The notes under the pieces are model-generated. The model did no database searches. It saw only the letters and a program-made list of their open reading frames with translations, and had not been told where the DNA came from. Positions 1-64,000 of a stretch of 64,000 nt of DNA are shown one piece after another (position 1 is the stretch's first letter; each line of letters starts with the position of its first letter). Made by a program: the position numbers and the translations under genes. Origin of the DNA: Takakia lepidozioides (taxonomy: Eukaryota > Plantae > Bryophyta). Location of the stretch: contig CM060732.1 in the NCBI GenBank assembly GCA_030704615.1, forward strand, positions 21,948,001 to 22,012,000, given 5' to 3'.

Positions 1-272
1 CCCTGTTTAACAACTTTGAAAGTCTCGAGGCTGAGCCAAAAGCCCAGGCCCTCCTGAGGCCTAGTTTTTGGGCAAATCACACAGCAGATTGATGCTTGTG
101 TGAAGGGATTTCTAGAGGATATCTGGAAAACCCGGATTAATTCTATATATGGAGGTAAGTCTTACTACCAACGTCAGCCCCTGACAGAGGTAGGTTCTGT
201 CCCTTTTGTTCCAGCTCAAACTGGGCGCGGGGTCAATGGCCACAAGGCTACGGCAAACATTTTATGAGTACA
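1..272 (+). mobile_element. 3' end of a LINE family, cut by the window edge; same family as 18884-19316 and the short tails at 8125 and 18844
   Basis: Colinear with the reverse complement of ~18884-19140. Ends in the family tail ...GGCCACAAGGCTACGGCAAACA...ATGAGTACA. Confidence 0.75.
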
Positions 273-528
273 ATCTATTGCATTAACACGGCTCAAATGT
301 AGAAATGGTGTGTTCCCAGTAATGGCACTAACACATCTTCCTACTTGTAAGTGTGAGAGCCAAGGATAATAATGGATCTCTTGTACTGTAGATCTGAAAG
401 CATGAAAGCATCAGAGTACTTGTGCCTAGCAATGAATTTTTGGCCAGCTTATTGCAGTCGCACAGAACAATTACCATTGTTCTTTAAATCGGTATGCATG
501 GCATAGAAATAGATGGACAAGCTGTTCT

Positions 529-2763
529 CATTCCCACATTTGTAAACAAAGCTGCAAGGAATCCCCACCAGTTCTTGTTTTTCACATCAATCTCCCCTCT
601 TTCTCTGAGTATGCACAGTCTTTGTACCATTCCCCAACCCAAACTCCTTCTCCTATAACCTCTAAACCCCTTCACTTCTCTCTCTTTACTACAGCCAATG
701 TCAGTAAGGCAATCAAGAAGCTGCAAAATGGCAGAGCGGTGGACATTTCAGGACACGGTGGACACTTCAGAGTGAATTCATCAAGCATGCTGCACCTACT
801 TTAGCCCCTTTTATAGCTAACCTCTTCAATGAGGCGGTGCAACGGGGCTTTCCAACAGAGTGGACAAAGAGCATCATCCACCCACTTTTTAAGAGCGGTG
901 ACAGGCTCGCACCGACAAACTATCGTACTATCATGGTGTCCTCATTACTTGCTAAACTGTTTGGGGCAGTAGTGGCCATGGAACTGGATGATTGGGCTGA
1001 GTACTCTCGCATTCGTGCTGAGGGACAGGCTGGTTTCCGTCGAAACCAATCCACTATTGACCACATCTTCACTCTTCAAGTTATGGTGGAAAGTGCACGC
1101 TATGACAAAAGAATGGTCTATGTTTGCTTCGTGGACTTTCACAAAGCCTTTGATTCAGTTCCTCGGGACCTTCTCTTCCAACGGCTCCATAGAGTGGAAG
1201 TCCCTCCAGACATCCTTTGTGCCATCTCTTCTATGTATGAGATTGTCACTGGCATGGTCAACGTCGCTGGTGAATTCTCAGCCGAGATCCATAGCAACAT
1301 TGGAGTCAAACAGGGCTGCCCCCTTTCACCTACCCTGTTCGGGATCTACATTGACGCCTTGGAGAATTACATATCAAGAAACCATGGGGTTGGGGTCCCA
1401 TTGGATGGGGGACCAACCCAATCAGATCTCCTCTATGCTGATGATGTTGCCCTTTTGGCACAATCCCCGGTCTTTCTGCAACGCCATCTCAAAATTTTGG
1501 AACAGTTCTGCAAAGACTATGGGATGCAGGTCAATCTTAGCAAGACCAAGATCATGGTCTTCAATGGCCAGGCTGATCGTAGATTCATCTTCAACCAGCA
1601 GGAAATTGAGATTGTGAAATCATATCGGTATCTAGGTCTGGTTATCCACTCCCCCAAGTTTCACTTTGCAGCCACTGCCTTGGACAGGTTGACTAAAGGT
1701 AAGGCGGCCTCCGTCCGCCTTCAGGCCAAATGCAAGCAAATACATCTGCGGCATCCCCCGACCAAAAAGTGGCTGTTTGACACCGTCGTCAGCCCTGCTA
1801 CCATCTATGGTTGTGAGTTCTGGGCACTTGGTGTCCCTGTCTCCTGGTGGGAAAAGAATTTGGAACCATTACAGTCATCTTTTCTCCAAGCAATGCTTGG
1901 CGCCAGGAGCACAACTCCATCTCAGATCCTAGGTGCAGAGTTCGCATGTGTACCATTGCAATCCAAGGCCCTCTTCAGGCTTACAATCTTTCTCCATAGA
2001 TTGCAGGCCCTTCCACCCAAAGGGCTAGTGGCAAGGGCCCTCACAACATCTATGAGGCTCAAAGCTGCAGGTTTCAGGAACTCCTGGTATGCTCGAGTGG
2101 ACAGTTTATTTCAACGTAACGGACTTTCTACTGCTTTCCTATTACCAATGAACCCAGATGAGGTGGACATCACATCCAGACATGACCGCAACAGACGCAT
2201 TCGGAGAGAGCTTATGGAATTACATGTCAAGAGAACTTGGATGCTACCCAATCTCACGACAAAGCTCCACTTCTATCGAGAGACATTCTTGGTGCTCCGC
2301 GATGATAGAATCTTGAGACCAAATTACCTTTCAGCACCCTTATCTCCTTCCCTCTTGAGGGCATTGGGGCGGTTCAGGGTGGGTTCCCACAACCTACGGA
2401 TAGAGACTGGCAGATGGGAAAACCTGCAACGGGAGGACCGCCTATGTCCAGCTTGCATAGGGCGCAGCAAGGAAATTGAAACTGAAGAACACTTCTTCTT
2501 CTACTGCCCTCTATACTACGAGATCCGTGGGAGATTTCACTGTTTATTCAGTGGAACCCAAACTCTCACTGATGTCTTTCACTATGAGGATCAAAAATGC
2601 GTGGCAGCCTACCTACACTAGGCCTTCACCCTTAGACAATCGCTAGAACATTAATTGTGGTTTCTGGATTTGTTCCTCTCTCATGTTTTCTTCCATTTTG
2701 TCCCATAAGCTCTACGAGCTTTCCGCGGACGTTATAAAGCACCATTTCATTTCATTTCATTTC
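529..2763 (+). mobile_element. 5'-truncated LINE (RTE/RTEX/L2-like) with reverse transcriptase ORF 837-2621
   Basis: RT motifs NYRTI, QAGFR, FVDFHKAFDSV, GVKQGCPLSPTLF, LLYADD and YRYLG. C-terminal CxxC...HFFFYCPLY knuckle. (CATTT)n tail at 2743-2763. Frameshift near 750-775 and a premature TAG at 2619, 11 codons before the likely end. Possible TSD CTGTTCT at 522 and 2763. Confidence 0.92.
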
Positions 2764-3354
2764 TGTTCTTCTTCCCCATCTAAGTCATTCGTGTCCAACA
2801 TGGTCCAACCAATTGTCAACCATTCCTTCCACTTATAGTAGATCTCAGTAAGTGGTCTCTACAGATCTGTGGATACCACAGATTGATGGTAGTGGAAATG
2901 ATATCTTGGTGCTGGTAGGATAAATTATCTTGTGCATGCTTAATCAGGTTGAAATCAGAGATCTCATCTGCAATGTCTTTCGCAATCCCGCAACAAAACA
3001 ATGATAGGTTGAGGCCACTGCAGGGCCTCAGTAACCAGACCCCACTAGGTCTATAAGCAGGCAGAGTCAGGATTTCCATGTCCGGTTCTAATTCACTAGG
3101 CTTCGAGTCCGTCCCCTTTCCTTTCAAAAAAGAAGAAAAAGAATTCTGGATGACGTTATGGCCTCCCAACATGTGAGTAGGCACGGATGGGGTCTACTTA
3201 CCCAACCGCGGGCACAAAATTCTTTGCCAAAGACAAATGTAGACGAAGTTGTCTGGACGGAAGCAGAAGGCAGAGGACGGAGGTGAAGGAAGCACTGTTT
3301 GTTTGTGTAGTCTTCTGGCTACTCACCTGTGTGCAGTCTCTCACAGGCGCAGGG

Positions 3355-6300
3355 ATGGCAGTGCGATCCGCAGCTATGTTGCGCCGGGAGGTGGAGGCCA
3401 TACACAAGGCCTTGTGTTGTCCTTGTGGTGAACCGGCGGAAGTCCTCACAGCATGCAGAAAACTAAGCGGCCAGGCTGTGGAGCGGAAATGGGAATCCAT
3501 TTTGGCAATGCTGGATCAGAGGTCCTTGAAAGTCATGCCCATGACGCCTCCCCATGCTGCAGGGAAACTGGAGAAAGGTAACTCTGGTATATATATAGGT
3601 TTTTGGGTGAAGCCAAGGAGCATCCAGACTGCACATTGCCGCTGGCCCAACCCAGCAGCAATCACACTCACTTAATTGAAGAAGTTTATTTTGTGGTCAC
3701 ACATGTGCTTCATATTGCTGTGGTCACTCTGGAGCAGTGCATAGCTACCACTGCCAGCCACACTGAGTGATGGATACAGGTCAGAAATAGAGATGTACCT
3801 TGCCATTGACTGTTCTCTGCGAAATATCATGGCGATGATGTACTCCTGAGGGGATAGTTCCCGTGCTTTACCAGCCTTCTCGAAGCCATCTGAAATTTCT
3901 ACCCAGTGTAGGTTGGAGAGCTTAGCGAAAAGACTTCTCATCGCGTACAACCAACAAGAAAGTGGAAACGGGGAATTGACTGTCGATGTGAGGCCTCGTA
4001 TAGAAATCATTTTTTTGCAAATTCAATCACTGTTGCTCTAGCCCCCAATCGGACATAGATGTGAGGCATGTGGACGTAACTGCACTGCCAGGCAAACTTT
4101 GCTTGAGAAAGGGCAGAGAATTAGTTTTATAGAAAGCTACTCTAGCATTCCTCATGAATACTCAAGAAATATGGAGCTTCTAAAGATCGATGTCTTGATT
4201 GGTGCTTGCATACAGGCCAAGCAAGAAGCATAGAACGGTGGTGGCATGAGTTCATGGCAGATCCTCCACAGTGGTTGGGAAGAACCTCTTATAAGGTGAG
4301 GCTATCTGTACTGTTACTAGTTAGTTTTGTATCCTAAGTTAGAAAATGAGTTGATGTGTTTGTTTCTGGGTGAGCTGGTATAATGTAGTTCTCTGGAGTG
4401 GACCATGATAACGGCAGCATTGAAGTTGGTTTTTTCAAAGTTGTCGCTTGGTGTTTGAAGGCAGTTGTAGCCTGGTCTATAGGCTGTGGTTATACCAATA
4501 GCTCCTCAGCTGCAAGGTAGTGGTTTTCACAGATTAGTCCAAGATCACCAAACTTGAGACATAAGCATACAGTGGAGGCCTTTTGGATGGAAAATTGGCT
4601 GGACCCTCCTTGGGTAAAAGCAGAGCTAACTGCAATTAATCAAGTTTCAGCACAGTCGGATGGTGGATGGATATCAGAATATGCCTATAATTCTGGTTTG
4701 AACATTGTAGCTCCATCGAAGTTTCAAGACGGGAGTGCACATTCTGGTGGGATGGCAGATTATAGTGGAAAGACAGTGTGTGTTCGAACACAGGCTGTGG
4801 AGAAACGTGAGTGGTACCCACAATTAGCTTTACGGTCAAGTTCTCATGTTATGGCAATTGGAAGCTGGCAAAGTTCTCATCTATTGCAGTTCTTGCACAC
4901 AGGTCAAATGGTGAGCATACAACAGCTTTGGCAAGACTTCTTCGCAGATCCTTCACAGGGGTGGGACAACAGGTCTGCTAAGGTCAGGTTAGATTCATTG
5001 TAATTGGCTTGTCAAGGAGGACTTGTGGCTGAAGCTGTCATGTTGTGCTCTCGATTGCATCTCCAGTTGCTTAGAAAATATATTGTTCTTTGTCTCTGGG
5101 ACGTGACAGTAGGTTGCTCAAGGTTGTTTCCTGCTGGTTGGAAGATGCTTGGTGGTTGTAGTGCAGTCTGTGCAAGTCTAGGGTTGAAGCCTCTCACTTT
5201 TGGCTTCTACAGAAAAGCCCAAGATCACCAGACTTTAGACAAATGCACAAAGGAGGTCCTCTGGAGTGAGAGTTGGTCAAATCCTCCTTGGGAGAAAGCA
5301 GAGCTTGCCGCCCTGATACAAAGTACAGCACAATCTGTTGATGTACACAATGGAGCTCCTGGGCAAAAAGATAGCGGGTATTGTTCAAGGCGGCCAACTC
5401 AAACAGATAGAATGGGTACTGTCGGTTCTCTAAGTGTATGACTTCTGTAGTTTGTTTATTAATATGTACCAAGGCACTTGTGCTCATGTCAGATGTTTTC
5501 TGCAGTATCCAGGAACTTTTGGATACATACTGGGGTCCTAGTGCAAAGATCCTAACAATAGTCATGCAGCACGGCAGGGTTGAACCAGGGAGAAATGTTT
5601 TTTCGACATCAGACTGGCAGCACCTCCTCAATCACCACTGCTTCTGAACTGGAATCAAGAGAGGGTCTCACAGTGAAATCTACGGGCACTTGTCAGGATG
5701 TGAGGACACTTTGTAAGGCAGGACAAATAAAAGAGGCACTGCACGTATTGAACCAGCGAGGTCTTCAGGCAGACTACAGCACTTATGTCTGTCTCTTGAA
5801 GGAATGTATTAACATGAAAGGCCTAGCAGAGGGAAAGAAGGTGCATGCCCACATAATGGAAAGTGGGTTCAAGCCAACCACGTTTCTCCTCAACACTCTT
5901 GTCAACATGTATGCCAAGTGCGGGAGCGTAATGGATGCACGCCAAGTGTTTGACCGAATGCCAGTACGAGATAAGTTTACTTGGAATATGATGATTGCAG
6001 GATATGCCAAGCATGGGAGTGGCAGGGAGGCTTTGGAGATCTATGAGCAAATGCAGCGGGAAGGGGGAATGCCTGACAGGGTCACATTCACTTCTACTCT
6101 CAATGTGTGTGCTAGCATAGGAGCCCTGCAAAAGGGGAAAGACATCCATGCCGACATCATTAAGGCTGGACTTCCGCCAGATATCATTCTGGAAACTGCC
6201 CTTGCTGACATGTATGCCAAATGTGGTCGTGTAAATGAAGCACGTCAAGTGTTCGACAATATGGTTCAACAAGATGTGGTAGCGTGGAATGCCATGATTG

Positions 6301-8108
6301 CAGGATATGCTCAGCATGGGTGTGGTAGGGAGGCTGTCAAGATCTACGAGAAAATGCAACACCAAGGGGTGATGCCCAACAGGGTGACATTCATTTGCAT
6401 TCTCAATGCATGTGCCACCATAGGAGCCCTTGCCAAGGGCATAGAGGTCCATGCTGACATTGTCAAAGCGGGAATTGTGTCATGTATTAAGTTGGAGAAT
6501 ACCCTTGTTGACATGTACGCCAAATGTGGGAGCATGAAGGGTGCGCATCAAGTTTTTGACAACATGGCTCAACGAGATGTGATCTCATGGAACACGATGG
6601 TTGCAGGATATGCCCAGCATGGGTGTGGTAGGAAGGCTTTGGATACCTATGAGCAAATGCAGAATGACGGTGTGCTGCCCGACAAGGTGACATTCGTTTG
6701 CATTCTCAATGCTTGTGCCAACATTGGAGCCCTAGAAAAGGGCAAAGAGGTCCATGCTTACATAAGCAAAAATGGAATTGTGCCAGACATCAACCTGGAG
6801 AATGCCCTTGTCGATATGTATGCCAAATGTGGAAGCATAGAGGATGCCCGTCAAGTGTTCGACAATATAGCTCAACGAGATGTGGTCTCATGGAATGCGA
6901 TGATCACAGGATATGCTCGGCATGGGTGTGGCAAGGAAGCTGTCCAGATTTATGGACAAATGGTAAGGGAAGGGGTGACACCTGACAGGGTTACATTCAT
7001 TTGCGTTCTCAATGCATGTGCCAGTGTGGGAGCCCTGGACAAGGCCAAAGCGGTTCATGCTGACATCAGCAGAAGTGGAATTGCCCCAGATATCATTCTA
7101 GAGACTGCCCTTGCTGATATGTATGCCAAATGCGGAAGCGTAGAGGATGCACGGCAAGTGTTTGACAAAATGGCTCAACGGAATGTGGTCTCATGGAACG
7201 CGATCATTGCAGGATATAGTCAGCATGGGTCTGGTAGGGAGGCCCTGAAACTGTTTGAGCAAATGAATCAGGAAGGCTTGGAGCCAGATGGTATCAGCTT
7301 TATATCTGTTCTATTTGCATGTAGCCATGCAGGCCTAGAGGATGAAGGCTGCCACTACTTCGATTCCATGATCGAGGACCATGGCCTCACACCCACAGTA
7401 GAGCACTTTGGCTGCATGGTGGACCTGCTTGGCCGGGCAGGGCGACTGGATGAGGCAGAAGACCTCATTAACAAGATGCCATTTGTAGCAGGTGCTCCGG
7501 CGTGGGGAGCGTTGCTGGCCGCCTGCAGAACTCATGGCAATATGGAGGTAGCAGAACGTGCGGCAAAATCCCTCCTCAAATGGGAGCCACAGGATGCTGG
7601 GGCTTACGTCTTGCTATCAAATATTTATGCTGCAGCTGGCAGGTGGGACGATACAGCAAAGGTGAGACAAATGATGGAGGACAGAGGTGTGAGGAAGGAG
7701 CCAGGGCGCAGCTGCATTGAGGTTGACAGCCATGTGCATACATTCATCGTAGAAGATAACCTGCATCCACAAATTGGGGAAATCCATACTGAGCTCAAGA
7801 GATTGTCTGGGCTGATGAAGGAGGCCGGGTATGTGCCTGACACACGCTTTGTATTGCATGATGTGGAGGAGGAGCAGAAGGAATTCTCTCTGTGCCACCA
7901 TAGTGAAAAGCTGGCCATTGCTTTTGGGTTCATCAGCACTCCCGATGGGACGCCCATCCACATCATCAAGAACCTTCGGGTGTGTGGTGACTGCCACACT
8001 GCTACCAAGTTCATTTCAAAGATTGTTGAGCGGCGAATTGTTATACGGGATGCCAATCGCTTTCACCACTTCCAAGATGGGGCTTGTTCTTGTGGAGATT
8101 ACTGGTAA
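3355..8108 (+). CDS. PDF(x2)-PLS-PPR-E-DYW protein (gene 1), organellar C-to-U editing factor type. Proposed exons: 3355-3577, 4216-4295, 4533-4982 (possible in-frame intron 4696-4902), 5232 (or 5213)-5377, 5570-8108
   Basis: 5580-8108 encodes 17 P/L/S motifs, E1/E2, a PG box, HSEKLA, CGDCH and terminal CSCGDYW. Upstream exons have GT-AG borders with compatible phases and match gene 2 in length (223 and 80 nt). The DYW ORF is certain; the 5' model is inferred and has a 2-nt lesion near 5241. Confidence 0.85.
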
Positions 8109-8124
8109 CCAAGCAGAGAGAAGA

Positions 8125-8160
8125 TGTACTCATAAGATGTTGTTTGCTGTAGCCTTGTGG
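8125..8160 (-). mobile_element. ~36-bp LINE tail remnant just after the gene 1 stop codon
   Basis: TGTACTCATAAGATGTTGTTTGCTGTAGCCTTGTGG is nearly identical to 18885-18920 and to the reverse complement of ~238-272. Confidence 0.7.
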
Positions 8161-8201
8161 GCCTTTTTCTGCCAAAAACCGCCAGATTTTGACCTAGAAA
8201 A

Positions 8202-11200
8202 TGTTGGAATTCGACAGAGAATAGAGGTAAAAGATGAACTGATTATTGAGAACCCTCCACCCAAGAATAGGACCACAACAAGCTGTGTCCACCCTCCGAG
8301 CTCTCCCTATTTATACTCAAAGTCTAATCCAGAAATAGCTGAGATAACTATAGCATAACTCCATGCTTTTACTTGAGTTATCTCCACCTGTACAATGACT
8401 TGAGTCACTAATAACTGAAGCTAACTTTAGCTATCTTTTAGATAACCTAGGCTTATCTCTATTGTTAACTGTGACTTGTCAGCATTCCTATTATGGAAGC
8501 ATGACTTGTCATCACAGTAACTCTAGGTAGTAGTAACTTGGTCAGGAGTTGATTTCCAACACCCCCACTCAACGAGTTACCAAGTTAAGCACATGACTAC
8601 TCCCATTAAGCTTCGAAAGCGTTCAAGCTTTTCAACACTAAGCCTTTTTGTTAGTATGTCTGCAACCATGTTGTTGGTATTGCAATATACAAGCTTGACA
8701 ACTCCAGCTTCAGTCTTCTCTTGTATCAAATGATGATGAATCTCAATATGTTTTGTGCGAGCATGAAACATTGGATTCTTTGAGAGAGCAATACACCCTT
8801 GGTTGTCATCATATATGACCATGGTATCTCTCTGTGGACAACCAATACTAGATAGGAATAATGATAACCATAATGCTTGCCTTGTAGTTTGAGATGTAGC
8901 CATATATTCTGCCTCAGTCGAGGACATAACAATTGTAGATTGGTTCTTGTTGCTCCATTCGTTAGTATAAAAACATAGCCAGATGTAGAGTGGCGATCAT
9001 CAACATTACCAGCTCAATCTGCATCACAATAGCCATATAGCTCTGTGCTTTTGCAAGCATTATGTGAGATACCATATGAACCCACTTGATCCAACTGAAC
9101 ATTATCATTGTTCTTTCTCAAGCACAAATCATAATCCAGTGTGCCTCTCAAATAACAGAAAATCCGCTTTACTGCAACCCAATGGAGTTGCCCAGGGTTA
9201 GCCACATATTGGCTGACAACCCCCACTGCTTGTGCAATATCTGGCCTAGTACAAACCATTGCATACATGAGACTTCCCACTACACTCTGATAGGGAACAT
9301 CTCTCATTGTCTCCAAGTCTGTAGCACTCTTAGGACTCATCTCCTTTGAGAGTTTGTAATTTGGGACAAACATGGTATTTACCGGCATACTTTCAATCAT
9401 ACCAAAGCGCCTTAAGATGTCTTCAAGATACTTACGCTGGTTCAGGTAAATCGCTCGGTCTTGTCGAATACGAGTTACCGATATCCCCAAGCAGTACTGG
9501 ATCTCTTTCAGATCCACCATCTCAAATTTCATTGAGACATCGTTTTTTGTCTTTTTCAACAAAGCCTGATCAACACATGATCACAGAATCTCTTTCAGAT
9601 CCACCATCTCAAACCTCTTTGAGATATCACTTTGTCTTTTCAACAAAGACTGATCATTAACACATGATCACATGTTTCCTTTCAGATCCACCATCTCAAA
9701 CTTCATTGAGATATCGCTTTGTCTTTTTCAACAAAGCCTGATCAACACATGATCACAAGATCTCTTTCAGATCCACCATCTCAAACCTCTTTGAGATATC
9801 ACTTTGTCTTTTCAACAAAGACTGATCATTAACACATGATCACAAGATCTCTTTCAGATCCACCATCTCAAACCTCTTTGAGATATCACTTCGTCTTTTC
9901 AACAAAGACTGATCATTAACACATGATCACATGATCTCTTTCAGATCCACCATCTCAAACCTCTTTGAGATATCACTTTGTCTTTGTTTCAATAAAGTCA
10001 ATTTGTCACAACCACTATCTCAATCTCATTTGAGATATTGACACTCTGTATGTGTTTCAACAGAGTCAAGTCATTAGAGACCAAAATCAGATCATCAACG
10101 TACAGTGTTATGATCACAAAAGAGTTTCCATGAGTCCTCTTATAGTAAACACTATAATCAGCAGAGCTCATCTCAAACTCTTCAGCCATGAAATATGCAT
10201 CAATCTTAGCATTCCATGCCCTAGGGGATTGCTTCAAACCATACAAGGACTTGAGGAGTTTACACACCATCCTTTCCTTCCCTTTTACAGCAAATCCCTC
10301 CGGCTGGTCCATGTATATTTCTTCCATAAGATCTCCATTGAGAAAGGCTGTACATATATCCATCTGCTGTACCTCAAGATTTTCAACAGCAGCAAACGCT
10401 AGAATCACTCGAATTGACTCCATCCGTGCAACAGGGGAGAAGGTTTCATTGTAATCAATACCTTCAATTTGCGAAAAACCCCTTTGCAACCAAACGCGCT
10501 TTGTACCTTGCTACAGAACCATCTACATTGTACTTAATCTTGGAAATCCATTTGCAGCAAACAGACTACCGTCCAGATGGAAGTTGAACAAGACTCCAAG
10601 TCTTATTATCCTGAAGAGACTTAAACTCAGAGCCATAGTTTTCTTCCAGTGTGAAGAATTCCCACTCCTCATTGCATCTGACACATTTTGAGGTTTATCA
10701 CTGTCAACGAAATATGCAGAAGATACCTTTGAGGGTTTTTCAATCATAGTAGATTGTACCTCCTCCATTTGAACCTCAACTATCTCTTCAACAATCTTCT
10801 CTTCCATTTTATCTTATGTGTTAGAGCCAAGTTTTTTTTTTCATGGTCCAAACTTGGAACTACTATTTCCTGATGAAAGTTCCTGGACTCATTGAATATC
10901 ACATCACGACTGATGATCACATACTTGCTCTCAGGGTTATACAACTTATACCCTTTGGTTTATTCACAATAACTAATGAAGATACAATTGATTGCTTTTG
11001 CATCCAATTTCTTCCTTACTTCTTTTGGAACATGGGCAAATGCAACACACCCAAAGACGCGCAAATGATCAACTGAAGGTTTCTCACCCTTCCAAACCTC
11101 TTCAGGTGTCTTTGTAGAGATTGCCTTAGTAGGAAGTCGATTCTGGAGGTATGCTGCATCAGTTGCCACTACTTCTGCCCAGAAACGGTGGTCCAACCTC

Positions 11201-12948
11201 ATGTGGTGCAACATACACCTCACACTCTCAACAAGTGTTCGATTCTTTCTCTCTACAACTCCATTCTGTTCTGGCGTATATGGTGTGGTTGATTGTTTCA
11301 CAATACCATTCTCCCTGCAGAACTGGTTAAAGTTCTTTGAGATGTACTCACCACCACCATCACACCGAAGAGATTTGATCTTTTCTCCAGTTTGATTCTC
11401 CACCAAAGCTTTGAATGCCTTGAGCATATCAAGAACTCCAAACTTGTTTTGCATCGTGTAGAGAAATGTTTTCCTGGAAAAATCATCAATGAAGGTCAAG
11501 AAATACTTTGCACCTCCATGAGATTTAGTTGACATAGGACCGCATAGATCTGTATGAACCAGCTCAAAAACCTTATTTGTTCGAGAACCTCCATCATTTG
11601 GAAATGAATTTGCGATGGTGTTTACCGTACACATATCCGTCACAAAAACTCAAGATTCGATCTCATGTAAGATCTATGCCTTTAACCAGATTGTTAGCTG
11701 ACATGCATGCCAAACTTTGCATTGAAACATGTCCAAGTCTCTGATGCCAGAGGTCACTCTGCTTGAGCGTAGTAGTACACTCCACATGTAAAGCCTGGAC
11801 AACCCCCACTAGCTTATACAATCTTGCATCTTTCACTGCCTCAGCTATCACTTCACTGTCAAACTTCACCCAACAATGATTGGTAGAAAATTCAACCGTA
11901 AGACCTTGCTCAGTTAGCTGACTAACTGACAATAGGTTCTTTGTCAATCCAGGAACAAAGAGAACTCCTCCGATCTCCTTCGACACTCCAGATGATAATT
12001 GAAACACAACAATACATTTTCCATGGATATCAAGACTAATACTGCTCTCTCCAAGATACACCTTGTGTCCCACAGAGAGTTCTTTGAAGGTTGAGAATGC
12101 TTCCTTCTAGAACGTCATGTGCTGAGATGCCCTTGAATCAATGAACCATGTATCTCTGCAACTCATTTCTTCGCAAAAAATTGTTGCTCAAGAGTCAACC
12201 TTGCAGCTATGATCTCTCCATCTTCAGGCTGTAGTTGAACTGGTGCAACCGCTTCTCCTGATGTGATCTCCCACAGATCTTTCTCATGAAGAATGAACTC
12301 CATCTTAATCTTCCATGTATGAAAATTGTGATTATCTAACTTATCCACTCGGGTATGATCAGCAGAAGGTGCCATGATGTTAGTTTGATGTTTTGCCAAC
12401 TAAACACCCTCAAACTTTCAGATCTAACTCCAAACACTCAAGCTTTCAGATCTGACACCAAGCACTCAACTCCAAGAACTCAAGCTTTCAGATCTAAACC
12501 CAAGCACTCAAGCCTATTGGTTGTAAATCAAATACTCATCTCCTTCTATCTCTCAAACAGAACCTTGCTCTGATACCATGTTGGAATTCGACAGAGAATA
12601 GAGGTAAAATATGAACTAATTAGTGAGAACTCTCCATCCAACCATAGGACCACAACAAGCTGTGTCCACCCTCCGAGCTCTCCCTATTTATACTCAAAGT
12701 CTAATCCAGAAATAGCTGAAGATAACTATAGCATAACTCTATGCTTTTACTTAAGTTATCTCCACCTGTTATTCTAGTACAATGACTTGAGTCACTAATA
12801 ACTGAAGCTAACTTTAGTTATCTTTTAACTAACCGAGGCTTATCTCTATTGTTAACTGTGACTTGTCAGCACTCCTATTATGGAAGCCTAACTTGTCATC
12901 ACAGTAACTCTAGGTAGTAGTAACTTGGTCAGGAGTTGATTTCCAACA
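8202..12948 (-). mobile_element. Ty1/Copia LTR retrotransposon, degenerate, with a gag deletion
   Basis: LTRs at 8202-8561 and 12579-12948 (TG...CA). 5-bp TSD GAAAA on both sides. PBS TGGTATCAGAGC (tRNA-iMet) at 12567-12578 and PPT next to 8562. Domain order gag-N (KLDNHNFHTWK), protease, LWHQRLGH, integrase (VHTDLCGP, NGVVERKNRT), RT (LYVDD), RNase H (RTKHIEI). Confidence 0.97.
9500..9995. repeat. Six tandem ~85-88 bp units interrupting the Copia RT
   Basis: Unit ATCTCTTTCAGATCCACCATCTCAAA...CAACAAAGACTGATCATTAACACATGATCAC starts near 9501, 9588, 9676, 9760, 9847 and 9934. Confidence 0.9.
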
Positions 12949-13083
12949 GAAAATGGGTCGGCTACTTGTACAAAGGAATGTGGGGTAAAAATCGAAAAGT
13001 TTGCCGGAAAGCGCCAGTATCTGAACATCAAGAGCCCGATTTTGCCTATGTGGACCATTTGAAACGTGCCACTTGTTATATAT

Positions 13084-13240
13084 GCCACTTAGCCCAGTGG
13101 TAATGGGCATATACCACGTTGGATGTGGTTGTGGGTTCAAACCACGGGCTGGTGTGTCACGAAGGTGTCCACCTTCCTAGCGGAAGCCCTTCGGATGAAG
13201 TAACTCCATAAGTTACGCTTCATCATACTTTTTTTTTTTG
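13084..13240 (+). mobile_element. tRNA-derived SINE, family A
   Basis: A box TAGCCCAGTGG, B box GGTTCAAACC, body GGTGTCCACCTTCC...CCATAAGTTACGCT and a T-run tail. Related copies at ~36950-37118 (-) and fragments at 53385-53560. Confidence 0.7.
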
Positions 13241-13448
13241 GCCACTTTTCTAACCCTGCCACTTCCTTATTCTTGCCACATGGGCGCCGGGTAGAATCTA
13301 CATGTGGCCCTTGTGGCAATTTCAGAAAAATGAAAAATAAGAGACTGGTTCAAAGACAAGGCATGTAATTTATCTTTTTTCTTTAAAAAATTATCTATTA
13401 TTTATCTATTTTCTCGTTACTTTTTGTTTAGTTTTGTTTTTGGAAAGA

Positions 13449-13503
13449 GGAGCTGTCGCTCCCAGGTGTTTCCCTTTAAAAATTATTAAAAAAAAAAAAA
13501 AAA
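13449..13503 (+). repeat. Short dispersed repeat GAGCTGTCGCTCCCAGGTGTTTCC next to an A-run; inverted copy at ~29470-29494
   Basis: Near-exact inverted match GGAAAACACCTGGGAGCGACAGCTC at 29470. Confidence 0.55.
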
Positions 13504-14391
13504 GAGGGACAGAGGCCTCAAAACTTTACCTTCCGTTCTCACTCAGTCGTAAGTTCTCCTTATCAAAGATATAATATTAATAATGTTTTTTTAAAGTAAA
13601 GGGATAATAGATGTGGATGCAAAGTTTCTCAATTAGTCAAAATAGATGGTTTCATCCATTCATTGTACACGTGTAAGCATAGTCAAGGCGCCGCGTGCAA
13701 ACTAAATATTCTAACAATCTGATTACTAAGCAAATTCTACGACTAAATTCTTGCGGATAACTGGCAGACTGCGTAACTAATCCAGGGTGTGCAGGATTAG
13801 GGTTTCAGGCGGAAATAGGGTCGTTTTCCATGCACATCTATACCCGCAGCTCCCCGGCCACAAATGCGTTGTGAGGAAGACGAGCAGAGGTCTGATCATA
13901 CGCAGTGCCCGTCAATGCCCTGATCACCTTGCTTGCTTTCCCTGAAGCTGCAGGAGCTTTCATCACAATGATTAGGCCTCTCTTCGTCTCTCTGTGTTGA
14001 ATCCCGCGGAGGTTCGCTGTGGTGTGCAAGCTGGGTTGAAATTGTGCACAAACACATCAGTATTTGTTGATTCTTTCTGTCTCCTTCTACTGTGATTTCC
14101 ACGGTTGCGGTTCACAAGCGTCATTTATCTTGTGGGCCTTAGTTTGTCGTTGGAAAGAGGCTTGGGCAAGGCTGTGCGACGGTTGTGGATTTAATCTGTG
14201 AGCTTCTCTTTGGTGGTTGCAAGTCGTCGTGTTATGAGGCTAATCCTGGTCTGAATCTGAGAGGCAGAGCGAGGCTGTGAAAAATTCTGCTGGCTTGCGT
14301 CGGAAGGAAGATTGAAGGCACTAGACAACAGCCTTCGGCACAATGTGTGATTGAAAACGAGTCCAAGTCTCGAAGAACGAGAGGGAGAGTG

Positions 14392-15408
14392 ATGGGAGAC
14401 CTAGAGAGTAAGGGTGAACTCAAGGGAAGGAATGCTGGCCATGGTGCGTATAATCTTCAACCGTCACCCCCGCATCTGCCCCCGCCATATCGACGAAAAG
14501 AGAGGGAGCGCAGGCATATATCATGGCTAGTACCAGTGTTTGTGGTGGCAAACATTGCCGTTTTCATCGTCACCATGTATGTGAACAATTGTCCTAAGCA
14601 CATCCAGGCCCCGCATAAATGTGTGCTCAGTTCGTGGAGAAGGATGTCTTTTCAGCCTTTCAGCGAGAATCCTATGCTAGGACCCTCCTCTCGGACCCTC
14701 CAAAGGATGGGGGGCTTGACGGCATTTCTGGTAACGCATCGTGGCGAAGGATGGCGACTAATTTCCTGCATTTGGCTACATGCTGGTGTCTTCCATCTCC
14801 TTGTCAATATGCTAGCTCTCATCTTCATCGGCCTGCGCCTCGAGAATGAATTTGGAGCTCCTAAAATTGGCCTGCTTTACCTTGTCTCGGGGTTCGGCGG
14901 CAGCTTACTCTCTGCGTTATTCATTGTCAATGAGATTTCTGTTGGAGCTTCGGGTGCCCTTTTCGGTCTCTTGGGGGCAACTGTCTCGGAGCTTCTTATC
15001 AACTGGAGCATATATGCAAACAAATGTGTGGCCCTCTCCACATTGGTTTTGCTTGTTGCGATCAATTTAGCCTTTGGGTTGATGCCCCATGTTGATAATT
15101 TCGCTCACATTGGTGGATTCCTCGCTGGTTTCTTACTTGGTTTTCTGCTTCTAATTCGCCCTCAGTATGGGTGGATTAGCCCCAAAGATCTTCCACTTGG
15201 AATCGAGTTGCCCGTGCAATCCAAGTACAAGGTTTATCAATTTGTCCTATTAGTTTTGGCTGCCATACTTTTGGTTGGTGGTTACACAGGGGCGATTGTA
15301 GCTCTATTCATGGGTGTTGATGCCAACAAGAAATGCTCGTGGTGCCACTACTTGAGCTGTGTTCCAACTTCCAGGTGGCATTGTGATGATATTCCACAGA
15401 GAAACTGA
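14392..15408 (+). CDS. Rhomboid-like intramembrane serine protease (RBL1/RBL2 type), single exon, 338 aa
   Basis: ENPMLGPS, GWRLISCIWLHAG, catalytic SVGASGALFG and DNFAHIGG, C-terminal CSWCHYLSCVPT. First ATG at 14392. Confidence 0.95.
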   Translation: MGDLESKGELKGRNAGHGAYNLQPSPPHLPPPYRRKERERRHISWLVPVFVVANIAVFIVTMYVNNCPKHIQAPHKCVLSSWRRMSFQPFSENPMLGPSSRTLQRMGGLTAFLVTHRGEGWRLISCIWLHAGVFHLLVNMLALIFIGLRLENEFGAPKIGLLYLVSGFGGSLLSALFIVNEISVGASGALFGLLGATVSELLINWSIYANKCVALSTLVLLVAINLAFGLMPHVDNFAHIGGFLAGFLLGFLLLIRPQYGWISPKDLPLGIELPVQSKYKVYQFVLLVLAAILLVGGYTGAIVALFMGVDANKKCSWCHYLSCVPTSRWHCDDIPQRN

Positions 15409-17358
15409 GAGTTGGTGCCTCATTGTGGGGTCCTCAATACAGATCAGCATGTCGATGTTGCAGATTTAATGCCTAAACCAGAGTGGGCATTGCCACAGTC
15501 CTCCAAGGGACTTATATGAACGATGAGAAGATTGTTACTATTTGCCTGTTTCCAGCTCACTGGAGATTATCCCATTGAAGAGCAAAAAACAGCCACACAA
15601 ACCCTGCTTGAGGGGGTATTGCAAGGAAGGGCCCAGGCAGATCAGGGTCATTCAAAAGTGACAGTGGCATGTGTACAGAATGGTTCCTTGTGCAGATTCT
15701 TGGGATGTCACAACCATCGATGTTGGAGAATCCCCTTGACACAGGCCAGTTGGCTGCACATGATCAAAGGTTATTTATGGTAGGAAGTCTCTTCCTCCCC
15801 AGACAGTGAATAATGGGTGGCGTCAAAGTCAAAAGTACATAAAAAATGTGTTTTGTCTTTTGACACGCTCTTTCAGCACCATGATATGTAAGAGTAGAGA
15901 ATGAATAAAGCATGAGGGTTGCTCTTCATGCTGTGTTGTCTCTTTGGTTGTGGGGGACCTGTATGTTGGACAGATCTTAAGGTGGTTTGCATCCAGGCAT
16001 TGAATTCACTTTTGGACTGCAATTGAGCACCATCTTGGAATCTCGTCGTGGCTTCAGTTTCTTTTCCAAAATTCAAGTTAGGATATTTGAATGTCGTTTT
16101 AATGGACCCTCACCTGGTCACATCAATGCCTTAATTGTTTCTTGTCCTGGCTGCTGTATGGAATGAGACCCACAAAGGTTCAGCCTGTAATTTTTCCTAA
16201 TTTTATCAGTGCTTTCCAGGTCCTGCGCCTTGGATCTTATGCCCCTTATGCCAGTGTATGTAGAGCTGAAAATTATAGTTCTATGAAAAGTCCCCTCTAT
16301 TCAAGGAATGGGTGGCTTAAATCTCTCCACAGAGGGATGCAGTCAGTGAAACAATTTGTTGCCCACTACTTCCGGAATCACTAGGAAGGCTGATTTGTGG
16401 CCCATTTCTTCCAGAAAATTGTGAGGTGCAGGTGGTTGATGTGGATTTATCAGTCACCTTGTTGACTTGATGATGATGCCACATTAAGGGCTTTCAGTGA
16501 TCTCGGTGTCATCCTGAGTTCTTGCATACTGCCACCTGCAACTGAATAATCGAGCACCGGTGTGGGAGCTCATCACCAAGGGTCTCATTTCCCACAACTT
16601 CCTCATAACTGCAACCAACACACGTTTGAGAGAAGCAGACAGTAATCATAATCCATACCATTGGTGAAATAACTGTCCCTTCAACTGTTGGGCAATCTCT
16701 ACTAGTGTTTCGGAAGCTGCCTTCGTTGGCAGGCTTCAAGTTGCGCATTGTGCTCCAAAGTGTACTATCTTGTACACATCTCACACAGCAATAACTTCTA
16801 GAACTACCTACGCTCTCGTAATCCAATTCTTTCTTCCGTTCTTCTTTGGAGGACTAGCAGTTGACAAATGCACTCATTCGAATGTGTGTGTGGTCGTCTG
16901 GTCCTTACGTCCCTACTATACCAGATCCCGTCCGACGTCTGAAGTTGAGCGGATTTGGCTCTCTCTCTCTCACACAGGTTTCCACACGGAGGCTTTGCAT
17001 TCCGTGATGCCGAACATTAAATTGCATCCTTGAGGGATCAACAGCCCACGATGTTTATCCCTTGAAATGGCAGGTCCAAAATGCTCAATTTTCCGCTCAT
17101 CGAACACAGATGAATTCCACCAAACTTTAGTACCTATGAATTTCCCCGCAGTCCGCTGGTGAGCGAGAGAGATGTAGTCTTGTGGCTCTAGCAAGCACGA
17201 TATTTCGAATGGAATGCTGGTGTGGGAAGGGGAGCTCGAAACTCACAAGATGACTCGTTGTGGGTTTTGTGTACTCACTTTTCGCCTTCGCAATTTGCCG
17301 ATCATTCTATCAGCACCATTTGCGATTTTACATTTCCCAGCTTCTCACGGGCATCAGG

Positions 17359-20300
17359 ATGGCAGCTTGCTCCAACGTTCTCTTCAGTGCGGAAGGAGAG
17401 GCCATACCCAAGTCCCTTTGTTCTCCTTGCGCTGAGAGGGCGGAAAGCCTCACATCATGCAACGGACTGTCGGGCCAAGGTGTGGAGGTGAAATGGGACT
17501 CGAGCTCGGCAAAGTCGGGCCCCCGAACCTTGCGAGTGATAGCTACGGTGCGTCCCAAGCTTGCAGGGACACCGGATAAAGGTACAGACGTGGAACTATT
17601 TGTGCACTTATTGGCTTTCTAGATTTGGAGCAAGCTCCACATTATCCTTGACCCATCTATCAGAAACTGCACCGATCTTGATGTTAAACAGGACTGTAGT
17701 TGAAGTGTAATTCTCCTGTCTTGAACTCCTTCAGAGTTAATTGATATGGTAACAACGTCTGATGCACGTATCTTTTTTCAATGCATGCACAATGAACACA
17801 TACAAACAGATTTGAGGTTTGAGAGAGCTCAAAGTCTCACTCCCTTGGTCTCTTGCCCTTAGTAGCATTTCCTGCAACGAAAGAAGGTGAAGTGGGCCTC
17901 ACATGGATCCATCGCAGCCAATCAACAAGCCAACAGGTTAGTAATCCCTATGGACCCCAGGCTTAAACCACTTCACATTTGTTATCAGTGTTATCCCTGT
18001 AGCAGGTCATACTTGCAAAGAGAGGAGGTAAAGGAGGTCCTTTAAGGCATTTCAGTCAACAATAGCAACTTAGCATTACCTCTCTCAGCCCATGCTCTAG
18101 AGGGAGTGGGGGTGGTCTTATGTCAGTAAGCACCCATTACCCAAAGGAAGATGTTACTAGAATCAAGTCCTCAAGCAATGGGACACAGAGGCCTTTGGTC
18201 TGCAAAAGTATTCATAGATTCAGAGTAGAGCTAGTCAAGTCCATGTAAGTAAGCATGACAGTAAGCACCCATTCCCAAAAGGGAACTGTTACTAGACCAA
18301 GTACTCAAGCAAGGGCACACATAGAAGCCCTTGGTTTGTAAAAGCATTCCTAGATTCAGAGTAGAGCTTAGTCGAGTCCATGTAAGCTCCTCATAGTGTC
18401 AACTCTCTTTGTCTTGCCAGCACTTCAAAGTGTTAAGGGGAGTCTATATGGATACCTAGCTTGTAGCCATAGTTCGGCAGTATGATAGTCAGCTCCTTCA
18501 GCTCTTGCCTGCTCCTCTACCAAATGGGAAGAGTGGCCAGGGTCTCTAGGGCAGCTGCTTTTAGACCTAGGGAGAACCCTAAAGAGTCATCCCGTTCTCC
18601 ATTTTTCCGTTCCGCTCTAGGCAAAAATTCTGAACAGAATAACGGGACCAGGTAATTCTTGATACAAAGAACTTAGCCACATTCAAGGAGAGACGAGTCC
18701 TCAGGCCTCTCATTTTCAGGTTTCCTAATTATGCCACAAGGCCTTGGCTACAGTAGACCAGCCAAGAGAGTGATGTGCTGACTGTTGTTAGGAACTTAGC
18801 CACGTTCAAGGAAAAAGAGAGAGAGAGAGAGAGTGAGAGAGAGAATGTACTCATGAGACTTTGTTTGCCGTAGCCTAGAGAGAATGTACTCATTAGACAT
18901 TGTTTGCTGTAGCCTTGTGGCCATTTACCCCGCGCTCAGTCTCAGTGGGACAGAAACTACCTTTGTCAGGGGCTGACGCCAGTAGTATGACTTACCTTGG
19001 AACAGACAATTAATCTGAGTCTCCAGATATCCTCTAGAAATCCCTTCACACATGTGCTGTCCGTGGTTTGCCCAATAACTAGACCCCAAAAAGGCCTGGG
19101 CTTTTGGCTCAGCCTCGAGACTTTCAAAGTTGGTAAACAGAGGTTCAGGCACAATTCCCTTGATGGATTTGAAGAGGGCGTCTCTCTCGTGAGAGTACCC
19201 AGGACAATGAATCAGAAAATTAATATTGTCTTCAGGTTGCCCAGACAACAGGCAATCGCAATCCCTCTTTCCTTTCTGCATCTGTTTGCTGTTCAAAGGT
19301 AGCTTCCCTTCCCACCCCGTAGCCTAGAGAGAGAGAGAGAGAGAGATGGATAATGCTAGCATTCCCAACAAGGCCAGGTTAAGTAGGAGCTGCCAAGGCC
19401 CCTTAAGCACTAGCACTTCTCATAGAGACACAGGTGATTAGAAGCTGGCAAAGTAGTCATGTTCTTGCAGTTCCTGCATGCAGGTCAAGCACTCATTAGA
19501 GAACGGCTTTGGCAGGAGTTCTTCTCAGATCCTACACAGTGGTGGGACAACAGATTTGATAAGGTGAGGCTATTGTTATTCTGACATGAAAGAGTTTGTC
19601 AAGGAGAGCTTGTTACTGTTTTTATTGTCTCCAGTTGCATAATTGTATGACTAATTTGCTCTTTAGAATAAAAGAAAGTGTAAGTGGTTCTACTGTTGCA
19701 TCACAGTTACTCAAAGTTGTTCCTGTCGAAGATTCTTGGATCTTTGTTAGTTGTAGCCTGGTCTATGAGAGGCAGTTGTTTAGCCCTATAGCTGCTCAGC
19801 TCCACTGGTGGTTTTCACAGAAAGGTCCAAAATCACCAGACTTCAGACATAAGTGCACAAAGGAGGTCCTTTGGATTGACAGTTGGTCGAACCCCTCTTG
19901 GGTGAAGGCAGAGCTAGCTGCCATGATACAAAGTCCAGCGCCATGTGGTAATGTAAGGACATTGTGTATGACAGGACAACTGAAAGAGGCCCTCCATATT
20001 TTGAACCACCAAGGCACTTTGGTAGACAATCATACTTATATCTGTCTCTTGCGGGAGTGCATCAACAGGCATGGCCTAGAAGAAGGAAAGCAGGTGCATG
20101 CCCACATTATCCAAAGTGGATTCAGGCCAAACATTCGTCTATTCAACACGCTTATCAACATGTATGCCAAGTGCGGGAGTGTGGTGGATGCACGCACAGT
20201 GTTTGACGAAATGCCTGAACGAAGTGTGTATACATGGACTAAAATGATAGCAGGATATGCAAAGCATGGGTGTGGTAGGGAGGCTTTCATAATCTATCAG

Positions 20301-21242
20301 CAAATGATACAGGATGGGTTGAGACCCAACAACGTCACATTCAGTTGCGTTCTCAGAGCATGTGGCATCCTAGGAGACCTTGGAAAGGCCAAAGAGGTCC
20401 ATGGTGACATCATCAAGGCTGAAATTACACCAGATATCATTCTGGAGACTGCCCTTGCTGATATGTATGCCAAATGCGGAAGCATGACAGATGCACGGCA
20501 AGTGTTTGACAATATGGCTCAACGAAATGTGGTCTCATGGAGTGCAATGATCGCAGGATATGCTGAGCATGGGTATGGTCCCGAGGCTTTTGAGACCTAT
20601 GAGCAAATGATACTGGAAGGGGTGATGCCCAACAAGGTTACATTCATTGCTGTTCTCAATGCGTGCACCACCATGGCATCCCTCAAAAAGGGCAAAGAGG
20701 TTCATGCTAGCATCATCAGAGCCGGGATTCTTTCCAATATCATTCTGGAGACTTCACTTGTCGACATGTACGCTAAATGTGGGAGCATGAAGGATGCGCA
20801 TCAGGTCTTTGACAATATGGCTAAGCGAGATGTGGTCTCATTTAGTGCAATGATTGCAGGATATGCTCAGCATGGGTTTGGTAGGGAGGCTTTCGAGATA
20901 TATGAGCAAATGCTCCGGGAAGGGGTGACACCCAACAAGGTCTCCTTCACTTGCATTCTCAAGGTCTGTGCCAGCTTGGCAGACCTGGAAAAGGGCAAAG
21001 AGACACATGAAGACATCAACAGAGGTGGGATTGTGCAAGATATCATTCTGCAAACTGCCCTCGTCGACATGTATGCCAAATGTGGGAGCATGAAGGATGC
21101 ACGTCAAGTGTTCGACAATATGGCTGAAAGAGACTCCGTTTCATGGAGTGCGATCATCACTGGATATGGTCAGCATGGGTGTGGTAGGGAGGCTTTCGAG
21201 ATCTATGAGGAAATGATAAAGGAAGGAGTGACGCTGGACTAA
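17359..21242 (+). CDS. PDF-PLS-PPR protein (gene 2), truncated by a premature TAA, ~574 aa. Exons 17359-17581, 19484-19563, 19821-21242
   Basis: Exon 1 is homologous to gene 1 exon 1 (223 nt, phase 1). Spliced exons 2+3 give a complete PDF motif in frame with about 12 P/L/S motifs. Confidence 0.8.
18124..18387. repeat. ~130-bp tandem duplication in gene 2 intron 1
   Basis: CAGTAAGCACCCATT...AGATTCAGAGTAGAGCT...GTCCATGTAAG occurs twice (18124 and 18259). Confidence 0.8.
18884..19316 (-). mobile_element. 5'-truncated LINE in a (GA)n microsatellite, with a 16-bp TSD
   Basis: Encodes a LINE C-terminal knuckle (ED..NFLIHCPGYSHERDALF). TSD CCGTAGCCTAGAGAGA at 18868-18883 and 19317-19332. Confidence 0.8.
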
Positions 21243-22254
21243 GTCACATCCATTAGCGTTCTCAGTGTGTGTGCCAGCCTGGCTGCCCTGGAAAAGGGAA
21301 ACAGATCCATGCAGACATTGTAAAACTGGAATTGTTTCAAATATAAATTTGGAGAATTCCCTTGTTTTGATGTTTCCCAAATGCGGGAGCATGAAGGATG
21401 CGCGGCAAGTGTTTGATAACATGATCGAACAAAATTTGGTGTCATGGAGTTTGATGACTGCAGGATGTTGTAAAGAGGCCTTGCAACTGCATGAACAAAT
21501 GCTAAAGGAAGGCGTGAAGCCGAACATTTTAACCTTTATATATGCTTATGTAGTATTGTGGAGCTGGTGGAGGAAGGCTGTGACTTCTTTGGTTCCGTGA
21601 GTCCAGACCATGCCCTGACTCCTACACTGAAGCATTTTGGCTGCATGGTTGACCACCTTGCTCATGCAGGGCGATTGGATGAAGCAGAGGACTTAATTAA
21701 AATTATGCCAATTGAACCAGATGCTGTGGTATTGGGGGCCTTGCTTGTTGCCTGTAGAATCCATGCCAAGGTGGAGGTGGCAGAACATGTGGCAATATCC
21801 CTTCTGAAGCAGGATCCACAAGATGCTGCAACTTACTACCAAACGGCAATGCTGCTGCTGGCAGGTGGGATGATACAGCAACTGTGAGCAATATGATGCA
21901 GGAGAGGTGTCAGAAAGGAGCTGGGGGGTGCAGCTGCGTTGAGGTGGATAACCAGGTGCTGTGCAGTTGAGGGAGGCAGGGTATGTGCCTGACACACCCT
22001 TGGTGTTGCATGACATGGAGGAACGAAAATAAACTTCTCTTAGCTACCACAGTGAGAAGCTGGCCATTGCTTTTGGGCTCATCAGCACACCCCCAGGGAT
22101 GCCTCTCCAAGTCATGAAGAATTTATACGCGGTGACTGCCACGCAGCCACCAAGTTCATCTCAAATATTGTTTGGGTGACCAAATTTTGTGCAGGGTGCC
22201 AACTGCTTTCACCATTTTCAAGATGGAGTTTGTTCTTCTGGGGATCCTTGGTGA
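21243..22254 (+). pseudogene. Decayed 3' part of gene 2 (remaining PPR motifs, E and DYW)
   Basis: Frameshifted fragments [41 protein letters not shown] and terminal GDPW-stop. Confidence 0.9.
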
Positions 22255-25200
22255 AACAAGCAACATGCATGAAAGGCTGCATCGTTTCAATGTGAAGGTG
22301 GAAAGGCTGTCATACAACTAAAGAGTAACAATGCAAAAAATGATTTCGGTCATCAATGCGATGGATCAGTACTGCATGTTCTGTTGGCTGCCAATGGTGA
22401 TGATCGAAATTCACGTGAGACTTGCTCAGCAGCAGTAAAGTCATAGAGGAAAACCTTATTCTGGAGTCGTCATAGATTTCTCAAGGAATTGTATGCCTGC
22501 ATCTCTGGAGGCTGAGTTTTTCAGTGAAAAAGTGTTGAAGAAGGGATGTGAAAACATCAGTAGCGTGCATAGTTGAATTAGTGTGGAGCCGAGAGGTGAT
22601 CATTCAGTCTCTTATATCCATTGACAGCCATTTCTTCACATTGTCACGAGCACATTAGAAGCTTTCAAGTTGAGTTCTCTCTAATCGAATCCACCACAGA
22701 TCCAAACACCAGAGTTGAACTCACTGTTTGCAGTGCTAAATGAACAAAAAGAATGTCTTTAAAGTTCTGTATTTTGTTCAAACTGACCTCAAAATGTAAG
22801 TGTAACCCCCAGGTCTCTTCACATTTACACAAGCCAGTTTAGATTGGGCTCTGAGAACTGGTCAGTCAGCCTAAATCTTGGACTCTCCAAGTCCAAATTT
22901 GCCAGAGCCCAGAAAAAGGTCCCAAGTTGAATCCCCGTCTTTCTGTTCTTCCTCCACAGGAACGTGTCAGATCTGCCCAATGGAGGAAACACTTCTGCCC
23001 TTACTATCAAGTTGATAGTACTAATTTTGAGTATGTTGACCATGCTCAGATAACCCATATACCTGGATATACTGGATATAACCCATATAGCCCATAAACC
23101 TGGATTCCTGTTGTGGACAGTATTGTAGTTTCTGTTTTGAACATGTTTGAGCTCATGTGAAACATGTCCCAGACAGACAACATCCATCCTAAGATTAAAG
23201 ACAACAGTGCTGGTTACTTTCTTAGATTTTCCAACCGAGTTGGCTGATCTGAATGAACCCAGAAGATTGCTGAAGAAGCCCGGCATCTCGAACATCAGGA
23301 ATCACAGTGGAAGGTCTGCAGGCAAGCCAACAAAACGTGTGAAGTGTGAACATAGTCACATGAGGCTGATGAGCAAAGTCCTTGTATTGTAAAGACAGAT
23401 ACCGGACAAGTTCTTTCTCAATATCTTTTCAGCCCAGTCGTTTTCTCCTCCGGCCATCTCCATCGCTGAGCTCTATATATTGTTGGGTTCCTTCTGGACA
23501 GGCGCTTGGGTTCGGGACCACAAGGCCAATGGAATCAGTGGCACATGGGTGGACCAGTGTTCCTTCTCATGGCAGGGCTTGTCCTGGCACCACACTACAC
23601 TGTTCTTAACTTTCAGGTTCCTTTCAACAACTCAAGTCGCTATTGCAGTCTGCTTTTGTCTCTGTGCTTGTTGCCTGCCCACCTCTCTTTCTTTCACTAC
23701 TATCTTATGGCTCTGCAGATGGGCAGGCTGCATCGTTCACTGCAAAACTCTCCGCTATCTCATGGCTCATGATTTGGACAGGTGACAGGTCACTGCAGAC
23801 TAGTCTGCTAATGCCCGGACGTCTCTCTTTTGATGCCTGACTTGTCTGCGAGTCTCTATTCCAGTCTGTTTTCATACTGTTGCCTGGCGGGTGCCTGGCC
23901 CACCTCCCTCCTTATCGGTGAAAGCTGCTGCGGAGGCTGGGCCAGACAACGTAACAGCGTGACCTGCATCTTTAGCGAAATTCGTTGAGAATGTTTGCAT
24001 CAGTGGGTTCGCCTGCTCTTAATAGAATCTGAAAATAGCCTGGCAGGTCGCAACTTGTTCGAGTCATTGCGGGCTGCCATTGGTCTTAACTCTGGGTGAG
24101 TAAGATGGAAGGCCCTTACTATTACATATGTGATAGTAGAGGAGCGAGGCACGACATTTGCGTCCACAAGGCAATCAATATATATACACAATCATGTGGA
24201 ACGCATTCAGATCAAAGTATACAGATACAAATAATTTCGGATGCTTAACAACTAGTAATTCTCTACATCTACGTCGGTTGGCATCTCATCTGAAAACTCC
24301 TCCGAAATCGGAAGAATGGGAATAGAGAATGGCGGGATTGGGGCTCAGCATCGGACATCACAGTGGTAGAGGCAACAGAACACCATCGCTGGCCGTTTTC
24401 TTGCAAATAACTGTTGGTTGTTCAATCGGTGTGTGTGCTCTTTCGTGAAAAAATTAGCTTGGCAAAGCTAGAGCTCCTAGATCCCATATGTACACAACGT
24501 CGAGTTTGATGAGGCACGGAAATGTTTGTGGTCATGCAAGAAGACAATTATCCCAACCCAGTGCACATCTATACAAACGCAATTGTCGGAGGAGGGGAGC
24601 TGGAAGAGAAGAGCCAGGAGAAGACGGCGATGGAGGAGCTTGACCGTGCAACAGATGCATGAACTGAAAATCCAACAATCACTAGCATAAGCTCCTAGAA
24701 TCCTGGCTCTAAACTGTCGCCTGGATATGTTACGAGTACCAAAGCCGTGATGGAGTAGTCATAATGCACGACGGAGAGAAGAAAGATATTTCTAAAACCC
24801 ACAAGAGGCCACAAGAGGCCAGTGAGAAAGTTCGAGATAGGAGGAACTTGGAACTTGGACCTCTTTCTCTTGAGAGCGAGGAACACTGAACACGAATGGT
24901 GACCAGAATTAGAAAGACAAGCACGACCGCCCTCAAACTGTAAGGGAAATGTTCACGCAAATCAGCCCTTCCGCAATGTAGCAAGCGAGCATGGCCAATC
25001 GATCCGCCCAATTCCTACTCCCTGCACGTCTGATGCATCTCCCTGCATCTTCTCAGCAGCTTGTGCAGTCTCCTCAAACTTCAAAAGACTACCCCGTGCA
25101 GCCTTCCCAGAACTGGCTAACTTATCGCTGTTCATGAAGAAGCTGCAGCGGCAATAATGGCAATAACCCGTCATCTTGTTGTTCAGATGTCTCGGACGAG

Positions 25201-26639
25201 ACAAGAACTTGTTGGTTTGTGAACAAGTAACCAACACATTCAAACATCGTTACATTTTTGCAGTGCTCTTCTGCTGTAGGCCTGTACTAAACAGGTACGA
25301 GTGATTAGGCGCCAGGCGACAATATAAAACAGACTGGATGTATTGCATAAGATAGTCTGGAGCTGGTCCTTGTGAACTTGTACCTGTAGAACTTGTTCAG
25401 TTAAAAACCATCGTGCGTACAGTGTCCACCAGAGTCTATAGTCTCAGTAGATAAGCCTATTTAGTGGAAAGGACCCAAATTGAAACAAACATGCATGTGT
25501 ATATATTCGACTGTCTGGTGTGGATCACAACAAGGAAAAGAAAATCATAATCTGAAGCTGGGAATATCTGTCACCAAATTGCTCACAGTGTCACACATGG
25601 AATTTGGGCCCTGGCTACCTGCAAACACATGTGCGAGATCAACATGGGGCCAGTGGAATTCAAACCATGACTGGCGGCATGGTTAAGTAGGCCCATGATG
25701 AGGAGGAATGAATATAAATGGGGAATTTCAACCTCGGGAGAAGAGCGCATATTAGGCCGCAGGCTGTTGCGCGGTCAAAATTGGTGGACCCGCCTCCCTG
25801 ACATCGATAGAGACGATCCTCAAATCATTGGATTTTGATATCCTTCCCACACGGGCCAGGCGGCTTGAAGCACGCCAGCCTGCCTGCTCAGACCCTCCGT
25901 CGTTGCTGTGCAGCTGTTGAGTAAATGGAAGCTGCTACAGTCCCAGTGGTAGTTTCTGAGTTAATGCATCGATTAAGAATTGTGATAAATGTTTTCATCT
26001 CTTGTGTGTCATTGCAGTGCTTTCTTCCCAGATTTTTTCCTACGCTTTATTAAGAGGCGGACACTTCTAACGGTCACTCTCCTTCGGGACAACTTTTTGT
26101 CCCTCCTCCCAGACTCCACTCCAGTCCAGATCTCCCGTACAGCTCTATGACTGGGTGGGCCTTGGCTTGAACCTATCGGGATTTGAGCACAGCCTCCACA
26201 CCGCCACTGCCTCCAAAATCACTGGGGCTTATGTATGTACACATCTGTCCCTGACTTTGTGTATGAATGAAGTTGGAGAATGAGTTCCTGCAGCGCTTGC
26301 ATAAAGGAAGATCTGGGTTGATTAACTTTGTCTGGCTTCTCATCATCGACAGCAGTACGGTGGCCACCTATGATGGGCGAAGCTTCCAACGACGTTTGTC
26401 ATGAGAGAGAATGCCCTTGCGCTCTTGTTGTGGATTCCTGAGGAGAGAAGACCAAGAGTTGGTCTACTTGGGATCCCTACACAAGTTGGGACTCTTGACT
26501 CTTCCCTCTCCAAGCAAATCCAAAACTTTTTAGAGCTTTTAGAAAGGTGTGGACAAGAGCTTGTTTTAGAGTCCATCATTGACAAATATTTTCAAATCAA
26601 TCTATCATTCTCTTTCAAAGTAACCTGGGTATGAGGAAG

Positions 26640-26792
26640 CCCCCACTAGCCCAAAGGTGGCTCTTATATAGTAACTCCAGCTCTGGCCAGCGTCTTCTCT
26701 CCCTCTGCCACAATGGAAAGGGTTGCAAGATTTGAACCCAGAATCACTTGGGCGGCACTCAGTACACTATCCAACCAAGCTAGTACCGTCTA
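26640..26792 (-). mobile_element. tRNA-derived SINE, family B
   Basis: Minus-strand A box TAGCTTGGTTGG and B box GGTTCAAATC. Head is similar to the copies at 27395, 29510 and 36200. Confidence 0.55.
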
Positions 26793-27393
26793 GTGACAAT
26801 GTTTTCATACATGTTTCAATTTAACAGCCGATTCTAAGAATATTTGTAACAGATTTTTATTCAAATTTACAAGATATTGACATATTTTTTGTAATAATCT
26901 CAAATTGGATGGCTCTTATAGCTGGAGAGACGTCTAACAAAGAAAGCTGCACTAATGTGGATGCTCTATGCAGATTATAATTTAAACAAATAATAATAAT
27001 AATAATGCTTAGATTCAATCGTCGGAATATGAGAGCTAATCTGAATCGTTGAAACGTTGAGATGTGATGGTATTTGTGGAGGTAAAATGAGCCTGGGAAG
27101 TTGGTGTCTATAAATGGTGATGTCAGCCTGCCCATGACCCATTTTATGACCGAGGGTGCTTTCAATGGTTGATGAGACAAAGTCAAGCAAGGTTGAATGC
27201 TCGGGCGTCGAGCCATCACCGCGTCACCCATGTCCCATTCCCCCTGCCCGGAGGCTGCAGTACATGATTATGTAATTGTCACTGGCATGGATCATTGCAT
27301 GGTCATGTCCCCCATGGCATGGAGTAGCATCCATGTCTATCTTCTACATCTTCTACACATCACACCTGAGTCTGCATGCCGAAATTGAATCCA

Positions 27394-27570
27394 CCAATCG
27401 GTAGTTTAGTTGGATAGGGAAGGGAGTGCCACCCAGGTGATGTTGTGTTCAAAACCCGCGCCTACCTAGTTGTGGGTCGTATGTTCTTCTCCCACCTACC
27501 ATTGGGTGGCGGCATGTGAGTCTCGTGCTCATGGCGAGGTTACTTTGAAAGAGGTTTCCTCTCAAATTAA
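27394..27570 (+). mobile_element. tRNA-derived SINE, family B
   Basis: TAGTTTAGTTGG...GTTCAAAACC head. Tail GGCGAGGTTACTTTGAAAGAGG is shared with the 29510 copy. Confidence 0.6.
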
Positions 27571-29509
27571 CCCCTAAAGGACAATGCGACCGTCGTAGCG
27601 ATGGATGGAGGTGGGCCCCAAAGCAAAGTTCTAGCTTACGTTGTCAGCTATTGAATGCACTAAACACCGTGCCATTTGGATTAATGACTTCACTTCACTA
27701 CTGACCCATCACTTCACTCAATTTGCTTACCATGCCCATGGGAACATGACCCATGCCGGTGACATGCCTCTAGTTTCTTGATCATGTATTGCGGTGACTG
27801 CGCAGTCCAGCGCGGTGAAGGGTGGGTGACGGGTCGTCAGAGCATTCAACTCCCCGGCTAAAAAATATTGCTGGGCCAAAGTCAAGTAGGAAGTGCGATG
27901 AAAGAATCGATCAAGATATGACTGTCTCACAGGGTCGAAGTTGTGCCAAGTGGTGAGCAGCTGACAGACGGATCCCATCAAAAATATTCTCGTCACTTCT
28001 GCAGATGGTCTCACACCTATGACGCCCACACTCGTGTCGGCCACCATGGATTCACCTTGGCTCTCAGGCATCACCGGTAGGATTTAGTATCTAATCCACC
28101 CACCACCCATTCCGTGGGTGGGGGGAGGCTTTGGAGCTGCAAGCAATCCTCGCTATAGATTATATCACGGATTGTTGAGAGCGGCGCGACAGTAGTGGTG
28201 GAAGTTTCAACTGTAGAGTCTGTTTGAGGAGGCAGTGGGTGAGAAATACTTGTACATCATTTGCCGGCCCCTACAAGATGGGCGCAAAACCTGCCAAATC
28301 TTATTAGCTGCATGTGGACAGAGGTTTCAGCTTGCTGACTGATTATGCTTAGGTGGTGCAAAGGTTCCTTCAACCCAGATCTGAGCGTATCATCGTCTTT
28401 GCTCAAGTAGTAGGCTCACAGAAACCCTGGAACAATTCACCAGGCTGGCACTGGTGTAAGAGAGTCTGCTAGCTGCCAAACTTAGTATGGTTACGCAGCT
28501 GCTCTCACATGCTGCAGCCCTGTCGACCTTGTCGGGTTCGAGCTCTGGGCTAGTATGTTCTTAGATACATAGGCTATGTTCGCAGGGTCCACCCAAACTT
28601 GTGCGGAGATATGGCGCCGCTAGGGAGAGGCGGCGCGCAAAAGGATACAGTAAAGGACCATCAAAGTTGATATGTGCAGCACGCGTGCGCCACATCGCAA
28701 GGCCCACTATAATCAAAGCAACACGCTAGATGCTGCTCGTGCCGGCTCTCCATCATCGTCTTCCTCGTCACGGCCACTTTGCAGCACAGCACCGCACTGC
28801 ACAGCACAACCCACCTCCAGAATCTGCTCTCCCTTGCAGTACCTACCACCTGCCTCTCAGGCTGCAGTACCCAGAACATTCTCCTTTCCCTTACATTTCT
28901 TACATATTTTCCAGAACTACAGCTTTTATTACACAACTAGTTGTTTATGTTCAAGGTACAGGCTAATAAAGGGCTTGCCCATTATTGTGACGTAACTATA
29001 GCCTCAAGGCGGCGATCACATAGCTCTGTGTTTTATTATCCGTGGCGGATTTCCTGTGGGTGCATCAACATGAGTTCATCATCATCTACTTACTACTGGG
29101 ACCACAAAAAGGTTGAGAACAACATCGTGGAAAACAGAAGTACGGTGCATGAAGCAGACAATGCGTAACAAAAAAATGTGTCTTAGAAGAAGGAACCAAC
29201 AAGTACCCCGGATTTGCTGCCCTACTTGTTTTACCAGAAAACCCTTTTTTTCCAAACACAGCCTGCTGTTCTTCCTTCTGACAAAACTGATCAAAATTCC
29301 GTGTTTCTGACATAATGTTGATTAAAAATACTAGCTTTGAAGGGGTCAATCTGGGCAACTGAAGCTGACTACAGCGATGATGGGTCCATAGATGTGAAAT
29401 AATAGTTGAGGAGACTAGCACTTCAACTCAATGAATGATACTGTTTTTTTAGCAAAAAAAGAAAAAAAAGGAAAACACCTGGGAGCGACAGCTCACAAAT
29501 CAGGCCCCT

Positions 29510-29658
29510 TAATTATAGTGAGAGGAAAAAATAACCTCTTTCAAGAGTAACCTCGCCTTGAAGGCTTTCACATGGGAGCCATCAAGGTAGCAGGATTTGA
29601 CCCCAGAATAATCTGGGTGGCACCGATCGCACTATCCAACTGAGCTACCGACAGTTGG
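29510..29658 (-). mobile_element. tRNA-derived SINE, family B
   Basis: Minus strand reads TAGCTCAGTTGG...GGGTCAAATCC...GGCGAGGTTACTCTTGAAAGAGG. Confidence 0.65.
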
Positions 29659-30819
29659 TATAGAACTATTTGTCTACTATTAATCAAATACAGGGAATGG
29701 GGTTTTTTAATCTTTTCCCCTCTTATATAAAATTTGAGGGCCACTATAGTCCCCTCCATCCCAGAGTGACCTCTCACACTCACTCACATAATACAAACAA
29801 TTTTCCACTCATTTGCACATTTAATTGAGCTGATATGAGGGCCCAAGGTTACATCTGCTACATAAACCATCTTTAAGATACAAGTGTATATGGAGCATAT
29901 GACCTGGCGTATCCGGCTTATCCCAACAAAATGTGTTACAAGCCAACAGTCTGAGTATTCTGGATGATAGAGGAATCGAGTGCACCGATAGCACACGTAA
30001 TCGTCTAATCATCCCTTGCCAAGTGCAAAAAGCTTAGTTTGATACAAGGGGTACACGTAGAAAGCTTTTTGGATGGTAGCTTGAGACAATCCCAACAAGT
30101 CGCAATTGTCCACGACTTGGTCTTTTTCCGGTCTTGACTCGGATTCGGATGTTTAATATTCATTTCATAATGTCGGACCGGAACAATTCCATCTTACAGC
30201 AATGATGAATAGCGTTGTGATAAAATCGACCGGATGCGAAAATATGAGTTTCTTTTTTCCGAACCATGACTGTCATTTAGGCCTGGGCCCAAGAAGCCAA
30301 AAAAAAGGGGGTGAAGACAAGTAAACGAGTGCAGTATGTAAGTACCGTATCATGAAAGGAGAAAAAGAAGAAAAAAATAGGTGCCAGGTTGGGCAATAAT
30401 ACAAAAATGACAAGCAGGCTGGGCTCTGTACTGGGTACCTCGTTGCAGCAGCAGCAGCAGTCTGCAGGCAGCTACAAAAGTGTGGCCGCCATGCCATAAG
30501 CAGAAGGCAGTGTGCGGAGGGCAGGAAGTTGGGGGATGATGCAGAGTCCAGATGACTACGAAAGTTTGCAGGCGAGTATAAAGACGAGGAGAGTGACGAT
30601 GCAGCACGGCAGCAATCCCAACACGAGCTCTGCCCATGCAGACCTAGATGTGTTTGAGTGAAGCTTTTACCCTACCTAGCGCCCGTGGCGGCCGGTGCAA
30701 ATCTGTGCTGCTGTGAAGAGGAACCCAGAACGAGGACAATGAAGAGGGCAGAGATGGTACAAAGCCCTGTCAGCATGGCCGCCTGGCCCCAGCACCTTGC
30801 GCTATTTGACATGCCGATA

Positions 30820-30845
30820 TACCTATAAATTACAACACGTGGCCG
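30820..30845 (+). promoter_or_regulatory. Putative TATA box plus G-box upstream of the TAR gene
   Basis: CCTATAAAT followed by CACGTG and a CT-rich leader, ~770 bp upstream of the ATG. Confidence 0.4.
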
Positions 30846-31597
30846 CTTTACGGATTCAGAAAATACCTTTCATTCTCTCTCGGGCCGACCTTCTCCCGGT
30901 TCTTCTCCCTCCCTCCAGAGTATACGTACCTCTTCCGTTCTCATAATTCGGTGGACCCTTCACAAGTGTATGTGACTAGCCCCGAGTTCTCCCGAGCTCT
31001 ATCTCTCTGGACTTTTGTCCTTTGTGTGTCTGAATAGAGAGCGTCTTTCTCTAGTGTGCTGATGTGTGTTCTTGGTCACCCATATCTCTTCAGTGTCCTT
31101 GTTGGGTTACTGGTGTGCCCGAACCGACATCTGCCTTCACCCTCTCGTTGTGTACCGACAGAGGTCTCTCGCTCAGAAATAGGCCTGGCACTTTTACCTT
31201 CGAAGTTAGTCTTTTTTCTTGTAGAGATGTAGGGTCACCAACCTGCAAGCGTCAGGCGCACTCTCTCTCTCTCCCTCCCTCTTTCTGCTTTTGATGTGGC
31301 AGCCCCTCTACCTCTATTCCTTCTAGTCTCATGTCCCGAGAGAAATGTCCTGGTCTAGCTTATCAATTAGGTTCAACTTCTCTGCATCTCGCTTGATTAA
31401 ATCTAGGGAGGCTTGCAACAGCTCAAAGGCCCTCTTGACAGCATCTGACCTACATAGACCGCAACCAGCACCTCGATTGCCAACAAGGAGCCTGATGGAG
31501 TGCAGATCGAAAACCTTTTAAAGCGTAGATGTAACCTTCATCAGGCATAGGCTGGACAGTTCAGCAGAGTTGTTTGCAGATTCCAGACGGCTTGGAC

Positions 31598-34551
<2,954 letters not shown>

Positions 34552-34999
34552 CGTACGCATCTCTCCACCGGGCTTGGACATGGTTTCACATCAAGGGGAA
34601 ATTTTAGCCATCCCGCCTGCTTTGCAAAGTTTGAATCAACCCCAAGTTTAAGATGGTCATTTGAAAGATATTCATTCTCATGATCAATACCCGAGTTTGA
34701 GATGGTTTCTGAACACACCCATTTCTCTCCTCACTCTTCGAAGTTCTTGGTCCACACACATAACGCAGGGTGGTACTCAATTGTATCAACAGTAGCCTCA
34801 CAACCCAGACGTACAAGCTCGTCACAGTCTGGTTTTGATGTTTTGTCCAAAAGACAAGATTCTCTTGAAAAGGATGATTATGTTCATACAAACTTGAACA
34901 TTTTGTGCAATTAGAATTTATAATGTGAAATTTTAGGTTTTTTCAAAATATTATTTCATATAAGTTCTTTCCTTATTGTTCTCCGTTTTTCCTAAAAAC

Positions 35000-35540
35000 G
35001 GAAGATAATAAAAATAATGTAAGAACTTAACTCACAGGGCTATCTCTGACAGGGTACGCTGGTTTCTGGCATGTCAAATCTTCCCCACCCTCGCTTGAGA
35101 GTGACATGGAACTGAAGGAGTGTAAACTCCAGTCGGGGTTACACGACGACGTGTGTAACTCCACTTGGGGTCACAATGGGTTACACAATGAGGTGTGTTA
35201 ACTCCACTCGGTGTCGGCTACACTTGGTCTCAAAATTTGACTGTCCAAAGGTGGCTAAGTATAAAATGGACTAACTATAGTTATATGAGAAACCAGGGTT
35301 ACACGGATTGGAATATACTAATACCCAGATTACACTCCATCAAGAGTCGAACCTGGAACGTCGTTGCCTGCAATGCCTCCACCTTAACATCACGCTATCT
35401 ACAGGATGAAACCCACTTGGATTCTTAAGTACTTAATAGTGAAAACGAGGTAAGAGGGGCTGAGCCCGGCTGCCGGAATCCGGCAAAAGTACCGTCAGAT
35501 TGCATGCATCCATTAAATCTTATATTATTCCTATTGTCCT
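35000..35540. mobile_element. MITE, copy 1 (degenerate TIRs)
   Basis: Direct-repeat homologue of 35573-36161. Confidence 0.7.
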
Positions 35541-35572
35541 AAAGGCAACAAAGATCTTTCAAGAAAAGTCAT

Positions 35573-36161
35573 GGAAGATAATAGGAATAATGTAAGAACT
35601 TAATGCACTCGTGCACAACAGGATGGTACGCCGGTTTTTGGCATGTCAAATCTTCCCCACCCTCTGTTGATAGTGACATGGAACTAAAGGAGGATAAACT
35701 CCATTCCGGGTTATAGTGAGTTACACGACGAGGTGTGTAACTCTACTCGGGGTTACACGACGAGGTGTGTAATTCCAATCGGAGTTACACGGAATTGAGT
35801 GTAACTCCACTCGATGTAACTCACACTTGGTCTCGAAATTTGACCGAGTATAGAATGGACAAACCAGAGCTACATGAGAGGACAAGGGAGACCGGCAGTA
35901 TTACACCGGATGGAATACTACAAGAATATCCTATCAAGAATCGAACCCGAAACCTCGCCACCTACAATGCTATCACCTTACCAGCACGCCTCTCACCACA
36001 GCTTGAAACCCACTTGGATTCTTGAGTATTTACTAGTGAAACCGAGGTAAGAGGGGGTGGGGAGGATTTGACAGGGGCCCGGCGGAGGAGCCCAGGCTGC
36101 CGGAATCCTGCCAAAGTACCGTCAGATCGCACGTGTTCTTACATTATTCCTATCGTCTTCC
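35573..36161. mobile_element. MITE, copy 2, with 27-bp TIRs
   Basis: GGAAGATAATAGGAATAATGTAAGAAC ... GTTCTTACATTATTCCTATCGTCTTCC (25/27 match). Internal TTACAC...GTGTAACTCC subrepeats. Followed by (TA)n. Confidence 0.85.
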
Positions 36162-36199
36162 TATATATATATATATATATATATTCAAAAGAGAATCTT

Positions 36200-36370
36200 G
36201 AAAGGAGAATATAACTTCCTTCTTAGTGACCTCGCCATCCTTAAGACAAGGCTCGAGGGACGCTGCCCAAAGCTGGGGGAGAAGATCGCACCACACCTGA
36301 CAAGGTAGCAGGATTTGAACCTAGAATCTAGGTTATTGTAGGTTGATTGCCTAAGCTCTCCAACCGAGTA
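36200..36370 (-). mobile_element. Degenerate family B SINE
   Basis: CAAGGTAGCAGGATTTGAACC and GTGACCTCGCC are shared with the 29510 copy. Confidence 0.5.
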
Positions 36371-36949
36371 ATTGTGGTAAACACAAGCGGCTAGTCGCGT
36401 AACAGCTCCACCCTACTAATTACAAAATTGGCTAGTGGCGAGCCCTACTACTTTTTTTTTTTTGGTTGAAAGGGGATGAAGCCCTTGTTAGTTTTACTCC
36501 TTGCAAAACTGAAAGGCTCGGTTAGAATATAGCTCTTCAATTTCCAAATGGACACCAAGCGCTTCTTTCAGAGCTGTAACCCTTGACCACGAGAAGCTGG
36601 GACTGGAGTTATGCTAAGCCATGCAAACCCGCTTCGGCTTTGGAAGAAGGCTTGAAGGTCCTGATTTTATTGATTTGTTTTTTAAAAATAAATGAAATAT
36701 AAGTTTAAGACCGTCACAGTGACAATAATCCTTTAGGAAAACACTTGAAAAATATTTATGAAATTTAGAATCAAAACATTTTGTGTTTTCACCTGATAGA
36801 AATTAACAATAAATGCAAGGAACAAACGTAAAAAGTTAAAATTGAATGTGATGGAATTGGAGGGATAAATCTGAATGGAACTCAATGTAATGGACTTCCA
36901 TGTGATAAAACTCAAAGGAATTGAATATAATGGAGCCGAAGGGAATTGA

Positions 36950-37118
36950 AAAAGGTGGACGCGTTGCCGAAGCAAGCGTAACTTATGGTGTGGTGTCACT
37001 TGACGCCATAGGGCTACTGCCTTCCGGTGGGAAGGTGGACACCGTAATGACTTCCAACAGGTGGATTGAACCCACAACCACTCGTGAGAGGGTATGTGCC
37101 CTTACCATTGGGCTACAT
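36950..37118 (-). mobile_element. tRNA-derived SINE, family A
   Basis: Minus strand reads TAGCCCAATGG...GGTTCAATCC...GGTGTCCACCTTCC...CCATAAGTTACGCT, as at 13084. Confidence 0.7.
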
Positions 37119-37432
37119 GTTGATTGTCAAAAATTGAGAGAAAGTGAATATAACCGGGGCTTCGCGTTGCTCCGCACTACTAGCGACGACTTCTGAGAAG
37201 GACGTCCGGACGGATGGGCCATACTGGAGGAACTTGAGAGAGAGTTGGAGGGGTTTTCCATGGGTCGTCTTGGTAAACAAATAGATTTGGACTATGATAA
37301 ATCAGTATTTTTTTATTATCCGTTGTGAGCATGCATTGGGACATGATAGACTTTTTGAAAAGGAGAAGGAGGATGGTCTTTATAAAATATGGTGGCCCTT
37401 ACATGGAACGTTTAGATATGTCTAATTTAAGC

Positions 37433-38158
37433 TCTACCAAGCTATGCTTTTGCTCCAGTTGTCGTCATTCAACTCTGTCTCCTCTCGTGCTTTGGCCAAC
37501 AGTTTGACCCCTTCTAGTTGGAATGAAAGCCCGTGTTTCTTTTGACGAAAATTCATCCAAGATCAGATTTTACACTTGACTGCAACGAGATCCCCTGAAC
37601 GTACGGATTCTCCATCCATTTTTTGGCCATTTTCGTTAAGGACTTCTATTGTATTGTACATCTCGTCGTTGTTTGTTTTTTGACGTTTGTTGTTACCGGA
37701 CGTCGAGCCAAAGTTGTTTGCGTCAATTTTTAGGAGCTTTTCGTGAAGCTTATGTTGTTTCCACCTATCCACGTCATGTCCTCGCCTCTCCTCCTTCAAT
37801 TATCGAACCATTTTGTATTGTATTTGCATAGTCGAACAAGAAATGGCTGTCTTCTATCAATATTGTGAATTTTGCGTCTTTTAGTTCTTTGGCGAAAGTC
37901 ACGAATCTGTAATTCCCGGTTTTGCCAATACCTACGAAGATTGCTATTTCTTCACGGTCCGAAGGGACGTTCCACAAGGCACTATGGGAGTTTGTCCTGT
38001 AGGGCAAGCGCTTCCATGTGTTCCCCACCTTTAAGGTATGATGGTCATTGGACGCAAAAACTGTCGTATATCACGTTTGTCATGTCCTGGTGGGCTATTT
38101 CCTGGATTTGTTGGTCCGTTTCAGTGTCTATTGTGTCGGCTATTTCCGACGTTGACAT
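37433..38158 (-). pseudogene. Degenerate intronless ORF with a possible SSB-like OB fold
   Basis: Joining frames across frameshifts and one TGA gives ...IEVLNENGQKMDGESVRSGDLVAVKCKI*SWMNFRQKKHGLSFQLEGVKLLAKAREETELNDDNWSKSIAW. The fold call is by eye only. Confidence 0.3.
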
Positions 38159-38689
38159 GGTTGTTTGCATGTGCAGAGAGAGAGAGAGAGAGGAGGGGCA
38201 GGGCAGATAAAGTAGGGTTTTTTAGGAGAATTAACCCTATGAGTGCAACTTTAAAATTAATCACGCTAATCTATAGACTGTGCTTTCTCTCTCAGACCGA
38301 GGTTGATGCTACACCGCTTTGCTTGGGAAGTTAGGTGCAAGGTGCGATGTAACAGTATGTTTATTCCTCTGCTTCACCTGTACTTGGAAGCATCATTGGA
38401 TTAGGGACCCTCTCACAATCGGTTATTTTTTTAGCAGCAACACCTAGTGAAGACGAAAGGCCTAGTCCATTGATGTTTTATTCAGGCCCAGCTATGTTAA
38501 TTGAGGAATTCCAATAGGAGATGGCCCTTCACTTCCTGATCACAATTGTTTTGTTCCTGTCATAAAACCAGAGAACCTCACATTAGAACATATAGGCTTA
38601 CAATACATACAGATCCATCTGCACTTTTTCAGTGCTCAAAGACTGGCAAAGGCATCAGAATACGCATGACGTTCACCTACCAGCATCAC

Positions 38690-40860
38690 CCATTCACAAT
38701 CTCCAAGCCTCCCTGCCACACTCAGTATAAACAGAGTACACATAAGTTCCTTGCTTTGCATCCTCAATGCACCCACATTGGGCATACATGTCCCCGGGCA
38801 AGTTCAGAATGACATCTGGTACAATTCCAGCTTTGACAATGTCACCATAGACCTCTTTTGACCTTTTCCAGGCTGCCAGGCTTGCACAAGCATTGCAATC
38901 ACACAAAACATGATGTGGTCGGGCTTCACCCCTTCCCCCATAATTTGATTATAGGTCTCCAAATCCACCATCCCACGTCCCTGCTGTGCATACCTTGCGA
39001 TGTTTGTGAGTGTGCACCTGCTTTCCAGCTTCCAGACCTTTCTTGGCGTGAATCCACATCAGAGTTTGTTGGCACTAGGAAGGGTTCAGACTGAGCTGCT
39101 CAACTACTCCCTGGTCTTAGTGGATTTACATAGTGTGGCCAACACAACATCTGGTGCCAAAGCTCATCCAGTGCCCCTGATGTGCATACCCTGCAAGCAT
39201 CGAGTTCGACGACACCACATCTCAGCAACTATCAAAGGTTTACTCAACTAGTAACTTGCAGAAATGAACATGAAATTTAAGGACGATTTCGATAGAGGGG
39301 AAAACAGAGTGAAATGTTTTGAAGAAGGTGTCTTCATTAGCAGCCTGATTTTATGAATTGTGCCGCTGCTGCTGAATCTGGACCCACCCTTTTCCCTTTT
39401 CCAGGGCTGCCAGGCTTGCACAAGCATTGCCAACGCACACAAACGTGATGTGGTTGCACTTCACCTTTTCCCCAGCATTTGTTCATAGGTCTCCAAGGCC
39501 TCCATCCTGCGCCCCTGCTGGCATATCCTGCAAGCAAGACACTCCCTCCACATCCTCAATTCCCACATTTGGCATCCATGTCCATGAGGGTATTGTTCAG
39601 AATCACATCTGGTACAATTCCAGCTTTGGCAATGCAACATGCACATTTTTGCCCTTCTCCAGGGCTGCCAGGCTTGCACACGCACTGCAAACACACACAA
39701 ACCTGATCAGCCCAAACCAATGGCCAGCTTCTCACTGTGGTGGCAAGAGAAAATTTCTTTTCCTCCTTCCCCACATCATGAAATACAAAGCACGTGTCAG
39801 GCACACCCCCCCCTCCTTTCATCTGCCCAGACATCTTCTCAGCTCAGCATGATTTCCTTAATTCTAGGATGCAGCGAAGGTGTGCACCCTGTTGCAAATC
39901 TCAATGCAGCAGCGACTTGGCTCCTTTCTAACCCCTCTGACCTTCATCATTCTTCTCACACTCCTGCTTTTGCGATGCAACCATGCACCCCTTCGCTCAT
40001 TTCCAGGGCTGCCAGGCTTGCAAACACACAGACGTGATGTGGTCGGGCTTCACCCCTTCCCCTATCATTTGCTCATAGGTCTCCAAAGCCTCCCATCCCA
40101 CGCCCCTGCTGTGCATACCCTGCAAGCATTGCGTTCCACGACACCACATTCATTCAGCGATATAGTTTGAACACTGCCTTCGCATCCTCGATGCTCCCAC
40201 ATTTGGCATACATGTCCACGAGGGCATTGTTCAGAATAACATCGGGTACAATTCCAGCTTTGACGATGTCACCATGGACCTCTTTCCCCTTTTCCAGGGC
40301 TGCCAAGCTTGCACACGCATTGCAAACACAAACTAAGATGATGTGGTTGGGCTTCACCCCTTCGCAGAGTACACATAAGTTCCTTGCTTTGCATCCTCAA
40401 TGCACCCATATTTGGCATACATGTCCACCAGGGCAGAGTTCAGAATGACATCTGGTACAATCCCAGCTTTGACAATGTCACCATGGACCTCTTTACCCTT
40501 TTCCAGGGCTGTCAGGCTTGCACAGGCATTGGAATCACAAACAAACGTGATGTGGTTGGGCTTCACCCCTTCCCCCATCAATTGATCATAGGTTTTCCAA
40601 AGCCACCAACCCACGTCCCTGCTGTGCATACCCTGCAAGCATAGCGTGCCACGACACCACATCTTGTTCAGCCATAGTGTTGAAAACTCCCTTCGCATCC
40701 TTGGCATGAATCCACTATGGATAATGTGAGTGTGCACCTGCTTTCCAGCTTCCAGACCTTTCATCTTGATGCACTTAAGCAAGAGACAAACAAACGTATC
40801 TGAATCTGCTGAAATGCCTCCAACATTAATTGGCATACATGTCCACGAGGGTATTGTGGG
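38690..40860 (-). pseudogene. Shuffled PPR, E and DYW debris
   Basis: Many DMYAKCG and KPNHITFVC fragments, a DYW fragment at 39700-39930, a linker remnant (AAAAQFIKSG) at 39340-39380, and 38733-39030 duplicating parts of 40367-40760. Confidence 0.85.
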
Positions 40861-41438
40861 CTAGGGAAATGTATTGAAATAAGTGAGGAAAAAATAACCT
40901 CGGAGTACAGACCATGAGGATGAGAAAGGGGACACGGGGACACTGCCCCAACCTAAAAACAGGAAGAGCTGCAGGAAGCTTAGGACAAAAAGATTCCGCA
41001 GCGAGGGTATGGAGCTGTGAAGGACTAGAAGCTGGCGTTCACGGTTCTAGTGCCTAGAAGAAAAGAAAGAAAGATGGGCCTTAGATTTGCCCTTCCTAAG
41101 AGACCTTACAACAACGGTAGATGTTAAAATCTTTGGATACTCTATTACGGAGAGAATCAGAAGGAGAGAACAATAAAACACATCGAGGTGCACAGAGAAA
41201 TAAATGTTGGAGTCAGGAAAACATACAAATCTGTAGAAGAAAGACGATGATGGAACTGTTTTTTCCCGGGACTTCACTGCTGGTGTTGGATGATCCTTCA
41301 TCCATGGTGGAAAGCTCACAAAAAATGCGACAGCAAATGGTTTGTCAGCTCTGCCGCTTTACTATTCAGTTACAAAACAGGATACCTTTCACCCTTCATG
41401 TTTAAGTGGTGCACTTTCTTTTCATGGATGTTGTTGTT

Positions 41439-43995
41439 TCACCAATAGTCTGCACAAGAACACACCCAGCCATCAAAGTGGTGAAAGCGATTGGCATCTT
41501 GTACAACAATTGCTGAGCCAACAATCTTGGAGATGAACTTGGTGGCGGTATGGCAGTGACCACACACCCGAAGATTTTTGATGACACGTCCCAAGGGGCG
41601 TGCTGATCAGCCCAAAAGCAATGGCCAGCTTCTCACTGTGGTAGCAAAGAGTACATGGCTGCATGCGGAGAGAACAGTAACACATATGAAGGTGATATTG
41701 TCTAGCTTCAAGCCTTCCTTTTGCATTCCTTCAAATAGTTGCAGGGCCTCCCTATGACAACCATGCTGGGCATATCCTGCAATCATCACATTCCAGGAAC
41801 CACAGTTCGCTCAGCCATACTTTCGAACATTGCCTTTGCATCTTCAATGCTGCCACATTTGGCATACATGTCCAGGAGGGTATTGTTCAGAATGACATCT
41901 GGTACAATCCCAGCTTTAATGATGTCACCATAGACCTTCCTACCCTTTTCCAGGGCTGCCAGGCCCGCACACGCATTGCAAACACAAACAAATGTGACCC
42001 GGTTGGGCTTCACACCTTCTTGCATCATTTGCTCATAAGTCTCCAAAGCCTCCATCCCACACCCATGCTGCACATATCCTGCAATCATCGAACTCCAGGA
42101 CACTACATCTCATTCAGCCATATTGTCAAACTCTCTCCCTTTGCACCTCTGATGTTGCTGCATTTGGCATACATGTCCACAAGGGTATTGTTCAGAATCA
42201 GATCTGGTACGATTCCAGCTTTGATGATGTCGTCATGGACCTCTTTGTCTTTTTCCAGTGCTGACAGGCTCGCGCATGCATTGCAAATGCAAGTGAATGT
42301 GACCCGGTTGGGCTTCACCCCTTCCTGCATCATTTGCTCATAGGTCTCCAAAGCCTCCAGCTCATATCCATGTTGGGCATATCCTGCAATCATTATATTC
42401 CAGGACACTACATCCCGTTCAGCCCATATTCTCGAACACTCCCTTTGCATCTCCGATGCTGCCACATTTGGCATACATGTCCATGAGGGCAGTGTTCAGA
42501 ATAACATCTGATACAATTCCAGCTTTGATAATGTCACCATGGACCTCTTTGCCCTTTTCCAGGGCTGTCAGGCTCACACATGCATTGCAAATACAAACAA
42601 ATGTGGCCCGGTTGGGCTTCACCCTTCCTGCATCATTTGCTCATAGGTCTCCAAAGCCTCCATGCCACACCCATGCTGCACATATCCTACAATCATCGCA
42701 TTCCAGGACACCACATCTCGTTCAGTCATATTTTTGAACACTCCCTTTGCATCTTCGATGCTGCCACATTTGGCATACATGTCCACGAGGGTAGTGTTCA
42801 GAATGACATCTGGTACAAGTCCAGCTTTGATTACATCACCATGGACCTCTTTGCCCTTTTCCAGGGCTGCCAGGCTCACACACCCATTGCAGACACACAC
42901 AAATGTGATCCGGTTGGGCTTCACTCCTTCCTGCATCATTTGCTCATAGGTCTCCAAAGCCTCTATGCCACACCCATGCCTGGCATATCCTGCGATTATT
43001 GCATTCCAGGACACCACATCCTATGCAGCCATATTGTCGAACACCCCCTTTGCATCTTTGATGCTGCCGCATTTGTCATACATTCCCATGAGGGTTTTGT
43101 TCAGAATGACACCTGGTACAATTCCAGCTTTGATGATGTCACCATGGATCTCTTTGCCATTTTCCAGGGCTGCCAGGCTTGCACATGCATTGCAAACGCA
43201 AACGAATGTGACCCGGTTGGGCTTCACCCCTTCCTGCATCATTTGCTCATATGTCTCCAAGGCATTCTTACCACACCCATACTTGGTAAATCCTACCATC
43301 ATTGTATTCCATGTGAACAAACCTCGTTCAGGCATTTTGTTGAACACTTGGTGTGCAGCCATGATGCTCCCGCATTGAACATACATGTTCACAAGGGTGT
43401 TCTGTAGAAAAACATTTGGTTTGAATCCACTTTGGGTAATGTGAGAGTGCACCTGCTTTCCCATTTCCAGGCCTTTCATCTTGACGCACGCATGCAAGAG
43501 ACAGACATAAGTATCTGTACCTGCTGAAATGCTTCCTTGGTTCAAAATTTGGAGAGCCTCTTTCAGTTTCCCTGCCTCACATAGTGTCCTCATATACCCG
43601 GAATTTCCAGAAGAGGTCCTGTGGACTCCCTCTCTTGGTCCTCTTTTGGAGGCTGTGGTCATTGTGAGAGTGCCTGATTTTATCAATTGTGCCCCTGCTG
43701 CTGCTTGCAGTTGACCATCTACTCATGCAGGTTTCTTGTAGCTATCAATAAGACGGCCTCCCAAAACCAAAGACCCTCCCAAGTACCTTGTAAACCCAAG
43801 AAAAACCCTTGCGCAATGCAATTTCATGGCCTGTTTAGGAACAACAACCTATGATACAGACAGGGACAGCCACTTTTGCAGAACAGAAAACCTTCTTCAC
43901 ATCATGTAAGAAGAAAGAGAGGTCCTAGGGGTAAACCCTCTAAACCTTGATATGTAGGTTGTCCCACCATTGTGAAGGATAAATATGCTCACCTT
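41439..43995 (-). pseudogene. PDF-PLS-PPR-DYW pseudogene (gene 3)
   Basis: About six PLS triplets with stops and frameshifts. ACSH joins directly to CYHSEKLA (S2/E deleted) and the gene ends CSCADYW-TGA at 41439. PDF remnants at 43946-43985 and 43700-43790. Confidence 0.88.
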
Positions 43996-44444
43996 TTTCC
44001 CTGGGATTCTCACTGGAGAACGCTCTCCTGGATGCGCCGTTTGAAGAAATGCCCTCCGCACAGTCGAGCTCTTTCTAACCCTTCTTGACACTTCATGGCT
44101 GTATATTATAGATCGCCTCGGCAAGCCAAACCTATCTAAACCTGTTCTAAATGCCAGGCCTTATCAACCTATGTAACCATTGTGCTCTCTCTCTCTCTCT
44201 CCTTTGAACATCAAACAGAAGCAGGGAAGAAAAAGGTCAGTCTCGACGAAGGGTTACTTCGTTCAAGAAGTTATTTTCGGATTTTTCGGGCAATCCGGGC
44301 AGATAGAAAGAAATTGACGACGTACGAAACGTGGCGACGACACATGGCAACGATGATGTGGCACTATAGCACCCTATTCCTGCTCTACGCTAAACTAGCT
44401 CTCGACCTTCAGTCGTCGCTAGAATTGAGCTAAAGGGATAAGTT

Positions 44445-44570
44445 CGAAAGGAACTGAATACAATAAAATTGAAGGGAACTGAATATAATAAAACTGAAGG
44501 GATAAATTTATTTTATTTTATTTAAAAAAAAAAAAAAAACTGAACTGAAGGGAACTGAATATTATGAAAT
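44445..44570. repeat. Short AT-rich tandem repeat of GAAGGGAACTGAATA(T/C)AATAAAA-like units
   Basis: Three to four visible units. Confidence 0.6.
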
Positions 44571-44590
44571 TATAGCATTCACCAAATTAA

Positions 44591-45473
44591 CCTCTAAACG
44601 TCCACGTCTGTTTTGGTATTTTTGCCTAAAAACACTACATACCCTGCATCGACATGTTGTAACTTTTGTAACTATTCATCCCATGGATGAACCGTACCAA
44701 ATGGAAGGTAAGGCCATGGTGCAAGTTCCCTGCAAATTTGAAGAAAGTTCACCGTTTCAGTAAAACGATTCTAGCAAAAGAAATTGGCTAATTTTTCAAA
44801 TTTTGGGAGAAAGTAGGGTACATTGCAGGTTTGACTAATGGTTTTCTCAAATTTTGGGTTTATGCTTGAGCCGCCTCATGTCCATAACATGATATCAAAA
44901 TTTGAAGCCCAAACCCAAATTCCCAGATGAGATGGGTCACTTTGTATGTGACCACAAGGGGGTACAAATTGCAAATTTTCCACACCCCTTACCTAATATC
45001 CAGCAGTGTCCTCAATTTTGATAAAAAAAAAATGGATTTCAATGGTGGGTATATAGTAGGGAACTCCAGCAATACACAGAAAATTTTGAGATAATTCACA
45101 AAATTGAGAAGATGATGTCGGTTTCTGTGAGATTTCCAGCGGTTGGCAACTCAGGCAGATCTCTGCCGGAAAATGCATGACTGCCGAAAAAAAGGCATTT
45201 CCAGCTAAGTATGAGGACGCCATGTTGCAGGTCAACTGGCATGGCGTCCCTCTGGCCATGCCATTTCTGCAAAAAATGCAGAAACCATGCATGCCAAAAC
45301 AAATTCCGGATGGCGCATTTATGCAATCTGCATGTTGTAAAGCCCATTAGAAAGCTCTCTTCAAGTGGCACATTCTATCTTCAGGATGTAGATTCATCCA
45401 ACTTCATCTGCGACAGTGGTGGGCCCCGAAAAAACTTGAGCGACCCGATTCAGGTCGCTTGAGCGTTTAGGGG
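44591..45473. mobile_element. Non-autonomous TIR element flanked by TTAA (piggyBac-like ends)
   Basis: TTAA|CCTCTAAACG ... CGTTTAGGGG|TTAA, with no long ORF. Confidence 0.6.
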
Positions 45474-46089
45474 TTAAGAATGGGTGGTCTCTCATTGGGG
45501 ATGAGCAAATAAATATAACTACCTCCCAGAAAGGTAGTCTACTAGTTTGTTTTTGCAACTACTTTCATGGAGGTGATTATAACATTATCTGCATGGAGGT
45601 AGTTATAATTTCCAACTTCCACAAAAATTCTAAGTGATTGACTCCATGGAGGCAATCCATTTATCTTATAACGTGGTCGGCCCTCCACGAATGAGCAGTG
45701 CCTCGCACACCTTGTCCCAACTTACAGCTAATTTGGTATTACAGAAGCAAGCACAATTGTATGCACATAGCTACTACAAGAATCCATGGTTGTTTGACTG
45801 ATCCTTCCCCACAAGGCAATAGATGAACAATCCCTAGCTACTTGAAGGGACCTCCTGATATTCACCAGCAATAGATGATCCGAATCTTGACTTTTGGGAG
45901 AAAAATCAAAGAAAAACAACACAAACCGGGTTAAGAAGGTGGACAGGGAGCCAGAGTCTTGCAAACTGTAAGAACCAATTTGGTTGCTAGATACTAGATC
46001 ACTACTTGTACATCTTTCTTAGAACAAAAGGAAGAGGAAACAGACGTACATCATTGCATAACATTATGGTAGTCTTGGCCTCCTTATAC

Positions 46090-46975
46090 CCTTGATTGGC
46101 ATTTGAAGTTTGGTCTTCTTTCCAGGCTCTCTAGTCTCTTCCATCTGGCAAGTCTCTTTCTCCCTACTGACGTTGTTGTCCACTCGAGCAAAGCATTCAA
46201 CTTTCCCCCACTTGATGCGATGGATGCATGCGCCTTACAATTGGAGTGTTTGCAATTTGAACGATTGCACTTGCTCTTCCCTTCAAGTTTGATCTTCTTT
46301 CCAGCTGATGGGAAATTTTCAGAGATATTTTGGGCTTGGCATGCAAGGAGGAGCGCTCTCCGTCAATAATTACAAGACCAGGGATACTTGCCTGATTTAG
46401 AGGCATTGGATTTCTCCCTCCCAAGTTGGTCAAACACACTTACACAAAAATGCAAGCATGCAACACGAATGAAGAAGATAATCGTCCAGCTTCAGGTCTA
46501 GGTCAAAGGCAAACTCCATCCACCCATTAGTAATGGTGTGGTCATCTCTCTGAAAACTTAGTTTCCACATCTCCCCCTTTGGGCTTTCGAAAGTTATGAT
46601 CTTATTGCGCCGGTGGTACGTGTGTTTCTTCATATAGGGGAGCGTCAAGAACTGCCATTGAGACAAAAAAGTAACGATGATTAGTCTAGAATTCTAGACT
46701 GCAAAATACAGTGTCATCAATTCACCAGTGAAAACACTCACAACAGACCACTTCTACAACTCTTCTTAGTCGAAGGAAATAGGCTGTTCTTACCACTCTG
46801 CACCACACGTTATCGTACATCATGCCTCGGCTCATCCTCTTTACGACAAACGGCTTGTCCTTAGCCTCCTTCCGGACTGCTTTCTCGAGTGCTCTTTCGA
46901 GCACCTTCGGCGGCATTGTAACAATCTCTCTCTTGTACACTCCAGGTATAGATCTACTTCGCTGAACCTCCATGG
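46090..46975 (-). pseudogene. B3-domain (REM-like) gene with a frameshift near 46470
   Basis: PFVVKRMSRGMMYDNVWCRV|intron|FLTLPYMKKH...ITFESPKGEMWKLSF...ITNGWMEFAFDLDLKLDDYL, then in a shifted frame FIRVACLHFCVSVFDQLGRE. This fits the B3 consensus. Confidence 0.7.
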
Positions 46976-47689
46976 CGGCCCTTGTCTTTGTAGAAACAGA
47001 AGCTCTCTAAGATGGGTTGGCCACTGCTTCAGAGAGCCCACACAAACTAGCATTTGTCCAACTAAAATCTACTCTGCAATGAGGAGAGAGTGCAAAGGTG
47101 GAGAGGTCGTCGAGAATAGTGCGGCCCAAGGATTTGGATGGATGAATAATTTCATGCATGTGTGATATGTTGTGCTGACTAGGTACATTATGCCGCTAAT
47201 CACAGCAGGGAAATCGCGATTCAGAGGGAGTGTCGAGGGCTAAGTCTGCATGTATTTCTCTTCTCTATCTGTGTTTCTTCTCTTCTCTCTCTGCCTCTCT
47301 CTTTTGATATTTCTGGCCAGCAAGAGACAAGATGTCTATCTAAAGAGGAGCAGGGTGTGTGCTGTCAGTCCGCACTGAGATCAAGGTACGTGTCCGGTTC
47401 TTTTTGTGTGGCTTGGAAGCCAATATAGCCAACCAGACAAACGGTTTTGGAAACTAGTTTTGTGATGATTCATCATGTCATCTTGGATGGTCTCTGGGTG
47501 GATTGTAGAGTGTTTGACGTGTAAAATAAGACCATCAGTATATGCCGCAAAAGTTCTAATAACCAATCTCTGCTCGGGTGCTTACTAAATTCATGATCAT
47601 TTAACTGATCGATAAATAAGGGACCTCTTCTATTCCGCCAATTTCCACACATCAGTTCTGAAATTCAAGAATGGTTTTCATGGTTTGCA

Positions 47690-48130
47690 AGCCCAGGTTT
47701 TATGAATGGACGATATTCCTCGGTTTGTTGATTTACATGACACACTTTTGGGGGCAAGCCAGTGCATCTCGAACTGTCGAATCTGATAATAATAATTTCT
47801 TCACCATTTCACAGGTCATTTGGGTGTAATTGCTATACTAGCAGTTTAATAGACAACCTGCTTCGTCGATTGGCACTCCTTTTCCACCATGCTTTCCGAC
47901 GCTCCTTCAAATACACATCGGGCCAGACTTCTCTCGTGCGCCGAGCTGGAGCAGGCGCGTGGCTTACGATACGACCAACCATTGCACCTTTCTGTATACA
48001 TATTCTGTTGTATTTACCACATCTCTACGAGTTCGACTGGGTCTTCCGCATCCCTCAGTGTTAGGACTAAAACAGTGTGTTTGTCGCCATCCTATCGATT
48101 CATTCGGCGTACATCTTCTTCAAATCCTCA
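47690..48130 (+). mobile_element. Fragment of a CRE-like (restriction-endonuclease-type) non-LTR retrotransposon
   Basis: RARLLS...GAGAWLTIRP...LRVRLGLPHP...CVCRHPIDSFGVHL across frames. Confidence 0.6.
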
Positions 48131-48614
48131 CGCCCCGCCACTATTGAATACATAGGGGTGCGGGCTGTCGAAAGCATTATGGTACAAACATATGTGCGTA
48201 CAGAGTGTAGAATCATGAGCTGAACACCATGGTGTCTTCACAATAAAGCACTCCAATTTAGTCTGACCCTTTTGCTAGTTGTCACTACTATGAACTACAG
48301 TAGCGTTGTTTGTTGTTTCCCTAGAAGAAACGGCTGGGAAAACAACCAAAAGCTAAACCAAGCTTAAACAGCGCACCGAGAAAGACCAAGATTGTAACGC
48401 ACGCTAAACCAACCCAAAGCCCAGAAAGAAAACGACAGTAGCCAATCGCACCGGCTCATGTCCTACGCAGCAGCCACAGAAACGTCCACCCAGAAAATCC
48501 AAGTCATCACGCCGCTACTCACTGCAAGACTCGGAGCCCAACACCGGACCGCGCGCCTTCTCCTATTTGAGGATAGTTGCAACGAAGAGTGGACCAAAAA
48601 GTTGAAGATGTGGC

Positions 48615-49078
48615 CTACATATAAAAGTACATAAGATAAAAAGATACATAAGATGTATCTTCATCAGTGTTTTTCCTCATTAGCTCTTCTTGTAATAGAT
48701 GTGTAATTAATATTTGTAGTGTTATATTAGGCATACAACGCAAAGAAACAACAAGTCCTTGATAGCTTTTGGGTAGACTGCGCATTAGTGCCAATGTACT
48801 ATCCTCATCAGTAATTGTTGATCTAGCACCTGCAAGTTGTTCAAGTAAAGTTTTAAAACTGATAATATGATCAAATATATTACCATCTTCACTCATTTTC
48901 AATGTTGCTAGCCTATCTTTAAGATACATCTTAGTTATGGCATCTTTTGACTAATATAGTCGAGTCAACTCTGCCCAAGCTTCTGTGGCAGTATTACAAT
49001 TACTAATGTGTAATACTTATGAATTTTTCAAACATGCAGTTAGCATATTTAATGCATCTATATTTCTTTGATCCCAAT
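48615..49078 (-). mobile_element. Copia gag (UBN2) fragment
   Basis: YLKDRLATLKMSEDGNIFDHI...LMRSLPKSYQGLVVSL. Confidence 0.8.
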
Positions 49079-50139
49079 CTAGGTTTTAACTAAATCTGGA
49101 CTAAAACATGAAATCTGGACTTTTCATAAATAGCGAAAAGTGATTAAAAAAATTAAAAAATGTATTAAAATCAATTTTAATACAGTTTTGGGGAATTATT
49201 ATTGAAAAAATAACATTCGATAATCATATGGCAATTGAGTAAGGGAGATCTCCATGCACTTTGTGCATGAAACGAGTAAAATCCACGAAACCAGATCATA
49301 TTTTAGCAATCAATGCAAGTGCTACACTTTCAAGAAATTGACTAAAGATATTCATCTCTGATTTTGAAATATAATTGAGATAGGAGTAGAAAAAATTAAT
49401 ATCATGTTCACAAATCACATTGTGGTCATTGACGAACATAAGACCTCCCGCTACGTAATATGGAACCGCTGGGACATAGGGGATTCCTGCGCCTTAGAAG
49501 GCTCCCCGATGTATGGCCGATACCCGGAGGTTGAGATGACCTTCAAGGGAAGTCTGACAGGCAGGAATCCCAGCGGCCCACTAGTTCCACTGCGTACTCA
49601 ATTTCAACCGCAAGATGAAGCAGTTAACAGATTATCAACTTAATATCGTCCAGGCCATACAAATCCTAGTAGTACTCACAAACTCTAGAAATGCACTCAG
49701 AAATTATGTCCATGAATCCCCGACTAGCATACAAAGGAAACCACACCTGAAATGCATTTCCTAACATGTACATTGCATCTCTGAAATGTTGAAACTCGAG
49801 GAAGAGGAAAAAGTCTATGTTCTGTGGACATTATTACACCACGGGAGATCTCCTATTCTCGTTTGTCCTACATCCTGAAATGCATTTCCTAACATCAGAT
49901 ATGTACATTGCATCTCTAATGTGTTGAATCTGGAGGAGAAGAAAAAATCCTAGTTATGTGGACATTATTACACCACGGGAGATCTCCCGTTCTCATCTGT
50001 CAAACAGCTAAATGACATTCGGGTAGATAGATACTTTGCGTTTTCGAAAGGTTGTAAGTGGAGCAGTCAAAAAATCTAAATCATGAGGCCATTATACCAC
50101 GAGAGGTCTCCCGTGGCTCTAGAATGGGCTTCCTCTTGC

Positions 50140-51220
50140 TTAGTTTGCTCGTTCGCAGCGTACTAGGCTACTACTAGACATTTTCATTTTCTTTGTCTGC
50201 GTCGTTCGCAGCGTACAGATTTTCTTTTGTTTTTTGTACCTCCATCTTTCCAATACGTTTGCAGCTTGACTTGGAGGTATTCTTACGAGGACGCATCGTC
50301 CACAAAGCGTTGTTTGTGTGAATCCAGGTTGGTGGATCAGACGGGTTGAACTCCCAAACTTTACTCCAACAATTTTTATATCTCTCCACATCGTCGGTTG
50401 TACTACCTTTAGGTCTCCACCATTCCACATGGACTCTGCGATACTAAGGTCTCGACTTGTCCCGAATGACCTCTGAAATTGCCACACCCATCCAGACTAG
50501 ATATGTCTCAGTATCTGCTGGCCGAACAAGAACGAAATTTCCAACCTCAACGTCTTTGAAAGGGTTCATTGGCTCCTTAGGCTTTTGGCTCCTTCATCCA
50601 CAATAGGGATCCATCTAATTCACATCCTCCTCCTCTTCCGCCTCTTCATCATTTTCAACGCAAATCCATCTCTTTCATGATTTTCCTTCCAAAAATTCGA
50701 AGGCCAGAATCCTTCCTGAAGCTTGTCATTGGGAGGTGGAAAAAATTTGTCAAGTTCCACTAGAATATCCTTACAGTATTCATCAAAGTTCTTCATGATG
50801 GCTCCATAGTTGTTGTCCAGCTCCATTCCACGTTTCCAAAATTCACGATACTTAGATATATCATTCACAATATGGACATTTTTCTCACGAGACTCCCCTT
50901 CACTCTTACCTTCCCAAATAGGCTTAAGTGGAACAGGGTCTGGGTCCCTCTTTGGGAGAAGGGGAGACCTCCTGTCCTCCGCCACCTTCCACATTTTCAC
51001 AACACCCTCTTTTGGAAGCCAGTTAGTGTCGGTACCCGATTTCTTGTATTTCATCACTGGCCATCCCTCACCATCAACATAAAATCGAAAAATATGCATG
51101 TCTATCTGCCCGATCAGCCTATCGTTCCCGTCAATTATATACTCGTCCACATACTTCTTGAAATCTGGAACCTCTTGTATCATCTGAGGAATGAATGAGA
51201 GCTTTTGAGACCTGTAAACA
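50140..51220 (-). mobile_element. C-terminal part of a Sola1-like transposase pseudogene
   Basis: Continues the reading broken at 58474 (SDLMRMF / RSQKLSFIPQMIQEVPDFK...HIFRFYV), with a 1-nt offset at the junction. Confidence 0.6.
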
Positions 51221-51436
51221 CAGGGTTGCACACGTCAGTGACGTCACGTCGGACCTGACGCTGACGCGACCAACGTCACGTCAGTTTTGCCGAAAAATCA
51301 GTAAAACATGAATTAGGTGAAAAATATGTCATTTAAGCGGACACGTTGTATTCCAAGTGACACCTTGGCAAGTGAATGAATTGTTTTATAAATTACTTCA
51401 TCCGCCAACATTTGTAAAATCATTATTGTTAAATTG

Positions 51437-52000
51437 GTGCGACCTCCAAATGGTGGTGGTCGCAGAATTTATCTTATTTTTTAATAGTTGCGACCACCAG
51501 CAGAGGGGTTGTCGCAGCATTTTTTTTAAAAAAAAAATAGATGCGACCACCAGCAGGGGTGGTCACATTTTTTTCTTTTCTTAAACAATTGCGACCACCG
51601 CTACTGGTGGTCGCACAATTTTTATTTTATTTGTAATAGGTGCGACCACCATCAGGGGGGTGGTCGCAACATTTTTCAATTTTTTAATATCTGCGACCAC
51701 CAGCATGGGGGTGGTCACAATATTTTTCTATTTTTTAACAGGTGCGACCACAAGCAGGGGGTGGTCGCAGCAAATTTTATTTATTTATTATTTATTTATT
51801 TTTAATAATCTCTCTGACCACGAGCATGGAGGTGGTTGCAGCATTTTTCTTTTTTTTAATAGGTGTGACCACCAACATGGGGGTGGTCGCAGCAATTTTC
51901 TGTTTTTAATATCTGCGACCACCAACATGAGGGTGGTCGCAGCAGTTTTTTTTTTAAAATAACATGCGACTTCCTCGTGCAACCTGGAGCGGTCGCAGCA
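51437..52000. repeat. Left subterminal array: ~11 palindromic TGCGACCACC...GGTGGTCGCA units, ~51-bp period
   Basis: Directly visible, with T-tract spacers. Confidence 0.9.
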
Positions 52001-52339
52001 TTGGATTCTGATTCGTCGAGCGTGTGAGGCTTGGAGGCTGGAGGGTATATAAGGTGGTCCAATGCCCCTTATTTCTTTTGTGGCAAATACTTTTGTGGCG
52101 AGTGAATGTTCTCTATTCCTTGAGCAAGAGTGTAAGCCTAAGAGGAGGGTGCGGACCGTTTGCTGTTGTGGCTTCCACCAGAGCCACTGCAGCAAATTGT
52201 CGAAAAACACAATACTACATGGTGCATTGATCCACTTGGATTGATGTCGTAGTGTGGGGCCATCGCATTCTGTTCTAACTTCTATTGCTCTTGACAAATC
52301 TATCAAGTACACTAGTGTTCTTCGTTCAACCTTAAGTCT

Positions 52340-54805
52340 ATGGTTAGGGTTTTGGGTGTGAGGATAAGGGAGGAGTTGATCCCTTGGTTCACCGTAGACC
52401 CGCACAAAAATGACAGTGTTCAATGCAATCTATGTGCATTGAAGCTGGCGGGTCGCAAAGATCGCATGTTATATCACCTCGGCTATAGAGATGGGAAGAA
52501 TGCAGGGGTTAGTTTGTGCCCAAAAGCCTCCATGCGAGTGAAAGCCCACTTTGCCCAATGTGGAGGCAATATCCCACCGTCTCTTGATGTGGCCGTGGCT
52601 TCTGAGCCAAACACTCCAGGTTCGAATCAAAATGTCTATCAGAGTTGTACCCAGGGGGGTTCTTGCGAGGCGTCTGCTGTTCGTGGAGAAGCCGGTGGGT
52701 CAGGAGCAACACCCGATTGTACGCCAGCTCTTGTACGGACCAGATCATTGAGGCAACAATCAATGCAAGAAGGCTTAAATTTGTCGCACAGGAGGACTCT
52801 GGATAAGAAGTGAGCCCAATTTCTCTACGAGGCCAATATTCCGTTCAATGTCTCGAGGCTTCCTGCGTTTGTGGCTGTTATCAAAGCCACGTCCGATTCC
52901 AAGTCCACATACACACCTCCAAGTTATCACGATCTCCACACAGGATTGCTAGAAGAGGCTATGTCTGACCTCACCCAAAAGGTGAATGAAAAGACAGGTG
53001 ATTCTCTCCGGAAATATGGAAGCACTATATGTGCGGACGGTTGGAGTTCTGTTACTAATCGACCACTGTTCAATGTCATGCTGGTCTGTCCTGCGGGGGA
53101 ACAATTTTGGGGATCCGTTGACTCAAGCGAGGAGAGAAAAGATGCACGATATCAAGCAGGGTTGTTGACGAGTTTCATCGATAAAATTGGAGCTAATAAA
53201 ATTGTCCAAGTGTGCACGGACAATGCATCTAACATGGTTAATATGGCCGATATTTTGATGGTACGATATCCCCATCTATATTATCAAGGGTGTGCTGCTC
53301 ATATCTTTGATCTCTTTTTGGAGGATTGGGGAAAAGAATCATGGATGAAACAACTAGTAAAAAGGGCAAAGTCGGTTATGACTTGTGGTGAAGTGACACC
53401 ATAAGTTACGCTCCCTTCGGGAGGCGTCATATTTTTCTTCCCTTAGTATGTGGGGATAGGGGAAGGTTAGCTTAAGGGCATATAGCCCATTGTTGTGGCA
53501 TTTGGATGATTTTTGGTTGAAATTGCTTGGTTTGAACCCACAACCACATCCAACGTGGTATGTTCCACAGGGAAGATGAATGTTGCGGCCAACAGTTTTT
53601 CGATCTCCGCCTTAATGAGGAGCGCTAAGTTGGGATTCACTCTTCTCTCTCGTTGTCATCGTGGCGTAGCTTCCGGAATCAGGGGAATGGAATGCATCGC
53701 CACATAAGAAGGCACACCCTTCAATTCGGTGTAGGACCATGCAAAGATGTCACGGAATTCTTTGAACAACACTTGGAATCATTCGTACACATCACATCCC
53801 TCTGGCATTGTTTAGAAAGCATGAACCCAAATACAGCCTTAGGAACACCCGGGTGAAACCCGCTTTGCCACAAACTTTTTGATGGTGGATCGACTGGTGA
53901 CTGTGAGGGCGGGTCTGGAGCAGGTGATCATTGACCCTCAATGGGATGCGTATGTGGGCACCTTACGCGACTCTCATAAGTCCGAACCTTTGAGCAAAAG
54001 TCGGAGGGTCCGCGTAATCATTCGCTCCGACGATTACTAGGCGAAATGTGCAAATTTTGTGTACATGGTGGAGCCGGTGTTGATTGCTTTGCGGGAGTTT
54101 GATGGAAAACAACCAATAATGGATAAAGCATGGTTGATATTGGAAAACCTTGAGAAGCACGTGCAATCCTTGAGGCGTCCTCCATTTTCTATGGACGATG
54201 ATTTGGTGGCAAGGACCAAGGATGCATTTTACGACCGCAAACGGATGGTTCGCACGGACTTGCAATACGCGGGGGCCTTGCTGAATCCATTCTTGCTGGA
54301 CAATACGGATTTGAGAGACGATGTGAATGCCAAAGCCGGGCTTGTACGGGTCATCATGCAACTCGCGCCCTTGAACATGGCAGAGCGAGCTTTGTCCGAA
54401 TACCAGTGCTTCTCGGATCGCCAGAATCCTTTCCATGACATGCCAGATCCAAAAGCAATGAACATGTTGCCACATGAACGGTGGGATCTGATTGGAGCTG
54501 GAGCAAGAACATTAGCTCCTATTGCAAAGCGTATTTTTGCTCAAGTGTGCTCTGCCTCGTCCTGTGAGCGGAACTGGAGCAGTTACTCGTTTGTTCACAA
54601 CAAGATTCGCAACAGGTTGAATCCTGCCAGGGCTGACAAATTGGTTTATGTCTACACGAATTGTAGGCTACTGCGAGAGAGGACAGCAAGTGATGCATCT
54701 ACATGGTACGAGAAGAATCTGTTGTCTAAAGAATCTGCCTCAGAGGTCCAATCTAGCAGCAATGATGACACCGATGCCGCGAGGGACTCCGACTCCGACG
54801 GTTAG
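52340..54805 (+). pseudogene. hAT transposase (BED finger, DUF659, dimerisation domain)
   Basis: CNLC...HL, ICADGWS, QVCTDNASNM, CAAHIFDL, ETRFAT and SSCERNWS. Stops at 52811 and 54038, and an insertion at ~53383-53778. Confidence 0.93.
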
Positions 54806-56215
54806 GATGGGTCCGCTGATGTGGGCAATCCTCCACGTGACCCATATGAATTTAATGACAATGATGCTGCAATGCATCCATCCTTCGATGACCTTGTTGT
54901 TGATGAACTGCGACATGGTGTCATCCCAATTGCGGACCCCCTCCCCCCACTGGAGCACACTCTCAACAATGAAGTTGAGGTCAACTCTCCCTCACCACGA
55001 GTTCCACGGACTGCGGGAGATGTGCAGGTCGAATCGTCGGATGATGAAAACCGGTCGTTGTCATTCCTTCACCGGCATCGTGCTCCTGTGAACCATGCTT
55101 CATCTCACGCCGCTCCATCTCATGTTTCTCTTTCTCAAGCCGGTCCATCCCATGCTGGTCCATCTAGTCTCTCTCCCCCTTATGTAAGTAGGGGGACGAT
55201 TGGTTCACCCTTTGAACCATTTTAGATTGATGTCATACTTCTCAAAGACGTGTAAGAGGGCATGTAGAAGACACTTGCAAAGTTTCGGAGCAATAAAATA
55301 TCATTTCATTGGGGAAATTTCCGTTCACCCTTTCATTCAATTTTGAATTGAACTGGATTTTTACTAAATAAAATGATTTAGAGGGCATAGGATTGTGGGG
55401 CGCAATGATTTTGTTTTTGGCTTGATTTTGTTCTGTGAGTTGAACCCTCACACCACCACATCCTTGCCAAAAAATGTACCAAAGAAAAATGTTTGAAAAA
55501 AAACGTTCATCCTTTGCTCTATGCTCATTATTGCAGAACTCTCTATGAAGAGTGCATGAAGTTAAAGATAACTTCACCTTGGAGTGCAAATGAGGGAATA
55601 AAATGTGTTTTGGATGTAGACGATGTCTGTTCATGGAAATATTTTGCATGCAGCTCTTCATGTTGTTATCAAGCATATGGCTTCAGAATAGAATTAAAAA
55701 CAATTCATGTGCAGGCGAAATGTTGTTTCTCCTTATGAATTTGAATAACCCATTTAAACAACTTTGTTGAAGTTCAACTTTGGTTCATATGTGCTTAAGT
55801 ACGTACAAATCACGTACACAAAATTGCAAGCGAAGAAATAATCATTTGCCCCCCGAACGACTCGTTAAACCTTTCAATCAATTTTCAATCATGAATCATT
55901 TAATAGGAGAACTATTGGTTCACCCTTAGAACCATTTTAGATTGACCTCATACTTGTCCGGTAACTTAAAGAGGGCATGTACAAGACACTCCCAAAGTTT
56001 CAAATCAATCTAAAATCATTTGGCAAGGGAACGATTGGTTCACCCATTGACCCGATGTACACTGTCACTATTCAAAATTCGTGGGTGTGGTGCTTGATTA
56101 TCCCATATGATGGACCCAAGTGCCATGGCCAAGTAACAAACCATTAAAACATTATGGTACGAGACAAACACAATTGAAAACAACATTTATTCAAACATGA
56201 TGTATTGTCAGAGGT

Positions 56216-57370
56216 CTACAAGTTTCTATCCATCCTCCAACAATTTTTGGGCTCAGGCCAATTGAATAGCCCCGTCATGAAACGCTTCACAACATTTTCT
56301 AGTTTGTACCGCAACTCTACTGTATCTACACATCTTGTTACATTTTCCACGAGGGTCTGAAGATGTGTACATCGGTGATTATCGACGTTGAGCATGATGT
56401 GCAAAAGTGCCCATGTCAATTGAGTGCGATTCTGTCGGAATCAAACCAATCGGTTGACCTCTTGCATTTCTTGCTCCGTCCCCCGTCGTTCCATTAACTC
56501 CCTGTTATCTCGATCATTCCCCCATTTCCTGTCAATACTCAACCATGATCGTATGGTCCCCCCATTCCACCAATGTGTGTAACCTTCATTTCGACGTGGA
56601 TGCAACGTAAAATACTTTATGATGCCGAAATGATGGAACTTTACAGCCAACGCCTCATTGTTATGTTGGACTTTGGCAAGCTTAGCATTTGTTTCCCTGG
56701 GCGTTTTCTTTGCTAGCTCCTAAGATGGAGGAATGAATTGATCCCCAACAATTCTAACCCTCCGAATTGTACCATACCCTCCTTGTTTGGGCGCGTCGAG
56801 TTGTTGTACTTGTGCGTTTGTGGATATGTATCTCACCTTCAATGCCGCATCCGCGGACGAGGACCCTGCCTTCCATGGGAGTGGTTTCGTACGTCGTTTG
56901 GCATGGGCCTTTGCTATGTCAGACCACCAATCCACAAGCACAAACAACTCCTCCTCCGAAGTTGGCATGTGACCTTCAGCTACATGTGTTCTCGTAACAA
57001 ACTTGTCCATGGTTTGCCTCAGATTCCATGTGGCATCATGGGCCCGGTCCTCCATCCATTTCGTGAACTGGAACTTCGCCCTGTCCTCCTTCCATTCATC
57101 CCCGGCCAAGCCTCCCTCATTCTCATCTCCATATTGTGCTGGAATCTAAGGAACCCCTCATTTCCATGTCGGACATACAAAATATTCAAACGCATTATGT
57201 CATTGTCCTTCAAATAATCCAGCACTACTTGCTTTACCACCTTCGCGGCCTCTGTGCTTGGATAGTTTTTTTTGTTGACCTGACTATCCCGTTCATGTGC
57301 ATGTTTGCGCTTGCTACCTTTACGCCCACTTCCCGAAAGAACCCCCTGACACTGCGTTCGAAGCAATGTT
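56216..57370 (-). pseudogene. hAT cargo ORF with a protein-kinase-like N-lobe
   Basis: QGGYGTIRRVRI...*ELARKTP...NEALAVKFHHFGIIKYF...YTHWWNGGTI...LTWALLHIM. No catalytic loop is visible. Confidence 0.55.
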
Positions 57371-57744
57371 TCCGGACATGATGAAAGTACTCTGCGGAAT
57401 AGACGTGGCTTCGTAACGGAAAACTAAACCCAGACTATTGATAACCTTATATACTAGCAGACCAATTTCCTCACCCTCTATTGGTATAGTACCCAAAGCA
57501 AACCCTCCCACAGTCCTGGGAAAAAAAGGCAAAAACTCCTCCCCTACACAAATCCACTTTCTCCCCCCCCCCCCACGCTCAGTCATGGCCACCGAAGTTC
57601 AAACTCCAAGAAGCCCCAGAACCGCACTCACAGAGAGGGAAAAAAGTGGGTTGGGAATGAGGGGTAGGCCCTTCTACACTGCCTAGAGAGGCCTGGCGCG
57701 CGACCGCCTCTGCTGCCCATTCACGCCTCGCCACGTGTCCAAGG

Positions 57745-58232
57745 AGCGGTCGCATCTATGGGTGGTCGCAACTACTAACAAAACAAAAAAAATGTTGCGA
57801 CCCCCCCCTGCTGGTGGTCGCACCTTTTTAAAAACAAAACGAAAATGTGCCACCCCCCATAAGCGATCGCACCTAATAACAAAAAAGAAAAAGTGTGCAA
57901 CCACCACTGGCTGGTGGTCGCACCCATTTTAAAAATAATTAAAAATGTGTGACCATCCCCTGCTGGTGGTCGCACCTATTTTAAAAAAATAAAAAAATTG
58001 CAACCACCACTTGCTAGTGGTCCCACCCAATTTTTATTTATTTTTAAATGTGCGACCACCTTCTGCTTGTGGTCGCACCTATTAAAAAAAAATGAAAATG
58101 CTGCGACCACCACCTGCTGGTGGTCGCATCCATTTAAAAAATAAGAAAAAATGTTCGACCACCCCCTTCTGGTGGTCGCACCTATTTTTATTATTTTTTA
58201 AATTGTCCGACCAACCTTTGCTGACGGTCGCA
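57745..58232. repeat. Right subterminal array: ~10 palindromic units, inverted relative to the left array
   Basis: Directly visible, with A-tract spacers. Confidence 0.9.
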
Positions 58233-58473
58233 TGATTGACAATATAAATCATAATATATGAATTTTACAGATAAATAATGAAGTCCACGTAATGAGGCCA
58301 CATCGGTTGCCACGTCGGTTCTCATAGTAAATAATCAATAGTAAAGTAAAAAAAATAAACATATTTATTTACAGTAACGTCGGTTTAGGACGTGACGTGA
58401 CGCACGTCCGTCGCTGACGTCGGACGTCACGCTGACACGTCAACGCCACGTCACGTCCAAATTTGCAACTGGG

Positions 58474-60750
58474 CGTAAACATGCGCATAAGATCCGACAT
58501 AATATAGGTATTATTCTGTTTCAGTTTCTTCGAGAGATAACTAAAGTATGCATCAATGTCCTCGTGCGTATGACCTACCATCAAGAATCCAAGCTGGATC
58601 TCTTAAAAAACCCCTCTCGATGTCAAAAACAACAAAAATGCCAACATCCATCGATTTTTGTTGTCATTTACGCAGTTGTCCATTTGTAGATAGAGTCGAC
58701 GTGGTAGTGGCTTTCGTCCATGTGGTGGTGGCTTTGGTCCATCTTGCCCTTCAACAGTAAAGGGCTTGAGAGCTCTTTCACACCTCGATTTTCCCCTCAT
58801 GAGGGTTTCAAAAAAAAAGTTTTGCATCGGTGAATCGAAAAAATTTCCTGTTTCACGGCAAAATGCTTTCTCAAGTTGTCGAAGACAACGAGCCAACGAG
58901 CCAATCGTAAAGTTGGGATCATTCGACCAGAATTCGTTGGAGAACTAAGCATAGGCACCATCACCATGTCCGTGGGTCACCATGCCTGTCAGTGATATCG
59001 GCAGCTGCCCTAGACCAGATATCATCTTGTTTGTTACCTGTAACCTTGGCAAAGCAGTCTTTGAATGGTCCATCTTATCGTGAATAATATAGAGAAATTC
59101 CGACCCCATCATCGTTGACTCATTCCTCCAATTGTGATAGAGCCTTCGATATGACTCTTGATGCTTCAGGTGTCTCTCCAGTTTTTTCTTATGTTTTTTT
59201 TGTTCCTCAGTTCAGTTGACTGATTTGTGGATTAAGTCTTTAAAGATCTCACAATCCGCGCACTTCGCAAACTTACCACCTGCCTTCCAAATCTTCACGT
59301 TCGCAAAGATCTTTGTTTTAATCTAGCTAATGGAGAACTTCGACGACGACTTAAGACCTAGAAGTCTGTTCGCCTGAAACAACAACAAACTGGACATAAA
59401 TCAAAAGAAAACGTGTCCATTACAAGACATGATGCCATTAATGAGGATGGGAGGTCTCCTGTCCTCTTTGGTTCAACAAAATGGAGGTGTAGACCCAGAC
59501 TTTTGTCACAATACATCTAGCACAACGAAATATCAAACAACAATGTAACATCAGAAATTAATGTACCTCATTCGATTGTTTATTCACTTCCTTCCAATTC
59601 ATATCAACGGGTAGGACCTTCAGAACATCTTGTCATCCTTCTCTAATACCTTTCATCTTATGAGGCAAAAGGTCGCTATTCCTTGAGACCATCGATAGTA
59701 CATTTGCCTCTACCTGTACAATTTGTGGTCTTGGCTTCTTCATTCCCCTGTTTCCATGCATGGAGGAGATGTACCCCTCTTTGCTCTTTCTTTTGTATCC
59801 CAAATATGTCGATCTTCCGATGCCGTGAATTGTCCACCGGGCCTTCTCACAAACGTCCACACCTTCAATTGTGATGTAGGCCTTGCACCCATAACCATCA
59901 CCACTATGTAACCTTCTCGGGATGTCATATCCCAACTCTCTCTTCGAGTCAAAGGATGATGCCCAGAACTGACTACGGATCAACTTTGTTTTTTCCCAGC
60001 TGAAATGTTGGCAACAATTCATCGAACAACAACTCATAGAGCTTATAGATTGATTGATTCCAAACTCAAGAGACTGTCAATCTTTCTTCTTTTTTCTGTC
60101 AGCTTCCATTGCCTTTCGAACTCTTTTCAAACACCTATACGGTCCCTTCTTGACACCTTCCAAATGCTCATCCTCCGGGTCAGACTCGTGAAGCGCATAA
60201 TAAGTAATGAGCAGCTTAGATAGTCGACGGCCGTCCATAAGAGTGGTATGAGTGAGAGGCCACTTCTTTATTGACATTAGCATTCCATCCACACATCCAG
60301 CAACTGCAGTCACTATCACACCAACATGATCCTCTCCAAGACTCTCACCGAGAATAGTCTCCTCAAGATAGCAGGCCTCAATCCTGCCCTCGGCAATGAC
60401 GTCCTTCTCATCATTAAGAAGCCTGCATATGCGATGACACCAAGCATCTCGTCCGAGTATTTCGGATTCGGTTCTTACATCATCTGCACGTTCAGTATCA
60501 TCTGCATCCTCCATGTTACTCGTATTCGTCCCTCTATTGGACCTCACCTCTTCATCTTGTGGGTGCACTAGTCTTCGAATATGTCCTATACTCCAGACAA
60601 CGAGGTTGCCCAAAGCCTCCCCAATCATATCAGCATCTGGATGTGAGAAAGACAATCTAACTGTCTCGTGTCCAAGTAAGACGGTCTTCACAACGACACT
60701 CACCAGACTGGTCGAGAGACGCCTGCCATGGCAGAATCCCTCTCCTGATA
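58474..60750 (-). mobile_element. N-terminal and catalytic part of a Sola1-like transposase pseudogene
   Basis: LYLQMDNCVNDNKN...GVF...FLMVGHTHEDIDAYFS, Cys-rich FAKCADC and IIHDKMDHSKT. Upstream CRLL...VIAEGRI...LGEDHVGV resembles a Tnp1/EnSpm-like domain. Confidence 0.7.
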
Positions 60751-62992
60751 CATGTCGTGCGGATATATATCGCTACACAACTACATCGCTGTCCAAAACC
60801 ACACAACACATGTGCACACCACACACTAGTATACCACTAGTCCAGCCACTAGTCTAACCACTAGGCTACCACTAATCAGTCACTAGGCTGCCACTATGCT
60901 ACCCATTATGGCAGTCACTAGTCCACCACAATTGAAGCCGAAGCATAAACTCATGCATATATAACCTCATCACTCAAATACAAGTCAAGCCAAGTGCACC
61001 CCACGCCATGGGGAATCCACACTACGGCGCCATAGCTAGGCGCGGTGAGGCTCAACTCGAGAAAGATGAGCCTTCCGCGCTTGCCGTGAAGATAACCACT
61101 CCAGGGTCTAAATCTGCCTTGACCCTTGGATTGACACTTGGGCCAATCCCAAATGTCAATATGTAAAAGCTAGCTATTTTCTAGCTAGTTTCACACTAGT
61201 GGTGAAATAACTTGACATACATTTAAGCAGTAGCCTCAGCCACTAACCGCGGTACTCCAGAGCCAAGGCTGTGCTCGAGACTCACAGCGCCACCAACAGA
61301 GAGTTCTGAGATGGAAGTCACGATCTGGACCACGGGAGACCTCCCATGCAACCAGGTTACTAATTCCCGAACAAATTAAGTCTAGGGTAGCACCGGATTC
61401 ATCGACTGATGAAGACACACTCGAATTGTGGAGATGAAAAGATGAAGATCGAGGTAAAAGATCAAGTGGTATGGGACCTAGTTCTCAAGAATCACGGTCT
61501 TATCAATTTCGGGGAGATCTTGACGACGGGAGCTCTCCCGTCCTATCTAGACTCTATATAGAAGCTACCTAGTAGGTACCTACATACCTAGTAACCTCTC
61601 AAGTACTTTACGAGCAGGGGAGGTCTCCTTTCTCTCGACAGTGCTTGAACAGAAACGATATCTCCTGGATCGTCTAAATATTCTTACCTCTCCCCTCTCA
61701 TGACTTATGAACTAATGTAATAAATCAGATGAATTGAGCATGACTCTCAATTGATGCAGATAAGAGAGAGGCTGAGCAGACAGAAGTCCCCAACAGGGAC
61801 TATTTTTAACACTCCTATCTTCTATGCTCATGACACAGCTACAGGAACACAATTGAAGATGTAAGAAGCTAAAAAGAAGAAACAAGGAGAAAGATCCAGA
61901 AGACCCAGCAGCAAAAAACAAAAGAAAACCATCTCAACTTAGTTCAGGAGGTTTTGAGGAGATATGTTCCCTATCTTTCTACTCCAAATCCTATCACTCC
62001 CCAGAGCGGCAGGGCTTCGCCAAGAGGAGAGAGAATGAGGGAGAATGCATTGGATTTTATAGTTGTGGATTCGGATTGTGAGGACATGTGTGGAGAATCA
62101 TACATCCGGACGCGCGGATGGACATAATCATTAGATGAGCAATCGGATTAGCATGCGAACGTGCTGCTCATCCAATGATTAGCCCTAAATGATAGGCACA
62201 GGGGGTCTCCCGTACTCGTATACTAGCGCGCTGCTCATCCAATGATTACCCCTACGTGCTAGGCACGGGGGGCCTCCTGTACTCCAGAAAGCCGAGGCGT
62301 GCCCTGACATCTCACCGCCGTCTAGCGTGGCGAATTGATGGGCCCGCCCTGGCGAGCTTTGCGCCCTCTCGCACCCATCATAAATCTTGCGCGAAAGATC
62401 TCGCGCGTTTTCGTGATCGGGCACGTGCCCGGAGACATCTGGCATGTGGCGCAGGTGGGGTAGGATCAGTAACGTGGCACGGACGGGCGGATCAGGGCGG
62501 AGGGAGATCGGATCTGACGGGCGGATCAAACCTAGCTGGCTGGACGGACGCCCACGGACTATCATCAACTGCCACGAGCCACCTCGAACTTTTATTGATG
62601 CGGGGTGTGGCGACATCTGATCATCATGGCCAAGGGGCCATGCATGCATGGAATGGGTATCGCATGGGCTGGCGGACAAGGTATAAAAGGGCCCCATTTC
62701 TCTTGTTGCGCCTCACTTCATTCCGAACTCCACGGTGAAGCCCTGCTGAAAATTCCCCAGAGCTGAGAGCGGAGAGCGGAGACCGAGGGCTGAGTGGTGA
62801 GGGAGGCTGAGTGGTCAGGGCTGAGTGATCAGGGCTGATTGCAGAGGAGGGCAGAGCGCCGAAGTCTGATTTATGTAGGGCTGATTGCAGAGGGCAGAGA
62901 AGGCTGAGAGCAGAGGCTAAGGGCTGATTGTAAGGAGGCTTGGAGGGCTAAGGAGCTCTGAGGAGGAGGCGTAATCACAGAGCGACTGTCCA

Positions 62993-64000
62993 AATGGCTT
63001 CAAGCTCAAGGTAATTTCGTAACCCTCATGCTCATTTTTTGTCACAATCTGCATCTTCAATTCGTGTAGGAAAACGCTCTCACGCTTCTGCAATCGCGTA
63101 AAAACAATTGAAGGGTAGAGAGGTCATGAATTATATTATCTATTTGGTGATTTTTTTTAATTATTTATTTGTATAAAGGGCAAGAAAGTGAAGAAGCACG
63201 GGAGGCCTCCCGTGCTACTCATCGACGAAACTTGTCGGACATATAAGATGTGAGGATGTCTGCTAGCTCATCATCTAAAACATTTTGCATCTTTTGAGTT
63301 CGGGGATTCTGTTTTGCATCACGAGATCTTTTCCAAATCAAGAGAGTTTGTATTTTTCCAGATGAAGGGTAGTAGAAAGGTGAAGAAGCACGGGAGGCCT
63401 CCCGTGCTCTTCACCAAGAACAAGTTTGGGAAAATCTTCAGTTGCTCGATCCTAGTCTAGGTGAAAATGGTGTCTTTCTAAAATGGGGGAAGTGGCTGGA
63501 ACGTGAGACTTTTTCCGGATTAGACTGATCGAGGTTAAACTTTCTACTCATGCTCAGTCTAGGATCCTCCGATGAGAACGGGGATGTGGTTAACTCCACA
63601 ATTTTCTTTTCTCTCGGCACCACTCCAGGCACCCCAGAAGTGTCAGAAGAGTCTCTAGGATACGCACCAGAGTCGCCATACAAATCGATCTCACCACGAT
63701 ACGTACCCGGGTCACCGGCTTGTGTAGAATCCACTCCTTTCTCTCGTGGGTGCATACCGGAGTCCCCATAATATTGTTGGGGCTATCCTGCGCATGGATC
63801 ACCTAAATACACACCAGGATCCCCTTCGTACTCACCACAATCCCCTACATACGTTCCTGGATCACCTAGCTACTCACCCCAATACCACAATTATGTCCCC
63901 GGATCACCTGGGTACTCGTCGGCCTCCCCAAGATACATCCCCAGTTCCCCGGTGTATACACCTGGTGAGAATGATGATCAGGATGACATATCGCAAATTT
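62993..64000 (+). pseudogene. Probable spliced ORF with Pol II CTD-like heptads; runs off the window
   Basis: TATAAAAG at ~62682, ATGGCTTCAAGCTCAAG|GT at 62993, heptads at 63808-63966, and an in-frame TAA at 63769. Confidence 0.45.

Follow-up and report, generated by a model that had tools for sequence, protein, structure and literature searches.

C-to-U editing in plant organelles is carried out by PPR-DYW proteins, on which programmable RNA editors are also based. The accessory parts known for these proteins comprise the E and DYW domains together with helpers that act in trans. The known activity of the DYW enzymes is the deamination of RNA (PMC6397227). In PLS-class factors such as Physcomitrium PPR56 and PPR65, the PLS array is followed by the E and DYW domains (PMC6397227, PMC10482289). 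A PPR tract is combined with a second nucleic-acid-related domain in PPR4-RRM, PPR-SMR, PRORP-NYN, and OTP51-LAGLIDADG (PMC9459714). The other described system consists of the OSB proteins, which carry a PDF module C-terminal to an OB fold. For AtOSB1 and AtOSB2, ssDNA binding has been reported for the PDF motif (PMC4166229, PMC6963530), and ssDNA was preferred over RNA (PMC4166229).

We analysed a window of 64,000 nt, i.e. the whole stretch from Takakia lepidozioides, which contains three PPR genes with a PDF motif or a remnant of it (genes 1, 2, and 3; Table 1). The locus at 17359-22254 (gene 2) is probably a transcribed, decaying paralogue of a family that encodes organellar RNA-editing proteins, composed of a leader, at least one PDF module, and PLS-PPR-E-DYW. 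Its PDF module of ~60 residues has the same conserved residues as those of OSB proteins (W, P, WWDNR, K, PDF, HK, LW, P-WV), and the two systems share a phase-0 intron within the module as well as its tandem repetition (PMC4166229, PMC6963530). In contrast to OSB proteins, the module stands on the N-terminal side of a PPR array, and neither a Pfam SSB search of the gene 2 exons nor a six-frame scan of the window with an OB-fold profile (best E 2.4) detected an OB-fold or SSB-like domain. The set of PLS array, E, and DYW that characterises factors like PPR56 and PPR65 is complete in gene 1 and in its homologues from other plants, the DYW domain of which is of the PG type. The PDF-PPR genes have at least one PDF module ahead of the array, and gene 2 has a destroyed E/DYW part. 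The PDF module is missing from the list of accessory domains in PMC9459714, the hosts of which are P-type, whereas the PDF host belongs to the PLS/DYW type.

Table 1. Features of the three PDF-PPR genes in the window
Feature	Position	Strand	Description
Gene 1 PDF cassette A	4216..4806	+	exons 4216-4295 and 4533-4806; open but degenerate, 5/14 conserved residues changed
Gene 1 PDF cassette B	4903..5415	+	exons 4903-4982 and 5213-5415; frameshift, stop 5267-5269
Gene 1 PPR-E-DYW reading frame, intact	5580..8108	+	842 aa; in-frame stop upstream, 5559-5561
Gene 2 exon 1	17359..17581	+	ATG start; 223 nt = 74 codons + 1 base, phase 1 end, GT donor
Gene 2 intron 1	17582..19483	+	1.9 kb, GT..AG; contains repeat debris and (GA)n runs
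Gene 2 exon 2	19484..19563	+	80 nt, AG acceptor, phase 1 to phase 0, GTGAGG donor
Gene 2 intron 2	19564..19820	+	257 nt, GTGAGG..CACAG, phase 0; cuts the PDF module between K and K
Gene 2 exon 3 start, second half of PDF module (KGPKSPDFRHKCTKEVLW...WVKAELAAM)	19821..19925	+	begins after CACAG
Gene 2 PLS-type PPR array	19926..21239	+	in frame with PDF module; Pfam PPR_2 1.1e-69, PPR 3e-67 (19821-21241)
Gene 2 premature TAA stop	21240..21242	+	inside a PPR motif
Gene 2 decayed 3' part	21243..22254	+	PPR remnant 21322-21540 (other frame), E-like ORF 21558-21887, DYW remnant 21967-22251
Gene 3 remnant of first PDF half (..SQWWDNLHIK)	43946..43978	-	upstream of broken PPR-E-DYW gene, 43671-41442, three frames

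The coordinates and the splice model of an earlier, sequence-only reading of gene 2 proved to be exact: the exons 17359-17581, 19484-19563, and 19821 onward are joined in frame across GT..AG introns and yield an unbroken reading frame of 1.7 kb. Exon 1 is an N-terminal leader that has 47% identity to exon 1 of gene 1 and no family match in a Pfam search; the targeting peptide supposed in the earlier reading is speculative. Intron 1 exhibits a high depth of multi-copy contigs at 18776-19267 and includes skipped repeats at 18804-18850 and 19320-19358; an antisense ORF within it (18925-19296) is likewise without a Pfam match. The translation of exon 2 is ..RERLWQEFFSDPTQWWDNRFDK, and the first half of the PDF module reads ..LWQEFFSDPTQWWDNRFDK. 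Exon 3 starts with KGPKSPDFRHKCTKEVLWIDSWSNPSWVKAELAAM.. and stays open from 19821 up to the TAA at 21240-21242. That the PDF motif is interrupted by an intron and is fused to a PLS-PPR array had both been claimed, and both claims hold: intron 2 divides the module, and exon 3 is a single ORF that runs from its second half into the PPR repeats with no intron between them. The array is 61% identical to that of gene 1 over 485 aligned residues (tblastn).

The junctions were to be confirmed with RNA, and contigs lend support to one of the two. The joint of 19563 to 19821 is present in 4+4 contigs from two runs, presumed to be RNA, at a likeness of at least 90%; these contigs differ from the locus, and their source may partly be paralogues. 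The joint of exons 1 and 2 was not seen among the contigs of the two runs. Within intron 2 the contig depth is near zero. Contigs with 0 differences cover exon 1 (X1 contigs, 17300-17414 and 17416-17579) and 20870-20995, and this identity to the gene 2 locus suggests that it is transcribed.

A comparison with OSB motifs by HMM had been proposed as a check of the PDF assignment. For this comparison, a profile was built from 75 PDF modules taken from OB-fold (OSB-type) proteins only, and the exons of gene 2 were searched singly; exon 2 had no role in the gathering of the profile proteins. Exon 2 matched positions 8-29 with 32.3 bits and exon 3 matched positions 31-63 with 48.6 bits, so that both exons together represent positions 8-63. 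Of the residues that are invariant or nearly so in the module (alignment A1), gene 2 keeps all 14, and it contains the signature of ~50-60 residues, W..F..P..WWDNR..K..P.PDFKHK....LW......P.WV. When the 41 residues of 19821-19943 served as a phmmer query on 1.84 billion proteins, 229 matches were retrieved (E<=0.001), and 51 of the best 150 have an OSB-type OB fold. The OB fold was checked for 10 proteins; six passed the cut-off of Pfam SSB itself, and two others matched below it, with Riccia fluitans KAL2653607.1 among these proteins. Pfam has no PDF model and returned only noise for the exon peptides, the second half of the module had no match among PDB sequences, and a word-indexed search with region 1-45 of exon 3, uninformative because of query length and word limits, gave no candidate. 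The profile match, the phmmer matches to OB-fold proteins, and the common intron position described below show that the gene 2 peptide is truly homologous to the PDF motif of OSB proteins, as the sequence-only reading had assumed.

In a six-frame scan of the window with the same profile, significant matches were confined to 4218-5315 (gene 1) and 19498-19922 (gene 2, with exon 2 matched at 19498-19566), and one weak match was found at 43978-43946 (gene 3). The DNA pattern for WWDNR occurs three times in the window, compared to an expectation of 0.16, and every one of these instances lies upstream of a PPR gene. Because of this excess and of the few profile matches, all of them at PPR genes, the co-occurrence of PDF and PPR is not attributable to chance.

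The position of the phase-0 intron was compared with OSB genes. An OSB gene of the liverwort Riccia fluitans has a GT..AG intron at the same position and in the same phase (WWDNRVNK/KNPKAPDF, with the slash marking the intron) as gene 2 (WWDNRFDK/KGPKSPDF, GT..AG). The same place is used in O6H91_21G032400 of the lycophyte Diphasiastrum and in M758_3G008300 of the moss Ceratodon, both of which are annotated PDF-PPR genes. The cassette thus consists of two exons with an OSB-like internal phase-0 intron, and therefore the module was moved or duplicated as genomic DNA and not as a processed copy. This shows the PDF module to be a mobile exon cassette, not a feature of OSB proteins only.

Gene 1 contains two such cassettes ahead of an intact reading frame with the domains of a PPR-DYW factor (Pfam DYW_deaminase 2.2e-45, E_motif 7e-22). 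Its cassette B aligns with the gene 2 cassette, intron included, and has two bases fewer than gene 2 at the HK codons, leading to the frameshift. A path without cassette B via the AG at 5576-5577 would be in frame and may be a candidate, but its acceptor is weak and it found no read support. None of the copies in the window encodes an intact PDF-PPR-DYW protein. The homologues of the gene 1 PPR ORF have identities of up to only ~55% (Diphasiastrum, Ginkgo, Cryptomeria), and in a sample, not a census, of the Ginkgo and Cryptomeria matches none had the PDF module.

The notion that the PDF motif is a family trait is borne out by all three genes of the window and likewise by other seedless plants. 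In Diphasiastrum, PDF+PPR proteins fall into at least 60 clusters (62 were counted), and 16/60 have a DYW-type end. Ceratodon P0315 has the order PDF+PPR+E+DYW, so that the co-occurrence of PDF, PLS, and DYW that was to be searched for in other plants is present. Further PDF+PPR proteins were found in Sphagnum, Riccia sorocarpa, and Adiantum; annotated genes of this order come from a lycophyte, mosses, a liverwort, and a fern. Mapped on trees of the module, the PPR-linked label requires five changes, at least two of them forced by supported branches, and a single PPR-linked clade is not rejected (p-AU 0.305). The trees would therefore be compatible with one capture by a PPR gene before the split of bryophytes and vascular plants, a scenario that is not rejected.

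The structure of the module was predicted for a natural contiguous homologue (P0119:18-86), not for the gene 2 peptide, and revealed a confident autonomous fold with a pLDDT of 92.4. Foldseek found no match to this predicted module in the PDB (best E 8.4), and a VIA-align comparison with 48,161 chains retrieved only unrelated proteins (best Z 4.2). No solved relative of the predicted PDF fold thus emerged, although this is no proof of a new fold.

For gene 2 itself, the sequence-only reading had envisaged a protein with PDF, PPR array, and DYW, and this is not supported. The ORF ends at 21240, and the remnants after the stop are spread over three frames. The DYW remnant has internal stops and ends with DPW; HSE is kept, and the CxxCH region is frameshifted and disrupted, so that gene 2 does not have the intact in-frame E1/E2 and DYW (HxE, CxxCH) of a PPR-DYW editing factor. 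An X1 contig over 21180-21823, with one difference and 0 gaps, covers the stop and the first frame shifts; the single difference could in principle fall in the stop codon, and the frame changes stay anyway. Gene 2 looks like a transcribed pseudogene that has lost its editing (DYW) end. From its reading frame, it would encode at best a leader-PDF-PPR protein of 574 residues without a deaminase.

In flowering plants, truncated PLS/E factors obtain their deaminase in trans; gene 2 might likewise still make a working DYW-less leader-PDF-PLS protein of these 574 residues that binds its target RNA and recruits such an enzyme. The unbroken 1.7-kb frame over three exons, the full set of conserved PDF residues, and the locus-identical contigs that suggest transcription argue in this direction. 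However, the stop lies inside a PPR motif and not at a domain border, and beyond it remnants of PPR, E, and DYW can still be recognised in shifted frames, which resembles recent decay. In addition, the two neighbours in the window are broken as well (the PDF cassette of gene 1, and gene 3), and the present data contain no trans-acting DYW partner for this lineage. We thus regard a working protein as unlikely. An intact PDF-PPR-DYW enzyme at gene 2 that edits co-transcriptionally while tethered to ssDNA of the nucleoid, or that has ssDNA as its substrate, is very improbable: the PDF homology to the ssDNA-binding motif of OSB proteins and the intact proteins of other plants would fit, but DYW enzymes are known to deaminate RNA (PMC6397227), and the stop and the frameshifts refute an intact DYW domain in gene 2 unless the assembly is wrong. 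That the PDF exons lie outside the PPR messenger, as relics of a separate OSB-like gene or of an upstream ORF before the PPR genes, is hardly credible, because the unseen joint of exons 1 and 2 and the out-of-frame cassette B of gene 1 are outweighed by the intron-free ORF of exon 3, the same contiguous order in annotated proteins of four other lineages, the lack of an OB fold in the window, and the GT..AG joints of 19563 to 19821 in contigs.

The preferred reading, a decaying paralogue of an editing-factor family, leads to a proposal for the intact members. In these, the PDF module would bind single-stranded nucleic acid as an accessory to the PPR tract, placed at its N-terminal end, which would face the 5' side of the bound RNA. 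The module might add unspecific affinity for ssRNA, or it might keep the factor close to organellar ssDNA and to nascent transcripts. In the gene 2 copy, editing would have been lost. A moss editing factor trimmed to 14 residues ahead of the first PPR edited well in E. coli (PMC10482289), and therefore an N-terminal region, which in that factor may or may not include a PDF module, is not needed for catalysis. Only tentatively, we propose that PDF physically couples the PPR-DYW factors of the intact family members to organellar ssDNA (such as transcription bubbles, R-loops, replication or recombination intermediates), so that editing in seedless plants may take place at the nucleoid and co-transcriptionally; alternatively, PDF may be a general binder of single-stranded nucleic acids, and OSB proteins may also act on RNA.

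No paper describing the PDF-PPR fusion was found, even among the surveys of OSB genes and editing factors that date from 2026. PDF modules ahead of a PLS array are absent from the reviews and surveys that were searched, and a 2026 study of OSB evolution does not report PDF outside OSB proteins. The PDF-PPR combination is real and old, and apparently undescribed in the literature. What the gene 2 locus mainly adds is evidence on how members of the family arise and are lost, with tandem duplication of cassettes, decay of cassettes, and loss of the DYW end. The PDF module is shared with the OSB proteins of genome maintenance; a lycophyte genome has it in dozens of genes, and it is also found in mosses, a liverwort, and a fern. 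A conserved N-terminal module with a confidently predicted fold may represent a further level, so far unstudied, at which the most heavily editing lineages handle substrates or localise their factors.

The exons of gene 2 were searched separately, one by one. Pfam has no model for the PDF motif, and neither a word-indexed search nor a search of PDB sequences gave a match. Of 1.84 billion representative proteins, 229 matched the 41 residues of 19821-19943 in phmmer at E≤0.001; the majority of these are 250-530 residues long, with one to five matched stretches close to the C-terminus. Ten matches were scanned with Pfam. Upstream of the matched stretches, the SSB cut-off was passed in six of the ten and a sub-threshold match was present in two more, and a local OB-fold profile revealed the fold in 51 of the 150 best matches. 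OSB proteins have the same architecture, i.e. an OB fold followed by C-terminal PDF stretches (PMC4166229, PMC6963530). The single-module match KAL2653607.1 from Riccia fluitans is 64% identical (E 1.7e-07).

A PDF profile was built from 75 complete modules, of OB-fold proteins only. Its positions 8-29 are matched by gene 2 exon 2 (32.3 bits) and its positions 31-63 by the start of exon 3 (48.6 bits). The exon 3 match is partly circular, because the same peptide collected the profile's proteins; the exon 2 match, i.e. the first PDF half, is independent of that collection. A 71-module alignment has 14 residues that are invariant or nearly so, and gene 2 retains all of them. Judged by sequence comparison, homology to the OSB PDF motif, as claimed in a sequence-only reading, is well supported. 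In all six frames of the entire window, the profile was significant only in small exons preceding genes 1 and 2, and a weak match precedes gene 3. The claim that all three paralogues carry the motif or a remnant stands, with gene 3 as the remnant. For the DNA word encoding WWDNR, the window has three occurrences versus 0.16 expected, always directly upstream of PPR genes.

P0055 (GAB5359246.1) has the OSB architecture (Pfam SSB 1.9e-23 and a PDF module) and is from Amorphochlora amoebiformis, a chlorarachniophyte, outside green plants proper. P0001 (Kingdonia uniflora, 1160 aa) has an OB fold with about a dozen PDF stretches, and in P0048 (1526 aa), possibly a merged gene model, a kinesin motor is present alongside an OB fold and PDF modules.

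The proposed exon model of gene 2 proved exact to the base in a reading of 17200-21400 and the ORF list. Exon 2 encodes ..RERLWQEFFSDPTQWWDNRFDK, and the motif is indeed split by an intron between exons 2 and 3 (..WWDNRFDK/KGPKSPDF..), while its second half runs in frame and intron-free into the PPR array, in the single ORF of exon 3 (Pfam PPR_2 1.1e-69). The phase-0 position is that of the Riccia fluitans OSB gene, in which a GT..AG intron interrupts the module at ..WWDNRVNK/KNPKAPDF... The boundary is identical in the annotated PDF-PPR genes O6H91_21G032400 (Diphasiastrum complanatum) and M758_3G008300 (Ceratodon purpureus). Because this boundary is common to OSB and PDF-PPR genes, the module travels as a two-exon genomic cassette. 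The gene 1 cassette (80 nt, then 274 nt) is in phase 1 on entry and exit, so that tandem copies, of which gene 1 has two, remain in frame. The alignment of the gene 2 cassette with cassette B of gene 1 extends across the intron (67.7% over 532 nt), and the first exons of both genes share 47% protein identity.

Contigs came from two runs presumed, as a guess, to be RNA. Zero-difference contigs cover gene 2 exon 1 and 20870-20995, and contig depth in intron 2 is near zero. The GT..AG joint 19563->19821 is present in 4+4 contigs of the two runs, and the listed contigs with this joint differ in sequence from the gene 2 locus. Therefore, splicing at the predicted junction is shown at the family level, and for gene 2 itself it is only suggested. 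Joints that go back (19879->19510, 19912->19500) represent paralogue transcripts with tandem modules. Within gene 2 intron 1, (GA)n microsatellites at 18804-18850 and 19320-19358 flank a multi-copy repeat of very high contig depth.

Features of the PPR genes and their neighbours (window positions)
Feature	Position	Strand	Description
Gene 2 exon 1	17359-17581	+	ATG at 17359, 223 nt, phase-1 end, GT next
Gene 2 intron 1	between exons 1 and 2	+	1.9 kb, filled with repeat debris
Gene 2 exon 2	19484-19563	+	80 nt, AG..GTGAGG, split codon completed, phase-0 end
Gene 2 intron 2	between exons 2 and 3	+	257 nt, CACAG at 3′ end
Gene 2 exon 3	from 19821	+	reads KGPKSPDFRHKCTKEVLWIDSWSNPSWVKAELAAM.., continues unbroken into PPR repeats
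Gene 2 PPR remnant	21322-21540	+	other frame
Gene 2 E-like ORF	21558-21887	+	other frame
Gene 2 DYW remnant	21967-22251	+	internal stops, HSE kept, CxxCH region frameshifted, DPW end
Gene 1	3355-8108	+	leader exon like that of gene 2, two tandem PDF cassettes, PPR-E-DYW frame
Gene 3, PLS-PPR(-E-DYW)	43990-41442	-	broken across several frames; first PDF half remnant only (..SQWWDNLHIK)
Fourth PPR locus, PLS-PPR(-E-DYW)	40836-39364	-	broken across several frames
Rhomboid protease gene	14347-15408	+	intact, single exon, Pfam Rhomboid 4e-40
Non-LTR reverse transcriptase, transposon remains	837-2621	+	RVT_1 2e-33
Copia-type integrase, transposon remains	9014-11643	-	rve 4.6e-16
hAT-like element, transposon remains	52340-54805	+	DUF659 6e-38, hAT dimerisation region 5.5e-05

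A protein with PDF, PPR array and DYW had also been proposed for gene 2, and this part failed: the frame ends at a TAA (21240-21242) within a PPR motif, and the E and DYW pieces are frame-shifted. A contig of run X1 spans 21180-21823 with no gaps and one difference, which may fall anywhere in the span; the first frame shifts are therefore not assembly errors. Gene 2 is a decaying copy without a working DYW domain and is probably transcribed. In gene 1, the PPR-E-DYW frame (842 residues) is intact, cassette A is degenerate, and cassette B is two bases short at the HK codons compared with gene 2 and has an early stop (5267-5269). Because of an in-frame stop at 5559-5561, the link of the cassettes to the PPR exon is only putative; splicing that skips cassette B and uses the AG at 5576-5577 would keep the frame. 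As assembled, no copy in the window encodes an intact PDF-PPR-DYW protein, and the window holds a cluster of PPR paralogues in decay.

Several long proteins among the phmmer matches are PPR proteins. When the module of one such protein served as query in a region-limited search, this retrieved 62 Diphasiastrum protein clusters (60 new) with one to three modules each; 16 of the 60 new clusters have a DYW-type end. Among the homologues of gene 1's PPR frame, 17 further proteins contain the module, and the Ceratodon homologue P0315 has the full set of PDF, PPR, E and DYW. Further members are from Sphagnum magellanicum, Riccia sorocarpa and Adiantum capillus-veneris; all PDF-PPR proteins found are annotated as hypothetical or plain PPR. 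In the module trees, PPR-linked modules group strongly (five label changes versus 28.6 with shuffled labels). Supported branches require at least two label changes, a single PPR-linked clade is not rejected (p-AU 0.305), and the modules nearest to the fern, moss and liverwort PPR-linked ones are lycophyte PPR-linked. One old capture of the module by a PPR gene is possible on these trees.

The family-level fusion is well supported and apparently undescribed. In the searchable, non-subscription literature, no paper was found that describes it or that mentions the "PDF motif" together with DYW, and WWDNR and PDFKHK are absent from plant papers. A 2026 study of OSB/PDF evolution in 59 species never names PPR (PMC13393729), a 2026 kingdom-wide editing-factor survey with a domain-fusion section never names OSB, PDF or single-stranded (PMC13386178), and PDF is not among the moss PPR accessory domains given in a review (PMC9459714).

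AlphaFold2, run with one natural contiguous module and 70 homologues, predicted with confidence a small fold, in which three short strands lie between two helices (pLDDT 92.4, pTM 0.79), and structure searches returned no convincing solved relative. A PPR tract binds its RNA with the 5′ side towards the N-terminal end of the tract. In intact members, the PDF module could contribute unspecific binding of single strands on the 5′ side of the recognised sequence; alternatively, it might hold the factor at ssDNA and nascent RNA of the nucleoid. The OSB motif alone is sufficient to bind ssDNA, which it prefers to dsDNA and RNA (PMC4166229, PMC6963530). Physcomitrium PPR56 edits well in E. coli when trimmed to 14 residues before the first PPR (PMC10482289), which would argue against an essential catalytic role of the module, and PPR56 need not carry one. 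DNA deamination by family members is pure speculation.

The Riccia sorocarpa protein P0144 (KAL3675360.1, 458 residues), from a marchantiid liverwort, has PDF and PPR without a DYW end. Organellar RNA editing is regarded as absent from marchantiids. If this is indeed the case, the PDF-PPR combination may be independent of editing.
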